From NCBI RefSeq assembly GCF_025998175.1, contig NZ_AP026695.1, forward strand, positions 932,760 to 964,759: DNA of 32,000 bases, in the 5' to 3' direction. The notes below the pieces were generated by a model. That model searched no databases. It saw nothing but the letters and a program-made list of their open reading frames with translations, and was not told the DNA's origin. This document shows, in pieces, positions 1 through 32,000 of the stretch. Source of the DNA: Nitrosopumilus zosterae (GTDB lineage: Archaea; Thermoproteota; Nitrososphaeria; Nitrososphaerales; Nitrosopumilaceae). Each line of letters starts with the position of its first letter. The first letter of the stretch is position 1. Both the position numbers and the translations under genes were made by a program.

Positions 1-2
1 AA

Positions 3-3000
3 TATTATTTCAAAATTATTGAGCAATCAAAGAGTTCAATTATTGAACAAATTGAATTCCCGATAACAAACATAGTTATTACAGGAAAAGAATCATCATT
101 CACAATTTTTGGGCAACCACCAATTCAAAAAGCAGAAAACACATGTAATTGTGTAGCTTTTAGACTAGACGATGTTCAAGATTATTTCCTCAACACATCC
201 CAAATAGAAATAATGAAGACATTTCAAGAAAAAGGCGCACCGCTCACATTAGGGATTATAGGAGAGTATTGGGGAAAGGATCAAAAAATATTAAATTTTA
301 TAAAAGATGATTTGGATAATCAATCCCCCACCTTTGAAATTGCCAGTCACAGTTGGAACAATACACCACTATCTAACCTTAGTAAAGAAGAGCAGAAAGA
401 ACAACTTAAAAATACTAATGATGTAATTCAAGAAACATTAGGAGTAATTCCCAGCACATTAATTGCTGTTCAAAATAAGTTTAACGAAGACACGATAAGT
501 GCGTTAGAAGAACTAGGATTTGCACAGTTTACAGCACACGTAGATGAGGTACACAGTCCACCATATCTAAAAGAAATGGTCGAGTTATATTATTTACCAG
601 CAAATACCGAAACAGCTATTTTAAATCCACATACAAATAATTGGGATAAAATAAACTACCAATCAACGTTTACCAAAGCACAGGATTTCATTTACGAGCA
701 TGGATTTGCAATAGTGATGATGCACCCATATGAATTTACAAAAAAAGACTACAATGGCTATACAAACGAGGTGGATTTTGAACACATAGATAATTTAAAA
801 AAATTGATTGACAAATTTAGAGAAAATGACATAGAAATAGTAAACATAGAACAAATCCCTAAAAAAACATCATTCAAATCAAAACCAATCGACCAAGAAA
901 CCAATAGTTGTAATTGCGTATATTTTAGATTCATTGCATTACAAGATTATTGGTTAAATGAAGTTCAAATAAAAGTGATCGATACATTTGTACAAAATGA
1001 AAGTAGTTTGACAGTAGGATTAATCGGAAATGTAATTGGTGATGATTATAAGTTTGTAAATTATTTAAAAAATACGATTAATAGAAACGAAAACATATCA
1101 ATAGCAAATAATGGTTGGAATTATAAAGTCATAACAGATTTTTCAAGAGAAGAGCAAAAAGGGTTTTTAGAACAAAGTAACACAAAAATTGAAAAAATCT
1201 TTGGTGAAAAACCATCAATTTTCATTCCACCATACGACATATTCAACGAAGACACAATTTTAGCAATGCAGGAAAATGACATGATCAATTTAAGTTCAAA
1301 CATCAAAAATGATCCACTGCCTTTTGATGAAAATTTAGGAGTAAATCATTTCCCAGGAAGTGCAGTAACAGGAATATACAATACAGAATTACAAATCTCA
1401 GAAGGCATTAGTCATGAAAAAACATTTGCGCAAATTCAGGATAGTCTAGCTAATAATGGATTTGCAGTAGTAACATTGTCGCCACCAGAATTTGCAAAAA
1501 TTGACAATAGTAGTTATTTAAATGAAGTTAATGAATTACAAATTAAAGAATTAGAATTATTAATACAAAAAATTCAAGACGAAGGATTAACAATACTACC
1601 AATAATAGATAGAGAAATCAATCCAATAGAAGAACCAATTCCAATCAATGGGAAGATTGCAGATTGCGAGCAAATTTTTTCGCCATTTTTAGATTTAAGT
1701 GGATGTGATCTAACAAACAGCATAGTACAACAGACTGACTTGAGTCATTCAAATCTAATTAAAACAAATTTTTCAAATTTGAATATTAAAAATGTAAATT
1801 TTGCTAACGCAATAATGACCGAGGCAAATCTTGAAAACATAAGTATGACTGGCGGGAGTTTTGAAAATGCCACACTCCACAAAGTGAATCTGTCAAATGC
1901 AGATTTGTTAGAAACAAATCTCAGAGGAGCTGATTTGTCGGGAGCTGATTTGAAAAAATTGACATATGTCAATTCAGATGCCAGAGAAGCTGTGTTTGCA
2001 GATTCTGATTTAACGGAAGTAGTTTTCAAAGGAGTCGGTTTGACAAATACAGATTTTGTTAATGCAGTTATGATAAATGCAGATATGAGTGGAATAAATC
2101 TAGGAGGATCAAATCTTAATAAAGTGAGTTTTGAAAATGCTAATCTTACAGGAACGTCGTTTGTAAAAGCGCATTTGGTAGAAGTTAATCTCAACGGAGC
2201 TGATTTGACCAATGCTAATCTCAAAGAAGCGGATTTGTCGGGAGCTGATTTGAGTGGGGCAATACTGGAAAACATCATTTTATCCAATGCGATATTGTCA
2301 AGAGCTGATTTGAGTGGAGCTAATCTTACAGAAATTAGTCTTAAAGATGTGAATCTGTCAAATGCTAATCTCAAAGAAGCGGATTTGTCGGGAGCTGATT
2401 TGAGTGGAGCTAATCTCAACGGAGCTGATTTGACCAATGCTAATCTCAAAGAAGCGGATTTGTCGGGAGCTGATTTGAGTGGGGCAATACTGGAAAACAT
2501 CATTTTATCCAATGCGATATTGTCAAGAGCTGATTTGAGTGGAGCTAATCTTACAGAAATTAGTCTTAAAGATGTGAATCTGTCAAATGCTAATCTCAAA
2601 GAAGCGGATTTGTCGGGAGCTGATTTGAGTGGAGCTAATCTCAACGGAGCTGATTTGACCAATGCTAATCTCAAAGAAGCGGATTTGTCGGGAGCTGATT
2701 TGAGTGGGGCAATACTGGAAAACATCATTTTATCCAATGCGATATTGTCAAGAGCTGATTTGAGTGGAGCTAATCTTACAGAAATTAGTCTTAAAGATGT
2801 GAATCTGTCAAATGCTAATCTCAAAGAAGCGGATTTGTCGGGAGCTGATTTGAGTGGAGCTAATCTCAACGGAGCTGATTTGACCAATGCTAATCTCAAA
2901 GAAGCGGATTTGTCGGGAGCTGATTTATCAAACACAGGTATAGAATTGAGAGATCTTCAAATGGCAAAAACAAATAGTGAAACGGTCGTATCAGAAACAG

Positions 3001-3059
3001 GTTTCTTTTTCTTTAGAGAACTCTTTTCATTTTTTAAATCTTTATTTCAAATAACTTAA
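3..3059 (+). CDS. Large multidomain protein, 5' end outside window: two tandem NodB/CE4-like polysaccharide-deacetylase-like domains followed by a long pentapeptide-repeat region
   Basis: Frame 3 is open from nt 3 and has no ATG/GTG/TTG before the track's Met at 213. A domain-start motif (CNCVAFRLDDVQDY, nt 144-185) lies upstream of that Met, so the gene starts upstream of the window. A second domain copy starts at SCNCVYFRFIALQDY. From about nt 1690 to 2930 the protein is A(D/N)LxX pentapeptide repeats. Family names are from motif recall only. Confidence 0.8.
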   Translation, partial: YYFKIIEQSKSSIIEQIEFPITNIVITGKESSFTIFGQPPIQKAENTCNCVAFRLDDVQDYFLNTSQIEIMKTFQEKGAPLTLGIIGEYWGKDQKILNFIKDDLDNQSPTFEIASHSWNNTPLSNLSKEEQKEQLKNTNDVIQETLGVIPSTLIAVQNKFNEDTISALEELGFAQFTAHVDEVHSPPYLKEMVELYYLPANTETAILNPHTNNWDKINYQSTFTKAQDFIYEHGFAIVMMHPYEFTKKDYNGYTNEVDFEHIDNLKKLIDKFRENDIEIVNIEQIPKKTSFKSKPIDQETNSCNCVYFRFIALQDYWLNEVQIKVIDTFVQNESSLTVGLIGNVIGDDYKFVNYLKNTINRNENISIANNGWNYKVITDFSREEQKGFLEQSNTKIEKIFGEKPSIFIPPYDIFNEDTILAMQENDMINLSSNIKNDPLPFDENLGVNHFPGSAVTGIYNTELQISEGISHEKTFAQIQDSLANNGFAVVTLSPPEFAKIDNSSYLNEVNELQIKELELLIQKIQDEGLTILPIIDREINPIEEPIPINGKIADCEQIFSPFLDLSGCDLTNSIVQQTDLSHSNLIKTNFSNLNIKNVNFANAIMTEANLENISMTGGSFENATLHKVNLSNADLLETNLRGADLSGADLKKLTYVNSDAREAVFADSDLTEVVFKGVGLTNTDFVNAVMINADMSGINLGGSNLNKVSFENANLTGTSFVKAHLVEVNLNGADLTNANLKEADLSGADLSGAILENIILSNAILSRADLSGANLTEISLKDVNLSNANLKEADLSGADLSGANLNGADLTNANLKEADLSGADLSGAILENIILSNAILSRADLSGANLTEISLKDVNLSNANLKEADLSGADLSGANLNGADLTNANLKEADLSGADLSGAILENIILSNAILSRADLSGANLTEISLKDVNLSNANLKEADLSGADLSGANLNGADLTNANLKEADLSGADLSNTGIELRDLQMAKTNSETVVSETGFFFFRELFSFFKSLFQIT
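2186..2926 (+). repeat. Perfect tandem repeat, 225-bp unit (75 aa = 15 pentapeptides), about 3.3 copies, inside the pentapeptide-repeat CDS
   Basis: The unit beginning CTCAACGGAGCTGATTTGACC recurs at 2190, 2415, 2640 and 2865, spaced exactly 225 bp apart. By eye the copies are identical at nucleotide level until divergence at 2927. Confidence 0.95.
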
Positions 3060-3100
3060 AAATATTATTTTCAGGCACATAGTAAAACATTATTTAAAAA

Positions 3101-3856
3101 TTATGAGCAAATATCATTTCCTGCACCAGTGATTCTAAAAGTCTCCAACTCAGCGGCTTTACCTTCGCCAGTATAAACATCAATATGTTTGCCTTTAATT
3201 GATGTACCAATATCTGAGGATTCAAAAACAATTTCATTCCAAGGGTAAGGTAATTTTGGAATGATCAAGTTTGTTTTTTGTTTAATGAGTTCAGAATCAA
3301 CTGCAATTGATGGAACTAAAAGGATATTACCGTGAGAGTCAAGGGGAGAGTCACTCATATGAAAAGATTCATCATACCAACCCAAGTACATACCAGAATT
3401 GGTTTTACCCCAACCTTCTGTTTTAATTACCGATATAAAATCAGATTTAAAATATTGTATTTCATCATTTAATAAAATACCAATCAATTCACCAGCATAA
3501 TCATCTTCAACAGGAGTAAAATAACCTGTAACATACCAATCAGAACTACAGTTTAAAAATTGACTCTGCGTTATCTTGTTTTCAATTGATGATGTTATTA
3601 AAAAATTTGTAACCGGATCATAATCATAATTCATCACTAATTGTACAATTCTATGTTCTTGTAAATATTGAATAACATTACCAAATTCTTCATAAGAGAT
3701 CTTTTCATGAATTAAAAAATCATAGACAGTGAATATCCAAGTAGGAAAATAAAGATCTTCTGCAAATGCAGCATATCCTGATAAATGAACAATTCCCAAC
3801 ACAAATAACAAAATTATTAGATAATTTTTAACAACCACACTTGTCATGTTTATCAT
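3101..3856 (-). CDS. Membrane-anchored/secreted protein with C-terminal 3D (MltA-like double-psi beta-barrel) domain
   Basis: N-terminal hydrophobic segment (NYLIILLFVLGIVHLSGYAAFA). C-terminal IAVD...SSDIGTSIKGKHIDVYTGEG matches the recalled 3D-domain motif IAVD...DTGGAIKGNRIDVFF of YocH/MltA-type proteins. Confidence 0.6.
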   Translation of the reverse strand: MINMTSVVVKNYLIILLFVLGIVHLSGYAAFAEDLYFPTWIFTVYDFLIHEKISYEEFGNVIQYLQEHRIVQLVMNYDYDPVTNFLITSSIENKITQSQFLNCSSDWYVTGYFTPVEDDYAGELIGILLNDEIQYFKSDFISVIKTEGWGKTNSGMYLGWYDESFHMSDSPLDSHGNILLVPSIAVDSELIKQKTNLIIPKLPYPWNEIVFESSDIGTSIKGKHIDVYTGEGKAAELETFRITGAGNDICS

Positions 3857-3895
3857 TATAATACGAACAAAATTATTAAAGAATCAGAAAAGATA

Positions 3896-4822
3896 TCAGT
3901 AGTCATGCATTAACTTGTATTCCATGCTTTCTTTCCAATGACCACTGTCAATTTTAAACGAAGTGTTGCATTTTAAACAAAGAGATTCATTAGATATGTC
4001 TTGAAAAATTTCATTACACTTCTTACACAGGTATCTATTATGCAATACTCTGTAATCAACACCCAACGCCTTGATTTGTTTTTTACATTTAGGACATTTA
4101 TCATTATCATATGTTGATTCAGGGGAAAAATTTCCACAATCAAAATGTTCAATTAATTTCACTTGATCAAAATTAGAATTTTTGCAATTTGGGCATTGAT
4201 AAATCTGAGCAAGTTTCAAGCTTCCACAGGCATTACAACAGATCTCACGAATATTTTGCAGTGCTACAACTTTTCCTTCAGAAATAAGTTTTTGGAGATA
4301 TGTTGTAACATCCTTTTCAGATAGATTACTCTGTTCAATTAATCGTGATAGCGTTACACGTTTGTAAGTATTAAAGTAACGATCAATGAGATGACAACCA
4401 TCATTGTCTACAGATGAAGTATGTTCAAGAATGGATTCTTCTTCCTCTAAAATTTTCATTACATTTTTTATCGCTTCAAAATGAATTGGTTTTTGAATGT
4501 AATGATATGCTCCCAATCCAATTACTTCTTTAATTGGATCTTCATCTTTACCGCTTGCGGTTTCAATTATGATTTTTGTATTGGGTTGAATTATTAAAAT
4601 TTGAGACATTACAGATTTTGCATTTGTATCAGGAAGATTATAATCTAAGAACACCAATGGAATAATTTTGTTATTTATTAATTCTTTAAAAAGAGCTAAT
4701 CCAGATTCTCCAGTTGCAGTAGTTTTTATGTCAGCATAACCTAATTTTTTAAGAAATTCAGTTAGTAAAATCCCAATAGCCGTACTATCATCAATGATTA
4801 AGACTACATCTTTTGCACCCAT
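3896..4822 (-). CDS. Response regulator: CheY-like receiver + winged-helix-like segment + Cys-rich zinc-ribbon C-terminus
   Basis: Receiver motifs are present: IIDDS acidic pair, phospho-acceptor context LVFLDYNLPD, and conserved Lys-Pro in YIQKP. The C-terminus has at least four CxxC pairs (CNAC..CPNC, CPKC, CKKC..CLKC). Confidence 0.8.
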   Translation of the reverse strand: MGAKDVVLIIDDSTAIGILLTEFLKKLGYADIKTTATGESGLALFKELINNKIIPLVFLDYNLPDTNAKSVMSQILIIQPNTKIIIETASGKDEDPIKEVIGLGAYHYIQKPIHFEAIKNVMKILEEEESILEHTSSVDNDGCHLIDRYFNTYKRVTLSRLIEQSNLSEKDVTTYLQKLISEGKVVALQNIREICCNACGSLKLAQIYQCPNCKNSNFDQVKLIEHFDCGNFSPESTYDNDKCPKCKKQIKALGVDYRVLHNRYLCKKCNEIFQDISNESLCLKCNTSFKIDSGHWKESMEYKLMHDY

Positions 4823-4882
4823 AACAAACTCTCTAATTTATTCTAGAATAATAATTGTTTATAAAACAATAAACGCTTATTT

Positions 4883-5620
4883 TTGATGCATAGAATGAAA
4901 TTTTTCACATTATTTGGGATGTTAGCCTTTTTGAGTTTTAGTATTTTTGGGAATGACCTTGCAGAAGCACAGGTTGATCCATTGAGCAATATTGTATTTT
5001 TACAAACAGGACAAATTAATACAGATGAAAATCAATTTCAAATTAGTAATGATATAACGGTAAGGGAGTTTTTTGGTGGAAAAATTATTCGTATTTCAGG
5101 TCAGACAATTGAAGGCTTTCCATACATAACATATTCCAAAGTATCTGAGGAAAAAACAGATTCAAGAGGCATAATTTTCATTAACGACCAATTTGTCAAT
5201 TTGAGTTTTCAGGAAAAAATAACAGACAGTAAGACAATTACTGAAAAAAACGATGATCTAGCAATTTTAGTACAATATACTCAAAGAGTATATTCAGAAA
5301 AATATGCAAAGATAGATGTCAAAATTTTTGAAAAATCACAAAACAAATTAAATGATTTTTATCAAAATTATGGTTACAAACAAAACACAAACATTAGTGT
5401 GTCAATAATTAATGAGGATGATCAAACAGCTTTTTCATCCAATGGAATTACAGATAAAAATGGCCTATATCAAACAGAATTTTTCATTCCAGAAAATTTC
5501 AAAAGACAGACATTAACAGTGACAATTATTGCAGAAAATAATGATTCAAAATCATCAAGAGTTTTACAGATTTTTAGTCTAGGCCAACAATCTGATGATG
5601 GTAAATCATCAACACCATAA
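4883..5620 (+). CDS. Secreted hypothetical protein (signal peptide-like N-terminus)
   Basis: MKFFTLFGMLAFLSFSIFGNDLAEA looks like a signal peptide. The true start is probably the ATG at 4886 or 4895 rather than the TTG at 4883. No recognisable family. Confidence 0.6.
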   Translation: MMHRMKFFTLFGMLAFLSFSIFGNDLAEAQVDPLSNIVFLQTGQINTDENQFQISNDITVREFFGGKIIRISGQTIEGFPYITYSKVSEEKTDSRGIIFINDQFVNLSFQEKITDSKTITEKNDDLAILVQYTQRVYSEKYAKIDVKIFEKSQNKLNDFYQNYGYKQNTNISVSIINEDDQTAFSSNGITDKNGLYQTEFFIPENFKRQTLTVTIIAENNDSKSSRVLQIFSLGQQSDDGKSSTP

Positions 5621-5661
5621 TAGCACAAAAGACTAAATGGGTCAGAAAATTTAATTCTTCA

Positions 5662-6366
5662 TTGATACATGGTCCATCACTTGGAATAGGTGCAGGTATT
5701 GCATCAATAGTCATAATTGTCATATTTTTAGGATTTCAAGGCAGTCAACCAGAATTAACAATAGAGCCAGCTCCTGAAATTCAAGAGTCAGGATCGTCAA
5801 AAATAACTATGAATACATTTTTGGCAAATGGGTCACCTATTCTTGGCAATCCAAACGCACCTGTCACACTTGTGGAGTTTGGAGATTACCAATGTCATTT
5901 TTGTAATGTATTTTTTCATTCAACTGAGGATCAAATATTAGAAAATTATGTAAAAACCGGAAAAGTACGAATGATTTTCAAAGACTACAATATTATTGGT
6001 CCTGATTCTGTTACTGCATCACATGGTGCACATTGTGCTGATGATCAGGAATTATTCTGGGAATATCATGATATTTTATATTCAAATTGGACTGGAGAAA
6101 ATAATGGATGGGCATCATCAGAAAATCTTGTAAAATTTGCTCAAGAAGTAGGATTAGATTTGGATGAGTGGTCTGAATGTATGAATACACAAAAACACGC
6201 ACAAATAATTCTTACAAGTAATGAGGATGCCAAGTCTCTTGAATTAACAGGAACACCAGCATTTTTTGTAATTGGTCCTGATGGAAAAACTACTCGTATT
6301 TTTGGGGCTCAACCATTTGAAGTGTTTGAAAACATTTTTGAGACAGAGCTTGGAAAAACAAAATAG
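5662..6366 (+). CDS. DsbA-like thiol:disulfide oxidoreductase (thioredoxin fold), membrane anchored
   Basis: N-terminal TM helix. CxxC active site in FGDYQCHFC, and a TGTPAFFV cis-Pro loop typical of the DsbA family. TTG start. Confidence 0.8.
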   Translation: MIHGPSLGIGAGIASIVIIVIFLGFQGSQPELTIEPAPEIQESGSSKITMNTFLANGSPILGNPNAPVTLVEFGDYQCHFCNVFFHSTEDQILENYVKTGKVRMIFKDYNIIGPDSVTASHGAHCADDQELFWEYHDILYSNWTGENNGWASSENLVKFAQEVGLDLDEWSECMNTQKHAQIILTSNEDAKSLELTGTPAFFVIGPDGKTTRIFGAQPFEVFENIFETELGKTK

Positions 6367-6471
6367 CGATCAAATTATTTATAAACAATTTAAAAAAATT
6401 AGGAAAATTTCCTTCCTAGTTAGTTAGAATTCACACAATAACCTTATTAATGAAATATCGGAGCGAAGCTT

Positions 6472-7866
6472 ATGGCAGCTGGTATTGATGATATTGCAAT
6501 ATACATTCCTAGATTGTATATTGATGCAGCTGATTTTGCAAAAGCAAGAGGGCTAGACCCAGTTAAATTACAAAAAGGCTTGGGAGTAGCGCAAATGGCA
6601 ATCGTTGATGCAAATCAGGATCCAGCATGTCTTGCAGCAAACGCATGTTTAAAAATTATGCAAAAAAATAAACTATCTCCAGAAGATATTGGTAGATTGT
6701 ATGTTTCAACAGAATCTGCATTTGATGAATCAAAAGCAATGAATTCATACGTTATTGGAATGTTAGAGCAGGTTTATGGTCAAGGTGCTTTTGAACACTG
6801 TGGAGGAGTTGAAACTAAATTTGCATGTGTTAGTGGTTCATATGCACTTTATGACAATACAAATTGGATTAGAGCAGGAGAAGCAGAAGGAAAACATGCA
6901 CTAGTAGTAGTCTCAGATATTGCAAAATACGATATGGGTTCTAGTGGAGAGATGACTCAGGGTGCAGGAGCTGTTGTAATGTTATTAAATGATAAACCAC
7001 GATTGTTGGCATTTGATCCTAAAGTAACAGCCACATCAATTAAAGACGAATATGATTTCTACAGACCATTTGGGAAAGAAACACCAATTGTACACGGACA
7101 GTATTCAAATTTACTTTATATGATTCAAGTTAGAAAAGCACTTGAATCATACAAGAAAAAAGTAATTTCATCAGGATTAATCAAAATAGAACCTGGAGAA
7201 ACAATTTTAGATCATATGGATTACATCAATATGCATTTGCCCTATAGCAATATGGGAAAGAAAGCATTAGCATATCTAGTAAGACATGAATGGCGTCAAC
7301 TGCCCAGATGGAAACGAATTTTGCAAGAAATAGGAATTGAAGAACCAAGACCAAAAGATCCTCGTGGAACAATTGAATCAGTATTGGCTGATGAAGAATT
7401 TATGGCAAAAGATCATGAATTTACAAAACTGTTTACCAAAACTCACGAATATCAAGAGGTGTATGAATCCAAACTTTCAAGTTCTTTAATTGCATCAAGT
7501 ATGATTGGAAATTTGTATACTGCATCACTGTATTTGGGCTTTAGAAGTAGTTTGGAGTATGAATTTCAGAAAGGTGTGGATTTAGAAGGGAAAAGAATAG
7601 GATTTGGATCTTATGGAAGTGGAAGCAGTGCAATGGTGTTTAGCGGAGTAATTCAGCCAGAATTCAAAGAGATTGTCAGAGACATGAATTTAGAGGCAGA
7701 GATTGGAGACAGAAAGAAATTGACATGGGAAGAATATGAGGAATTGCACGAAAACAAACTTCTACCAGAAGAGTCCATGGTTCATTCAAAGAAAGAGTTT
7801 GTACTAGTAAATGTGAAAACAGATACTGAATCCAGAGGCGAAAGGCGTTACATCTTTAATGAATAG
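6472..7866 (+). CDS. Hydroxymethylglutaryl-CoA synthase (mevalonate pathway)
   Basis: N-terminus GIDDIAIYIPRLYIDAADFAKARG, the catalytic-Cys region ETKFACVSGSYAL, and the length and overall pattern match recalled HMG-CoA synthases. Confidence 0.85.
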   Translation: MAAGIDDIAIYIPRLYIDAADFAKARGLDPVKLQKGLGVAQMAIVDANQDPACLAANACLKIMQKNKLSPEDIGRLYVSTESAFDESKAMNSYVIGMLEQVYGQGAFEHCGGVETKFACVSGSYALYDNTNWIRAGEAEGKHALVVVSDIAKYDMGSSGEMTQGAGAVVMLLNDKPRLLAFDPKVTATSIKDEYDFYRPFGKETPIVHGQYSNLLYMIQVRKALESYKKKVISSGLIKIEPGETILDHMDYINMHLPYSNMGKKALAYLVRHEWRQLPRWKRILQEIGIEEPRPKDPRGTIESVLADEEFMAKDHEFTKLFTKTHEYQEVYESKLSSSLIASSMIGNLYTASLYLGFRSSLEYEFQKGVDLEGKRIGFGSYGSGSSAMVFSGVIQPEFKEIVRDMNLEAEIGDRKKLTWEEYEELHENKLLPEESMVHSKKEFVLVNVKTDTESRGERRYIFNE

Positions 7867-7896
7867 ATTTTAAAATAATTTTAAACATTGAATGTC

Positions 7897-7950
7897 TTTT
7901 TCAAAATTTCTATAGATGTAAATATTATAAATCATAGAAATTTTGAAAAA
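7897..7950. terminator. 17-bp perfect inverted repeat (TTTTTCAAAATTTCTAT / ATAGAAATTTTGAAAAA) with 20-nt spacer, 31 nt after the HMG-CoA synthase stop
   Basis: Arms at 7897-7913 and 7934-7950 are exact reverse complements. A T5 tract forms the 5' arm start. It could be a terminator hairpin or a palindromic binding site. Confidence 0.5.
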
Positions 7951-8139
7951 TTAAAAAAGAACCTATTTGATTAGGGTTTTTCATTACACCATTTTTGAGC
8001 AAATTCCTCCTAAGTGGAAATTCTAGATTTACATTTTACACATCAACACATTTTGGGATGTTTCGAAAATCACCAAACATGGACTTCATTTTTTTAATAA
8101 CAGTTCATAACGAGTTAATTTTAAGGACATAAGGTGTTG

Positions 8140-8289
8140 TTACTTGAATAATTCTAATTCTTGTAATATTTTACTCATAGAATGTTTCCATCCTCTCATT
8201 GCAGTAATATCATGAGGGCGATTCTTTTCCAATTCCTCTTTTTGTTTTAATAATTCCTTATGCCTTTTATCCTCTATTCTAATCATCAT
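8140..8289 (-). CDS. Unlisted 49-aa micro-ORF, helical and charged, possibly ribbon-helix-helix-like
   Basis: Hand translation: MMIRIEDKRHKELLKQKEELEKNRPHDITAMRGWKHSMSKILQELELFK. Short strand + helix + turn + helix pattern. Divergent from the zinc-finger micro-ORF. Below the track's size cut-off. Confidence 0.3.
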   Translation of the reverse strand: MMIRIEDKRHKELLKQKEELEKNRPHDITAMRGWKHSMSKILQELELFK

Positions 8290-8410
8290 TTGTAACCCAG
8301 TTTATCCTAAATTAAGCCTGTCTTTAATTGAATTTGATAGATTTTTAACGATTAAGGATTATTTTATCAAACACACACCACCTTATTATAATTAAAAAGA
8401 GAGTAAAGTT

Positions 8411-8533
8411 ATGAATTCTAGAGCGTGGAAATGTTATAGATGTGATTTGACTTTTAGAGAAAAACCTACTGCCAAAATACACAATGAACTTTCAAAACAT
8501 CCAATAGGAAAAATAGAATTAATTTCAGGATAA
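8411..8533 (+). CDS. Unlisted 40-aa C2H2 zinc-finger micro-protein
   Basis: Hand translation: MNSRAWKCYRCDLTFREKPTAKIHNELSKHPIGKIELISG. It fits C-x2-C-x3-F-x8-H-x5-H, the classical C2H2 spacing including the conserved Phe. A TTATTATAAT TATA-like box lies about 20-25 nt upstream of the ATG. Confidence 0.5.
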   Translation: MNSRAWKCYRCDLTFREKPTAKIHNELSKHPIGKIELISG

Positions 8534-8571
8534 ACCCAAATACAGGAAAATAATCTTAGCATAATAGAAAA

Positions 8572-9120
8572 TTGGTTGAAGATGGTAATCCAATTAAGGA
8601 ATACATATTTGAATATATTAACAATTCACAAATCATTCCCAAATTAATTTCTGAGAAAAAATTTGATCAAATAATTGAGGATGTGACAGAAAATTGTTAT
8701 GATAAAATCGTTTCAATGGGAGAAAAAGAAGAGGCAGTTGGAATTTTAGCAACAGGATTACTGCATTATTTACTTACAAATGCTCTAATCACCAGTCAAA
8801 GAAAAATAAATTATAAAGGAATAGAGATAGACATTGTAATTCCAGACATTAAAACTTTAGAAAAAGACCAAAAAAAGACTTTACTAATTTGCATACTAAA
8901 ATCTTCAGATGTTAACACAATTAATGAAAAAATATCTCTATTAGAAAAGATTCAACATGAAAAAGAAAACATTTGGCTAGTTTTATCAAAAAACATACCC
9001 ATTAAAAAAAGATCATTCATATTATCTAAAAAAAATAATTCATTTTCAAAAATTATCTTTGAGATTGCACAGTTTAGTAATGTAGGTGGAATAAACAAAT
9101 TTAAAATTTTACGAATTTGA
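8572..9120 (+). CDS. Hypothetical protein
   Basis: 182-codon ORF with genome-typical composition. TTG start; the first in-frame ATG is about 47 codons in. No family recognised. Confidence 0.5.
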   Translation: MVEDGNPIKEYIFEYINNSQIIPKLISEKKFDQIIEDVTENCYDKIVSMGEKEEAVGILATGLLHYLLTNALITSQRKINYKGIEIDIVIPDIKTLEKDQKKTLLICILKSSDVNTINEKISLLEKIQHEKENIWLVLSKNIPIKKRSFILSKKNNSFSKIIFEIAQFSNVGGINKFKILRI

Positions 9121-9124
9121 ATAA

Positions 9125-9808
9125 TTATTTTAGAAAAATTCTCATATCTAGATTTTTTGTAAATATTCTATTCAATGAAGAATCACTCATATTTTTAATG
9201 AATGGAATTGAACCTAACACTTTAACACCGGTTAGGTTTTCTATATCTTGTTTTAATTCAGATATAGAATAACCCTTTTCAAAATTATTAATTATAATTC
9301 CTTTAATGGGGATTTTATAATTTTTGCACATAATACAAGTCATTAATGTATGATTTACGGTTCCAATTCTACTACTAGCAACAATAACTGTGGGAATATT
9401 CATGTCTTTAATCAAACTGGAAACATAGTAATTTTTCTTAATTGGAGTCAGGATCCCGCCCATTCCTTCAACTAGAATTAATTCATGAAGTTGAGATAAT
9501 TTTTTGAAACTATTCAACACAGTTGCAATTTTCGGTTTAATTTTTAACATCCTTGAAGCAGTGTAGGGCGAAGCTGGAATAGGGAAAAATTGAGGGTTTA
9601 CTAAATTTTCAGGATCGCTTATACCTGCAGCGTTTGATAAAATTTCAACATCTTCGGATTTGAATCCATTCTTTTGAACCACGCCGGCAGCAAAAGGTTT
9701 CATCACGCCAACGTCAATCCCCATCTTTCTTAGTGTCACTGCCAATCCTGCAGTCACATATGTTTTACCAACATCAGTATCAGTCCCAGTAATAAAGAAA
9801 GATTTCAC
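9125..9808 (-). CDS. bioD: Dethiobiotin synthetase
   Basis: N-terminal P-loop FITGTDTDVGKT is the BioD signature. Sits in a biotin cluster. GTG start. Confidence 0.9.
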   Translation of the reverse strand: MKSFFITGTDTDVGKTYVTAGLAVTLRKMGIDVGVMKPFAAGVVQKNGFKSEDVEILSNAAGISDPENLVNPQFFPIPASPYTASRMLKIKPKIATVLNSFKKLSQLHELILVEGMGGILTPIKKNYYVSSLIKDMNIPTVIVASSRIGTVNHTLMTCIMCKNYKIPIKGIIINNFEKGYSISELKQDIENLTGVKVLGSIPFIKNMSDSSLNRIFTKNLDMRIFLK

Positions 9809-9882
9809 TAGATATCATTTAGAATCATAATTGATTAATCTTATCGTTTGATTATTAAGAAGATCAGAAATAACAGGTTTGT

Positions 9883-11205
9883 TTGAAAAATACAAGTTTT
9901 GTTTGGCATCCAAATACACAGATGAAAGAATGGAGTTTGTTTGATGAAATTACTAGTGCAAAAGGAGTATGGTTAAGAGATTCAAAAGGTAACAAAACAC
10001 TAGATGCGGTAGCATCAATGTGGTGTAATGTTTGGGGGCACTCAAATCAAGAATTAATAAATGCAATTACAAATCAAAGTAAAAAACTACAGCATTCCTC
10101 AATGTTTAATTTAACTAATGAACCTGCAGAAAAATTAGCTGAATATCTTGTGAAGATTTCTCCAAAAATGCACAAGGTGTTTTATTCAGATAATGGTTCT
10201 TCAGCAATGGAAATTGCCATCAAAATGGCATTACAATATTGGAAGAACATAGGAGAGAAAAATAAAACAAAAATCGCAACGTTGGAAAACGGATATCATG
10301 GAGATACATTTGGGGCAATGTCAGTAGGATATGTTCCAGAATTTTTTGGTAAGTTCAAAAAACAATTATTTACAACATTGCAATTTCCGGTACCTAACAA
10401 ATATAGAGTTCCAAAAGGATTTACTTTTTTAGATTATCAAAATCATTGTTTAGAAAAAATAGAGAATGAATTTGCAAAAAGGAACAACATTGCGGCGTTT
10501 ATCATGGAAAGTGGAGCACAAGTTGCAGGTGGAGTGATCATTTATCCAAAAGGGTTTCAAAATAAAATAAATAAATTGTGTAAGGAATATGATGTAATAT
10601 TTGTATTAGATGAAATTGCTACAGGTTTTGGAAGATTAGGTTCAATGTTTCAATTTCAGGAACAAAAAAACACACCAGACATAGTAGCATATGGAAAAAT
10701 GTTAACGGGGGGCTATCTCACAATGGCTGCAACATTAACAAGCAAAAAAGTATATGATTCGTTTTTAGGTGAATTCAATGATTGGAAACATCTCTTTCAC
10801 GGACATACATATACTGGTAATCCGATTGCCGCAGCCGTTGCATTAGAAAATCTAAAGATGTATAAAAAATACAAATTGATTGAAAAAATTCAAAGCACAT
10901 CTAAAATTTTTGAAAAATACTATCAAAAAATTTTGGAAATTGATATTGTGGGAGACATTAGACATAAAGGAATGCTAATGGGAATAGAATTAGTCACAGA
11001 CAAAAAGAAAAAAACACCAATACATCCTAAAAAGTCAATAAACAAAATATTTTTTGAAGAAGGGAAAAGACATGGAATCTATCTTAGAACTCTTGGAAAT
11101 ATTGTAATGATAGTGCCTCCATTGGCCATTACTAAAAAAGAACTAGAATTACTCTTAGAGAAGACAATTTTAACCATAAAAGCTGCAAGAGCACAAGTAA
11201 TTTGA
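9883..11205 (+). CDS. bioA: Adenosylmethionine-8-amino-7-oxononanoate aminotransferase
   Basis: Class III aminotransferase pattern: VWHPNTQM near the N-terminus, DEIATGFGRLG, and the YGKMLTGG PLP-Lys region. The TTG start is required because the conserved WHP motif precedes the first ATG. Confidence 0.9.
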   Translation: MKNTSFVWHPNTQMKEWSLFDEITSAKGVWLRDSKGNKTLDAVASMWCNVWGHSNQELINAITNQSKKLQHSSMFNLTNEPAEKLAEYLVKISPKMHKVFYSDNGSSAMEIAIKMALQYWKNIGEKNKTKIATLENGYHGDTFGAMSVGYVPEFFGKFKKQLFTTLQFPVPNKYRVPKGFTFLDYQNHCLEKIENEFAKRNNIAAFIMESGAQVAGGVIIYPKGFQNKINKLCKEYDVIFVLDEIATGFGRLGSMFQFQEQKNTPDIVAYGKMLTGGYLTMAATLTSKKVYDSFLGEFNDWKHLFHGHTYTGNPIAAAVALENLKMYKKYKLIEKIQSTSKIFEKYYQKILEIDIVGDIRHKGMLMGIELVTDKKKKTPIHPKKSINKIFFEEGKRHGIYLRTLGNIVMIVPPLAITKKELELLLEKTILTIKAARAQVI

Positions 11206-11278
11206 CCGTTAACCCCCAGGATAAAGAAAGGTTAACCTTTCCATTATTGTTATAAATGGAATATTTATTATTCCAATT

Positions 11279-12256
11279 ATGAGTGCATATGAATTTATCA
11301 AAGAGTGTCAAGAAAAAGTATTTTCAGGAATCAGTATTTCTTCAGAAGACGCAAAAAAATTATTGAATATACAAGATGAAAAATTAAAAGAATTAGCAAA
11401 GTGTGCAAATGAAATAACTCGTGAATTCAACGGGAATAAAGTAGATGTTGAACAATTAAACAATATCAAAAAAAATGCATGCAGTGAAGACTGTACATTT
11501 TGTGGACAATCGGCATTTTTTGACACAGGTATAGATACATATCAATTACCTTCACCTGAAGATGTAGTAAGTAAAGCGCAAAAAGCTAAAGAGGATGGTG
11601 CGGAATCATATTGTCTTGTTGCAGCTTGGAGAGAACCAACAACTAGGGATTTTGAAAAAGTTTGTAAAATTATAAGTGAGATCAATGATAAAGTAGGGAT
11701 CAATGTGGAGTGTAGTTTAGGATTTCTAACACCAGAACAAGCAAAAAAACTAAAAGAACTTAAAGTCAAAAGATACAATCATAATTTGGAAACTGCAAAA
11801 TCAAAATTTCCCGAAATATGTACAACACATACGTATGAAGACAGATTGAAAACATTGAAAATTGCAAGAGACGCAGGATTAGAATTGTGTACTGGCGGGA
11901 TTATCGGATTAGGAGAAACACGAGAACAGAGACTGGAATTGGCACTTGAATTAGGAAGACTATATCCAGAAGAAGTAACAATCAACATTCTAGTTCCAAT
12001 GCCCGGAACTCCATTAGAATTACAAACAGATCTTCCAAATTCTGAAATAGTTAGAATTTTTTCAGTTATACGATTTTTACTACCTGAATCAGTAATCAAA
12101 ATTTCTGGCGGTCGAGAATCAAAACTGGAAGATTCTGGAGAGGAACTTCTCCAAAGTGGTGCCAACGGAATAATCACTGAAGGGTATCTAACTATGGGAG
12201 GAAATGAGGCTAAAAAAGACCGAGAATTAATAGAGAAAATTGGCCTCCAATCATAA
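11279..12256 (+). CDS. bioB: Biotin synthase (radical SAM)
   Basis: CxxxCxxC motif CSEDCTFCGQS. YNHNLET and the overall BioB pattern. Biotin cluster context. Confidence 0.9.
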   Translation: MSAYEFIKECQEKVFSGISISSEDAKKLLNIQDEKLKELAKCANEITREFNGNKVDVEQLNNIKKNACSEDCTFCGQSAFFDTGIDTYQLPSPEDVVSKAQKAKEDGAESYCLVAAWREPTTRDFEKVCKIISEINDKVGINVECSLGFLTPEQAKKLKELKVKRYNHNLETAKSKFPEICTTHTYEDRLKTLKIARDAGLELCTGGIIGLGETREQRLELALELGRLYPEEVTINILVPMPGTPLELQTDLPNSEIVRIFSVIRFLLPESVIKISGGRESKLEDSGEELLQSGANGIITEGYLTMGGNEAKKDRELIEKIGLQS

Positions 12257-13373
12257 ACTAAACTTTGTTGATTCTGAATTAGAAAATCTAAAACGACTGA
12301 ATCTTTATAGAAAATTACGATATGGAAAATCCAAAGGGCCTCACATAATCATCAACAATAAAAAATTATTGAATTTATGCTCAAATGATTATTTAGGGAT
12401 ACATTCATCACAAATTCAAATAAATCAACTTCAATCAAGTTCAAGATTAGTATCAGGAAACGATGAATCATATAAAAAATTAGAAAGCATTCTTGCAAAA
12501 CATAAATCACAACAAAACAGTCTGGTATACCCTACAGGATATATGGCAAATCTAGGTGCAATAAGTGCTATTGCCAAGAAAAAAGACATCATTCTAAGTG
12601 ATGAGTTAAATCATGCAAGCATTATTGAATCATGCAAGCTTACTGATTCAAAAATTATTATTTACAAACATAATGATATGCAAGATTTAGAAAAAAAACT
12701 CAAATTAAAAGTAAATAACAAATTCGTAATTACTGAAGGAATATTCAGCATGGATGGAGATTTTTCGTCATTAAAACAAATATCAGAATTATCAGAAAAA
12801 CAAAATGCAATAACAATAGTAGATGATGCACACGGTGATTTTGTTGTTGGAAAAGATGGAAGTGGAACTCCAAGTTATTTTAATGTAGAAAAGAAAATTG
12901 ATTTATACATAAGCAGTCTAAGTAAAGGTCTAGGATCTTTTGGAGGGTATGTTGCATCAAAAAATAATGTAATTGATTTATGCATAAATAAATCAAAATC
13001 ATTCATTTACACATCAGCGCTTCCTTCATTTTTAATTGAATATTCAATAAAGAGGTTCAAATCAAATAGAGAAGAACGAAAGAAAAAACTAGAAAGAAAT
13101 ACTAGAAAATTAATTAAAGGATTAAAGCAAATTGGATTTGAAATCAATTCCACCACTCATATAATTCCAATAATCATAGGAGATGAAAAAAAGGCTATAG
13201 AGTTTGGAGAATTCTTGATGAACAGAGGAGTTTTTGCCCAACCAATTAGATATCCAACAGTTCCCAAAAACAAGGCAAGATTAAGAATTTCGGTCACAGC
13301 ATGGCTGTCAGATAAAGACATTGAAAGATCGCTTGAAATTTTCGAGAAAGCATTTAGAAAATTTTGCAACTAG
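12240..13373 (+). CDS. bioF: 8-amino-7-oxononanoate synthase
   Basis: Alpha-oxoamine synthase pattern: NDYLG, DDAHG, and the PLP-lysine motif SSLSKGLGSFGG. TTG start overlapping the bioB end by 17 nt. Confidence 0.85.
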   Translation: MASNHKLNFVDSELENLKRLNLYRKLRYGKSKGPHIIINNKKLLNLCSNDYLGIHSSQIQINQLQSSSRLVSGNDESYKKLESILAKHKSQQNSLVYPTGYMANLGAISAIAKKKDIILSDELNHASIIESCKLTDSKIIIYKHNDMQDLEKKLKLKVNNKFVITEGIFSMDGDFSSLKQISELSEKQNAITIVDDAHGDFVVGKDGSGTPSYFNVEKKIDLYISSLSKGLGSFGGYVASKNNVIDLCINKSKSFIYTSALPSFLIEYSIKRFKSNREERKKKLERNTRKLIKGLKQIGFEINSTTHIIPIIIGDEKKAIEFGEFLMNRGVFAQPIRYPTVPKNKARLRISVTAWLSDKDIERSLEIFEKAFRKFCN

Positions 13374-13474
13374 CGCATAGAATCAAATCCACCAATAGCA
13401 GGAGAACCAATAATTACAGCTAGTGTGATTACTATGCCCAAGGCAATACCCACTAAGATAAATCGCTTATTCAC
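13370..13474 (-). CDS. Possible 34-aa single-TM micro-protein (GTG start)
   Basis: Hand translation: VNKRFILVGIALGIVITLAVIIGSPAIGGFDSMR. An in-frame stop lies just upstream. Support is the hydrophobic helix only. Confidence 0.2.
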   Translation of the reverse strand: MNKRFILVGIALGIVITLAVIIGSPAIGGFDSMR

Positions 13475-13567
13475 ACTAAAAGTTACAATGACCTAGATAA
13501 AAACGGATTGTAGGTTTATCGAGTAATTTGGAAGAATGCTTTAAAGGAAAAATAGTACATTTAATGC

Positions 13568-14302
13568 ATGAGTGAGATCAATCTGGCAATAGCTGCACTT
13601 GCAGGATTAGGATCATTTGTAGCTCCATGCATCTTACCAATGATACCGGCATTTTTGGCATATATTTCAGGAACAACACTTACAGAATTAAATCAAGCAG
13701 GAAATGCCAAAGTATTCACTATAAACAGAACCAACATTGTTTTGAATTCAGTATTCTTTGTTCTAGGATTTTCAGTGGTGTTCTCAATATTAGGAGTAAT
13801 TATTAACAGTGTACTAGGAACAGCAGCTGAAGAATTTGTAGGTGTGTTAAATCAAGTAGGAGGAATTATCATCATAGGATTTGGAATATTTTTACTTCTT
13901 TCAACAAAGATCAATAAATTAAATATAGAAAAAAAATTCTTTCCTAAAAGATCAAAAGCAAGTTATCCTATGTCGTTTGTTTTTGGATTAGCATTTGCTG
14001 CAGGTTGGACACCATGTGTTGGTCCAATATTAGGCACAATACTTACACTGGCTGCAACAACTCCATCTGTTGCATTTAATTTACTATTAGTTTACTCCTT
14101 AGGATTAGGAATTCCATTCATTTTGATCGGAGTATTTTATTCTAGGGCAACCAGAATTATTCGTTCTATGAGCAAACACCTGAAATATTACAATTTAGTA
14201 TTAGGTGGGTTTATTATGATTTTAGGAATTTTGGTTTTCACAAATCAATTAGCATATATTGCAAATTTTCCACTTCTTAACGAATTATTATTTTTAGGGT
14301 GA
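13568..14302 (+). CDS. ccdA: CcdA/DsbD-family transmembrane thiol-disulfide electron transporter
   Basis: Polytopic membrane protein with the two conserved Cys motifs VAPCILPMIP and GWTPCVGPILG. Confidence 0.85.
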   Translation: MSEINLAIAALAGLGSFVAPCILPMIPAFLAYISGTTLTELNQAGNAKVFTINRTNIVLNSVFFVLGFSVVFSILGVIINSVLGTAAEEFVGVLNQVGGIIIIGFGIFLLLSTKINKLNIEKKFFPKRSKASYPMSFVFGLAFAAGWTPCVGPILGTILTLAATTPSVAFNLLLVYSLGLGIPFILIGVFYSRATRIIRSMSKHLKYYNLVLGGFIMILGILVFTNQLAYIANFPLLNELLFLG

Positions 14303-14306
14303 TCAT

Positions 14307-15413
14307 TTGAAATCGGAAATTAAAACTGCGTTAATCTTAGGAATTGTGATAGCCATGGGACTTGTGATTATAAGTATTACTTTCTCAACTTTAGATGAAA
14401 AATCTGAAACAGCAAATATTCAGGAAGCAAAAACACTTGATAAAATTGACAAATCAAGATTCAAAATGGCTCCAGATTTAGTAGGCATATCACATTACTT
14501 GAACACCACTCCAGAAGAATTAAAAAAACAAATTGAAAATAAAGTGGTGCTTTATGATATTTGGACATACAGTTGTATCAATTGTGTAAGAACACTACCT
14601 TACATCACTGCATGGGACGATAAATATGAAGAACAGGGATTGTTAGTAATAGGAATTCATTCACCAGAATTTGAATTTGAAAAAAATCCTGAAAATGTCA
14701 AAATGGCAATTGAAAAATATGGTATAGAATACCCTGTCGTGATGGATAACGATATGGAAACATGGAAAGCTTTTGAGAACAGATATTGGCCAAGAAAGTA
14801 CATTGCAGATCATGAAGGATACATAAGATATGATCACATTGGCGAAGGCGGATATCAGGAAACTGAAAAAATCATTCAACAGCTTTTAGAAGAACGCGAT
14901 GCATCACTTGGAATTCAGATGGCATCATCTGGACCACTTGTAGAATTAGAAGAATTTGAACATACAATGTTCAGAACGCCTGAATTGTATTTTGGTTACA
15001 ATTTTGCTCAGAATAGAAATCAGTTAGGAAGTGATGAAGGATTTCAACCAGAAAAAATTGTAAGTTATTCAGAACCGGATAAAATTGATTTACACAAGTT
15101 TTACCCAATAGGAAATTGGAAAAATCATGAAGATAGTATGGAATTGGCATCTGCAAATGGATCAATCAAATTACTTTACAACGCAAAAGAAGTAAATCTA
15201 GTTACTGCAAATAATGCAGAACTAGAGATATTTCTTGATGGGGAACCGCTGCCATCAAAGTATTCAGGTAAAGACATCATATTTGAAAATAAAATAACAG
15301 TTTCAGAACCAGGATTATACAACATAATTAGCAGTGAAATTAGTTCTTCACACACTATGGAAATTAAGGTTGTAGGAAAGGGATTTCAAATATTTACATT
15401 TACTTTTGGATAG
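14307..15413 (+). CDS. Membrane-anchored thioredoxin-like (TlpA/ResA-type) protein with DipZ-C-terminal-like beta-rich domain
   Basis: TM anchor, then a CxxC in WTYSCINCVRTLP. The C-terminal ~150 aa end in IFTFTFG, reminiscent of the DipZ C-terminal domain. TTG start 4 nt after ccdA. Confidence 0.75.
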   Translation: MKSEIKTALILGIVIAMGLVIISITFSTLDEKSETANIQEAKTLDKIDKSRFKMAPDLVGISHYLNTTPEELKKQIENKVVLYDIWTYSCINCVRTLPYITAWDDKYEEQGLLVIGIHSPEFEFEKNPENVKMAIEKYGIEYPVVMDNDMETWKAFENRYWPRKYIADHEGYIRYDHIGEGGYQETEKIIQQLLEERDASLGIQMASSGPLVELEEFEHTMFRTPELYFGYNFAQNRNQLGSDEGFQPEKIVSYSEPDKIDLHKFYPIGNWKNHEDSMELASANGSIKLLYNAKEVNLVTANNAELEIFLDGEPLPSKYSGKDIIFENKITVSEPGLYNIISSEISSSHTMEIKVVGKGFQIFTFTFG

Positions 15414-15507
15414 TGTATCTGAAGCCTCTTGTCACTCCAGTTACAGTATCAGTGGTGACAAACCTCTTTAAAACAAAAATTTTCATCAATATTGAGGAAA
15501 TTAAGGT

Positions 15508-16158
15508 TTGATAAGCAATTCATGGAATAAAGCAGAAAGAGAAAGCATATCTCAAAAAGTAATGGGAAGGGTAAAACCAGACGAGCCATTAAAGAACAAA
15601 ATTGACTTTGCACAAAAAAAATTACAATTTCAAATTTCAAAATTAGAATCAATAAATGAAAAATTGCAGAAAAAACACGATATTATCTTTGAGAAGATAG
15701 TAAATGCACAAAGAAACAACAAACCCAGTTATGCACAAGCATATGCAGGAGAATTAACTCAAGTTAGAAAAATGAAAAACATGGTAAGCGGTGCCAAACT
15801 TTCAATGGAACAGGTCAAACTTAGACTAGACACAGTATCGGAATTGGGAGATGTAGTAGTAACACTTAGTCCATGTATGTCAATCATTAAAGGTCTTAGT
15901 CCGTCACTTAATGGAATAATGCCAGAGGCCAATGCTTCAATGCAAGATTTGTCACAAATACTTGGTGATGTGATGTCAGGCTCATCAGTAAACATGGGAG
16001 ATGCTATGAATATGGGTACTGAAACAAATGCAGACACATTGGCAATTCTTGAAGAAGCACATAATGTAATTGCAGGTCAAACCAAATCATCAATCCCAGA
16101 TGTTCCAGATAGTCTGAAAAAACAAATTGTTGAGAGAAAATCAGATATTTTCATCTAG
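15508..16158 (+). CDS. cdvB: ESCRT-III / Snf7-family protein (CdvB paralogue)
   Basis: Basic helical N-terminal half and acidic C-terminus. Core LRLDTVSELGDVVVTLSPCMSIIKGL matches the recalled archaeal CdvB pattern (RLETxxExGD..LxP). Start is uncertain: TTG at 15508 or ATG at 15562. Confidence 0.7.
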   Translation: MISNSWNKAERESISQKVMGRVKPDEPLKNKIDFAQKKLQFQISKLESINEKLQKKHDIIFEKIVNAQRNNKPSYAQAYAGELTQVRKMKNMVSGAKLSMEQVKLRLDTVSELGDVVVTLSPCMSIIKGLSPSLNGIMPEANASMQDLSQILGDVMSGSSVNMGDAMNMGTETNADTLAILEEAHNVIAGQTKSSIPDVPDSLKKQIVERKSDIFI

Positions 16159-16482
16159 AAATTATATAGATTTGAAATAAAAATCACTGGAAATTGGTTT
16201 GTGACCAAAAGTGCCAATAGAAATACTTCTTGATCGGGCAGAATGAAGACTTGTAAATTCCAATTTTCCAATGATTTTAGTCTTGGATGACTCGTAAGGT
16301 ATGATAGACCAAACATACAAGACCAACATTATTGAAGTTATGAAATTATTATAGATGTCTGAAATTACATTTTCATATTATATGATAATAGATTCATGGT
16401 TTTTATGATTTCATTTCACAGACATATAACAAAAAACTGGATCAATCATCATGTTTAATACAAAAATTGCATTATAAAAAAT

Positions 16483-16782
16483 ATGAATCAAGAAACAAAG
16501 CCTTGGGTATTAGTAAGCAGCATACAAAAAGAAACAAAACCAGTTGATCTTGAAATGATAACCTCCCAAATATCAACTCTTGTGGATGAATGGCAATCAC
16601 ATGGAAAAATAATGTGGTCAGGTGCATTTGATAATCAAGTTTCATCTATGGCAGTTTTTGAGGCTACAGAACAAGAAGCAAAAGAATTTTTCAAAAAATA
16701 TGAAAAGATTTGTTCAGGAATACTAACTTATGAAATGTACCAATGGGATGCAATGCCAATTCTATCAATCTTATCAAATTAA
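16483..16782 (+). CDS. Small hypothetical protein (99 aa)
   Basis: Clean ATG ORF followed by the hairpin TTATTCTA-AAAA-TAGAATAA at 16798-16817. No family recognised. Confidence 0.5.
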   Translation: MNQETKPWVLVSSIQKETKPVDLEMITSQISTLVDEWQSHGKIMWSGAFDNQVSSMAVFEATEQEAKEFFKKYEKICSGILTYEMYQWDAMPILSILSN

Positions 16783-16916
16783 TGATAAGATTTTTTCTTA
16801 TTCTAAAAATAGAATAAATTGTAAAAACAAGAATGGAATTAAAATGTAAAGTGAAGAAGAAAAATCATAATGAATAAAGCAATCTGTTAAAACATATCTA
16901 AGATATTCGAAAAGAA

Positions 16917-17258
16917 TTACTTTGACTTCTTTTTACTTTTTTGAATTAATATTTTCTTTATTCTAGAAATTGTAGGGTAGCTGTATCCACGTCGACGATA
17001 ATTTGCTATCATCATCTTCCAATTTTTTAGTCTCCATTGAGCTTGCTCGGCAGTAACAGAATGAACTTCTTTTTGAATAATGCTTTTTCTTCCAACCTTA
17101 AGAGTTCCCGCATCTTTCGCAGACCATCGGTTTTTTGCGAATTTTAAACCTGTAAGAATTTCTTTTACAGGCATTTCTTTGAAATATTCTTTAATCTTTT
17201 TTAATTCTGCATCTGAAAGGTTATCAGAAATCGGTAACTCAATAGTGGTTTTTATCAT
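16917..17258 (-). CDS. Basic hypothetical protein (113 aa), Lys-rich tail
   Basis: ATG ORF with basic C-terminus RRRGYSYPTISRIKKILIQKSKKKSK, suggesting nucleic-acid binding. No family recognised. Confidence 0.5.
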   Translation of the reverse strand: MIKTTIELPISDNLSDAELKKIKEYFKEMPVKEILTGLKFAKNRWSAKDAGTLKVGRKSIIQKEVHSVTAEQAQWRLKNWKMMIANYRRRGYSYPTISRIKKILIQKSKKKSK

Positions 17259-17376
17259 AAATAACCTATTACCTAATACTTTAAGAGAATCATGCTAAAC
17301 CAGAATTAACTAAAATAGAGAAAATTAGAAATTGTTTGATACTGATTGAAAAATTCAAACAATGAATGGAGTTTGG

Positions 17377-17496
17377 TTAACAAGGCAATGGAATGGTAGT
17401 AGTTTTACACAAGGTGTTATACATGCCAAATCCAAAAATTATGGTTGCAAAAACAATCAACGGAATCAAAACAAAAATTTTAGTTTTAAGACCCAT
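17377..17496 (-). CDS. Possible 39-aa single-TM micro-protein
   Basis: Hand translation: MGLKTKIFVLIPLIVFATIIFGFGMYNTLCKTTTIPLPC. Same strand as the two genes upstream of it (17536-18380). Confidence 0.3.
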   Translation of the reverse strand: MGLKTKIFVLIPLIVFATIIFGFGMYNTLCKTTTIPLPC

Positions 17497-17535
17497 GTTT
17501 AAAATAAAATGAGTCAATATAAAATTGTGACAGTT

Positions 17536-17976
17536 TCAATCAATATCAATAGTAAAAGTACCTTTTGTTTTTGGATTTTGTAATAAAGATACCATCGTCC
17601 TGGGCAACAAATCAGATGCCTTATCACATTTTATTGCCAAAGTTCTAGGACAAATAAAATCACTTTTTCGTATTACAATGTCTTTAGTATGAGCAAGGAT
17701 CAATTCTGGATGCCCTCTTCCTTCTAAAATAAATTCATCATCACCTACACTAATAGTGAATTTTATCTTTGAATTAGAATTTTTTAATTTATTTTTTAAC
17801 TCTAATGGTAAATCAGCACAACTGGATGTTGCATTTACACCCACAATGCAATCCCCTTGAGGAGTTAAATGAGATTCTTTTGTAATTTCAATAGTTTTTT
17901 GATGGTTGGATCTAATATTTTCATGTCCAAAAAATTCAATTTCAAATTTCACAATACTTGAATAAAAAAAACTCAA
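17536..17976 (-). CDS. DUF371-family protein
   Basis: GHENIRSNHQKTIEITKESHLTPQGDCIVGV...RKSDFICPRTLAIKCDKA matches the recalled archaeal DUF371 pattern. The real start may be the internal GTG (VKFEIEFFGHENI) rather than the TTG at 17976. Confidence 0.6.
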   Translation of the reverse strand: MSFFYSSIVKFEIEFFGHENIRSNHQKTIEITKESHLTPQGDCIVGVNATSSCADLPLELKNKLKNSNSKIKFTISVGDDEFILEGRGHPELILAHTKDIVIRKSDFICPRTLAIKCDKASDLLPRTMVSLLQNPKTKGTFTIDID

Positions 17977-18011
17977 ATTAAACGTTCATGAAAATTATTT
18001 TAAATCACATT

Positions 18012-18380
18012 TCATTGTTTCCATTTTTGTGCTTCTATAGTACATTTATCATAAAAATCAGCAGATACATAATTACAAACTCTATCTTGAAATTTTCGAA
18101 AGAATTTACTTAGACACTCATATTGATTTTCTTCTTCAAGATAGTCCAAACATATTTGTGGACTTCGTTTCATGTATGCAAAATTACCAATACATTCTTG
18201 AGGATTATCAAATTTCAGACACATTTTTGGTTCATCCATATTTAATGCAGAATTTACTTCTTTTACTAAAGATTTTTCAGAAGACACTGAAGTAAATGAG
18301 CCAATTATCGAAAATGCAATAACCATGATTACTGCTATCATCATCAAACCGCCAATTGTAAAACCAAACATAGGATTCAT
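18012..18380 (-). CDS. Membrane-anchored Cys-rich extracytoplasmic protein
   Basis: N-terminal TM helix followed by 6 Cys in an about 90-aa ectodomain. No family recognised. Confidence 0.55.
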   Translation of the reverse strand: MNPMFGFTIGGLMMIAVIMVIAFSIIGSFTSVSSEKSLVKEVNSALNMDEPKMCLKFDNPQECIGNFAYMKRSPQICLDYLEEENQYECLSKFFRKFQDRVCNYVSADFYDKCTIEAQKWKQ

Positions 18381-18573
18381 TTTCTAGGATCTAGAATTGT
18401 GTAAAATTTTTAATAAAATACTGGGTATTTTATTTTGATATACAAGATATTATATGTAAAATCAATTTTTTGCAAAATAACAAAAACGATCAGTGTTTTT
18501 TCGAGCCTAGTTAAAGTAGCGAAATATTTCTCAGAGTACGGTTTAAATTGTACATTCAAAGCATTGGAATCAA

Positions 18574-19311
18574 ATGCTTCCTGCACAACAAGGTTACGAT
18601 AGAGCAATTACTGTATTTTCGCCTGATGGCAGATTATATCAAGTAGAGTATGCAATAGAGACGGTACGAAGAGGGACAATTGCCGTAGGTGTTAAATGTA
18701 AAGATGGCATAATTATTGCAGTAGAAGAAAAACCAAGAAAATTACAAATCTCAAACACTGCTCAAAAGATTTTTCAAATTGATGATCATGTAGGAGTGGC
18801 CGCAGCAGGATACATCCCAGATGCAAGAAGTCAAGTAGATAATGCACGATTCTTTTCTCAAAGTAATAAAATGATTTATGATGAACCAGTTGAAGTTGAA
18901 ACTATTGCAAAACACCTAGCGGATCAATGCCAACAATACACGCAATACGCAGGAGTAAGACCATATGGGGTTGCGCTGATTCTTGGGGGAGTTGTAAATA
19001 ATACACCGCAATTGTATCTAACAGATCCTAGTGGAACTTACATATCATATGATGCAATTGCAATTGGTTCAGGTTCAGATCAAGTTACAGACTTTTTAGA
19101 AAAAACATACAAAGATGATCTTTCACTAGATGAAGCAGCAACGTTAGCCGCTGCTGGAATTTATCTGTCAAGTGAAGATAAAGAAGGGACAAGCCATATC
19201 AGAATGGCACATATTAAAACAGAAACTGAGTTGTACGAATTAGTTTCAGATGAGCAAATTGCAAATTATGCAAAAACTGCAAGAGAAAAATATCCACACG
19301 ACCAAAAATAA
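18574..19311 (+). CDS. psmA: Proteasome subunit alpha
   Basis: N-terminal signature YDRAITVFSPDGRLYQVEYA. Confidence 0.95.
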   Translation: MLPAQQGYDRAITVFSPDGRLYQVEYAIETVRRGTIAVGVKCKDGIIIAVEEKPRKLQISNTAQKIFQIDDHVGVAAAGYIPDARSQVDNARFFSQSNKMIYDEPVEVETIAKHLADQCQQYTQYAGVRPYGVALILGGVVNNTPQLYLTDPSGTYISYDAIAIGSGSDQVTDFLEKTYKDDLSLDEAATLAAAGIYLSSEDKEGTSHIRMAHIKTETELYELVSDEQIANYAKTAREKYPHDQK

Positions 19312-19320
19312 TTACATTGA

Positions 19321-20157
19321 GTGGTTTGGAGAGATCAAATTACGTTGAAACTATCTGTTGCAATCCCAGAATCAGCATTATCGGATGAATCGCTTAAGAT
19401 AGATAAAACGAGGAAAATTTCTGTTCTTGCAAGAGCATGTGCCATTTTTAAAATTGATACGATATATGTCTATCAAGAAGGAAATAACAGAACAGATGGA
19501 AGTCTAATGGTGATGATTTTAAAATATTTAGAGACACCACAGTTTTTGAGAAGAAGGTTATTTCCAAAAATAAATGATTTAAAATTTGCAGGAGTTTTGC
19601 AACCACTAAAAATTCCAAGCCACATAACTCCAGTAAATTCCAAAAAAATCAATGTAGGAGATATACGAGAAGGAATTGTAATCAGTGTGAAAGGTAAAAG
19701 ATTTGTTGATGTAGGAATAAATCAACTAATCCCATTTTTTGGCAAGACGTCAATTGGTAAAAGAGTTACAGTTCAATTTAAAGAAGGGTTTCCAAAATTA
19801 TCTGTAAAAGAGATAGGCAAAAGCGAAGTTAAAACATATTGGGGATATTCTGTCAAAGAGAGAGCAAATTTATTTTCAGTATTGACAGAATGGAAAGGAA
19901 ATGTAATCATCACATCCAGAAAAGGTAAAACTGCGACAAAAGAACAGATTTCCAAATATATAAAATCAGAACAACCCACACTCATAGTTTTTGGATCTCC
20001 CGAAAAAGGGATTCACGAAATTCTTGGCGGAAAAATGAAAAATGTTCAAAATGCAAAATCATTGAATTTTTTCCCCAATCAAGCCACCGAAACTATACGG
20101 TTAGAAGAAGCATTGTTAGGAACATTGGCAATAATTAATGCCCAAAGTACTTCATAA
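19321..20157 (+). CDS. DUF171/SPOUT-superfamily putative RNA methyltransferase
   Basis: LSVAIPESALSDE...KISVLARACAIFKIDTIYVY matches the recalled DUF171 N-terminal pattern. Immediately follows psmA. GTG start. Confidence 0.6.
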   Translation: MVWRDQITLKLSVAIPESALSDESLKIDKTRKISVLARACAIFKIDTIYVYQEGNNRTDGSLMVMILKYLETPQFLRRRLFPKINDLKFAGVLQPLKIPSHITPVNSKKINVGDIREGIVISVKGKRFVDVGINQLIPFFGKTSIGKRVTVQFKEGFPKLSVKEIGKSEVKTYWGYSVKERANLFSVLTEWKGNVIITSRKGKTATKEQISKYIKSEQPTLIVFGSPEKGIHEILGGKMKNVQNAKSLNFFPNQATETIRLEEALLGTLAIINAQSTS

Positions 20158-20158
20158 A

Positions 20159-20269
20159 ATGGCAGAAAGAAAAAATTTCTTATTGTTGGCTATTGCATTA
20201 GGAGTTGTAGGAATTATAATTGGCGGAATTACTATTTGGAATAGTGCATCAGATTTGATAAAGCCATAA
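20159..20269 (+). CDS. Possible 36-aa single-TM micro-protein
   Basis: Hand translation: MAERKNFLLLAIALGVVGIIIGGITIWNSASDLIKP. ATG 2 nt after the preceding stop. Confidence 0.35.
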   Translation: MAERKNFLLLAIALGVVGIIIGGITIWNSASDLIKP

Positions 20270-20284
20270 CATTTTAGGCATATA

Positions 20285-20313
20285 TGGTTAACCAGTATTT
20301 TTCTAGTGGTTAA
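20285..20313 (+). promoter_or_regulatory. Paired GGTTAAC(C) boxes / hairpin in the leader of the ribosomal protein operon
   Basis: GTTAACCAGTA-TTTTTC-TAGTGGTTAAC forms an 11-bp stem with one mismatch. Equivalently, two GTTAAC palindromes sit 22 bp apart. An upstream CATATATGG is TATA-like. Confidence 0.35.
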
Positions 20314-20361
20314 CGAAGTCTCACATGGTTTAATAGAGGGAAATCGAGACGCGTTTTATCC

Positions 20362-21354
20362 ATGGGCGCTAGAAAGAACCATCAACCACGTAGAGGAAGT
20401 CTTGCATATTCACCTAGAATACGTGCTAAAAGTATGGAGGCACGAATTAGATCATGGCCAAAATTAAATTCAGAAGAACCAAAGATTTTAGCTCATTGTG
20501 GTTTCAAAGCAGGGTGTGTACAAATAGTAACTATCGATGATCGTGAAAAAGTTCCAAATGCAGGAAAACAACTTGTAAGCCTTGGAACAGTTCTAGTTAC
20601 ACCACCGGTATTAATTCTAGGTATTAGAGGATACTCAAAAGATCATGATGGAATGCATGCAGAATTTGATGTATATGCAGAAGATATTCCAAAATACATT
20701 TCAAAAGAAATTACAGTGAAAAACAAAGAAGGTGCATTAGACAATGCAGAAAAATCCCTTCGAAAAATTAAAGAGATTTTTGCAATTGTTGCCGTATCTC
20801 CACGTGCAGCAGGCTTAGAACAGAAAAAACCTTACATCTTTGAAGCTTCAGTTAGCGGAGGAGACATACAAAAACAATTTACTCATGTCAAAGAATTACT
20901 TGGAAAAGAGATCAAAATTGATCAGATTTTTGAAACAGGTGCAAGTGTAGATGTTGCAGCAATCACTAAAGGTAAAGGATGGCAAGGAGTTATTCAAAGA
21001 TGGGGAGTAAAAAAGAAACAACACAAATCAAGAAAGACAGTTAGAGAGGTAGGTTCACTTGGCCCAATTTCCCCACAAAGTGTCATGTATACAGTACCAA
21101 GAGCAGGACAAATGGGATTTCATCAAAGAATAGAATATGATAAACGAATCATGATTATGGGTAATACAAATGACGAGCAGATTAAAATCAATCCAGACGG
21201 AGGCTACAAACACTTTGGATTAGTAAAAGGAGATTTTATTATTCTAAAAGGATCCGTTCCAGGAACATATAGAAGATTGATTAAACTCAGAAGTCAGATT
21301 AGAAATGTGCCAGTTAAAATTACCAAGCCAAACATTTTGGAGGTCGTAATTTAA
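20362..21354 (+). CDS. rpl3: 50S ribosomal protein L3 (uL3)
   Basis: HQPRRGSLAYSPRIRA N-terminus. First gene of the conserved cluster. Confidence 0.95.
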   Translation: MGARKNHQPRRGSLAYSPRIRAKSMEARIRSWPKLNSEEPKILAHCGFKAGCVQIVTIDDREKVPNAGKQLVSLGTVLVTPPVLILGIRGYSKDHDGMHAEFDVYAEDIPKYISKEITVKNKEGALDNAEKSLRKIKEIFAIVAVSPRAAGLEQKKPYIFEASVSGGDIQKQFTHVKELLGKEIKIDQIFETGASVDVAAITKGKGWQGVIQRWGVKKKQHKSRKTVREVGSLGPISPQSVMYTVPRAGQMGFHQRIEYDKRIMIMGNTNDEQIKINPDGGYKHFGLVKGDFIILKGSVPGTYRRLIKLRSQIRNVPVKITKPNILEVVI

Positions 21355-22166
21355 TGAAAACAGCATCTTATTCAATAGCAGGAGTAAAGGATGGCGAAAT
21401 AGAGCTTCCACTAGTATTTTCAACTCCTTTTAGAAGAGAATTGATTCACAAAGCTTTTACCAATTTAACTTCACATAAATTCCAACCACAGGGAAGACAT
21501 CCATCTGCAGGTCAAGATGTGGTTGCAGATTCTAATGATCCACCAACAGGTCAAGGTGTAGCACGTGTTGCAAGAAGTTCTGGTGGAGGTGGCGGAAGAC
21601 AAGGACAAGGTGCAGAAGTTGCATCAACCAGAGGCGGGAGACAAGCACATCCGCCAATTGTAGGTAAAGTAATTTATAAAAAATTAAACAAAAAAGAAAA
21701 CAAATTAGCATTATGCTCCGCAATAGCTGCAACAGGTTCAAAAGAACTTGTTAAATTACGAGGCCATAAAATTGACGGGATTGAATCATTCCCAATCATA
21801 GTGTCTGACGAAATAGAATCAATGTCAAAAACAAATGAAATCTTCAAAGTATTAGATGCATTAAAACTCACACAAGATGTAGAAAGATTAGAATCAAGAA
21901 GACCACGTTCAGGACAATCGAGACTTAGAGGACGTAGTAAAAAAATCGGAAAGAGTGTTTTGTTTGTTACAAAAGATGCTTCAAATATCAAAAAGGCAAT
22001 AGGTGCGCTACCAGGAGTAGAAGCAAAAAGTGTCAAAGACTTAAGCATATTAGATTTAGCTCCAGGTTCAGATCCAATTAGATTAACAGTATATTCCAAA
22101 TCGGCAATTGAAGAAATTGCAAAAATTAAATCAACACATTTAGAGGTCATGGTGAAAACACAATGA
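21354..22166 (+). CDS. rpl4: 50S ribosomal protein L4 (uL4)
   Basis: Archaeal uL4 pattern (GQGVARVAR, GGRQAHPP). Position after L3. Confidence 0.95.
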   Translation: MKTASYSIAGVKDGEIELPLVFSTPFRRELIHKAFTNLTSHKFQPQGRHPSAGQDVVADSNDPPTGQGVARVARSSGGGGGRQGQGAEVASTRGGRQAHPPIVGKVIYKKLNKKENKLALCSAIAATGSKELVKLRGHKIDGIESFPIIVSDEIESMSKTNEIFKVLDALKLTQDVERLESRRPRSGQSRLRGRSKKIGKSVLFVTKDASNIKKAIGALPGVEAKSVKDLSILDLAPGSDPIRLTVYSKSAIEEIAKIKSTHLEVMVKTQ

Positions 22167-22429
22167 ACGTAGATCAAGCAAACAAAATCATTCTCAAACC
22201 ATACATTACAGAAAAAACATTTGCCATGGTAGAAAACGAAAGTAAAATTTGTTTTATTGTAGAACGATCTGCAAGTAAACCAGAAATTGCCGAAGCAGTA
22301 AAAGCACTATACAAAGAAAATGTCACTAACGTTAACACCGCAAGGACAATTTATGGTAAAAAAGCATTTGTTCAATTCGAAAATACAGAAAAAGCAAGAG
22401 ATTTGGCGACAAAGATAGGAATGCTATAA
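22163..22429 (+). CDS. rpl23: 50S ribosomal protein L23 (uL23)
   Basis: ILKPYITEKT and the overall uL23 pattern. ATGA overlap with L4. Confidence 0.9.
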   Translation: MNVDQANKIILKPYITEKTFAMVENESKICFIVERSASKPEIAEAVKALYKENVTNVNTARTIYGKKAFVQFENTEKARDLATKIGML

Positions 22430-22473
22430 TATGGACCACAAAGCTCAATGTACATTAACAGAGGAGAAGAAGA

Positions 22474-22869
22474 TTGGTTAAAGAATTTCTATACAGAGGC
22501 ATTCCAAAAGAGGATCTTGACAGCATGTCCTTAGAAAAATTATTCCTATTATTCAATTCCAGACAGAGAAGATCCCTTACAAGAGGAATTACCGATGGAA
22601 AGAGAAAATTGATTGAAGAGATCAAAGCTGCAAAAGCAGGAAAAGTAAAAAATCCCATAAAGACACATGTTAGAGACTTGATTGTTTTACCATACATGGT
22701 GGGTGTTACAGTAAATGTATTTTCAGGAAAAGAATTTCGTCCAGTAAGTATTACCGCAGAAATGATTGGGCATTATTTAGGAGAATACGTAATAACAAAC
22801 AAGAGAGTTTCACACGGCGCACCTGGTGTTGGTGCATCAAGATCCAGTCTCTACGTACCATTAAAGTGA
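22474..22869 (+). CDS. rps19: 30S ribosomal protein S19 (uS19)
   Basis: RQRRSLTRG and C-terminal MIGHYLGEYVITNKRVSHGAPGVGASRSS. TTG start preceded by GAGGAG. Confidence 0.9.
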   Translation: MVKEFLYRGIPKEDLDSMSLEKLFLLFNSRQRRSLTRGITDGKRKLIEEIKAAKAGKVKNPIKTHVRDLIVLPYMVGVTVNVFSGKEFRPVSITAEMIGHYLGEYVITNKRVSHGAPGVGASRSSLYVPLK

Positions 22870-23333
22870 TTATCATGGGTAGATTCAATTACGCTTTCCA
22901 AAATTATGATGCAACAAAACACGTACGTTCATCATTACGAGAAAAAGATATTTCACACAAGCATGCACGTGAGGTGGCTGTTTCTATCAAAGGATTATCA
23001 ATTGAAAAAGCAAGAGATTATCTAATTGCAGTAGTTAACAAAAAAAGAGCGGTTGCGTTTAGAAGATATAAGAATCAAGTAGGACATAAATCAGATCCAG
23101 GAATGATGTCAGGACGTTATCCACAAAAAACAGCAAAAGAGTTTATCAAAGTTTTAGATAATTTAGAATCAAATGCAGAATACAAAGGAATGGATTTAGA
23201 TAGATTACGAATTATTAATGCCACTGTCCACAAAGGAGTAATTGTTAAGAGATTCATCCCAAGAGCTATGGGAAGGGCAACTCCCAAAAACAACGTACTG
23301 ACACATGTAGAATTGGTGGCACAGGAGATTTAG
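22866..23333 (+). CDS. rpl22: 50S ribosomal protein L22 (uL22)
   Basis: uL22 pattern ([25 protein letters not shown]). Start is GTG at 22866 or ATG at 22875. Confidence 0.9.
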
Positions 23334-23335
23334 AA

Positions 23336-24091
23336 ATGTCAGCAGTCAAAAACGTAATCAAAGACAACTACAACATGATGCTTCTGAAAGACTATCTAAG
23401 AGAAGCAATTAAGGATGCAGGATTTTCTCATGCAGAGATTTCAAAAACTCCAGTAGGAACCAGAGTTGCATTACATGTAACTAGACCAGGCATAGTTATT
23501 GGAAGAAAAGGTTCTGGAATCAGAACATTAACAGACAAACTTGCATCAGACTTTGGATTAAAAAATCCACAAATTTCAGTAGTAGAAATTGAAAAACCAG
23601 AGTTATCTCCAAGCGTCATGTGTAATAGAATGGCAGCACATTTGGAGAGAGGAACTGCTTTTAGAAGGGCAACTATGTGGACACTAAAACAAATTATGGA
23701 AAATGGTGCCATGGGTGTTCAAATTACAATATCAGGTAAACTAAGAGGAGATCGTTCTGCATTTGAGAAACACACTGCAGGAATTTTACCAAGAGCAGGT
23801 CACCATGCAGAAGTAATAGTTGCAGAAGACATTGCACACGTAAAAACAGCCATGGGTTTAATTGGAATTAGAATAAGAATTGCTAGAAAAGATAAATTAA
23901 TTCCCGAATTTGAAATGAAGACTCAAAAAGCAATGAAGATTAAACAAGTCAAAGATGAAGACACAGGAAAAATGAGAGATGAAACTATAGCAGAGACAAA
24001 AGCAAGAACAGAATCAGAACAAATTGCACTAGAAGAAGAAAGAATGAAAGAGCTTGAAACGCTAGAAGAAGAAGAGGCCAGATTCAAATGA
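23336..24091 (+). CDS. rps3: 30S ribosomal protein S3 (uS3)
   Basis: KH-domain region [14 protein letters not shown]. Charged C-terminal tail. Confidence 0.95.
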
Positions 24092-24294
24092 CCAGGATAA
24101 GCATGAAGACAATAAAGCAGTTAAATGAAAAAGATCTTAAAAGCAAGATTCAAGAGGCACGCAGTGAACTTGCAAAACTCAGAGTCGATGCTTCCAAAGG
24201 AACTCTAAGAAAAGAAAGTGGTAAACTAAAACCTCTTAGACATGATATTGCAAGGATGCTAACTAGAATAAACGAGATGAAGAAAGAGAAATGA
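24088..24294 (+). CDS. rpl29: 50S ribosomal protein L29 (uL29)
   Basis: Small helical protein ([16 protein letters not shown]) in the conserved position after S3. Confidence 0.9.
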
Positions 24295-24557
24295 TCACAG
24301 CAGACAATATCACATCACATGAATTTATCGGATTACATACAGAGATTGTTAAATCCACAAATCCACAAGTTATAGGATTAAATGGAAGAATCATAAATGA
24401 AACAAAATCGATGTTTACAATAAATACAGAAAAAGGAATAAAATCAATTGCAAAATCAACAAACAATTGGAAATTTTCAATTGAGAATAAAGATGTGATT
24501 GTGGAAGGGTCTAGAATTACAAAAAGACCATTTGATAGAATAGGAGATAAGGCATGA
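24291..24557 (+). CDS. rnp1: RNase P protein component 1 (Rpp29/Pop4 homologue)
   Basis: HEFIGLHTEIVKSTNPQVIGLNGRIINETKSMF matches the archaeal Rpp29 pattern. Canonical archaeal position between L29 and S17. Confidence 0.85.
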   Translation: MITADNITSHEFIGLHTEIVKSTNPQVIGLNGRIINETKSMFTINTEKGIKSIAKSTNNWKFSIENKDVIVEGSRITKRPFDRIGDKA

Positions 24558-24877
24558 CACGGAATATTGGATTAAAAGTGAAAGAACCAAAGGGAGAATG
24601 TGCAGATAAACATTGTCCATTCCATGGAAATTTGTCAATTAGAGGAAAGCTCTTTGATGGCAAAGTGACAGGAAGTAAGGCAAGACAAACAATTACGTTA
24701 CAAAAAGATGCACCAATTTATTTTAGCAAATTTAAGAGATATGCAAGAGGGACAAGTACGATTCATGCACATGTACCTGAATGTATTAATGTTGAAACAG
24801 GAAATCATGTTTTAACTGCAGAGTGCAGGCCGATATCAAAATCAGTGTCATATGTAGTTGTAGAGGTTAGATCATAA
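24554..24877 (+). CDS. rps17: 30S ribosomal protein S17 (uS17)
   Basis: CxDxxCPFHG N-terminal motif (CADKHCPFHGNLSIRG). Confidence 0.95.
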   Translation: MTRNIGLKVKEPKGECADKHCPFHGNLSIRGKLFDGKVTGSKARQTITLQKDAPIYFSKFKRYARGTSTIHAHVPECINVETGNHVLTAECRPISKSVSYVVVEVRS

Positions 24878-25299
24878 TGGCAAAACAAGCAGGTAAGGGA
24901 GTAGAAGAATTCCGCCCATATGTCACACGTTCAATACCCGTAGGAGCAAATATTGTATGTGCAGACAACTCAGGTGCCAAAATTTTAGAGATCATCAATG
25001 TACCAAGACATAAAACAAGAGTGTCACGACTTCCTGCAGCAGCAGTAGGAGATTTCTGTAATGTTGTAGTAAAGAAAGGGCCAGCAGAGTTGAGAAAACA
25101 AGTGTATGGCGCAGTTATTGTTCGACAAAAATATGCAGTTCGTAGATTAAACGGGGTTAGAGTTTGTTTCGAAGACAATGCAGCAGTATTAATCACGCCC
25201 GAAGGAGAAACAAAAGGAACAGACATCAAAGGACCAGTAGCTGCAGAAGCTTCAGAAAAATGGCCAAGAGTAGCTAACTTGGCATCAATGGTGGTATAA
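24877..25299 (+). CDS. rpl14: 50S ribosomal protein L14 (uL14)
   Basis: [14 protein letters not shown] motif. Confidence 0.95.
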
Positions 25300-25303
25300 G
25301 AAA

Positions 25304-25756
25304 ATGAAGCCAACAAAAATGCGTAACAAGATGATGTATCAAGCAACATTCCAAACTAGAAGTAAGCAACTTGGAAGTGCATTATCAAAAGAACTTCGTA
25401 AAAAATATGGCAAGAGAAGTGTTCGGGCTATTGAAGGAGACAGCGTAACTATACTTAGAGGAGAATTCAAAGGAGTTGAAGGAAAAATATCCAAAGTATC
25501 TACAGAAAAGAGCAGTGTTGCAATTGAAGGAGTCAAAAAAGAAAAAACAAAAGGAGACAAATTTGATGTTTATATTCACACATCCAATCTGGTAGTAACA
25601 TCACTTAGTACTGATGATAGGTGGAGAATTTCAAAACTAGAAGGTAAAGATCCAAGGAAACAACCCAAAGAAACACAGGTAAAAGATAAACCAGTTGAAG
25701 AAGAGACTAAAGAAACAAAAGTAGCAAATAAAGAAAAAAAGGAAGATGAGAATTAA
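25304..25756 (+). CDS. rpl24: 50S ribosomal protein L24 (uL24) with long Lys/Glu-rich C-terminal extension
   Basis: KOW motif region [21 protein letters not shown]. About 45-aa KE-rich tail. Confidence 0.9.
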
Positions 25757-26472
25757 TGGTAAGTATTAGTGGAAGTAAAAAACTCAAACGTCAAATGGCC
25801 CCACAGTTTTGGGGAATTGCTAGAAAAGATAAAAGATTCGTAATCAATGTAAAACCAGGTCCACATAAAAGGAACCACGCAGTACCAACGGCAGTATTTC
25901 TAAGAGATATGTTAAAAATTGTAACTAGTCTTAGAGAAGCAAAAGCTTCAATTTATTCGGGCAAAGTAAAGGTTGATGGGATTGTAAGAAAATCATTACA
26001 TCATGCAATAGGATTAATGGATGTAGTAGAATTAGAAAATGTTTCAGATATTTATCGTCTGGTTCCAACCGAAGAGAAATTACTAAAACCGATAAAGATT
26101 AACGAATCAGAGAAATCGAAAAAATTAGTTAGAGTCACGACCAAAACTACAATTGGCAAAGGCCAAACACAAATAGGATTTCATGACGGACGTTCAATCA
26201 TTTCAGACAGTAAAGTAAATGTTGGTGACACATGCTTGATACAAATTCCAGATGTAAAAATACTTGAAATAATAAAATTAGAAGTAGGCAGTCACGGATT
26301 AGTTACACGTGGAAATAATACCGGGAGAATTGGCAGAATAGAAACAATCGAAGAAGGAACATTCATTCTTCCAAAAAGAGTTATCTTATCATTAGATGAA
26401 AGAAAAATCGAAATTCCAGCAGACATCATTATGTCAATAGGTAAAGGAGAGCCAGTTATTCAAATAAAGTGA
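25756..26472 (+). CDS. rps4e: 30S ribosomal protein S4e (eS4)
   Basis: GSKKLKRQMAPQFWGI...KPGPHK N-terminus. Confidence 0.95.
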   Translation: MVSISGSKKLKRQMAPQFWGIARKDKRFVINVKPGPHKRNHAVPTAVFLRDMLKIVTSLREAKASIYSGKVKVDGIVRKSLHHAIGLMDVVELENVSDIYRLVPTEEKLLKPIKINESEKSKKLVRVTTKTTIGKGQTQIGFHDGRSIISDSKVNVGDTCLIQIPDVKILEIIKLEVGSHGLVTRGNNTGRIGRIETIEEGTFILPKRVILSLDERKIEIPADIIMSIGKGEPVIQIK

Positions 26473-26476
26473 TCAT

Positions 26477-26998
26477 ATGTCTCAAACAACAGAACCAATA
26501 ATGAAAAAAATATCTCTCGAGAAAATAGTTCTCAATATGGGAGTAGGTAAATCAGGAGATTCAATTAACATTGCAAAAAAAGCACTGGATCAAATATCAG
26601 GAAAAAAATCATCATCGAGAGCTGCCAAAGAAACACAAAGAGATTGGGGAGTTAGAAAAGGCGAACCAATAGGTGTAGCAGTAACAATTCGTGGAGATGA
26701 CGCAAAAGAACTACTAAAAAGATTGTTAGAAGCAAAAGGAAATACAGTCAATGGCAAATCATTTGATAACTTTGGGAATTATTCATTTGGAATTAAAGAA
26801 CACATAGACATTCCAGGGGTAAAATATGATCCGCAAATAGGAATTTTGGGTTTAGGAATCTCAATCACATTAACAAGACCAGGTTACGGAATTAGGAATA
26901 GAAGTAAACACAAAGCAAGTGTCGGAAAAAAACACATAATCAGCAATCAAGAAGCAAAGGATTATCTAGTAAAAGAATTCGGAGTGACAGTAGCATAA
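26477..26998 (+). CDS. rpl5: 50S ribosomal protein L5 (uL5)
   Basis: LEKIVLNMGVG motif and position. Confidence 0.95.
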   Translation: MSQTTEPIMKKISLEKIVLNMGVGKSGDSINIAKKALDQISGKKSSSRAAKETQRDWGVRKGEPIGVAVTIRGDDAKELLKRLLEAKGNTVNGKSFDNFGNYSFGIKEHIDIPGVKYDPQIGILGLGISITLTRPGYGIRNRSKHKASVGKKHIISNQEAKDYLVKEFGVTVA

Positions 26999-27177
26999 TG
27001 GCAAAAGATAGATCATACGAGACTACTGGAAGAAAAAAGCATGATTTTGGCAGAGGTTCAAGATGGTGTAAAAGATGCGGAGATTATACAGCTGTAATTC
27101 AAAAATATGATTTAATGCTATGCAGACGATGCTTCAGAGAAGTCGCAACATCTTTAGGGTTTAGGAAAAATAAGTGA
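26998..27177 (+). CDS. rps14: 30S ribosomal protein S14 (uS14, zinc-binding type), not in the ORF track (59 aa)
   Basis: Hand translation: MAKDRSYETTGRKKHDFGRGSRWCKRCGDYTAVIQKYDLMLCRRCFREVATSLGFRKNK. CxxC...CxxC zinc ribbon. The ATG overlaps the L5 stop (TAATG). Canonical slot between L5 and S8. Confidence 0.9.
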   Translation: MAKDRSYETTGRKKHDFGRGSRWCKRCGDYTAVIQKYDLMLCRRCFREVATSLGFRKNK

Positions 27178-27183
27178 TATAAC

Positions 27184-27576
27184 ATGCCAGCAACGAACAT
27201 TTTAGCAAATCTATTTGTCACACTATACAATAATGAAACAAGAAGGAAAAGAGATTGTGTGATTCTTCCAACTTCAAAACTCGGAATCGAAGTTTTAAAG
27301 ACACTTCAAAAGGATGGATATATTGGAGAGTTTGAACATATTGATGATAAAAGGGGAGGTAAATTCAAAATCAAATTATTGGCCAAAATTACAAAATGTG
27401 GAGCAATTTCTCCAAGATTCAAGGTAAAAAACGACGAATACAATAATTGGGAACAGCAATACTTACCAGCATACGACAGAGGAATGTTACTTGTTACAAC
27501 TAATCAAGGAGTAATGTCCCATCATGACGCATTAGAAAAAGGAATTGGAGGATTTTTAATCGGATATGTCTACTAA
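27184..27576 (+). CDS. rps8: 30S ribosomal protein S8 (uS8)
   Basis: LANLFVTLYNNE N-terminus and GGFLIGYVY C-terminus. Confidence 0.95.
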   Translation: MPATNILANLFVTLYNNETRRKRDCVILPTSKLGIEVLKTLQKDGYIGEFEHIDDKRGGKFKIKLLAKITKCGAISPRFKVKNDEYNNWEQQYLPAYDRGMLLVTTNQGVMSHHDALEKGIGGFLIGYVY

Positions 27577-28123
27577 ACAAATGGAAAAATTTCAGGACGA
27601 AGTGATCATTCCAGAAGGCGTTAAAATCACATTAAACAAACACATGTTGTCGTTTGTAGGACCACTTGGCAAAACTTTCAAAAACTTTAGAACTATACCA
27701 GTAAATCTTGAGATTACTGAAAGTAAAGTTATCTTAAACACCATAGGCAGTAGAAATAAAGATTATGCAATTTTACATACAGCAAGATCTATCATTAGAA
27801 ATATTTGCGAAGGCTTGGTAGAAGGGTATACAATTAAAATGAAAATTGTTTATGCACACTTTCCAATCACATTAAAAGTAGAAGGGAAAAAAATCCTAAT
27901 TGAAAATTTCCAAGGAGAAAGAGCTCCAAGAATTACAAAAATTGTCGGAAACACCAAAGTGATTCCTAAAGGTGAAGATGTAATTCTAACAGGCGAAGTA
28001 TGGACAGATATCACTCAAACTGCAGCAAATATCGAACAAAAAACCAAAGTAAAAAATAAAGACCACAGGGTTTTCTTAGATGGGATATATGCTTTTGAGA
28101 AAAAGAAAGGCTTAGAAAAGTAA
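27566..28123 (+). CDS. rpl6: 50S ribosomal protein L6 (uL6)
   Basis: IPEGVKITL...LSFVGPLG pattern. Last r-protein gene in the cluster here. Confidence 0.95.
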   Translation: MSTKQMEKFQDEVIIPEGVKITLNKHMLSFVGPLGKTFKNFRTIPVNLEITESKVILNTIGSRNKDYAILHTARSIIRNICEGLVEGYTIKMKIVYAHFPITLKVEGKKILIENFQGERAPRITKIVGNTKVIPKGEDVILTGEVWTDITQTAANIEQKTKVKNKDHRVFLDGIYAFEKKKGLEK

Positions 28124-28140
28124 AACCACCAGTTTTTCTA

Positions 28141-28428
28141 ATGACCCTTGATCCTGAATTTTCAAAACAAACAACAGATTTGATTGAACAGACTCTAGAG
28201 TTATACAAATCTGCAGGAGCATCACCTAGAGTTGGAGAAACATGGGATTGTGCAAACATAGGAGATTTTTTGTGTGGTTTTTTTGTTGGAGAGATGGTGG
28301 GTTCAGCACTCAGTGCATTTCAAATTGTGCATCAAAGAGAACCAACAGCTGATGAACACCTAGAAATCATTGAATTAGTTGAAAGTCATGCAAAAGAGAT
28401 CAAAGAATTTTTTGCAAAATTCAATTAA
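28141..28428 (+). CDS. Hypothetical protein (95 aa), not a ribosomal protein
   Basis: ATG ORF 17 nt after L6. Occupies the slot where archaeal clusters normally continue with L32e/L19e/L18. No family recognised. Confidence 0.5.
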   Translation: MTLDPEFSKQTTDLIEQTLELYKSAGASPRVGETWDCANIGDFLCGFFVGEMVGSALSAFQIVHQREPTADEHLEIIELVESHAKEIKEFFAKFN

Positions 28429-28499
28429 GTCTTGTATTTAATTACTCTATATGGCCTAGTCGGAAAGATTAAATCACTTTTGCCAAGGTACAATCTTGT

Positions 28500-28573
28500 G
28501 CCTCCCTAGCTCAGCGTGGTAGAGCATCCGGCTGTTAACCGGATGGTCAACAGTTCAAGTCTGTTGGGAGGCG
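28500..28573 (+). tRNA. tRNA-Asn (anticodon GTT)
   Basis: Hand-folded cloverleaf of 74 nt. Acceptor GCCTCCC/GGGAGGC, D stem GCTC/GAGC, anticodon stem TCCGG/CCGGA with loop CT-GTT-AA, T stem AACAG/CTGTT with loop TTCAAGT, discriminator G. No encoded CCA. Confidence 0.95.
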
Positions 28574-28643
28574 CCTCATATTTTTAAACTTGAGATCTGA
28601 AATATTGTGTTTCATGTCTTTGATAACACCATAGAAAAACAAC

Positions 28644-28671
28644 ATATTTCTAAATTCGAATTTAGAAATAT
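28644..28671. promoter_or_regulatory. 28-bp perfect palindrome ATATTTCTAAATTCGAATTTAGAAATAT (motif copy 1)
   Basis: Exact self-reverse-complement. Lies 71 nt after the tRNA and 89 nt before the zinc-ribbon gene. Confidence 0.8.
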
Positions 28672-28759
28672 TGATCGGTTGATAGTAATTAGTTTAGACT
28701 ATTAGACAACATAGATCTAATAGATGATCGCATATCAAGAATAATGCAGGAGGTTTACA

Positions 28760-29008
28760 TTGGTCAGGATTAGAAGGGCCAACAGATATTGTGTAGATTG
28801 TGGGGCAAGGTTGGTGTATTATCCAAGATTATCAAATCCTAAAGCACCAAATGAACATAGAGTCTTAGTATATGCATGCCCTGATTGCACCGACGACTTT
28901 GAAAAGCCCAAAATGTTTTCCATAAGACGAAATCAGGTGGAAGATCCGCTAGAAACAGTAGAAATAGAGATTACACAGCTACAGAAAAAATCAATAGGTA
29001 CAAAATAA
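28760..29008 (+). CDS. Small zinc-ribbon protein (82 aa)
   Basis: CVDC...CPDC four-Cys motif. TTG start with GGAGG 6 nt upstream. Confidence 0.6.
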   Translation: MVRIRRANRYCVDCGARLVYYPRLSNPKAPNEHRVLVYACPDCTDDFEKPKMFSIRRNQVEDPLETVEIEITQLQKKSIGTK

Positions 29009-29018
29009 TTAGAAAAGT

Positions 29019-29246
29019 ATGACATATTCTGAAAAGCCAAGAAGCAATGCATGGTTTTTGTTGCCAGTGTTTTTAGGAATAATTGGAGGGATAATCGCTT
29101 ATTTTGTTTTACGTAATGATGATCCACGTAAAGCCAAGAATTGTTTGTATCTAGGTCTTGTTTTGATGGGGATAGGGATAATATTCAATATGTTGATAGC
29201 AGCATCAATTCCAGGCATAGAGTCAGGATTCAATGTTAATGTATAA
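29019..29246 (+). CDS. Small two-TM membrane protein (75 aa)
   Basis: Two hydrophobic helices (WFLLPVFLGIIGGIIAYFVL, LYLGLVLMGIGIIFNMLIAA) separated by RNDDPRKAKN. Starts 10 nt after the zinc-ribbon gene. Confidence 0.6.
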   Translation: MTYSEKPRSNAWFLLPVFLGIIGGIIAYFVLRNDDPRKAKNCLYLGLVLMGIGIIFNMLIAASIPGIESGFNVNV

Positions 29247-29282
29247 CCACAAAAAACATTGTTTTCCAGACAGTAATTTTGA

Positions 29283-29310
29283 ATGTTTCTAAACTCGAAA
29301 TTAGAAATAT
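29283..29310. promoter_or_regulatory. Palindromic motif copy 2 (ATGTTTCTAAACTCGAAATTAGAAATAT)
   Basis: 24 of 28 positions identical to copy 1. Lies 37 nt after the preceding stop and 65 nt before the ATG at 29375. Confidence 0.75.
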
Positions 29311-29374
29311 CATTAATTTACACTACAAACTATTGAATTTAGAATCATATAGAACTAGTTCAAGTTGTTTTAAC

Positions 29375-29824
29375 ATGAGTGCATCCAGGTTACGCGATAA
29401 TGTCGAAAGATGGTTGATACATGAAGGACTGTCTTTTGAAGAAATAAAGAGTGCAGAAAATTCTTTCCAAATTTTAGCAAAGCACGCAGGTCAAGCAGAC
29501 ATTCCTGTTGAAATATTTGAACCAAAAGGCCAGCCAGGAATTCTGGTAATTGGAGCCAAAGTTGTAATGAAAAACAACCAGATTGCACGTTATTTGGGAT
29601 TTAATGCACAAGAAAAAGAGAACTTTGAAAAAAAAGTGACAGATTTTTGCCATTCAATTCAGGCTATTAATAAAATCATTACAGAAGATGGCAAACAAAA
29701 AATCGGAGTTTATGTTGTTCTAGACGATAAAGAAAACATCAACCAACAGACAGTTTTTGATGCAATAGACAGTGTATCAGAAAAACATGAAAAGACGTCG
29801 AGATTTTTGTTGAAAACATTTTAA
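29375..29824 (+). CDS. Hypothetical cytoplasmic protein (149 aa); weak recollection of a YbjN/DUF2299-like archaeal family
   Basis: The track ORF starts at TTG 29279, but that extension covers the palindromic motif. The ATG at 29375 (MSASRLRDNVERW...) has an ATCATATAG TATA-like box about 27 nt upstream. Confidence 0.55.
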   Translation: MSASRLRDNVERWLIHEGLSFEEIKSAENSFQILAKHAGQADIPVEIFEPKGQPGILVIGAKVVMKNNQIARYLGFNAQEKENFEKKVTDFCHSIQAINKIITEDGKQKIGVYVVLDDKENINQQTVFDAIDSVSEKHEKTSRFLLKTF

Positions 29825-29885
29825 AAAAATAGATGATTTATCAGTTCTACGCGGGTCTTATATCTAAAATTCACCAATATACGAT

Positions 29886-30035
29886 ATGAAAACAACAATT
29901 TTTCCAGAAAAAAATACAAAAAGACAGAGTTCAAAAGGAAATTTTTTAGAAAACCAGATTTTGAAATTCAAGGCTTCAAAGAATAAAGTATTCATTTTGA
30001 CAGCAATTGCAACAATAATGGTGGTTGTAAAATGA
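29886..30035 (+). CDS. Micro-ORF A (49 aa), C-terminal hydrophobic helix
   Basis: MKTTIFPEKNTKRQSSKGNFLENQILKFKASKNKVFILTAIATIMVVVK. CTTATATC lies about 25 nt upstream of the ATG. The stop overlaps the next start (ATGA). Confidence 0.4.
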   Translation: MKTTIFPEKNTKRQSSKGNFLENQILKFKASKNKVFILTAIATIMVVVK

Positions 30036-30154
30036 GTATTTTCAACATATTATTCAAACACACCGCAAAGAATTATGAGATCAATGTCAGCATCAACGTC
30101 AATAGACTCAGACTAGAAAATGCAACATCAAGATTGGAGGTTATTCAAAATTGA
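30032..30154 (+). CDS. Micro-ORF B (40 aa)
   Basis: MSIFNILFKHTAKNYEINVSINVNRLRLENATSRLEVIQN. ATGA overlap upstream and TTGA overlap downstream. Confidence 0.35.
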   Translation: MSIFNILFKHTAKNYEINVSINVNRLRLENATSRLEVIQN

Positions 30155-30219
30155 GCATATTAAAAATCATAGGAGAAATTCTAGAAGCATATGAAAAAAC
30201 AGAAGGTCAGCCACCATGA
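30151..30219 (+). CDS. Micro-ORF C (22 aa, TTG start)
   Basis: (M)SILKIIGEILEAYEKTEGQPP. Bridges ORFs B and D through 4-nt overlaps. Confidence 0.25.
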   Translation: MSILKIIGEILEAYEKTEGQPP

Positions 30220-30308
30220 GTAATTTTTTCAAAGTAATCGGGATTGCATTAGCCATACATTTCATTGTGAAAACAGTTCAAAAAGAATTGAAACAATTTG
30301 AAGTGTAG
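30216..30308 (+). CDS. Micro-ORF D (30 aa), hydrophobic N-terminal half
   Basis: MSNFFKVIGIALAIHFIVKTVQKELKQFEV. ATGA overlap with ORF C. Followed by a GGGGG-ATAAA-CCCCC(C) hairpin. Confidence 0.35.
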   Translation: MSNFFKVIGIALAIHFIVKTVQKELKQFEV

Positions 30309-30581
30309 ATGGACGCATCTCTTTTGGGGGATAAACCCCCCTATCACACATAAAATGTGTGTACAAAATGCATACACACCATAAAATCAAATTTTGAACA
30401 AGAATGAGAAAAATAGAATTACAGTTGATGAATCAGCAATTAATAACGCATTTGTATCCACAGATAATCTTTGATGAGTTTAGAGAATTATCATAATTCT
30501 TTTTTTCAAATATTTGATTGAGCAACACAGATTTCTAAAAATAGTCTAAAATAACAGAATTTATCAAAATCAAGCCTAGGC

Positions 30582-30661
30582 GTTAAACCCCCCTTGAAAA
30601 ACGGTGCATTTAGTCACAAGATGATTTTTTCAAAATTACTAGTTTTAAGGGGGGGTTTAAC
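30582..30661. repeat. 19-bp inverted repeat GTTAAACCCCCCTTGAAAA / TTTTAAGGGGGGGTTTAAC separated by 42 bp
   Basis: Arms at 30582-30600 and 30643-30661. 18 of 19 positions are complementary, ignoring one extra G in the G7 tract. Flanked by GCCTAGG and GCCTGG. Confidence 0.85.
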
Positions 30662-30970
30662 ACTCGTGCCTGGATATGAGATGCAATCATCAAACCACCA
30701 AGCTCTCCCATCTAATCATACCCCAAGTTTTATTGTCGTGCGTAAAAGCTAAACCCTCTAAATTTTGATCAAAAAAGCATCCAAATCAGGCAATCATGAC
30801 CAAGAATTCAAGTAATTACACATTCAAAAACCATGAATATTCATTAAATCTCAAGACGATAAATGTGCGATTTTAACAAAAATTTGGCTGAAAAAGAGGG
30901 GGGATGCAGGATATGTTTTTGCCATTATTGATGCGTTTCAACTATATAACAAAATAATCAGAGTTATTTC

Positions 30971-31456
30971 ATGGCAGGAATGGGCGTAATTATTGTGATC
31001 GGCGCCATCATAGCTTCAATGGTTGTTGCAAATTACATGTATATACAATATACAACAAATTACATCGAGGCAGTTGCAGGAAAGCCAATCATGGTAGGTC
31101 CGGTGGAATACGCCATAACATTTGAAGGAACTCATGAAGGAAGTAAAGAAATGATGCCAGAAAATACATTTGTAAAAATTGGAATTACAGCCAAAAACAC
31201 CAGTGATGAAAAAACAATCCTTTCAGGAGGACAATTTTACATTGTTGATGAAAAAGATCAAAAACATGAGGCAGTATTCGGAGAGTTTTCTTCTAAAGAC
31301 CTATTCCTAGAATCATTAGAGCCAAACAAATCGATTGAGAGAACAACGCAGTTTGATATTCCATTTGATGAAGAAAAAAAATACAAAATAATTATTCGGC
31401 CACAAAAAGATCAATCAACAGTTGATACAGCTGTTGTTTGCATAAGAAATTGTTGA
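30971..31456 (+). CDS. Membrane-anchored extracytoplasmic protein, tentatively DUF4352-like beta-sandwich
   Basis: N-terminal TM helix. Pattern FVKIGITAKNTSDEKTILSGGQFYIVDEKDQKHE resembles recalled DUF4352 domains. ACTATATAAC box about 25 nt upstream of the ATG. Confidence 0.55.
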   Translation: MAGMGVIIVIGAIIASMVVANYMYIQYTTNYIEAVAGKPIMVGPVEYAITFEGTHEGSKEMMPENTFVKIGITAKNTSDEKTILSGGQFYIVDEKDQKHEAVFGEFSSKDLFLESLEPNKSIERTTQFDIPFDEEKKYKIIIRPQKDQSTVDTAVVCIRNC

Positions 31457-31548
31457 TCGTAAAACAAAAAATGTGTCAAATTTTTCTATAGTTTATGTTG
31501 TAATGTATGACTTTTACCATATAACACACATGATTTTCGCAAAAAGTT

Positions 31549-31932
31549 ATGGCAATATCCAAAGCCAAAAGAGCAGAAGCAGCTAAAAAAGCAGCAAGAA
31601 CTCGAAAGAGAAATGCAGCTAAAGCAGCCGCAGAAGCACTAAAAGCAGCCGCAGCTCGTAAGAGAAAGGCAGCAGCAACTCGAAGGAAGAACGCTGGCAA
31701 GGCAGCTCCAAAGAGAAAGGCAGCAGCAAAACGCAGAGCCGCTCCAAAGAGAAAGGCAGCGCCTAAGAGAAGAACTGCAGCTAAAAAAGCAGCTCCAAAG
31801 AGAAAGGCAGCAGCAAAACGCAGAGCCGCTCCAAAGAGACGTACTGCAGCTAAAAAAGCAGCTCCAAAGAGAAAGGCAGCAGCAAAACGCAGAGCCGCTC
31901 CAAAGAGAAAGGCAGCTAAACGTCGACGTTAA
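31549..31932 (+). CDS. Highly basic Ala/Lys/Arg/Pro-repeat protein (histone H1 / AlgP-tail-like)
   Basis: 127 aa made almost entirely of A, K, R and P, with repeats AAPKRKAAAKRRAAPKRRTAAKK. Much more GC-rich than its surroundings. Confidence 0.65.
   Translation: MAISKAKRAEAAKKAARTRKRNAAKAAAEALKAAAARKRKAAATRRKNAGKAAPKRKAAAKRRAAPKRKAAPKRRTAAKKAAPKRKAAAKRRAAPKRRTAAKKAAPKRKAAAKRRAAPKRKAAKRRR
31702..31920 (+). repeat. Imperfect tandem DNA repeats (units of 87 and 69 bp plus a partial third) inside the AKRP-rich CDS
   Basis: GCAGCTCCAAAGAGAAAGGCAGCAGCAAAACGCAGAGCCGCTCCAAAGAGA recurs at 31702, 31789 and 31858. The first unit carries an 18-bp insertion. Confidence 0.85.
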
Positions 31933-31977
31933 GCTGTCTATACTATCTTTTTTCTTATTTTACATATTGGATTTAGT

Positions 31978-32000
31978 ATATTTCTAAACTCGAATTTAGA
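31978..32000. promoter_or_regulatory. Palindromic motif copy 3 (ATATTTCTAAACTCGAATTTAGA...), truncated by the window end
   Basis: 22 of the 23 visible positions are identical to copy 1. Lies 46 nt after the AKRP gene stop. Confidence 0.7.

What the first reader, a model, noticed from the sequence alone, without database searches (positions are those of the whole stretch)
28644..32000. Three copies of a 28-bp palindromic motif TTTCTAAA(T/C)TCGAA(T/A)TTAGAAATAT bracketing the accessory genes
Copy 1 (28644-28671) is a perfect 28-bp palindrome. Copy 2 (29283-29310) and copy 3 (31978-32000, cut by the window edge) match copy 1 at 24/28 and 22/23 visible positions. All three are intergenic: 71 nt after the tRNA, 37 nt after the 75-aa membrane gene, and 46 nt after the AKRP gene. 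They also lie upstream of the next transcription unit. Copies 2 and 3 share the asymmetric variant AAACTCGAA. So the sequence itself is conserved, not just the ability to form a hairpin, which argues for a dimeric DNA-binding-protein operator or a recombination/boundary site rather than a generic terminator. I saw no further full copy elsewhere in the 32 kb, so the motif is local to this island.
Basis: seen in the sequence. Interest (0 to 1): 0.68.

Follow-up and report, generated by a model that had tools for sequence, protein, structure and literature searches.

The report
Conserved 28-bp palindrome bounding archaeal gene cassettes
The three palindromes are real copies of a 28-bp DNA site that is almost unchanged across ammonia-oxidizing archaea, sits at one chromosomal locus per genome at the edges of small gene cassettes, and also occurs in tiny marine viruses, which points to an undescribed protein-binding (probably recombination) site.

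Summary
There are three intact copies (28644-28671, 29283-29310, 31978-32005) and a decayed fourth copy directly after tRNA-Asn (28578-28605). The motif is not peculiar to this island. ATRTTTCTAAAYTCGARTTTAGAAAYAT occurs at 207 sites in about 104 Nitrososphaeria genome fragments (Nitrosopumilus, Nitrosotenuis, Nitrosotalea, Cenarchaeum, Nitrososphaera). Nearly all lie in one syntenic neighbourhood, with 1-5 copies each, all intergenic. In Nitrosopumilales the array starts about 3 nt after tRNA-Asn and ends about 9 nt after a PNPOx-like gene; the cassettes in between vary. In Nitrososphaera two copies flank bioB-bioF, which is found in both orientations with breakpoints inside the motif, next to a conserved serine recombinase. 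About 46 circular 4.2-kb marine viral genomes with no recognizable integrase or Rep each carry one copy between divergent operons. Variable half-site positions change independently, the hairpins are weak, and no cdc6 is nearby. Best reading (about 0.45): the core site of a dimeric site-specific DNA-binding protein, working as a recombination or boundary (dif/res/att-like) site and possibly also as an operator. Main rival (about 0.3): a pure operator. The binding protein is unknown. I found no description of the motif in the literature I could search.

The parts
28500..28575 (+). tRNA-Asn(GTT); constant left boundary of the motif array
   Evidence: ARAGORN and Rfam. In about 40 Nitrosopumilales loci a motif core starts 3-10 nt after this tRNA's 3' end.
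28578..28605 (.). Decayed motif copy (M') directly after the tRNA
   Evidence: Position-weight score 12.3. It sits where other genomes have an intact copy, as the first of a tandem pair spaced 59-82 bp.
28644..28671 (.). Motif copy 1, perfect 28-bp palindrome
28672..28759 (+). 88-nt leader between copy 1 and the zinc-ribbon gene; DNA highly conserved; GGAGG at 28749-28753 before a TTG start
   Evidence: Alignment of 16 loci. The 87-88 nt spacing recurs at 35 sites.
28760..29008 (+). 82-aa zinc-ribbon protein (CxxC...CxxC), first gene of cassette 1
   Evidence: 75-94% identical in 53 Nitrosopumilales loci. Only a sub-threshold Pfam DZR hit.
29019..29246 (+). 75-aa membrane protein, second gene of cassette 1
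   Evidence: The largest ORF cluster among the related loci (39 loci); found by tblastn in 46 sequences.
29283..29310 (.). Motif copy 2, boundary between cassettes 1 and 2
   Evidence: The same junction (75-aa gene 3' end | motif | DUF2299 gene 5' end) occurs in 30 loci.
29335..29348 (-). Orphan motif half-site (ATGATTCTAAATTC on the minus strand) in the DUF2299 upstream region
   Evidence: Recurs 40-54 nt from copy 2 in eight other genomes.
29375..29824 (+). DUF2299 protein, first gene of cassette 2
   Evidence: Pfam PF10061, E = 2.4e-22.
30971..31456 (+). DUF4352 protein, cassette 2
   Evidence: Pfam PF11611, E = 1.2e-11.
31549..31932 (+). Lys/Arg/Ala/Pro-rich repeat protein (AKRP), last gene of cassette 2
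   Evidence: Internal 18-87-nt repeats; no family hit.
31978..32000 (.). Motif copy 3 (runs to 32005 beyond the window); right boundary of the array, 9 nt before the stop of a convergent PNPOx-like gene
   Evidence: The PNPOx 3' end | motif junction with a 9-nt gap occurs at 16 sites.

Best explanation
The motif, here called M, is the core binding site of a sequence-specific protein that binds as a symmetric dimer. M has two 11-bp arms around TTCGAA, or equivalently 13+CG+13. It marks the edges of discrete gene cassettes at a single chromosomal locus in ammonia-oxidizing archaea. I commit to M being a site-specific recombination or attachment site of the dif/res/att kind. Strand exchange within M would have inserted, removed or inverted the DNA between copies. 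In Nitrososphaerales the adjacent conserved serine recombinase is the likely enzyme. In Nitrosopumilales, which includes this window, the enzyme is encoded elsewhere and is unknown. Small circular viruses that encode no recognizable recombinase carry one M each and presumably borrow the host protein, for multimer resolution or integration. Where M abuts promoters the bound protein may also repress them, as resolvase does at Tn3 res.

Shown: conservation of the sequence, restriction to one locus, cassette-boundary positions, inversion breakpoints inside M, presence in viruses, and independent variation of the half-sites.

Inferred: protein binding, strand exchange, and the identity of the protein.
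For: 1. M is conserved across the class. There are 207 sites in about 104 Nitrososphaeria fragments, and information content drops sharply outside the 28 bp.
2. Nearly all hits lie in one syntenic neighbourhood, with 1-5 copies per 8-kb block, all intergenic.
3. The outer half-junctions are constant and the content between them varies. The array starts 0-6 nt after the tRNA-Asn 3' end and ends with its mode 9 nt from the PNPOx stop. The cassettes in between are present or absent in different genomes.
4. M sits 2-10 nt from gene 3' ends (bioF, trx, PNPOx, tRNA), as cassette or att sites do.
5. In Nitrososphaera the bioB-bioF segment between two copies of M occurs in both orientations. All flank distances are preserved and the flanking sequences stay with their own side, so the breakpoints lie within M to about 3 nt.
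6. A conserved chromosomal serine recombinase (Resolvase + HTH_7, with catalytic RVST and a GRP arm) lies 0.2-1.6 kb from M in 18-19 Nitrososphaerales loci.
7. 46 of 47 viral contigs of about 4.2 kb assemble as circles. Each carries M inside a 44-bp palindrome, and no integrase or Rep is detectable. One of them, L125, has two hybrid M sites flanking an inverted two-gene block.
8. Metagenomic contigs break near M. In 18 of 60 loci M lies within 300 bp of a true contig end, including contigs of 11-46 kb. This points to structural variation among strains.
9. Half-sites vary independently and the hairpins are weak.
10. Thaumarchaea are reported to lack XerA (PMC2958812).
Against: No recombinase gene lies near M in the window or in any Nitrosopumilales locus. 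The Nitrososphaera recombinase has only rare relatives, so no abundant Nitrosopumilales orthologue is apparent.

In Nitrosopumilales the cassette order and orientation are the same in all 30 comparable loci. That is unexpected if fully palindromic sites recombined often.

No integrated copy of the 4.2-kb virus was found; the longer contigs are concatemers. The viral proteins have no homologues in the chromosomal cassettes.

Only one or two independent inversions can be inferred. A 28-bp inverted repeat could also cause rare inversions without a dedicated enzyme.

The fixed spacing to start codons, and the position in viruses exactly between divergent promoters, are equally well explained by an operator.
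Confidence: 0.45

Rival explanations
1. M is purely an operator. A conserved dimeric transcription factor, perhaps the nearby 113-aa protein here called 'p15' or the 82-aa zinc-ribbon protein, binds M to control the adjacent small genes. Viruses carry the same operator in their control region. The rearrangements at M are by-products of having a perfect palindrome.
For: M lies at fixed distances from start codons: 88 nt to the zinc-ribbon gene, 51-67 nt to DUF2299, about 60-63 nt to bioB, and 20-36 nt to p15. The leader downstream of M is highly conserved. Tandem copies 59-82 bp apart look like cooperative operators. In the 4.2-kb viruses the centre of M is about 43 nt from the start codons of both divergent operons, with TATA-like sequence abutting each arm. 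In the 61-kb viral contig L157 an M-like site is followed by a T-rich box and a small ORF 63 nt downstream. Cassette order in Nitrosopumilales is stable.
Against: At 22 chromosomal sites M lies between two gene 3' ends, and at about 24 more between the tRNA 3' end and another copy of M, with no promoter next to it. The genes next to M differ between orders (bio genes, cdvB-like and p15 in one set; zinc-ribbon and DUF2299 in the other), so there is no conserved regulon. p15 in this window has no M nearby. p15 matches no known DNA-binding fold, and neither p15 nor the zinc-ribbon protein has viral homologues. 28-bp near-invariance over a whole class is unusual for an operator.
Confidence: 0.3
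2. M is a replication-origin element (ORB-like) or a centromere-like (parS-like) loading site. The small viruses copy it to recruit the host replication or segregation machinery.
For: M occurs at one locus per genome, is conserved class-wide, and forms clusters of a few palindromic copies. Viruses with no recognizable Rep carry it.
Against: No orc1/cdc6 gene lies within the 32-kb window or the 8.5 kb beyond it. The N. maritimus origin is described as ORB repeats next to the cdc gene at the start of the genome (PMC5797428; PMC4164010). The copies of M are separated by genes rather than flanking an AT-rich unwinding region. Transcription converges on the locus. No ParB-like gene was seen.
Confidence: 0.07
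3. M is a transcription terminator or an RNA hairpin, for example the tRNA-Asn 3' trailer or a bidirectional terminator between convergent genes.
For: Many copies sit 0-10 nt after gene 3' ends. Copy 1 can form a 12-bp hairpin.
Against: The hairpins are AT-rich and weak (-7.4, -4.1 and -4.3 kcal/mol), and copies 2 and 3 do not differ from shuffles. There is no terminator-pattern hit. Mirror positions do not co-vary. It is the sequence that is conserved, not the pairing. In the viruses M lies between two start codons, upstream of both. There is no Rfam hit.
Confidence: 0.03
4. M is a generic dispersed repeat (REP or MITE) or a degenerate CRISPR-like array.
For: Tandem copies at 59-82 bp periods resemble repeat-spacer spacing, and the unit is palindromic.
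Against: There are only 1-5 copies, all at one syntenic locus. No block shows more than three tandem units. No cas genes were seen. The window holds no other copy in 32 kb. The 16 hits outside Nitrososphaeria lack the conserved flanks and fit chance expectation (my estimate for a 17-base pattern in 596 Gb).
Confidence: 0.02

Closest known systems
Xer/dif chromosome-dimer resolution sites, and the elements that exploit them (IMEX such as CTX-phi; plasmid cer/psi sites; Acinetobacter pdif modules)
   Same: The site is 28 bp, with 11-bp inverted arms around a 6-bp centre. It occurs at one chromosomal locus and is conserved over a very wide phylogenetic range. Small circular elements that encode no recombinase carry one copy. 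Gene modules bounded by repeated copies form arrays next to the primary site. A comparable route, from a mobile element to a host dif system, was used in Legionellales (PMC9765430).
   Different: M is a perfect palindrome including its centre, so it has no built-in polarity. There are 2-5 copies instead of one. The arms do not resemble the Pyrococcus abyssi dif (ATTGGATATAA TCGGCC TTATATCTAAA). Thaumarchaea are reported to lack XerA. Location at the replication terminus is unverified. No integrated viral copy was found.
Crossover sites of small serine recombinases (Tn3/gamma-delta res site I; hix/gix/cix sites of Hin/Gin/Cin invertases)
   Same: They are 26-28-bp palindromes with an A/T-rich inner part around a central dinucleotide (from my own knowledge of these systems). 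In Nitrososphaerales a Resolvase + HTH_7 gene lies just outside a segment flanked by two copies of M, and that segment occurs in both orientations, as with cin/gin beside their invertible segments. The viral copy lies between divergent operons, as res lies between tnpA and tnpR.
   Different: The recombinase is missing from all Nitrosopumilales loci, including this window, yet M is equally conserved there. No accessory subsites or enhancer were identified. The inverted segment carries housekeeping biotin-synthesis genes. The central CG is itself palindromic.
Integron attC sites and gene cassettes
   Same: M starts a few nt after ORF stops. It bounds small cassettes of variable content in a single array, with one fixed end.
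   Different: attC sites are 55-140-bp imperfect palindromes that are conserved in structure, not in sequence. They are recognized as folded single strands by an adjacent IntI. Here the site is a 28-bp sequence-conserved perfect palindrome, and no integrase lies nearby.
Palindromic operators of dimeric archaeal or viral repressors
   Same: Dyad symmetry, independent variation of the half-sites, tandem copies, and positions overlapping or abutting promoters in the viruses and at p15.
   Different: Many copies have no adjacent promoter. The neighbouring genes are not conserved between orders. No regulator has been identified.

Membership tests
Xer/dif site | 28-bp site: two 11-bp inverted arms separated by a 6-bp central region | tested here: met
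   ATATTTCTAAA TTCGAA TTTAGAAATAT. Information content stops at the edges of the 28 bp. The definition comes from PMC8371274.
Xer/dif site | Single copy per chromosome | tested here: not met
   There are 3 intact copies and 1 decayed copy in the window, and 1-5 per locus elsewhere.
Xer/dif site | Sequence similarity to known dif arms | tested here: not met
   Compared by eye in register with the P. abyssi dif, about 3 of 11 arm positions match.
Xer/dif site | A cognate Xer-type tyrosine recombinase encoded in the genome | not testable with these tools
   No whole genome was available. The literature states that Thaumarchaea lack xerA (PMC2958812). None was seen in the window.
Xer/dif site | Location in the replication-termination region | tested here: inconclusive
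   Genes converge on the locus. In the N. sediminis AR2 record the locus lies at about 0.43 of the sequence length, but I could not check the origin coordinate of that record. GC skew in the window follows the coding strand.
Serine-recombinase crossover site (res site I / hix-gix type) | 26-28-bp dyad-symmetric site around a central dinucleotide | tested here: met
   13 + CG + 13. The comparison with res and hix rests on my own knowledge of those sites.
Serine-recombinase crossover site (res site I / hix-gix type) | Cognate small serine recombinase encoded next to the site | tested here: not met
   Absent from the window, from L121 and from all Nitrosopumilales loci. Present only in Nitrososphaerales loci.
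Serine-recombinase crossover site (res site I / hix-gix type) | DNA between two sites found inverted or deleted, with breakpoints in the site | tested here: met
   bioB-bioF in Nitrososphaera species and the viral genome L125. No inversion was seen in Nitrosopumilales; there only the presence or absence of cassettes varies.
Integron attC | Adjacent IntI integrase, and structured imperfect palindromes of 55-140 bp | tested here: not met
   No integrase in the window. The site is a 28-bp perfect palindrome.
Archaeal replication origin (ORB elements) | Adjacent orc1/cdc6 gene, and ORBs flanking an AT-rich unwinding element | tested here: not met
   No orc1/cdc6 in about 40 kb. The copies are separated by genes. 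The N. maritimus origin is placed at ORB repeats plus the cdc gene.
Intrinsic terminator | Stable G+C-rich hairpin followed by a T run | tested here: not met
REP/MITE dispersed repeat | Tens to hundreds of copies dispersed through the genome | tested here: inconclusive
   There are no other copies in the 32-kb window or in the 20-kb stretches L121 (same genome) and L193 (N. sediminis AR2; L193 was not scanned formally). Nearly all of the 120 database hits fall in one syntenic locus.
CRISPR array | Many repeat-spacer units, usually with cas genes | tested here: not met
   At most three tandem units (L062), and no cas genes were seen.

The most novel reading that the evidence does not exclude
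M is the missing 'dif' of ammonia-oxidizing archaea. This lineage is reported to lack XerA. It would resolve chromosome dimers at M with a non-Xer enzyme: the adjacent serine recombinase in Nitrososphaerales, and an unidentified enzyme in Nitrosopumilales. An abundant family of 4.2-kb marine viruses with no recombinase of their own, together with the cassette array next to tRNA-Asn, would exploit the same machinery, as IMEX elements and cer plasmids exploit XerCD.
Probability: 0.2. Interest if true: 0.9.

Novelty: new variant of a known kind. Interest (0 to 1): 0.72.

Why it matters
Ammonia-oxidizing archaea are among the most abundant microbes on Earth, and almost nothing is known about their cis-acting DNA sites, their site-specific recombination or how their viruses interact with them. 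A 28-bp site that is nearly invariant from soil Nitrososphaera to marine Nitrosopumilus, and that viruses share, gives a concrete handle on all three. The sequence can be used to pull down the protein that binds it. It can also be used to ask how these archaea resolve chromosome dimers without XerA. It allows uncultured viruses to be assigned to thaumarchaeal hosts. It could serve as a recombination or landing site for genetic tools in organisms that currently have none.

Tried and rejected
- The motif sequence was searched as text in the paper library. Only unrelated hits came back, mostly human and mouse studies. Keyword searches for a thaumarchaeal dif or a conserved palindrome found nothing relevant.
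- Rfam found only the tRNA. An E-value scan of 29800-31000 found nothing.
- Origin hypothesis: no cdc6 in the window, and the literature places the N. maritimus origin at ORB repeats plus cdc6. The Pelve 2013 paper is not held.
- Looking for a Nitrosopumilales orthologue of the Nitrososphaera recombinase: the top 120 homologues are all of the Nitrososphaera type. The 50%-identity representative search gave only rare relatives with no organism names.
- p15 as the binding protein: no Pfam, NCBIfam or PDB sequence hit. The AlphaFold model is mediocre (pLDDT 69.5) and has no fold match.
- Zinc-ribbon protein: the single-sequence model is unusable (pLDDT 53.5).
- No viral homologues of p15 or the zinc-ribbon protein.
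- Integrated copies of the 4.2-kb virus: none found. The longer contigs are concatemers.
- The virus is not in the GenBank phage set.
- Three Python calls were lost to server errors.
- GC skew could not separate a replication effect from a coding-strand effect.

Full report
**1. The observation.**
The window has about 32% G+C and carries a Nitrosopumilus-type gene set. An identical stretch occurs in GCA_003175215.1. Copy 1 (28644-28671) is the perfect palindrome ATATTTCTAAATTCGAATTTAGAAATAT. Copy 2 (29283-29310) matches it at 25/28 positions. Copy 3 begins at 31978 and is cut by the window end. Its complete form, read from L121, is ATATTTCTAAACTCGAATTTAGAAACAT. No shuffle of the window produced a match. 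A position-weight matrix built from related sites finds nothing else in the 32 kb apart from a decayed copy at 28578-28605, 2 nt after tRNA-Asn.

**2. The motif is not local; it is conserved across the class.**
I scanned one genome per prokaryotic species for TTCTAAANTCGANNTTAGAA. About 104 of them are from Nitrososphaeria: Nitrosopumilus, Nitrosarchaeum, Nitrosopelagicus, Nitrosotenuis, Nitrosotalea, Cenarchaeum, Nitrososphaera and relatives. The 16 hits from other phyla lack the conserved flanks. A 17-base pattern in 596 Gb should give tens of chance hits (my estimate), which fits those 16. From 207 sites the consensus is ATRTTTCTAAAYTCGARTTTAGAAAYAT, and information content collapses just outside these 28 bp. 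The variable mirror positions 3 and 26 change independently (83, 39, 43 and 19 in the four classes; Fisher p = 1). Positions 12 and 17 are only loosely associated. As single-stranded DNA the copies fold at -7.4, -4.1 and -4.3 kcal/mol, and copies 2 and 3 fold no better than shuffles. The terminator scan finds nothing at the motif. This pattern fits a dimeric protein that reads two half-sites. It does not fit a structural hairpin.

**3. One locus per genome, at cassette boundaries.**
I clustered the ORFs of all loci. Nearly every hit lies in the same neighbourhood.
- In Nitrosopumilales the order is: ribosomal-protein operon ending at L6, a 95-aa gene, tRNA-Asn, M (often two copies 59-82 bp apart), zinc-ribbon gene, 75-aa membrane gene, M, DUF2299 (with or without DUF4352 and the AKRP gene), M, then the 3' end of a convergent PNPOx-like gene followed by an ArsR-type gene and the pur genes.
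- The outer half-junctions are constant. The tRNA 3' end lies 0-6 nt from M in about 37 sites. The PNPOx stop lies about 9 nt from M at 16 sites.
- The inner content varies. Different genomes lack DUF2299, DUF4352, AKRP or the whole second cassette.
- Each cassette type has its own fixed edge distance: 87-88 nt to the zinc-ribbon start, with a strongly conserved leader; about 30-43 nt after the 75-aa gene; and 51-67 nt before DUF2299.
- In Nitrosotalea, Nitrosotenuis and one Nitrosopumilaceae genome, M instead bounds p15, a CdvB-like (Snf7) gene and a thioredoxin/DsbD pair. In this window the same genes lie 11-15 kb upstream with no M beside them.
- Contigs of short-read MAGs end near M far more often than expected. 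In 18 of 60 loci M is within 300 bp of a true contig end, including contigs of 11-46 kb. This suggests co-existing structural variants.

**4. Rearrangement exactly at M, and a recombinase next door, in Nitrososphaera.**
In Nitrososphaerales two copies of M about 2.2 kb apart flank bioB-bioF. On one side are p15 and the CdvB-like gene. On the other is a 197-aa protein with Resolvase and HTH_7 domains, followed by bioA and bioD. In two genomes, represented by three loci (L010, and L066 with L084), the bioB-bioF segment is inverted relative to about 13 others. Every distance is kept: bioF stop 2 nt from M, bioB start about 60-63 nt, p15 start 20-36 nt. The recognizable flank sequences stay attached to their own side. 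The breakpoints therefore lie within M. Whether this was one event or two is unclear. The recombinase is 70-90% identical across 18-19 loci and is syntenic, so it is a vertically inherited chromosomal gene. It is absent from the window and from all Nitrosopumilales loci. Its relatives in a 1.8-billion-protein library are few and rare. It therefore cannot explain why M is conserved in Nitrosopumilales.

**5. The same site in viruses.**
A scan of IMG/VR gave 61 stretches. Forty-seven are contigs of 3.9-4.8 kb. Forty-six of those have terminal overlaps, meaning they are circular genomes of 3.94-4.56 kb. Each carries a full M, usually inside a 44-bp palindrome such as GATCTTAAATGTTTCTAAATTCGAATTTAGAAACATTTAAGATC.
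- They share about 11 small genes with no Pfam or PHROG assignment and no detectable Rep or integrase. Relatives of one protein carry a phage tail-collar domain, and some genomes encode a C5 DNA methylase.
- They are common in marine metagenomes, including TARA.
- The centre of M lies about 43 nt from the start codons of two divergent operons, with TATA-like sequence abutting each arm.
- One genome, L125, has two hybrid sites, each with one good and one poor arm, flanking an inverted two-gene block.
- Longer contigs are concatemers, not integrated copies.
- A 61.6-kb viral contig (L157) has an M-like site with one changed base in a divergent intergenic region.
- The viral proteins have no homologues in the chromosomal cassettes.

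**6. Readings excluded.**
- Replication origin: there is no orc1/cdc6 in about 40 kb. The N. maritimus origin is described as ORB repeats beside the cdc gene.
- Terminator or RNA element: see section 2. In addition, the viral copies lie upstream of both neighbouring genes.
- REP, MITE or CRISPR: too few copies, a single locus, and no cas genes.

**7. Interpretation.**
Two models survive.
- Recombination or boundary site (best, about 0.45). This accounts for the position next to tRNA-Asn, the snug fit against gene 3' ends, the fixed edges of each cassette with variable content between constant outer junctions, the inversion breakpoints, the hybrid sites in L125, the contig breaks, the neighbouring recombinase, and the presence of one copy in small circular genomes that have no recombinase of their own (compare cer sites and IMEX elements).
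- Operator (about 0.3). This accounts for the fixed promoter distances, the viral position between divergent promoters, the tandem copies, and the long-term stability of cassette order in Nitrosopumilales. It does not account for the copies between convergent 3' ends, or for the fact that the neighbouring genes differ between orders.

The two models are compatible with each other, as at Tn3 res. The binding protein remains unidentified. p15 is ubiquitous (2641 homologues), helical, and has an invariant GYSYPTISRIK segment, but no known fold matched it.

**8. Novelty.**
I found no description of this motif, of a thaumarchaeal dif equivalent, or of the 4.2-kb virus family. Cortez et al. state explicitly that Thaumarchaea lack xerA and may use another recombinase. 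The element is best filed as a new variant of the palindromic recombination-core or operator kind. It fails the single-copy test, the sequence-similarity test and the recombinase test for dif. In this window it also fails the adjacent-recombinase test for res- or hix-type sites.

Noticed in passing
window 30555-30785 (inside the 1.1-kb gene-poor stretch 29825-30970): A noncoding element of about 220 nt is conserved at 70-78% identity in more than 40 Nitrosopumilales loci, including Nitrosotalea. It has two direct copies of (A)GCTAAACCCC(C) about 165 nt apart and an inverted GGGGGGGTTTAAC between them. The C-run/G-run pairing is invariant, with no compensatory changes. There is no Rfam hit. It may be an undescribed ncRNA or a further cis element.
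   Followed up: partly
L123-L182 (IMG/VR contigs), e.g. L134: A family of circular marine viral genomes of about 4.2 kb with roughly 11 small ORFan genes: three zinc-ribbon proteins, an Arg/Lys-rich 70-aa protein, Gly/Ala-rich membrane proteins and a tail-collar-like protein. No Rep or integrase is recognizable. The family is absent from the GenBank phage set. The shared motif suggests thaumarchaeal hosts.
   Followed up: partly
L139, L142 compared with the other 4.2-kb viral genomes: The central gene block of these two viral genomes is inverted relative to the others. One breakpoint falls at a motif-like half-site (TTTCTAAA) formed by the overlapping stop codons of two convergent genes.
   Followed up: partly
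L157 6327-6355 (61.6-kb IMG/VR contig): A near-perfect motif copy lies in an 870-bp divergent intergenic region of a large viral contig, next to a P-loop ATPase gene and small ORFs.
   Followed up: partly
window 20362-28428: The large ribosomal-protein operon stops after L6. It is followed by a 95-aa gene, tRNA-Asn and the cassette array. The genes that usually follow L6 in archaea (L32e, L19e, L18, S5 and so on) are not in the window or in the 8.5 kb beyond it.
   Followed up: no
window 16917-17258 (-): 'p15' is a 113-aa helical protein with an invariant C-terminal GYSYPTISRIK segment. It has 2641 homologues, all annotated as hypothetical. In Nitrososphaerales and Nitrosotalea its start codon lies about 8-36 nt from a motif copy. 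In this window it has no motif nearby.
   Followed up: partly
window 213-3059 (+): A 948-aa protein has an N-terminal polysaccharide-deacetylase domain and a long pentapeptide-repeat region built from near-identical 75- and 225-nt DNA repeats.
   Followed up: no
window 3896-4822 (-): A response-regulator receiver is fused to the thaumarchaeal output domain TackOD1. I found no link to the motif.
   Followed up: no
window 31549-31932 (+): The AKRP gene is made of nested 18-, 69- and 87-nt repeats that encode an Ala/Lys/Arg/Pro-rich, histone-H1-like protein. Its length and presence vary between genomes.
   Followed up: no
L003, L015, L068, L072 (2.0-2.8-Mb Nitrosopumilus MAG chromosomes): In these larger genomes the motif locus is flanked by proteins that look, by inspection of their sequences, like IS630-, IS66- and IS5-type transposases and large P-loop GTPases. 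The locus appears to be a hotspot for insertions.
   Followed up: no

Follow-up and report, generated by a model that had tools for sequence, protein, structure and literature searches.

Four very small genes, here named A, B, C and D, are packed end to end in the chromosome of Nitrosopumilus zosterae, and comparison with related archaea identifies them as genuine, conserved protein-coding genes under purifying selection. They lie near the end of the stretch of DNA that was analyzed (32,000 nucleotides in all, referred to as the window). The best explanation of the locus, to which a probability of about one half can be given, is a genuine four-cistron microprotein operon that serves as a mobile accessory module, with products that form a heteromeric complex and take part in conflict between a mobile element and its host.

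Four micro-genes in overlapping frames

The four ORFs tile 423 nt of the plus strand (29886-30308) and are joined by start/stop overlaps of 4 nt, which are ATGA between A and B (30032-35), TTGA between B and C (30151-54), and ATGA between C and D (30216-19). The coordinates, lengths, and junctions given in an earlier sequence-only reading were reproduced exactly from the ORF list and the sequence of the window (Table 1). The chain pattern by itself is within chance expectation and is statistically unremarkable. Chains of at least four NTGA-linked ORFs, each of at least 20 aa and together spanning at least 420 nt, were found in 232 of 1000 random 32-kb sequences (~23%) generated by a third-order Markov model with the composition of the window, and the real window also holds several spurious three-ORF chains. 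It is from the comparative data, and not from the bare overlap pattern, that A-D are judged to be real genes.

Table 1. Features of the ABCD locus, in coordinates of the window
Feature	Position	Strand	Details
Conserved upstream promoter segment ATGATTTATCAGTTCTACGCGGGT, putative BRE-like or factor-binding region	29833..29856	+	nearly invariant in 15 ABCD sequences
TATA-like box CTTATATC	29857..29864	+	center ~25 nt before ATG of A
Micro-gene A, 49 aa, ATG start	29886..30035	+	intact in 15/15; pN/pS 0.47
SD-like GGTGGT for B, within 3' end of A	30020..30025	+	mean dG -7.7
Micro-gene B, 40 aa, ATG start, predicted beta-hairpin	30032..30154	+	pN/pS 0.28; ATGA overlap with A in 15/15
SD-like GGAGGT for C, within 3' end of B	30136..30141	+	mean dG -10.4
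Micro-gene C, 22 aa, TTG start, predicted acidic amphipathic helix	30151..30219	+	pN/pS 0.29
SD-like GAAGGT for D, within 3' end of C	30202..30207	+	mean dG -7.4
Micro-gene D, 30 aa, ATG start	30216..30308	+	pN/pS 0.19, lowest of the four
Likely transcript end: T-run and G/C hairpin GGGGGATAAACCCCCC	30322..30341 (hairpin 30326-30341)	+	3' of D stop

Searches with tblastn and HMMs found A-D, in the same order and directly 3' of a DUF2299 gene, in 18 of 81 species-level Nitrosopumilaceae loci. Conservation and pN/pS were calculated on a set of 15 sequences, made up of the window and 14 species. The compared loci are 55-90% identical and hence distinct, rather than assembly duplicates of one sequence, and synonymous sites among the species are near saturation. 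There is not a single in-frame stop in A-D across the 15 sequences, despite a pS of 0.39-0.67. Only the proposed frames have a pN/pS well below 1; the shifted frames give 0.8-1.6 (0.8-1.2 for A and ~1.0 for C) and contain 17-78 stops. In B-D the third codon position is the most diverse, at two to six times positions 1 and 2. The four frames and three junctions on which the sequence-only reading rested are thus kept in all 15 sequences under purifying selection. Compared with a close relative, the block shows 99.76% identity, and the downstream intergenic DNA 95.2% with six gaps. The cassette has decayed in three lineages (L012, L036, and L046), and a rough NJ tree places the chromosomal cassette in a restricted clade, with losses.

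The view that these are not genes at all, only a chance ORF chain in AT-rich DNA or one frameshifted pseudogene, is almost certainly wrong even though such chains arise readily by chance, since the absence of stops and the frame-specific pN/pS are joined by conserved junctions and SD-like motifs and by a second, divergent four-gene set in metagenome contigs; the single pseudogene is ruled out by junction conservation together with the per-frame pN/pS.

The chain had also been described as absent from annotation. This is true of C and D, which are unannotated in public records, and not of A and B, which are called as genes in GCA_003175215.1 and named “hypothetical protein” in NCBI records. The locus adds two unannotated, clearly selected microproteins, C (22-23 aa) and D (26-30 aa), and it places two “hypothetical proteins,” A and B, in one unit with them.

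The N-terminus of A is variable and basic, and its C-terminal 30 aa are conserved, with the pattern F-I/L-E-x-Q-x-L-K-x-K-A-S-K-N-K followed by a 14-residue hydrophobic run and then K. The A family consists of 45 clusters, every one a Nitrosopumilus “hypothetical protein.” The B family is tiny and, outside the metagenome copies described below, is confined to Nitrosopumilus. AlphaFold2 predicts strands at residues 4-12 and 15-23 of B (pLDDT 75, a moderate-or-low-confidence monomer model). A tandem B-B fusion occurs naturally in the metagenome contigs, and its model is all-beta (pLDDT 61). C, which is 23 aa in most species, has the helix sequence L-N-I-L-K-M-I-D-E-I-L-E-T-Y-E..., and D, 26-28 aa in most species, consists of a hydrophobic helix with a mid-helix H and a basic tail, VKTVQKELKQ. 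In terms of charge, C is acidic, and A and D have basic tails. Of the claim that A and D carry one hydrophobic helix each, the hydrophobic runs are present, but reading them as membrane helices is borderline: the longest uncharged runs are 14 residues in A and 12 in D (best 19-residue Kyte-Doolittle mean ~1.6), which is short compared to the ~18-20 residues of a membrane span, and the middle of the D helix is occupied by H, R, or N.

The peptides resemble no family that was searched. Pfam and NCBIfam scans of A-D and of their concatenate gave sub-threshold chance matches, apart from a match of B to CAP_N-CM that covers 12 residues, scores 20.6 bits against a 19-bit cut-off, and was judged spurious. 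No toxin or antitoxin family in Pfam, NCBIfam, or PADLOC matched A-D; PADLOC-DB as a whole gave no match at E <= 1, and PHROGs gave weak, sub-significant matches only, to C and D. LHC/pufA matches of 14-15 bits raised the idea of D as a His-ligand helix, which was rejected because the metagenome homologues have R or N in place of the His. Profiles of A, B, and the alternative 50-aa gene described below found no relatives among PDB sequences. A HMMER search for remote homologues of B over 1.84 billion representatives returned the family itself, and an additional match to a 1112-aa repeat protein was judged spurious. A Foldseek search of the PDB with the B-B model found nothing significant; the best match, Hcp (E 0.02, TM 0.36), was treated as meaningless.

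Predicted promoter, translation starts, and transcript end

The ABCD mRNA appears to be leaderless at A. In leaderless archaeal mRNAs, a TATA box lies ~25 nt upstream of the start codon. A has a TATA-like box at this distance and no SD motif, and neighboring genes of the window share the spacing, with TATA-like motifs similarly placed before 29375, 30971, and 8411. The spacing is kept in all 15 sequences, with CTTATATC or CTTTTATC in 12 and T-rich variants in three. For the duplex with the anti-SD, the mean dG is -0.9 upstream of A and lies between -7.4 and -10.4 upstream of B-D (background -2.8 +/- 2.7). Together, these features agree with the leaderless transcript that had been suggested from the sequence. 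The promoter segment upstream of the box, ATGATTTATCAGTTCTACGCGGGT, also sits 5' of the alternative 50-aa gene in other genomes.

Unlike purely leaderless mRNAs, the ABCD message has downstream cistrons with SD-like motifs, so the predicted message would mix both modes of initiation. At 8-12 nt upstream of the B start, GGTGGTG or ATGGTG is conserved. The motif for C is the strongest of the three and stands ahead of a weak TTG start, with GGGAGG or GAGGTGAT in 15/15, and GAGGT is conserved before D in most species. The overlaps themselves are kept throughout. The B/C junction is TTGA (AATTGA) in 15/15, and C and D overlap in 15/15 as well, through ATGA in the window and L064 and through an 8-nt ATGAATAA/ATGAGTAA in the other 13.

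NTGA is the most frequent coupling spacing in archaea, N. maritimus included (2019, 2023; reviewed in PMC12548453). As in the archaeal overlap-coupled gene pairs of those studies, the ABCD genes are co-oriented and their ATGA/TTGA/ATGA overlaps are kept across species, so the expectation that coupled products form one complex carries over. ABCD differs from these pairs in having four cistrons, all coding for microproteins of 22-49 aa, an apparently leaderless first cistron, and an SD-like motif at each re-initiation site. The co-orientation and the overlaps, which are kept in all 15 sequences and are found in the metagenome copies too, support the proposal that A-D form one translationally coupled operon. 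Transcription would start ~25 nt downstream of the TATA-like box, which would place the 5' end of the mRNA on the ATG of A or immediately beside it. Ribosomes that end A, B, and C would then re-initiate at the overlapping ATG, TTG, and ATG, aided by the embedded SD-like motifs. With re-initiation at each overlap, the four peptides would be produced together from one message.

The GC hairpin that had been noted after the last stop is indeed there, as GGGGGATAAACCCCCC behind a T-run, with a folding energy of -16.5 kcal/mol in context. Comparable G/C hairpins are found behind D in most species, and also behind the alternative 50-aa gene. Rfam, at both gathering and permissive thresholds, recognized no RNA family in 29800-31000.

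A chromosomal hotspot and putative mobile elements

The chromosomal site of ABCD is a hypervariable hotspot. The gap between the DUF2299 and DUF4352 genes ranges from 319 to 4686 nt across loci. The chromosomal cassette is always directly 3' of DUF2299 on the same strand, and about 63 of the 81 Nitrosopumilaceae loci have DUF2299 and DUF4352 without ABCD. An alternative gene of 50 aa is found in 17 loci and never occurs together with ABCD (18 loci); the two have only the promoter and the first few codons in common. The idea that the 50-aa gene is a diverged relative of A or B was rejected (hhalign probability 0.1%). Integration beside the tRNA-Asn gene (28500-28575) was also rejected since the genes that separate the tRNA from the block are conserved throughout the Nitrosopumilaceae loci. 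Further downstream, the E51 gene has a conserved upstream element of its own and, in this window, survives as a decayed remnant while ABCD is intact.

ABCD with overlapping junctions is also found in metagenome contigs that are unidirectional and ORFan-rich, with a GC content like that of Nitrosopumilus, and that look like mobile genetic elements (MGEs). The full cassette is present on L085 and L090-L097, and L088 and L089 carry a partial one without A. In the related contigs L104 and L105, the flanking genes are kept and the cassette is missing. Homologues of D follow B and C in the MGE contigs with significant E values (1e-5 to 4e-8). The homology of the A-like gene 5' of B is marginal (E 6e-4 to 7e-3), and the C-like gene, statistically non-significant, is matched by its position and an EILET motif. 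The cassette thus stands in MGE-type gene arrays and is variably present among related elements, as expected of MGE cargo, and the viral or plasmid flavor that the sequence-only reading had seen in such packed micro-genes is supported by these homologous A-B-C-D cassettes.

Among the neighbors of the MGE cassettes are genes for an SSB-like OB-fold protein, for a DUF7220/phrog_4276 protein, and for a surface protein that exceeds 1742 aa and has Ig-like and BNR domains. Besides the cassette, no gene is common to the chromosomal loci and the MGE contigs, and the latter are without DUF2299. In these contigs, all of which are incomplete, no capsid, terminase, integrase, or conjugation hallmark was recognized and no tRNA genes were found; the 9.96-kb contig has no terminal repeats. 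Scans of IMG/VR with B profiles and MGE proteins gave no match, nor did a tblastn search of INPHARED with 18 concatenated MGE proteins, and a homologue search with the SSB-like protein returned seven unnamed clusters only, on short contigs. We infer that the cassette is carried by an uncharacterised element, like a virus or a plasmid, of marine ammonia-oxidizing archaea. The chromosomal hotspot would thereby be linked to an uncatalogued, ORFan-rich mobile element with a GC content matching Nitrosopumilus.

Possible roles of the cassette

Conflict between element and host, by way of exclusion, immunity, or addiction, is the most likely role of ABCD as far as function can be inferred, rather than one in core metabolism. 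By analogy with other gene pairs that overlap by 4 nt, the four peptides would join into one heteromeric complex. In this complex, B could be a beta-hairpin dimerization unit, as the natural B-B tandem suggests. A and D may contribute hydrophobic helices as a membrane anchor or an oligomer core, and the basic tails of A and D may be the partners of the acidic C. The cassette as a whole would be a mobile accessory module, comparable to a phage “moron,” that has passed between the chromosome and an uncharacterised virus or plasmid of Nitrosopumilus. In the chromosome, it would have taken the place of the unrelated 50-aa gene behind a resident promoter.

The “morons” of phages and other MGEs and the small superinfection-exclusion or immunity proteins make up a general class. 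Like them, ABCD is self-contained, occurs in only part of an MGE family (close relatives L104/L105 are without it), and has been captured in a host chromosome hotspot; the products, too, are small and in part hydrophobic. It differs in having no sequence or profile similarity to known ones, PADLOC and PHROG searches being negative, and in that the carrier MGE is unclassified. A bolder version, which is doubtful, has ABCD as a self-contained, mobile four-microprotein exclusion or immunity system of an unknown Nitrosopumilus virus or plasmid family, domesticated in one host clade by in-frame capture at a resident promoter, which displaced the 50-aa gene. If true, it would be the first conflict system of ammonia-oxidizing archaea made wholly of peptides of 50 aa or less.

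The small hydrophobic toxins of type I toxin-antitoxin systems, such as Hok, TisB, and Fst, suggest another kind of conflict device. ABCD could be a toxin-antitoxin or addiction cassette in which A and/or D are membrane-active toxins, the soluble B and acidic C are antidotes, and coupling sets their ratio. The patchy, accessory distribution, the occurrence on MGE-like contigs as well as in a chromosomal hotspot, the frequent decay, the size of the one-helix hydrophobic peptides (26-49 aa, in the range of type I toxins), and the opposite charges of C and the tails of A and D all agree with this. Type I toxins differ, though, from a cassette of four protein genes with hydrophobic runs of only 12-14 uncharged residues and no family match. 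Four genes are more than a toxin-antitoxin pair needs, constraint is about equal on all four peptides, and in lesion-bearing lineages the damage is not limited to the putative toxin, all of which make this reading unlikely.

It is likewise improbable that ABCD is a host housekeeping accessory, with peptides that serve a resident Nitrosopumilus protein or membrane complex as small subunits or as regulators (DUF2299 could be such a partner) and with MGE copies that are secondary captures. The fixed position behind DUF2299 and the strong purifying selection across a clade would fit such a role. Against it, ABCD is missing from most loci that have DUF2299 and DUF4352 and is interchangeable with the unrelated 50-aa gene. 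It also has its own promoter and putative terminator, and in the MGE contigs its neighbors are different and include no DUF2299.

Short ORFs on a probable leaderless message, 5' of more small cassettes and with hairpins past the last stop, could also be regulatory leaders, the translation of which controls downstream genes (E51 or a conserved hairpin element) while the peptides are irrelevant. This is very improbable given that the amino-acid sequences are conserved (pN/pS 0.19-0.47) and are kept in MGE contigs with different downstream genes, and that E51, with its own upstream element, has decayed here and ABCD has not.

The ABCD locus matters in more than one way. It would be a clean natural example of a message with both modes of initiation, in which the first cistron is leaderless and three re-initiations, one of them from TTG, are assisted by SD-like motifs, and it could be used for studying translational coupling in archaea. 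Marine ammonia-oxidizing archaea rank among the ocean's most abundant cells, and to our knowledge, their small proteome and mobile elements are almost unknown, with very few defense systems known in them. If ABCD is only a small structural complex, it would still be instructive as a case in which whole cassettes replace one another behind a promoter that stays the same. Should it turn out to serve exclusion or addiction, it would give access to the virus-host biology of ammonia-oxidizing archaea.

A selected chain of four microgenes

Between the DUF2299 and DUF4352 genes lie four small ORFs, A to D, which together span 423 nt. A mechanical ORF list reproduces exactly the four frames and three 4-nt overlaps of the sequence-only reading. 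By itself, such a chain is weak evidence for genes, because about three-quarters of TGA stops become potential starts through NTGA and because simulating 1000 sequences of 32 kb, matched to the window in third-order composition, produced a chain of at least four ORFs (each at least 20 aa, span at least 420 nt) in 232. Spurious three-ORF chains are present elsewhere in the window itself.

Features of the locus and of related contigs (window positions unless a contig is named)
Feature	Positions	Remarks
tRNA-Asn	28500-28575	
22-nt palindrome	28577-28607	degenerate copy
22-nt palindrome	28647-28668	5' of 82-aa zinc-ribbon-like gene
22-nt palindrome	29286-29307	5' of DUF2299
DUF2299 gene	29375-29824	
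DUF2299-DUF4352 interval	29825-30970	
TATA-like box	29857-29864	CTTATATC
A	29886-30035	49 aa
B	30032-30154	40 aa
C	30151-30219	22 aa, TTG start
D	30216-30308	30 aa
Conserved element	30336-30385	GTGTGTA/TACACAC hairpin
51-aa gene remnant	30394-30496	frameshifted and truncated
Near-invariant element	30575-30760	about 190 nt
DUF4352 gene	30971-31456	
127-aa repeat protein	31549-31932	
22-nt palindrome	31971-32000	degenerate copy
B-B tandem	L088/L089 863-1138; L094 593-844	83 aa
216-aa protein	L091 3304-3954	homologues in L088, L104, L105

The case for coding comes from relatives. With the DUF2299 protein as query, species-representative genomes yielded 80 Nitrosopumilaceae loci. By tblastn and profile searches, 18 of 81 loci contain A to D, always together, in constant order and directly 3' of DUF2299. 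All four frames are intact in each of the 15 sequences analysed (the window and 14 other species). Pooled pN/pS in codon alignments is 0.47 for A, 0.28 for B, 0.29 for C and 0.19 for D (pS 0.39-0.67), compared to 0.8-1.6, with 17-78 stop codons, in both shifted frames of the same alignments, as expected of purifying selection on the proposed frames. In B to D, third codon positions are 2-6 times as diverse as first and second positions. The N-terminus of A is variable, basic and Thr/Lys-rich, and its C-terminal 30 residues are strongly conserved. Contig BGKI01000001.1 of GCA_003175215.1 is identical to the window across the locus. Compared to the closest relative, GCA_025698845.1, the block carries a single, synonymous substitution in 423 nt (99.76% identity), while L6 and DUF4352 show 97.3-97.7% identity and the downstream intergenic DNA 95.2% with six gaps. 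Together, the intact frames, the per-frame pN/pS and the conservation of the block rule out both chance ORFs and a frameshifted pseudogene. Decay does occur: stops interrupt A and D in L036, C is truncated and B shortened in L012, and in L046 A and B are fused and D is lost. With high confidence, these are four real genes under selection, organized as an operon whose coupling signals are conserved. The sequence-only reading had it absent from annotation, which holds for C and D; A and B are called in public assemblies as "hypothetical protein."

Expression signals and the peptides

The start/stop overlaps are kept in all 15 sequences: ATGA at the A/B junction and AATTGA, with the TTG start, at B/C in every one, and at C/D either ATGA (two) or an 8-nt ATGAATAA/ATGAGTAA overlap (13, one of these with a GTG start). 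Archaea, N. maritimus among them, couple genes most often by the -4 NTGA spacing. The 60 nt 5' of A are highly conserved, with the TATA-like box at a fixed distance from the ATG. As the sequence-only reading had described, comparable motifs precede the ATGs at 29375, 30971 and 8411 by about 25 nt and a hairpin (GGGGGATAAACCCCCC) follows the D stop. The D stop is also followed by a T-run. Mean duplex energies against the conserved 16S anti-Shine-Dalgarno (SD) tail, whose sequence was taken from general knowledge, are -0.9 kcal/mol before A and -7.7, -10.4 and -7.4 kcal/mol before B, C and D, against a background over all block positions of -2.8 +/- 2.7 kcal/mol. SD-like motifs are recognizable before B (GGTGGTG), C (GGGAGG/GAGGTGAT) and D (GAGGT), and the weak TTG start of C has the strongest of them. 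These signals fit a message on which A is translated without a leader and B, C and D by SD-assisted re-initiation.

No curated family in Pfam, NCBIfam, PHROGs or PADLOC matches A to D, and a PDB sequence search found no relatives. A set of 5.8 billion clustered proteins contains 45 clusters of the A family and 12 of the B family, and every named member is a Nitrosopumilus hypothetical protein; when 1.84 billion representatives were searched exhaustively by profile, only a handful of B relatives was added. AlphaFold2 predicts B to be a beta-hairpin (residues 4-12 and 15-23, pLDDT 75), and C is a short acidic amphipathic helix. The hydrophobic helix claimed for each of A and D is present as an uncharged run, albeit of just 14 and 12 residues, with a polar residue mid-helix in D, so a membrane location for the two is possible at most. 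A metal-ligand role for D, an idea from weak LHC matches, was dropped because copies on mobile-element-like metagenome (MGE) contigs have R or N in place of the His that never varies in chromosomal D. These contigs also carry B naturally duplicated in tandem and fused (B-B), which points to a dimer as its working form; the AlphaFold2 model of B-B is all-beta and of low confidence.

With moderate confidence, then, the block would be transcribed as a single leaderless message, whose ends we infer, and translated by sequential re-initiation through B, C and D, the coupling itself being likewise a deduction. With the same moderate confidence, the four products would assemble into a heteromeric complex containing dimerized B.

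A cassette slot in a variable interval

In the window, a stretch of Nitrosopumilus chromosome, the ribosomal-protein operon (ending in S8 and L6) is followed by a 95-aa gene, tRNA-Asn, an 82-aa zinc-ribbon-like gene, a 75-aa membrane gene, DUF2299, the block, about 660 nt without long ORFs and DUF4352. The order of the genes from L6 to DUF4352, the block aside, is kept family-wide. The DUF2299-DUF4352 interval is a hypervariable hotspot (319-4686 nt, loci L005-L084) of small cassettes, each with promoter, micro-ORF and G/C hairpin, and of minus-strand genes whose products have predicted signal peptides. In 17 loci, the first slot holds, under the conserved promoter that also precedes A, an unrelated, family-less gene of about 50 aa (MKTKTSTKPKELTISSAELSRFGMGVMNRAIKVVNTAKKGKITIKLERE); it never shares a locus with the block, and 46 loci have neither. 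Profile comparison shows no relationship of the 50-aa protein to A or B. Between the two kinds of loci, DNA homology extends over the promoter and a few initial codons (MKT...) and resumes only at the conserved element 5' of the next small gene. In a rough neighbor-joining tree of four flanking proteins, without support values, genomes with the block form one clade with interspersed losses, and the sister clade is dominated by the 50-aa gene. Most simply, cassettes would have replaced one another behind a promoter that stayed in place, and chromosomal A is possibly chimeric at its 5' end.

Other elements accompany the slot. The element where homology resumes (CCCCCC-TTATTT-ACA-AAATGTGTGT-CAAA-TGCACAC-...GTAAAATCA) probably serves a conserved 51-aa gene (consensus ...LQINESxINExFxSTNNxFDxFRxFTS...SENFLK) as promoter or 5' region. 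This gene is intact 3' of the block and of the 50-aa gene in many related loci and a remnant in the window; in the close relative L002, a single nucleotide is deleted here, yet its copy is still truncated. The element of about 190 nt, almost invariant across Nitrosopumilaceae, forms a long hairpin (CTAGGCGTTAAACCCCCC...GGGGGGGTTTAACACTCGTGCCTGG; MFE -32.9 kcal/mol, z -4.1) and has no Rfam family; with so little sequence variation, covariation tells nothing. The element may be an ncRNA or a recombination site within the hotspot. The near-perfect palindromes TTTCTAAAyTCGAAwTTAGAAA, of which shuffles predict zero, are a candidate operator for some regulator. Lys/Ala/Pro/Arg repeats (AAKRRAAPKRK units, encoded by DNA repeats of 18-87 nt) make up nearly all of the 127-aa protein; this histone-H1-like, low-complexity protein has no Pfam match and is conserved in several related loci.

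The cassette on mobile-element-like contigs and its proposed role

P0059 and P0060, two divergent relatives of B that the exhaustive search returned, sit on metagenome contigs of quite different character, with unidirectional, tightly overlapping genes almost all without family assignment. When metagenomes were scanned with these B-like sequences, aligned, as query, eight such MGE-type loci and six ordinary chromosomal ones came up. MGE contigs carry the cassette as a whole, again with overlapping junctions: first an A-like gene whose product ends in ...K-x-S-x-K-K-V-L-x-L-S-x-I-A-x-x-M-G-M-x-R-P, then B (sometimes the tandem), a C-like peptide with an EILET motif and a D-like peptide. Profiles built from chromosomal copies only match MGE copies of B at E 1e-16 to 1e-26, of D at 1e-5 to 4e-8 and, marginally, of A at 6e-4 to 7e-3, with no significant match for C.

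The GC content of MGE contigs is Nitrosopumilus-like (31.5-33.8%; window, 32.9%). Among their products are an SSB-like protein with OB-fold and zinc finger (PF21473, above cut-off), a DUF7220/phrog_4276 protein and a surface protein, longer than 1742 aa, that has Ig-like and BNR domains. The contigs share no gene besides the cassette with the chromosomal loci. The related contigs L104 and L105 keep the SSB, 135-aa, 149-aa and 216-aa genes in order and lack the cassette, which is thus facultative in chromosomes and MGE contigs alike. By eye, the N-terminus of the 216-aa protein (MILVCYDFSD...QSVYYL) resembles a Cas2-like ferredoxin-fold strand motif, without support from Pfam or PHROG. The suggestion of a viral or plasmid module is supported insofar as the cassette lies on such contigs; these, all incomplete, show no capsid, terminase, integrase or conjugation hallmark and no match in INPHARED or IMG/VR, and the 9.96-kb contig has no terminal repeats, so "virus- or plasmid-like" is a reading of their architecture.

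A role in conflict is the usual fate of small accessory cassettes that mobile elements and chromosomal hotspots have in common. On this ground, a part in element-host conflict (exclusion, immunity or addiction) is proposed for the block with low confidence; its patchy distribution and repeated decay agree. A toxin-antitoxin module is unlikely, and a housekeeping accessory of the host equally so. Regulatory leader ORFs are very improbable, and non-genes, in view of the intact frames, still more so.

Leaderless initiation, NTGA coupling and accessory cassettes are each known already. The four peptide families are undescribed, two of them (C and D) unannotated, and an all-microprotein, four-cistron cassette common to the chromosome and an uncatalogued Nitrosopumilus-associated element is new.

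Follow-up and report, generated by a model that had tools for sequence, protein, structure and literature searches.

Positions 30574-30758 (+ strand) of the Nitrosopumilus zosterae chromosomal DNA analyzed here (the window, a stretch of 32,000 nucleotides) probably constitute a stand-alone non-coding RNA gene of about 185-200 nt that is transcribed independently of its neighbors. Judged from sequence comparisons, we give this reading a probability of roughly 70%. The best reading is that the RNA is previously uncatalogued and specific to the ammonia-oxidizing order Nitrosopumilales. Members of this order are among the most abundant microbes of the ocean and drive marine nitrification, yet their non-coding RNAs are almost entirely uncharacterized. 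The element is now directly testable: its coordinates are exact, and a covariance model, some 130 sequences and a clearly stated hypothesis of competing helices are in place.

The G/C boxes and the 185-nt element

The region first attracted notice in a first-pass annotation, which described five related G/C boxes in a 662-bp gap (30309-30970) and suggested either an iteron- or origin-like array or a structured RNA. All five boxes were confirmed when re-checked on the sequence (Table 1), and their clustering, which the annotation had proposed as a check, is well above chance over the 32-kb window and the next 10 kb. The sequence AAACCCCCC occurs three times in the 32 kb, always within the gap, against an expectation of 0.04 (none of 100 shuffles reaches three), and TAAACCCC is found three times in the window versus 0.46 expected. 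All but one of the window's six C6/G6 matches also fall within the gap, and the following 10 kb of the contig contain only one more. The five boxes do not make up a single array: three are parts of a 185-nt element, and the other two are separate C-tract motifs (M2).

The edges of the element are marked by a sharp drop in conservation at both ends among 18 syntenic loci. A covariance model of the element scores 176.7 bits at 30574-30758, the sole strong match in the window, and 131 homologues were found in Nitrosopumilus, Nitrosotenuis, Nitrosotalea and metagenomes. Among 125 of these the length is 185 nt in 111, 184 nt in 12 and 186 nt in one, the remaining copy having a 25-nt deletion; six extra homologues from Nitrosotenuis, Nitrosotalea and other distant contigs score 59.7-146.3 bits and are each 184-185 nt long. 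Identity to the window copy falls as low as 56%, and GC content ranges from 0.27 to 0.62 (0.42 in the window copy, slightly above the genome). DNA identity to relatives over the core is 71-79%, equal to that of flanking coding DNA, and in Nitrosopumilus the whole 185 nt is conserved, boxes and rest alike. A constant length and single copy from Nitrosotalea and Nitrosotenuis to Nitrosopumilus, at GC contents from 27% to 62%, imply strong purifying selection; this deep retention argues for a selected function that current annotation has overlooked.

The element occurs at the same locus in marine and soil ammonia-oxidizing archaea, adjoining the end of a ribosomal-protein cluster (L6, tRNA-Asn and an 82-aa Zn-ribbon protein). 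There is one copy per locus, with L6 and the Zn-ribbon gene near every time. The Zn-ribbon protein is highly conserved, restricted to the order like the element, and always close by. Its AlphaFold model is poor (pLDDT 50.8), and PDB sequence searches with this protein and with DUF2299 gave only weak RPB9/RpoP-like zinc-ribbon matches. At the Cenarchaeum locus (L144) the Zn-ribbon gene is present and the element is undetectable even with filters off. Broken synteny explains three other loci (L005, L015 and L018), where the DUF4352 gene is present but the element is not close to it.

Searches of known RNA families were negative. At the gathering threshold, Rfam 15 finds only tRNA-Asn in the whole window; at E<=10, the boxed region yields only chance-level matches far under gathering scores; and at E<=1, ten divergent members of the element have no match. 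A literature search found no description of the RNA element or of its box sequence.

Table 1. Features in and around the element (window positions; numbers in parentheses are element positions).
Feature	Position	Strand	Remarks
G/C box GGGGG-ATAAA-CCCCCC	30326-30341	+	read from the sequence
M2 motif, G5-AUAAA-C6 hairpin	30326-30341	+	14 nt past the stop of a 30-aa ORF; apart from the RNA element
Frameshifted remnant of ~51-aa ORF family (M..LQIDESAINETFASTNNIFDEFRELSS.LF.QVFDWITSISENFLK)	30406-30551	+	tblastn
TATA-like box AGTCTAAAATAA (TTTCTAAAAT in relatives)	30543-30554	+	about -31 to -20; putative promoter role
Proximal A/T element AATTTATCAAAAT (consensus ATTTTNCAAAAT)	30558-30570	+	-16 to -4; conserved
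Core conserved element (proposed small RNA)	30574-30758 (1-185)	+	185 nt
Box 1, 5' C-box GUUAAACCCCCC	30582-30593 (9-20)	+	invariant T11 A12 A13 A14 C15-C18
G/C box GTTAAACCCCCCTTGAAAA	30582-30600		read from the sequence
Helix S2, 5' strand	30611-30619 (38-46)	+	partner is 91-99
G/C box TTTTAAGGGGGGGTTTAAC	30643-30661		read from the sequence
G-box GGGGGGGUUUAAC, central strand	30649-30661 (76-88)	+	invariant G78-G82, A86, A87, C88
Helix S2, 3' strand	30664-30672 (91-99)	+	also complementary to 164-172
3'-terminal repeat ..GUGCGU-AAAA-GCUAAACCCUC	30737-30758 (164-185)	+	includes Box 3 (30748-30758)
G/C box GCTAAACCCTC	30748-30758		read from the sequence
First T-run past the element	30763-30766	+	candidate archaeal oligo-T terminator
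G6 tract (C6 on minus strand)	30898-30903	-	68 nt upstream of DUF4352 start codon; M2-like, reversed

Coding capacity of the gap

The description of the gap as ORF-free holds insofar as no ORF in it is both intact and conserved, but positions 30406-30551 are the remnant of one. A family of about 51-aa ORFs matches this segment by tblastn in three successive frames, the last with an in-frame stop, and the ORF is intact in about 13 related loci, where it ends 14-23 nt before the element. The decayed pseudogene that the first-pass annotation had allowed for is therefore present in this segment and not in the rest of the gap. One might still suppose that a protein-coding gene once filled all 662 bp and has decayed, since this remnant is accompanied in N. 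zosterae by a 52-aa ORF over 30594-30752. However, the 52-aa ORF is broken in about half of the homologues, and stop maps place stops in all six frames of the core, with none open in every copy; most homologues have stops in every core frame, and some copies have 1-nt indels. Column entropies over the core have no 3-nt periodicity, and the core exceeds the remnant ORF in conservation and also occurs at loci that lack this ORF. A decayed gene spanning the whole gap is accordingly very improbable. Frame 1 of the minus strand of the core has a protein-like look, yet it contains about one stop per sequence past codon 2, and its apparent conservation arises because the nucleotides themselves are conserved. 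The element is thus non-coding and its conservation is limited to a short unit, as in a generic ncRNA gene.

Transcription signals and orientation

All loci share an upstream A/T pattern (-25 to -21 and -14 to -11), irrespective of the upstream gene. The frequency of A/T at -25 to -22 is 0.94-0.99 (76 loci), and that of the proximal element is 0.99-1.00 at -14 to -12, followed by mostly C/G at -9, in all clades. The sequence TTTCTAAAAAT occurs in Nitrosotalea too, within intergenic DNA, and ATATTAGAAAA is found at the equivalent upstream place in Nitrosotenuis. Past the element, most loci have T-runs about 4-25 nt after Box 3, and these are T5-T6 in Nitrosotenuis and Nitrosotalea. Such signals suggest that the element is served by a promoter and a terminator of its own, whichever way the neighboring genes point, and the transcription, strand and 5' and 3' ends proposed here are those that they predict. 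In about one third of loci just 14-23 nt separate the stop of an upstream ORF from the element, so that the "TATA" overlaps coding sequence and read-through transcription is possible.

This proximity of a same-strand ORF is also what would be expected if the element acted in cis on the upstream gene (DUF2299 or a small ORF), as its 3'-UTR, terminator or attenuator. In the attenuator version, the 5' and central strands would form an anti-terminator, while the central and 3' strands and the U-run would form a terminator; the element does have three mutually exclusive strands followed by a U-run, and the M2 motifs resemble terminator hairpins. The distances are quite variable, however, with gaps of 18 to about 1000 nt to the upstream gene and 100 to 2357 nt to the downstream gene, and a downstream gene to regulate is not consistently present. 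In addition, the element is antisense to its neighbors in Nitrosotenuis, Nitrosotalea and four other distant loci. It lies on the strand opposite to the Zn-ribbon gene (Znrib82) at L143, L145 and L146-L149, and at L143 and L145 it is opposite to both flanking genes and hence cannot be their UTR. At one locus (L131) the element is inverted in place, and the inverted element keeps its upstream promoter-like pattern. A cis-acting role is therefore judged unlikely by a wide margin. Archaeal termination is not known to need hairpins in general.

The M2 motifs themselves appear terminator-like. Homologues of the form (CTAAAA|AAATAA)CCCCCC(TTATTT|TATTTGG) are found at -250, -120, -103 or +328, depending on the clade, and some have an upstream G5 and a T-run. 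Other loci have reversed GGGGG-TTTT motifs downstream of the element, at varying positions.

Pairing within the element

In the consensus, a C-box (GYUAAACCCC) lies near the 5' end and recurs as a direct repeat near the 3' end; the central G-box (GGGGGUUKAAC) is complementary to Box 1 and Box 3 alike. Invariance of box positions was judged on 86 non-redundant copies. The 3'-terminal segment 164-185 is a direct repeat of element positions 3-20 and 36-44.

Helix S2 (9 bp) provides the covariation evidence. It is 86.4% paired versus 82.0% in shuffles, and its covariation score is 0.212 versus 0.140; none of 500 shuffles reaches either value, and the score exceeds those of all slid registers. Compensatory changes include GC to CG and the reverse at 40-97, and CG to AU and the reverse at 42-95. 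Two loci bring new compensatory pair types (L147, with nine of nine positions paired, and L148, with eight of nine), and the pairing is poorer or disrupted in clade F, at L146 and in the soil clade of L032 type. The alternative pairing of 91-99 with 164-172 has compensatory changes in clade F and L147.

Other pairings are conserved without such evidence. Helix S1 (Box 1 with the G-box) is paired in 91% of alignment cells and is the consensus thermodynamic helix, and helix H (78-99 with 164-185) is 82.4% paired and register-specific, with slid registers reaching at most 51%. Covariation was not seen in S1 or S3, and column shuffles were not exceeded by H or S4. The flanking A-U positions are often mismatched, with 12-85 unpaired in 42% of copies and 87-176 in 90%. 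Duplex energies are -21.1 kcal/mol for S1, -13.5 for S3 and -9.7 for S2. S1 and S2 cross and their 3' strands are only 2 nt apart, so full formation of both at once is probably impossible.

G·U pairs occur at 44-93 (U·G in 39 copies) and at 20-77 (U·G in 20 copies). They argue for a reading on the + strand, since the minus strand would have A·C mismatches instead. Global methods add little: neither RNAalifold nor the averaging of RNAfold pair probabilities recovers any helix but the invariant C/G one, APC-corrected mutual information is mostly a neighboring-column, phylogenetic signal, and helix scans of element 100-185 and 21-76 return only pairings of A-runs with U-runs. A pairing of 1-6 with 37-42 is confined to the GCCUAG clade.

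Taken as a whole, the support for secondary structure is thin for a 185-nt RNA: S2 is significant, while S1, S3 and S4 are invariant or do not rise above shuffles. The structured RNA that the first-pass annotation offered as an alternative comes close to the evidence, in that there is a bounded non-coding unit, conserved across the order, with + strand G·U pairs, one covarying helix, a promoter-like upstream pattern and oligo-T downstream. Its long RNA hairpin, in which Box 1 and the G-box (19-nt arms, 30582-30600 and 30643-30661, 89% complementary) were extended by a CCTAGGC/GCCTGG stem, is indeed the thermodynamically dominant fold, but the outer CCTAGGC stem is found in the Nitrosopumilus clade only. 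The hairpin of Box 1 and the G-box is invariant and so gives no covariation signal.

Readings at the DNA level

The UAAA of the C-boxes is invariant whereas its pairing partner is variable, which suggests recognition of the sequence itself and could reflect action on DNA. The element might then be an array of protein-binding sites, with the TAAACCCC/GGGGTTTA boxes and M2 C-tracts serving as operators or as a chromosome-organizing or partition-type site for a locus-specific DNA-binding protein, and with helical phasing fixing the 185-bp spacing. Several observations are consistent with this model, including invariant, non-covarying boxes in both orientations, conservation of the UAAA portion beyond the needs of pairing, a strictly constant length despite little RNA structure, and a conserved Zn-ribbon protein of the same order that is always close. 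The 400 nt on either side of the element also have about a 12-fold excess of additional C6/G6 boxes (0.70 per kb versus 0.06 per kb further out), but these neighboring C-tracts lie mainly on the element's own strand (46 C6 versus 12 G6). Binding sites in DNA would likewise not account for the strand-specific G·U pairs and the covarying helix S2, for a promoter-like pattern that moves along with the inverted element, or for conservation of all 185 nt in Nitrosopumilus, beyond the boxes. We consider the array improbable, though it deserves more weight than a cis-acting role.

It is very improbable that the element is a replication origin or iteron cluster, be it chromosomal (oriC) or part of an integrated element (its origin or att site). 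The idea derives from the G-strings, which are a feature of archaeal ORB elements, and from the inverted boxes, which border a 55-nt A/T-rich stretch; a tRNA-Asn lies 2 kb upstream of the element. But the boxes are three fixed positions of one transcription-unit-like element, with promoter and terminator features tied to its orientation, and this speaks against the iteron, origin, partition or att interpretation of the first-pass annotation. That annotation had itself remarked on the lack of Orc1/Cdc6, and none is present among the window ORFs or Pfam matches; ORF and Pfam searches of the window and 20 kb of context found no Orc1/Cdc6, whiP, integrase, rep or other replication gene. There are just three GYTAAACCCC-type boxes, fixed and non-iterated, when set against the ORB dyad consensus, and the locus has neither tandem direct repeats beside rep or integrase genes nor the patchy presence expected of iterons or att sites. 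The element is instead single-copy, syntenic and vertically conserved over genera (131 loci), which is unlike the behavior of mobile elements, and the box pattern has no match in 2.9 million viral contigs. Ori-Finder 2 gives a correct prediction of the one origin of N. maritimus (PMC4010727, PMC4164010); from the way that Ori-Finder 2 works, this origin presumably adjoins cdc6. A false lead is thereby removed, namely that the G/C boxes mark a replication origin.

RNA classes and a possible mechanism

None of the established RNA classes considered accommodates the proposed small RNA. An H/ACA guide sRNA was rejected because the 3' end is AAACCCC, positions 101-103 after S2 are variable (entropy 0.6-1.3 bits), and the sole invariant ACA (87-89) falls within helix S1. 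A C/D box sRNA, which would have conserved C (RUGAUGA) and D (CUGA) boxes, was rejected because AUGAUGA at 45-51 is present in one clade only and is replaced elsewhere by AUGUGAA or AUACCAU. A Shine-Dalgarno-sequestering leader was rejected as well; the GUG-started ORF past the G-box is broken in half of the family. K-turns, T-arm mimicry, attC-like GTTRRRY/RYYYAAC cores and dif/Xer sites were also considered and rejected. The RNase P RNA of N. maritimus is detected elsewhere by standard models (PMC2996960).

The arrangement of the boxes suggests how the RNA might work. The central strand (76-100) could pair with 5' segments (9-20 plus 38-46 or 3-8) or, alternatively, with the contiguous 3' end (164-185), and these two partners would give two roughly iso-energetic folds. 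Each fold would leave one UAGGC...UAAACCCC module single-stranded, and the free module could bind a G-rich partner, either RNA or protein; a candidate for this partner is the Zn-ribbon protein, which is encoded next to the element and shares its distribution. No conserved helix is present in the A/C-rich middle (100-160), which probably serves as a single-stranded platform. We advance this mechanism of competing helices and a free C-box tentatively, as one that is more apt to be wrong than right. A somewhat more speculative extension is that the element encodes a new kind of RNA, bistable and specific to the order (or the RNA component of an RNP), in which two near-identical terminal modules (UAGGCGU...UAAACCCC) compete for the central strand, with the 82-aa Zn-ribbon protein as partner and a role in some housekeeping process connected with the ribosomal-protein locus of these archaea. 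One module would then always be exposed, and the nearby C-tract (M2) sites are perhaps involved. An RNAduplex target search against the flanks returned uninformative, whole-length duplexes, and no GGGGUUUA site occurs elsewhere in the 32-kb window.

Comparison with known systems

The likeness to an archaeal oriC with ORB or mini-ORB elements is limited to the G-strings and the inverted boxes around A/T-rich DNA. The element differs in having no ORB dyad consensus, adjacent orc1/cdc6 or iteration, and in having transcription-unit features and RNA-level covariation. A parallel might also be drawn with alternative-hairpin switches such as attenuators and riboswitch expression platforms, which also have a central strand complementary to upstream and downstream strands; here too the summed energies are similar, and a U-run follows the 3' alternative. 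In contrast to those switches, the element has no conserved downstream gene or recognizable aptamer, its loops are very long (55-75 nt), and it is antisense to its neighbors in several genera.

The RsaE/RoxS RNAs of Firmicutes are regulatory sRNAs with C-rich motifs. Like them, the element has at least two invariant CCCC motifs in an otherwise variable small RNA with order-wide conservation, and its C motifs could seed pairing with G-rich, Shine-Dalgarno-like sequences. It nonetheless belongs to another domain of life, is twice as long, and has an internal G-box that partly sequesters its C-boxes.

Hgc RNAs of AT-rich hyperthermophiles are orphan archaeal ncRNAs that emerged from composition-based and comparative screens. 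The element has no sequence or model similarity to them (Rfam 15 was negative), its GC content of 0.42 is only slightly above that of the genome, its length invariance is unusual, and it carries a direct repeat at either end, the two of which would compete for a central strand. But as with these orphan RNAs, it was local G/C-rich islands against an AT-rich genome that drew attention to the element, which resembles them too in being lineage-restricted, single-copy, intergenic and 100-200 nt long, with a promoter and oligo-T terminator of its own predicted here.

A conserved element between the DUF2299 and DUF4352 genes

The gap between the small ORFs that follow DUF2299 and the DUF4352 gene (see table) probably contains a stand-alone small RNA gene, a reading based on comparative sequence data to which we assign a probability of about three in four. 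The first-pass annotation had described five G/C boxes in this gap, and all five are present with exactly the positions and sequences claimed. Their clustering is also above chance: the 32-kb window has three copies of AAACCCCCC, all within the gap, when 0.04 copies are expected, and none of 100 shuffles reached three copies. The shorter TAAACCCC occurs three times in the window versus 0.46 expected. The gap also holds five of the window's six C6/G6 matches, with one further match in the following 10 kb of the contig, and the arms at 30582-30600 and 30643-30661 are complementary at 89%.

When the region was compared with 20 syntenic loci of other species, only about 30537-30786 proved to be kept in nearly all of them, at a DNA identity (71-79%) on a par with that of the coding flank. 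The edges of conservation in the alignment are abrupt, beginning at GCCTAGGCGTTAAACCCCCC (30574) and stopping at AAAAGCTAAACCC(C/T) (30758), and the 185-nt unit so bounded is called the element here (element positions 1-185). It carries two C-boxes, Box 1 (9-20) and Box 3 (175-185), and a central G-box (76-88). A search pattern derived from bases that are invariant, TAAACCCC-N55-63-GGGGGKKKAACRC, had no match among viral contigs and hit at least 120 stretches in metagenomes. Among the matches listed, HMM clean-up gave 125 elements (111 of 185 nt, 12 of 184 nt, one of 186 nt and one with a 25-nt deletion), or 113 different sequences once duplicates are merged. Indels are very rare, and identity to the window drops to as little as 56%. 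There is one element per locus, and the weak minus-strand matches reflect the palindromic hairpin only.

Homologues of the nearby Zn-ribbon protein led to loci in Nitrosotenuis (CP024808.1), Nitrosotalea bavarica and four other distant contigs. R1, a covariance model of the element, detects it in all six (59.7-146.3 bits, each 184-185 nt), with its middle (element 100-160) poorly kept in the most distant members; at a Cenarchaeum locus the element was not detected. At almost every locus the element follows DUF2299 and precedes DUF4352, with all three on one strand. At the homologous locus L131 (Ga0102952_1002354, 4775-4959) the element is inverted in place between these two genes, together with the remnant small ORF, and in a soil clade its orientation is reversed with respect to the Zn-ribbon and L6 genes.

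Features in and around the gap under study (window positions)
Feature	Position	Strand
95-aa ORF, no Pfam match	28141-28428	
tRNA-Asn	28500-28575	
82-aa Zn-ribbon protein	28760-29008	+
75-aa membrane protein	29019-29246	
DUF2299 protein	ends 29824	
Three small ORFs	29886-30308	+
Gap under study	30309-30970	
Element (185 nt)	30574-30758	+
DUF4352 protein	30971-31456	
Lys/Ala-rich protein	31549-31932	+

Signals of a probable transcription unit

The 35 nt upstream of the element share a common pattern irrespective of the upstream gene. Across 76 non-redundant loci, A or T is found at a frequency of 0.94-0.99 at positions -25 to -22 (TTTCTAAAAT-like) and of 0.99-1.00 between -14 and -12 (ATTTTNCAAAAT), C or G predominates at -9, and a pyrimidine-purine step is found at -1/+1. 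The usual archaeal layout consists of a TATA box, a proximal element and an initiator, and the putative promoter of the element matches it. T-runs are located ~4-25 nt past Box 3 in most loci, and the distant genomes have the same upstream motifs and T5-T6 runs, located in intergenic DNA.

The six distant contigs have the element on the strand opposite the Zn-ribbon gene, and at loci L143 and L145 the element and the next gene are divergent as well. Because the element is antisense or divergent to its neighbours in these genomes, it cannot be their UTR there. These antisense arrangements contradict the view that the element is a cis-acting 3'-UTR or attenuator, which we consider quite improbable. 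The element looks like an independent transcription unit.

Coding potential, a small-gene remnant and the M2 tracts

The element is not coding. A six-frame check finds stops in every frame in most copies, length variants differ by single nucleotides, and the column entropies of the alignment have no 3-nt periodicity. In about half of the family, the 52-aa ORF that this genome has at 30594-30752 is interrupted at two positions.

At 30406-30551, similarity to a family of ~51-aa ORFs runs through three successive frames, and an in-frame stop is present. This ORF is intact in about 13 relatives, ending 14-23 nt before the element, and is independently broken in several others. The decayed pseudogene that was named at first pass as grounds for refutation thus fits this sub-region only, as judged by its frameshifts and stop. 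A pseudogene spanning the whole gap has very little probability, as it conflicts with the stops and indels seen in the core.

The hairpin at 30326-30341 belongs to a motif separate from the element, M2 (CTAAAA or AAATAA, then CCCCCC, then TTATTT or TATTTGG), which is found at -250, -120, -103 or +328 relative to the element, according to clade. Some M2 copies are terminator-like, with G5 before and a T-run after. At 30898-30903, the G6 resembles M2 in reverse orientation and lies 68 nt upstream of the DUF4352 start codon. The density of C6/G6 tracts is 0.70/kb up to 400 nt from the element versus 0.06/kb beyond (~12-fold), mostly with C on the element's strand. M2 might terminate transcription, be associated with a promoter or serve as a target of the G-box. 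Small conserved hairpins, CACACAUAAAAUGUGUG and GUGUGUA..UACACAC, follow M2 at 30345-30379.

Proposed competing helices in the predicted RNA

The proposed helices often contain G·U pairs: of 86 copies, 39 have U·G at element 44-93 and 20 have it at 20-77. On the opposite strand they become A·C mismatches, arguing that the plus strand is the RNA strand. Helix S2 joins 38-46 with 91-99 (window 30611-30619 with 30664-30672). Its cells are paired in 86.4% of cases versus 82.0% in shuffles, and its covariation score is 0.212 versus 0.140; 0 of 500 shuffles reached either value, and slid registers score at most 0.106. Compensatory changes exchange GC and CG at 40-97 and CG and AU at 42-95. Distant members add U-A at 44-93, and locus L147 keeps nine of nine pairs and L148 eight of nine; S2 is weaker in the soil clade, clade F and L146.

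A protein-binding array acting at the DNA level would account for the invariant boxes, their two orientations and their fixed spacing. However, it leaves unexplained the strand-specific G·U pairs, the covariation of S2 and the orientation-linked flanking signals, and we regard it as unlikely.

For the small RNA, the sole helix returned by RNAalifold is S1, Box 1 (9-20) with the G-box (76-88), and averaged pair probabilities recover only this same helix (9-21 with 76-88). The box cores are invariant, so covariation is unable to test S1; A-U positions flanking its core are often mismatched. Box 3 is a direct repeat of Box 1, and the 3'-terminal 22 nt (UUAGGCGU-AAAA-GCUAAACCCC) repeat the 5'-terminal CUAGGCGU-UAAACCCCCC and the UUUAGGCAU of element 36-44. 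As a result, two alternative partners are complementary to the central strand 76-100: the 5' segments and the contiguous 3' end. The 5' alternative is S1 plus S2 or, in the Nitrosopumilus clade, a CCUAGGC/GCCUGG stem; this is the flanking CCTAGGC/GCCTGG pairing noticed at first pass, and it is limited to that clade. The 3' alternative comprises 78-88/175-185 and 91-99/164-172. It is 82.4% paired and register-specific (slid registers at most 51%), but does not exceed column shuffles; the 91-99/164-172 pairing has compensatory changes in clade F and L147.

S1 and S2 cross, with 2 nt between their 3' strands, and so are unlikely to be fully formed together. Short-duplex energies of -21.1 (S1), -13.5 (S3, the G-box with Box 3) and -9.7 kcal/mol (S2) make S1 about equal to S2 plus S3. 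L146 (3471-3655), a GC-rich relative with an element GC of 0.62, has a local C6-UGU-G6 hairpin on Box 1 that would leave its G-box free for Box 3. Element 100-160 is A/C-rich and without a conserved helix.

The mechanism judged likeliest is proposed only tentatively, as we think it less probable than not. The central G-rich strand would be contested by two equivalent C-rich terminal modules, one UAGGC...UAAACCCC module would always remain available for binding a G-rich RNA or a protein, and the unstructured middle of the RNA might serve as a platform. The UAAA of the C-boxes is invariant while its pairing partner varies, arguing that a binding partner recognises the boxes through their sequence. 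By association only, the 82-aa Zn-ribbon protein is a candidate for this role, its gene always being 0.2-1.8 kb from the element. This protein has four Cys and 76-91% identity across 23 aligned homologues, with named matches from Nitrosopumilales only. It matches no Pfam family above threshold and is weakly similar to RPB9/RpoP zinc ribbons; its AlphaFold model is poor.

Genomic context

The window sequence is identical to contig BGKI01000001.1 (assembly GCA_003175215.1), and its relatives are all Nitrosopumilus or Nitrosopumilaceae. The L3...S8-L6 ribosomal-protein operon lies upstream of the gap, and no Orc1/Cdc6, integrase or replication genes occur in the genomic context inspected. Of the two readings first offered for the boxes, the structured RNA is the better one. 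The locus has none of the defining features of an origin, iteron or att site that were open to testing, and that reading is scarcely credible.

At 28123-28500 the spc-type ribosomal operon ends after L6 and the 95-aa ORF; the usual L32e-L19e-L18-S5 continuation is absent after L6, and tRNA-Asn and the Zn-ribbon/RNA locus are found instead. The DUF2299 start is a TTG in the mechanical ORF list (29279-29824, 181 aa) versus a public call of 149 aa (29375-29824), and the first ~96 nt of the longer ORF, with a palindromic repeat inside, are probably intergenic. Perfect or near-perfect palindromes of 22-28 bp, (ATA)TTTCTAAATTCGAATTTAGAAA(TAT), occur at 28647-28668, 29286-29307 and 31978-32000 (the last copy cut by the window end). 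They are intergenic, 36-70 nt past gene ends, and within the window are confined to the last 3.4 kb; most related loci have several copies, in both orientations. Each half is similar to the TTTCTAAAAT box upstream of the element, and the palindrome may act as a terminator or promoter in both directions, or as a site for a regulator.

Between DUF2299 and the element, the three small ORFs encode 49, 40 and 30 aa; two of the products include a hydrophobic helix. Only some Nitrosopumilus loci keep these ORFs, at 50-92% identity. The Lys/Ala/Arg-rich protein (127 aa) is built from tandem DNA repeats of 18 nt and of 69-87 nt (AAPKRKAAAKRR units); GC reaches 0.52 locally, and the protein resembles a histone-H1-like or nucleoid-type basic tail.

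Comparison with known RNAs

At the gathering threshold, Rfam 15 finds tRNA-Asn alone in the window. At E<=10 the region gives only chance-level matches, far under gathering scores, and ten divergent members of the element give nothing at E<=1. A literature search that included the box sequence found no description of the element. The RNase P RNA of N. maritimus is found by standard models elsewhere (PMC2996960). The element is a candidate for an undescribed small RNA, with order-wide conservation and an unusual architecture in which terminal repeats are pitted against a common centre.
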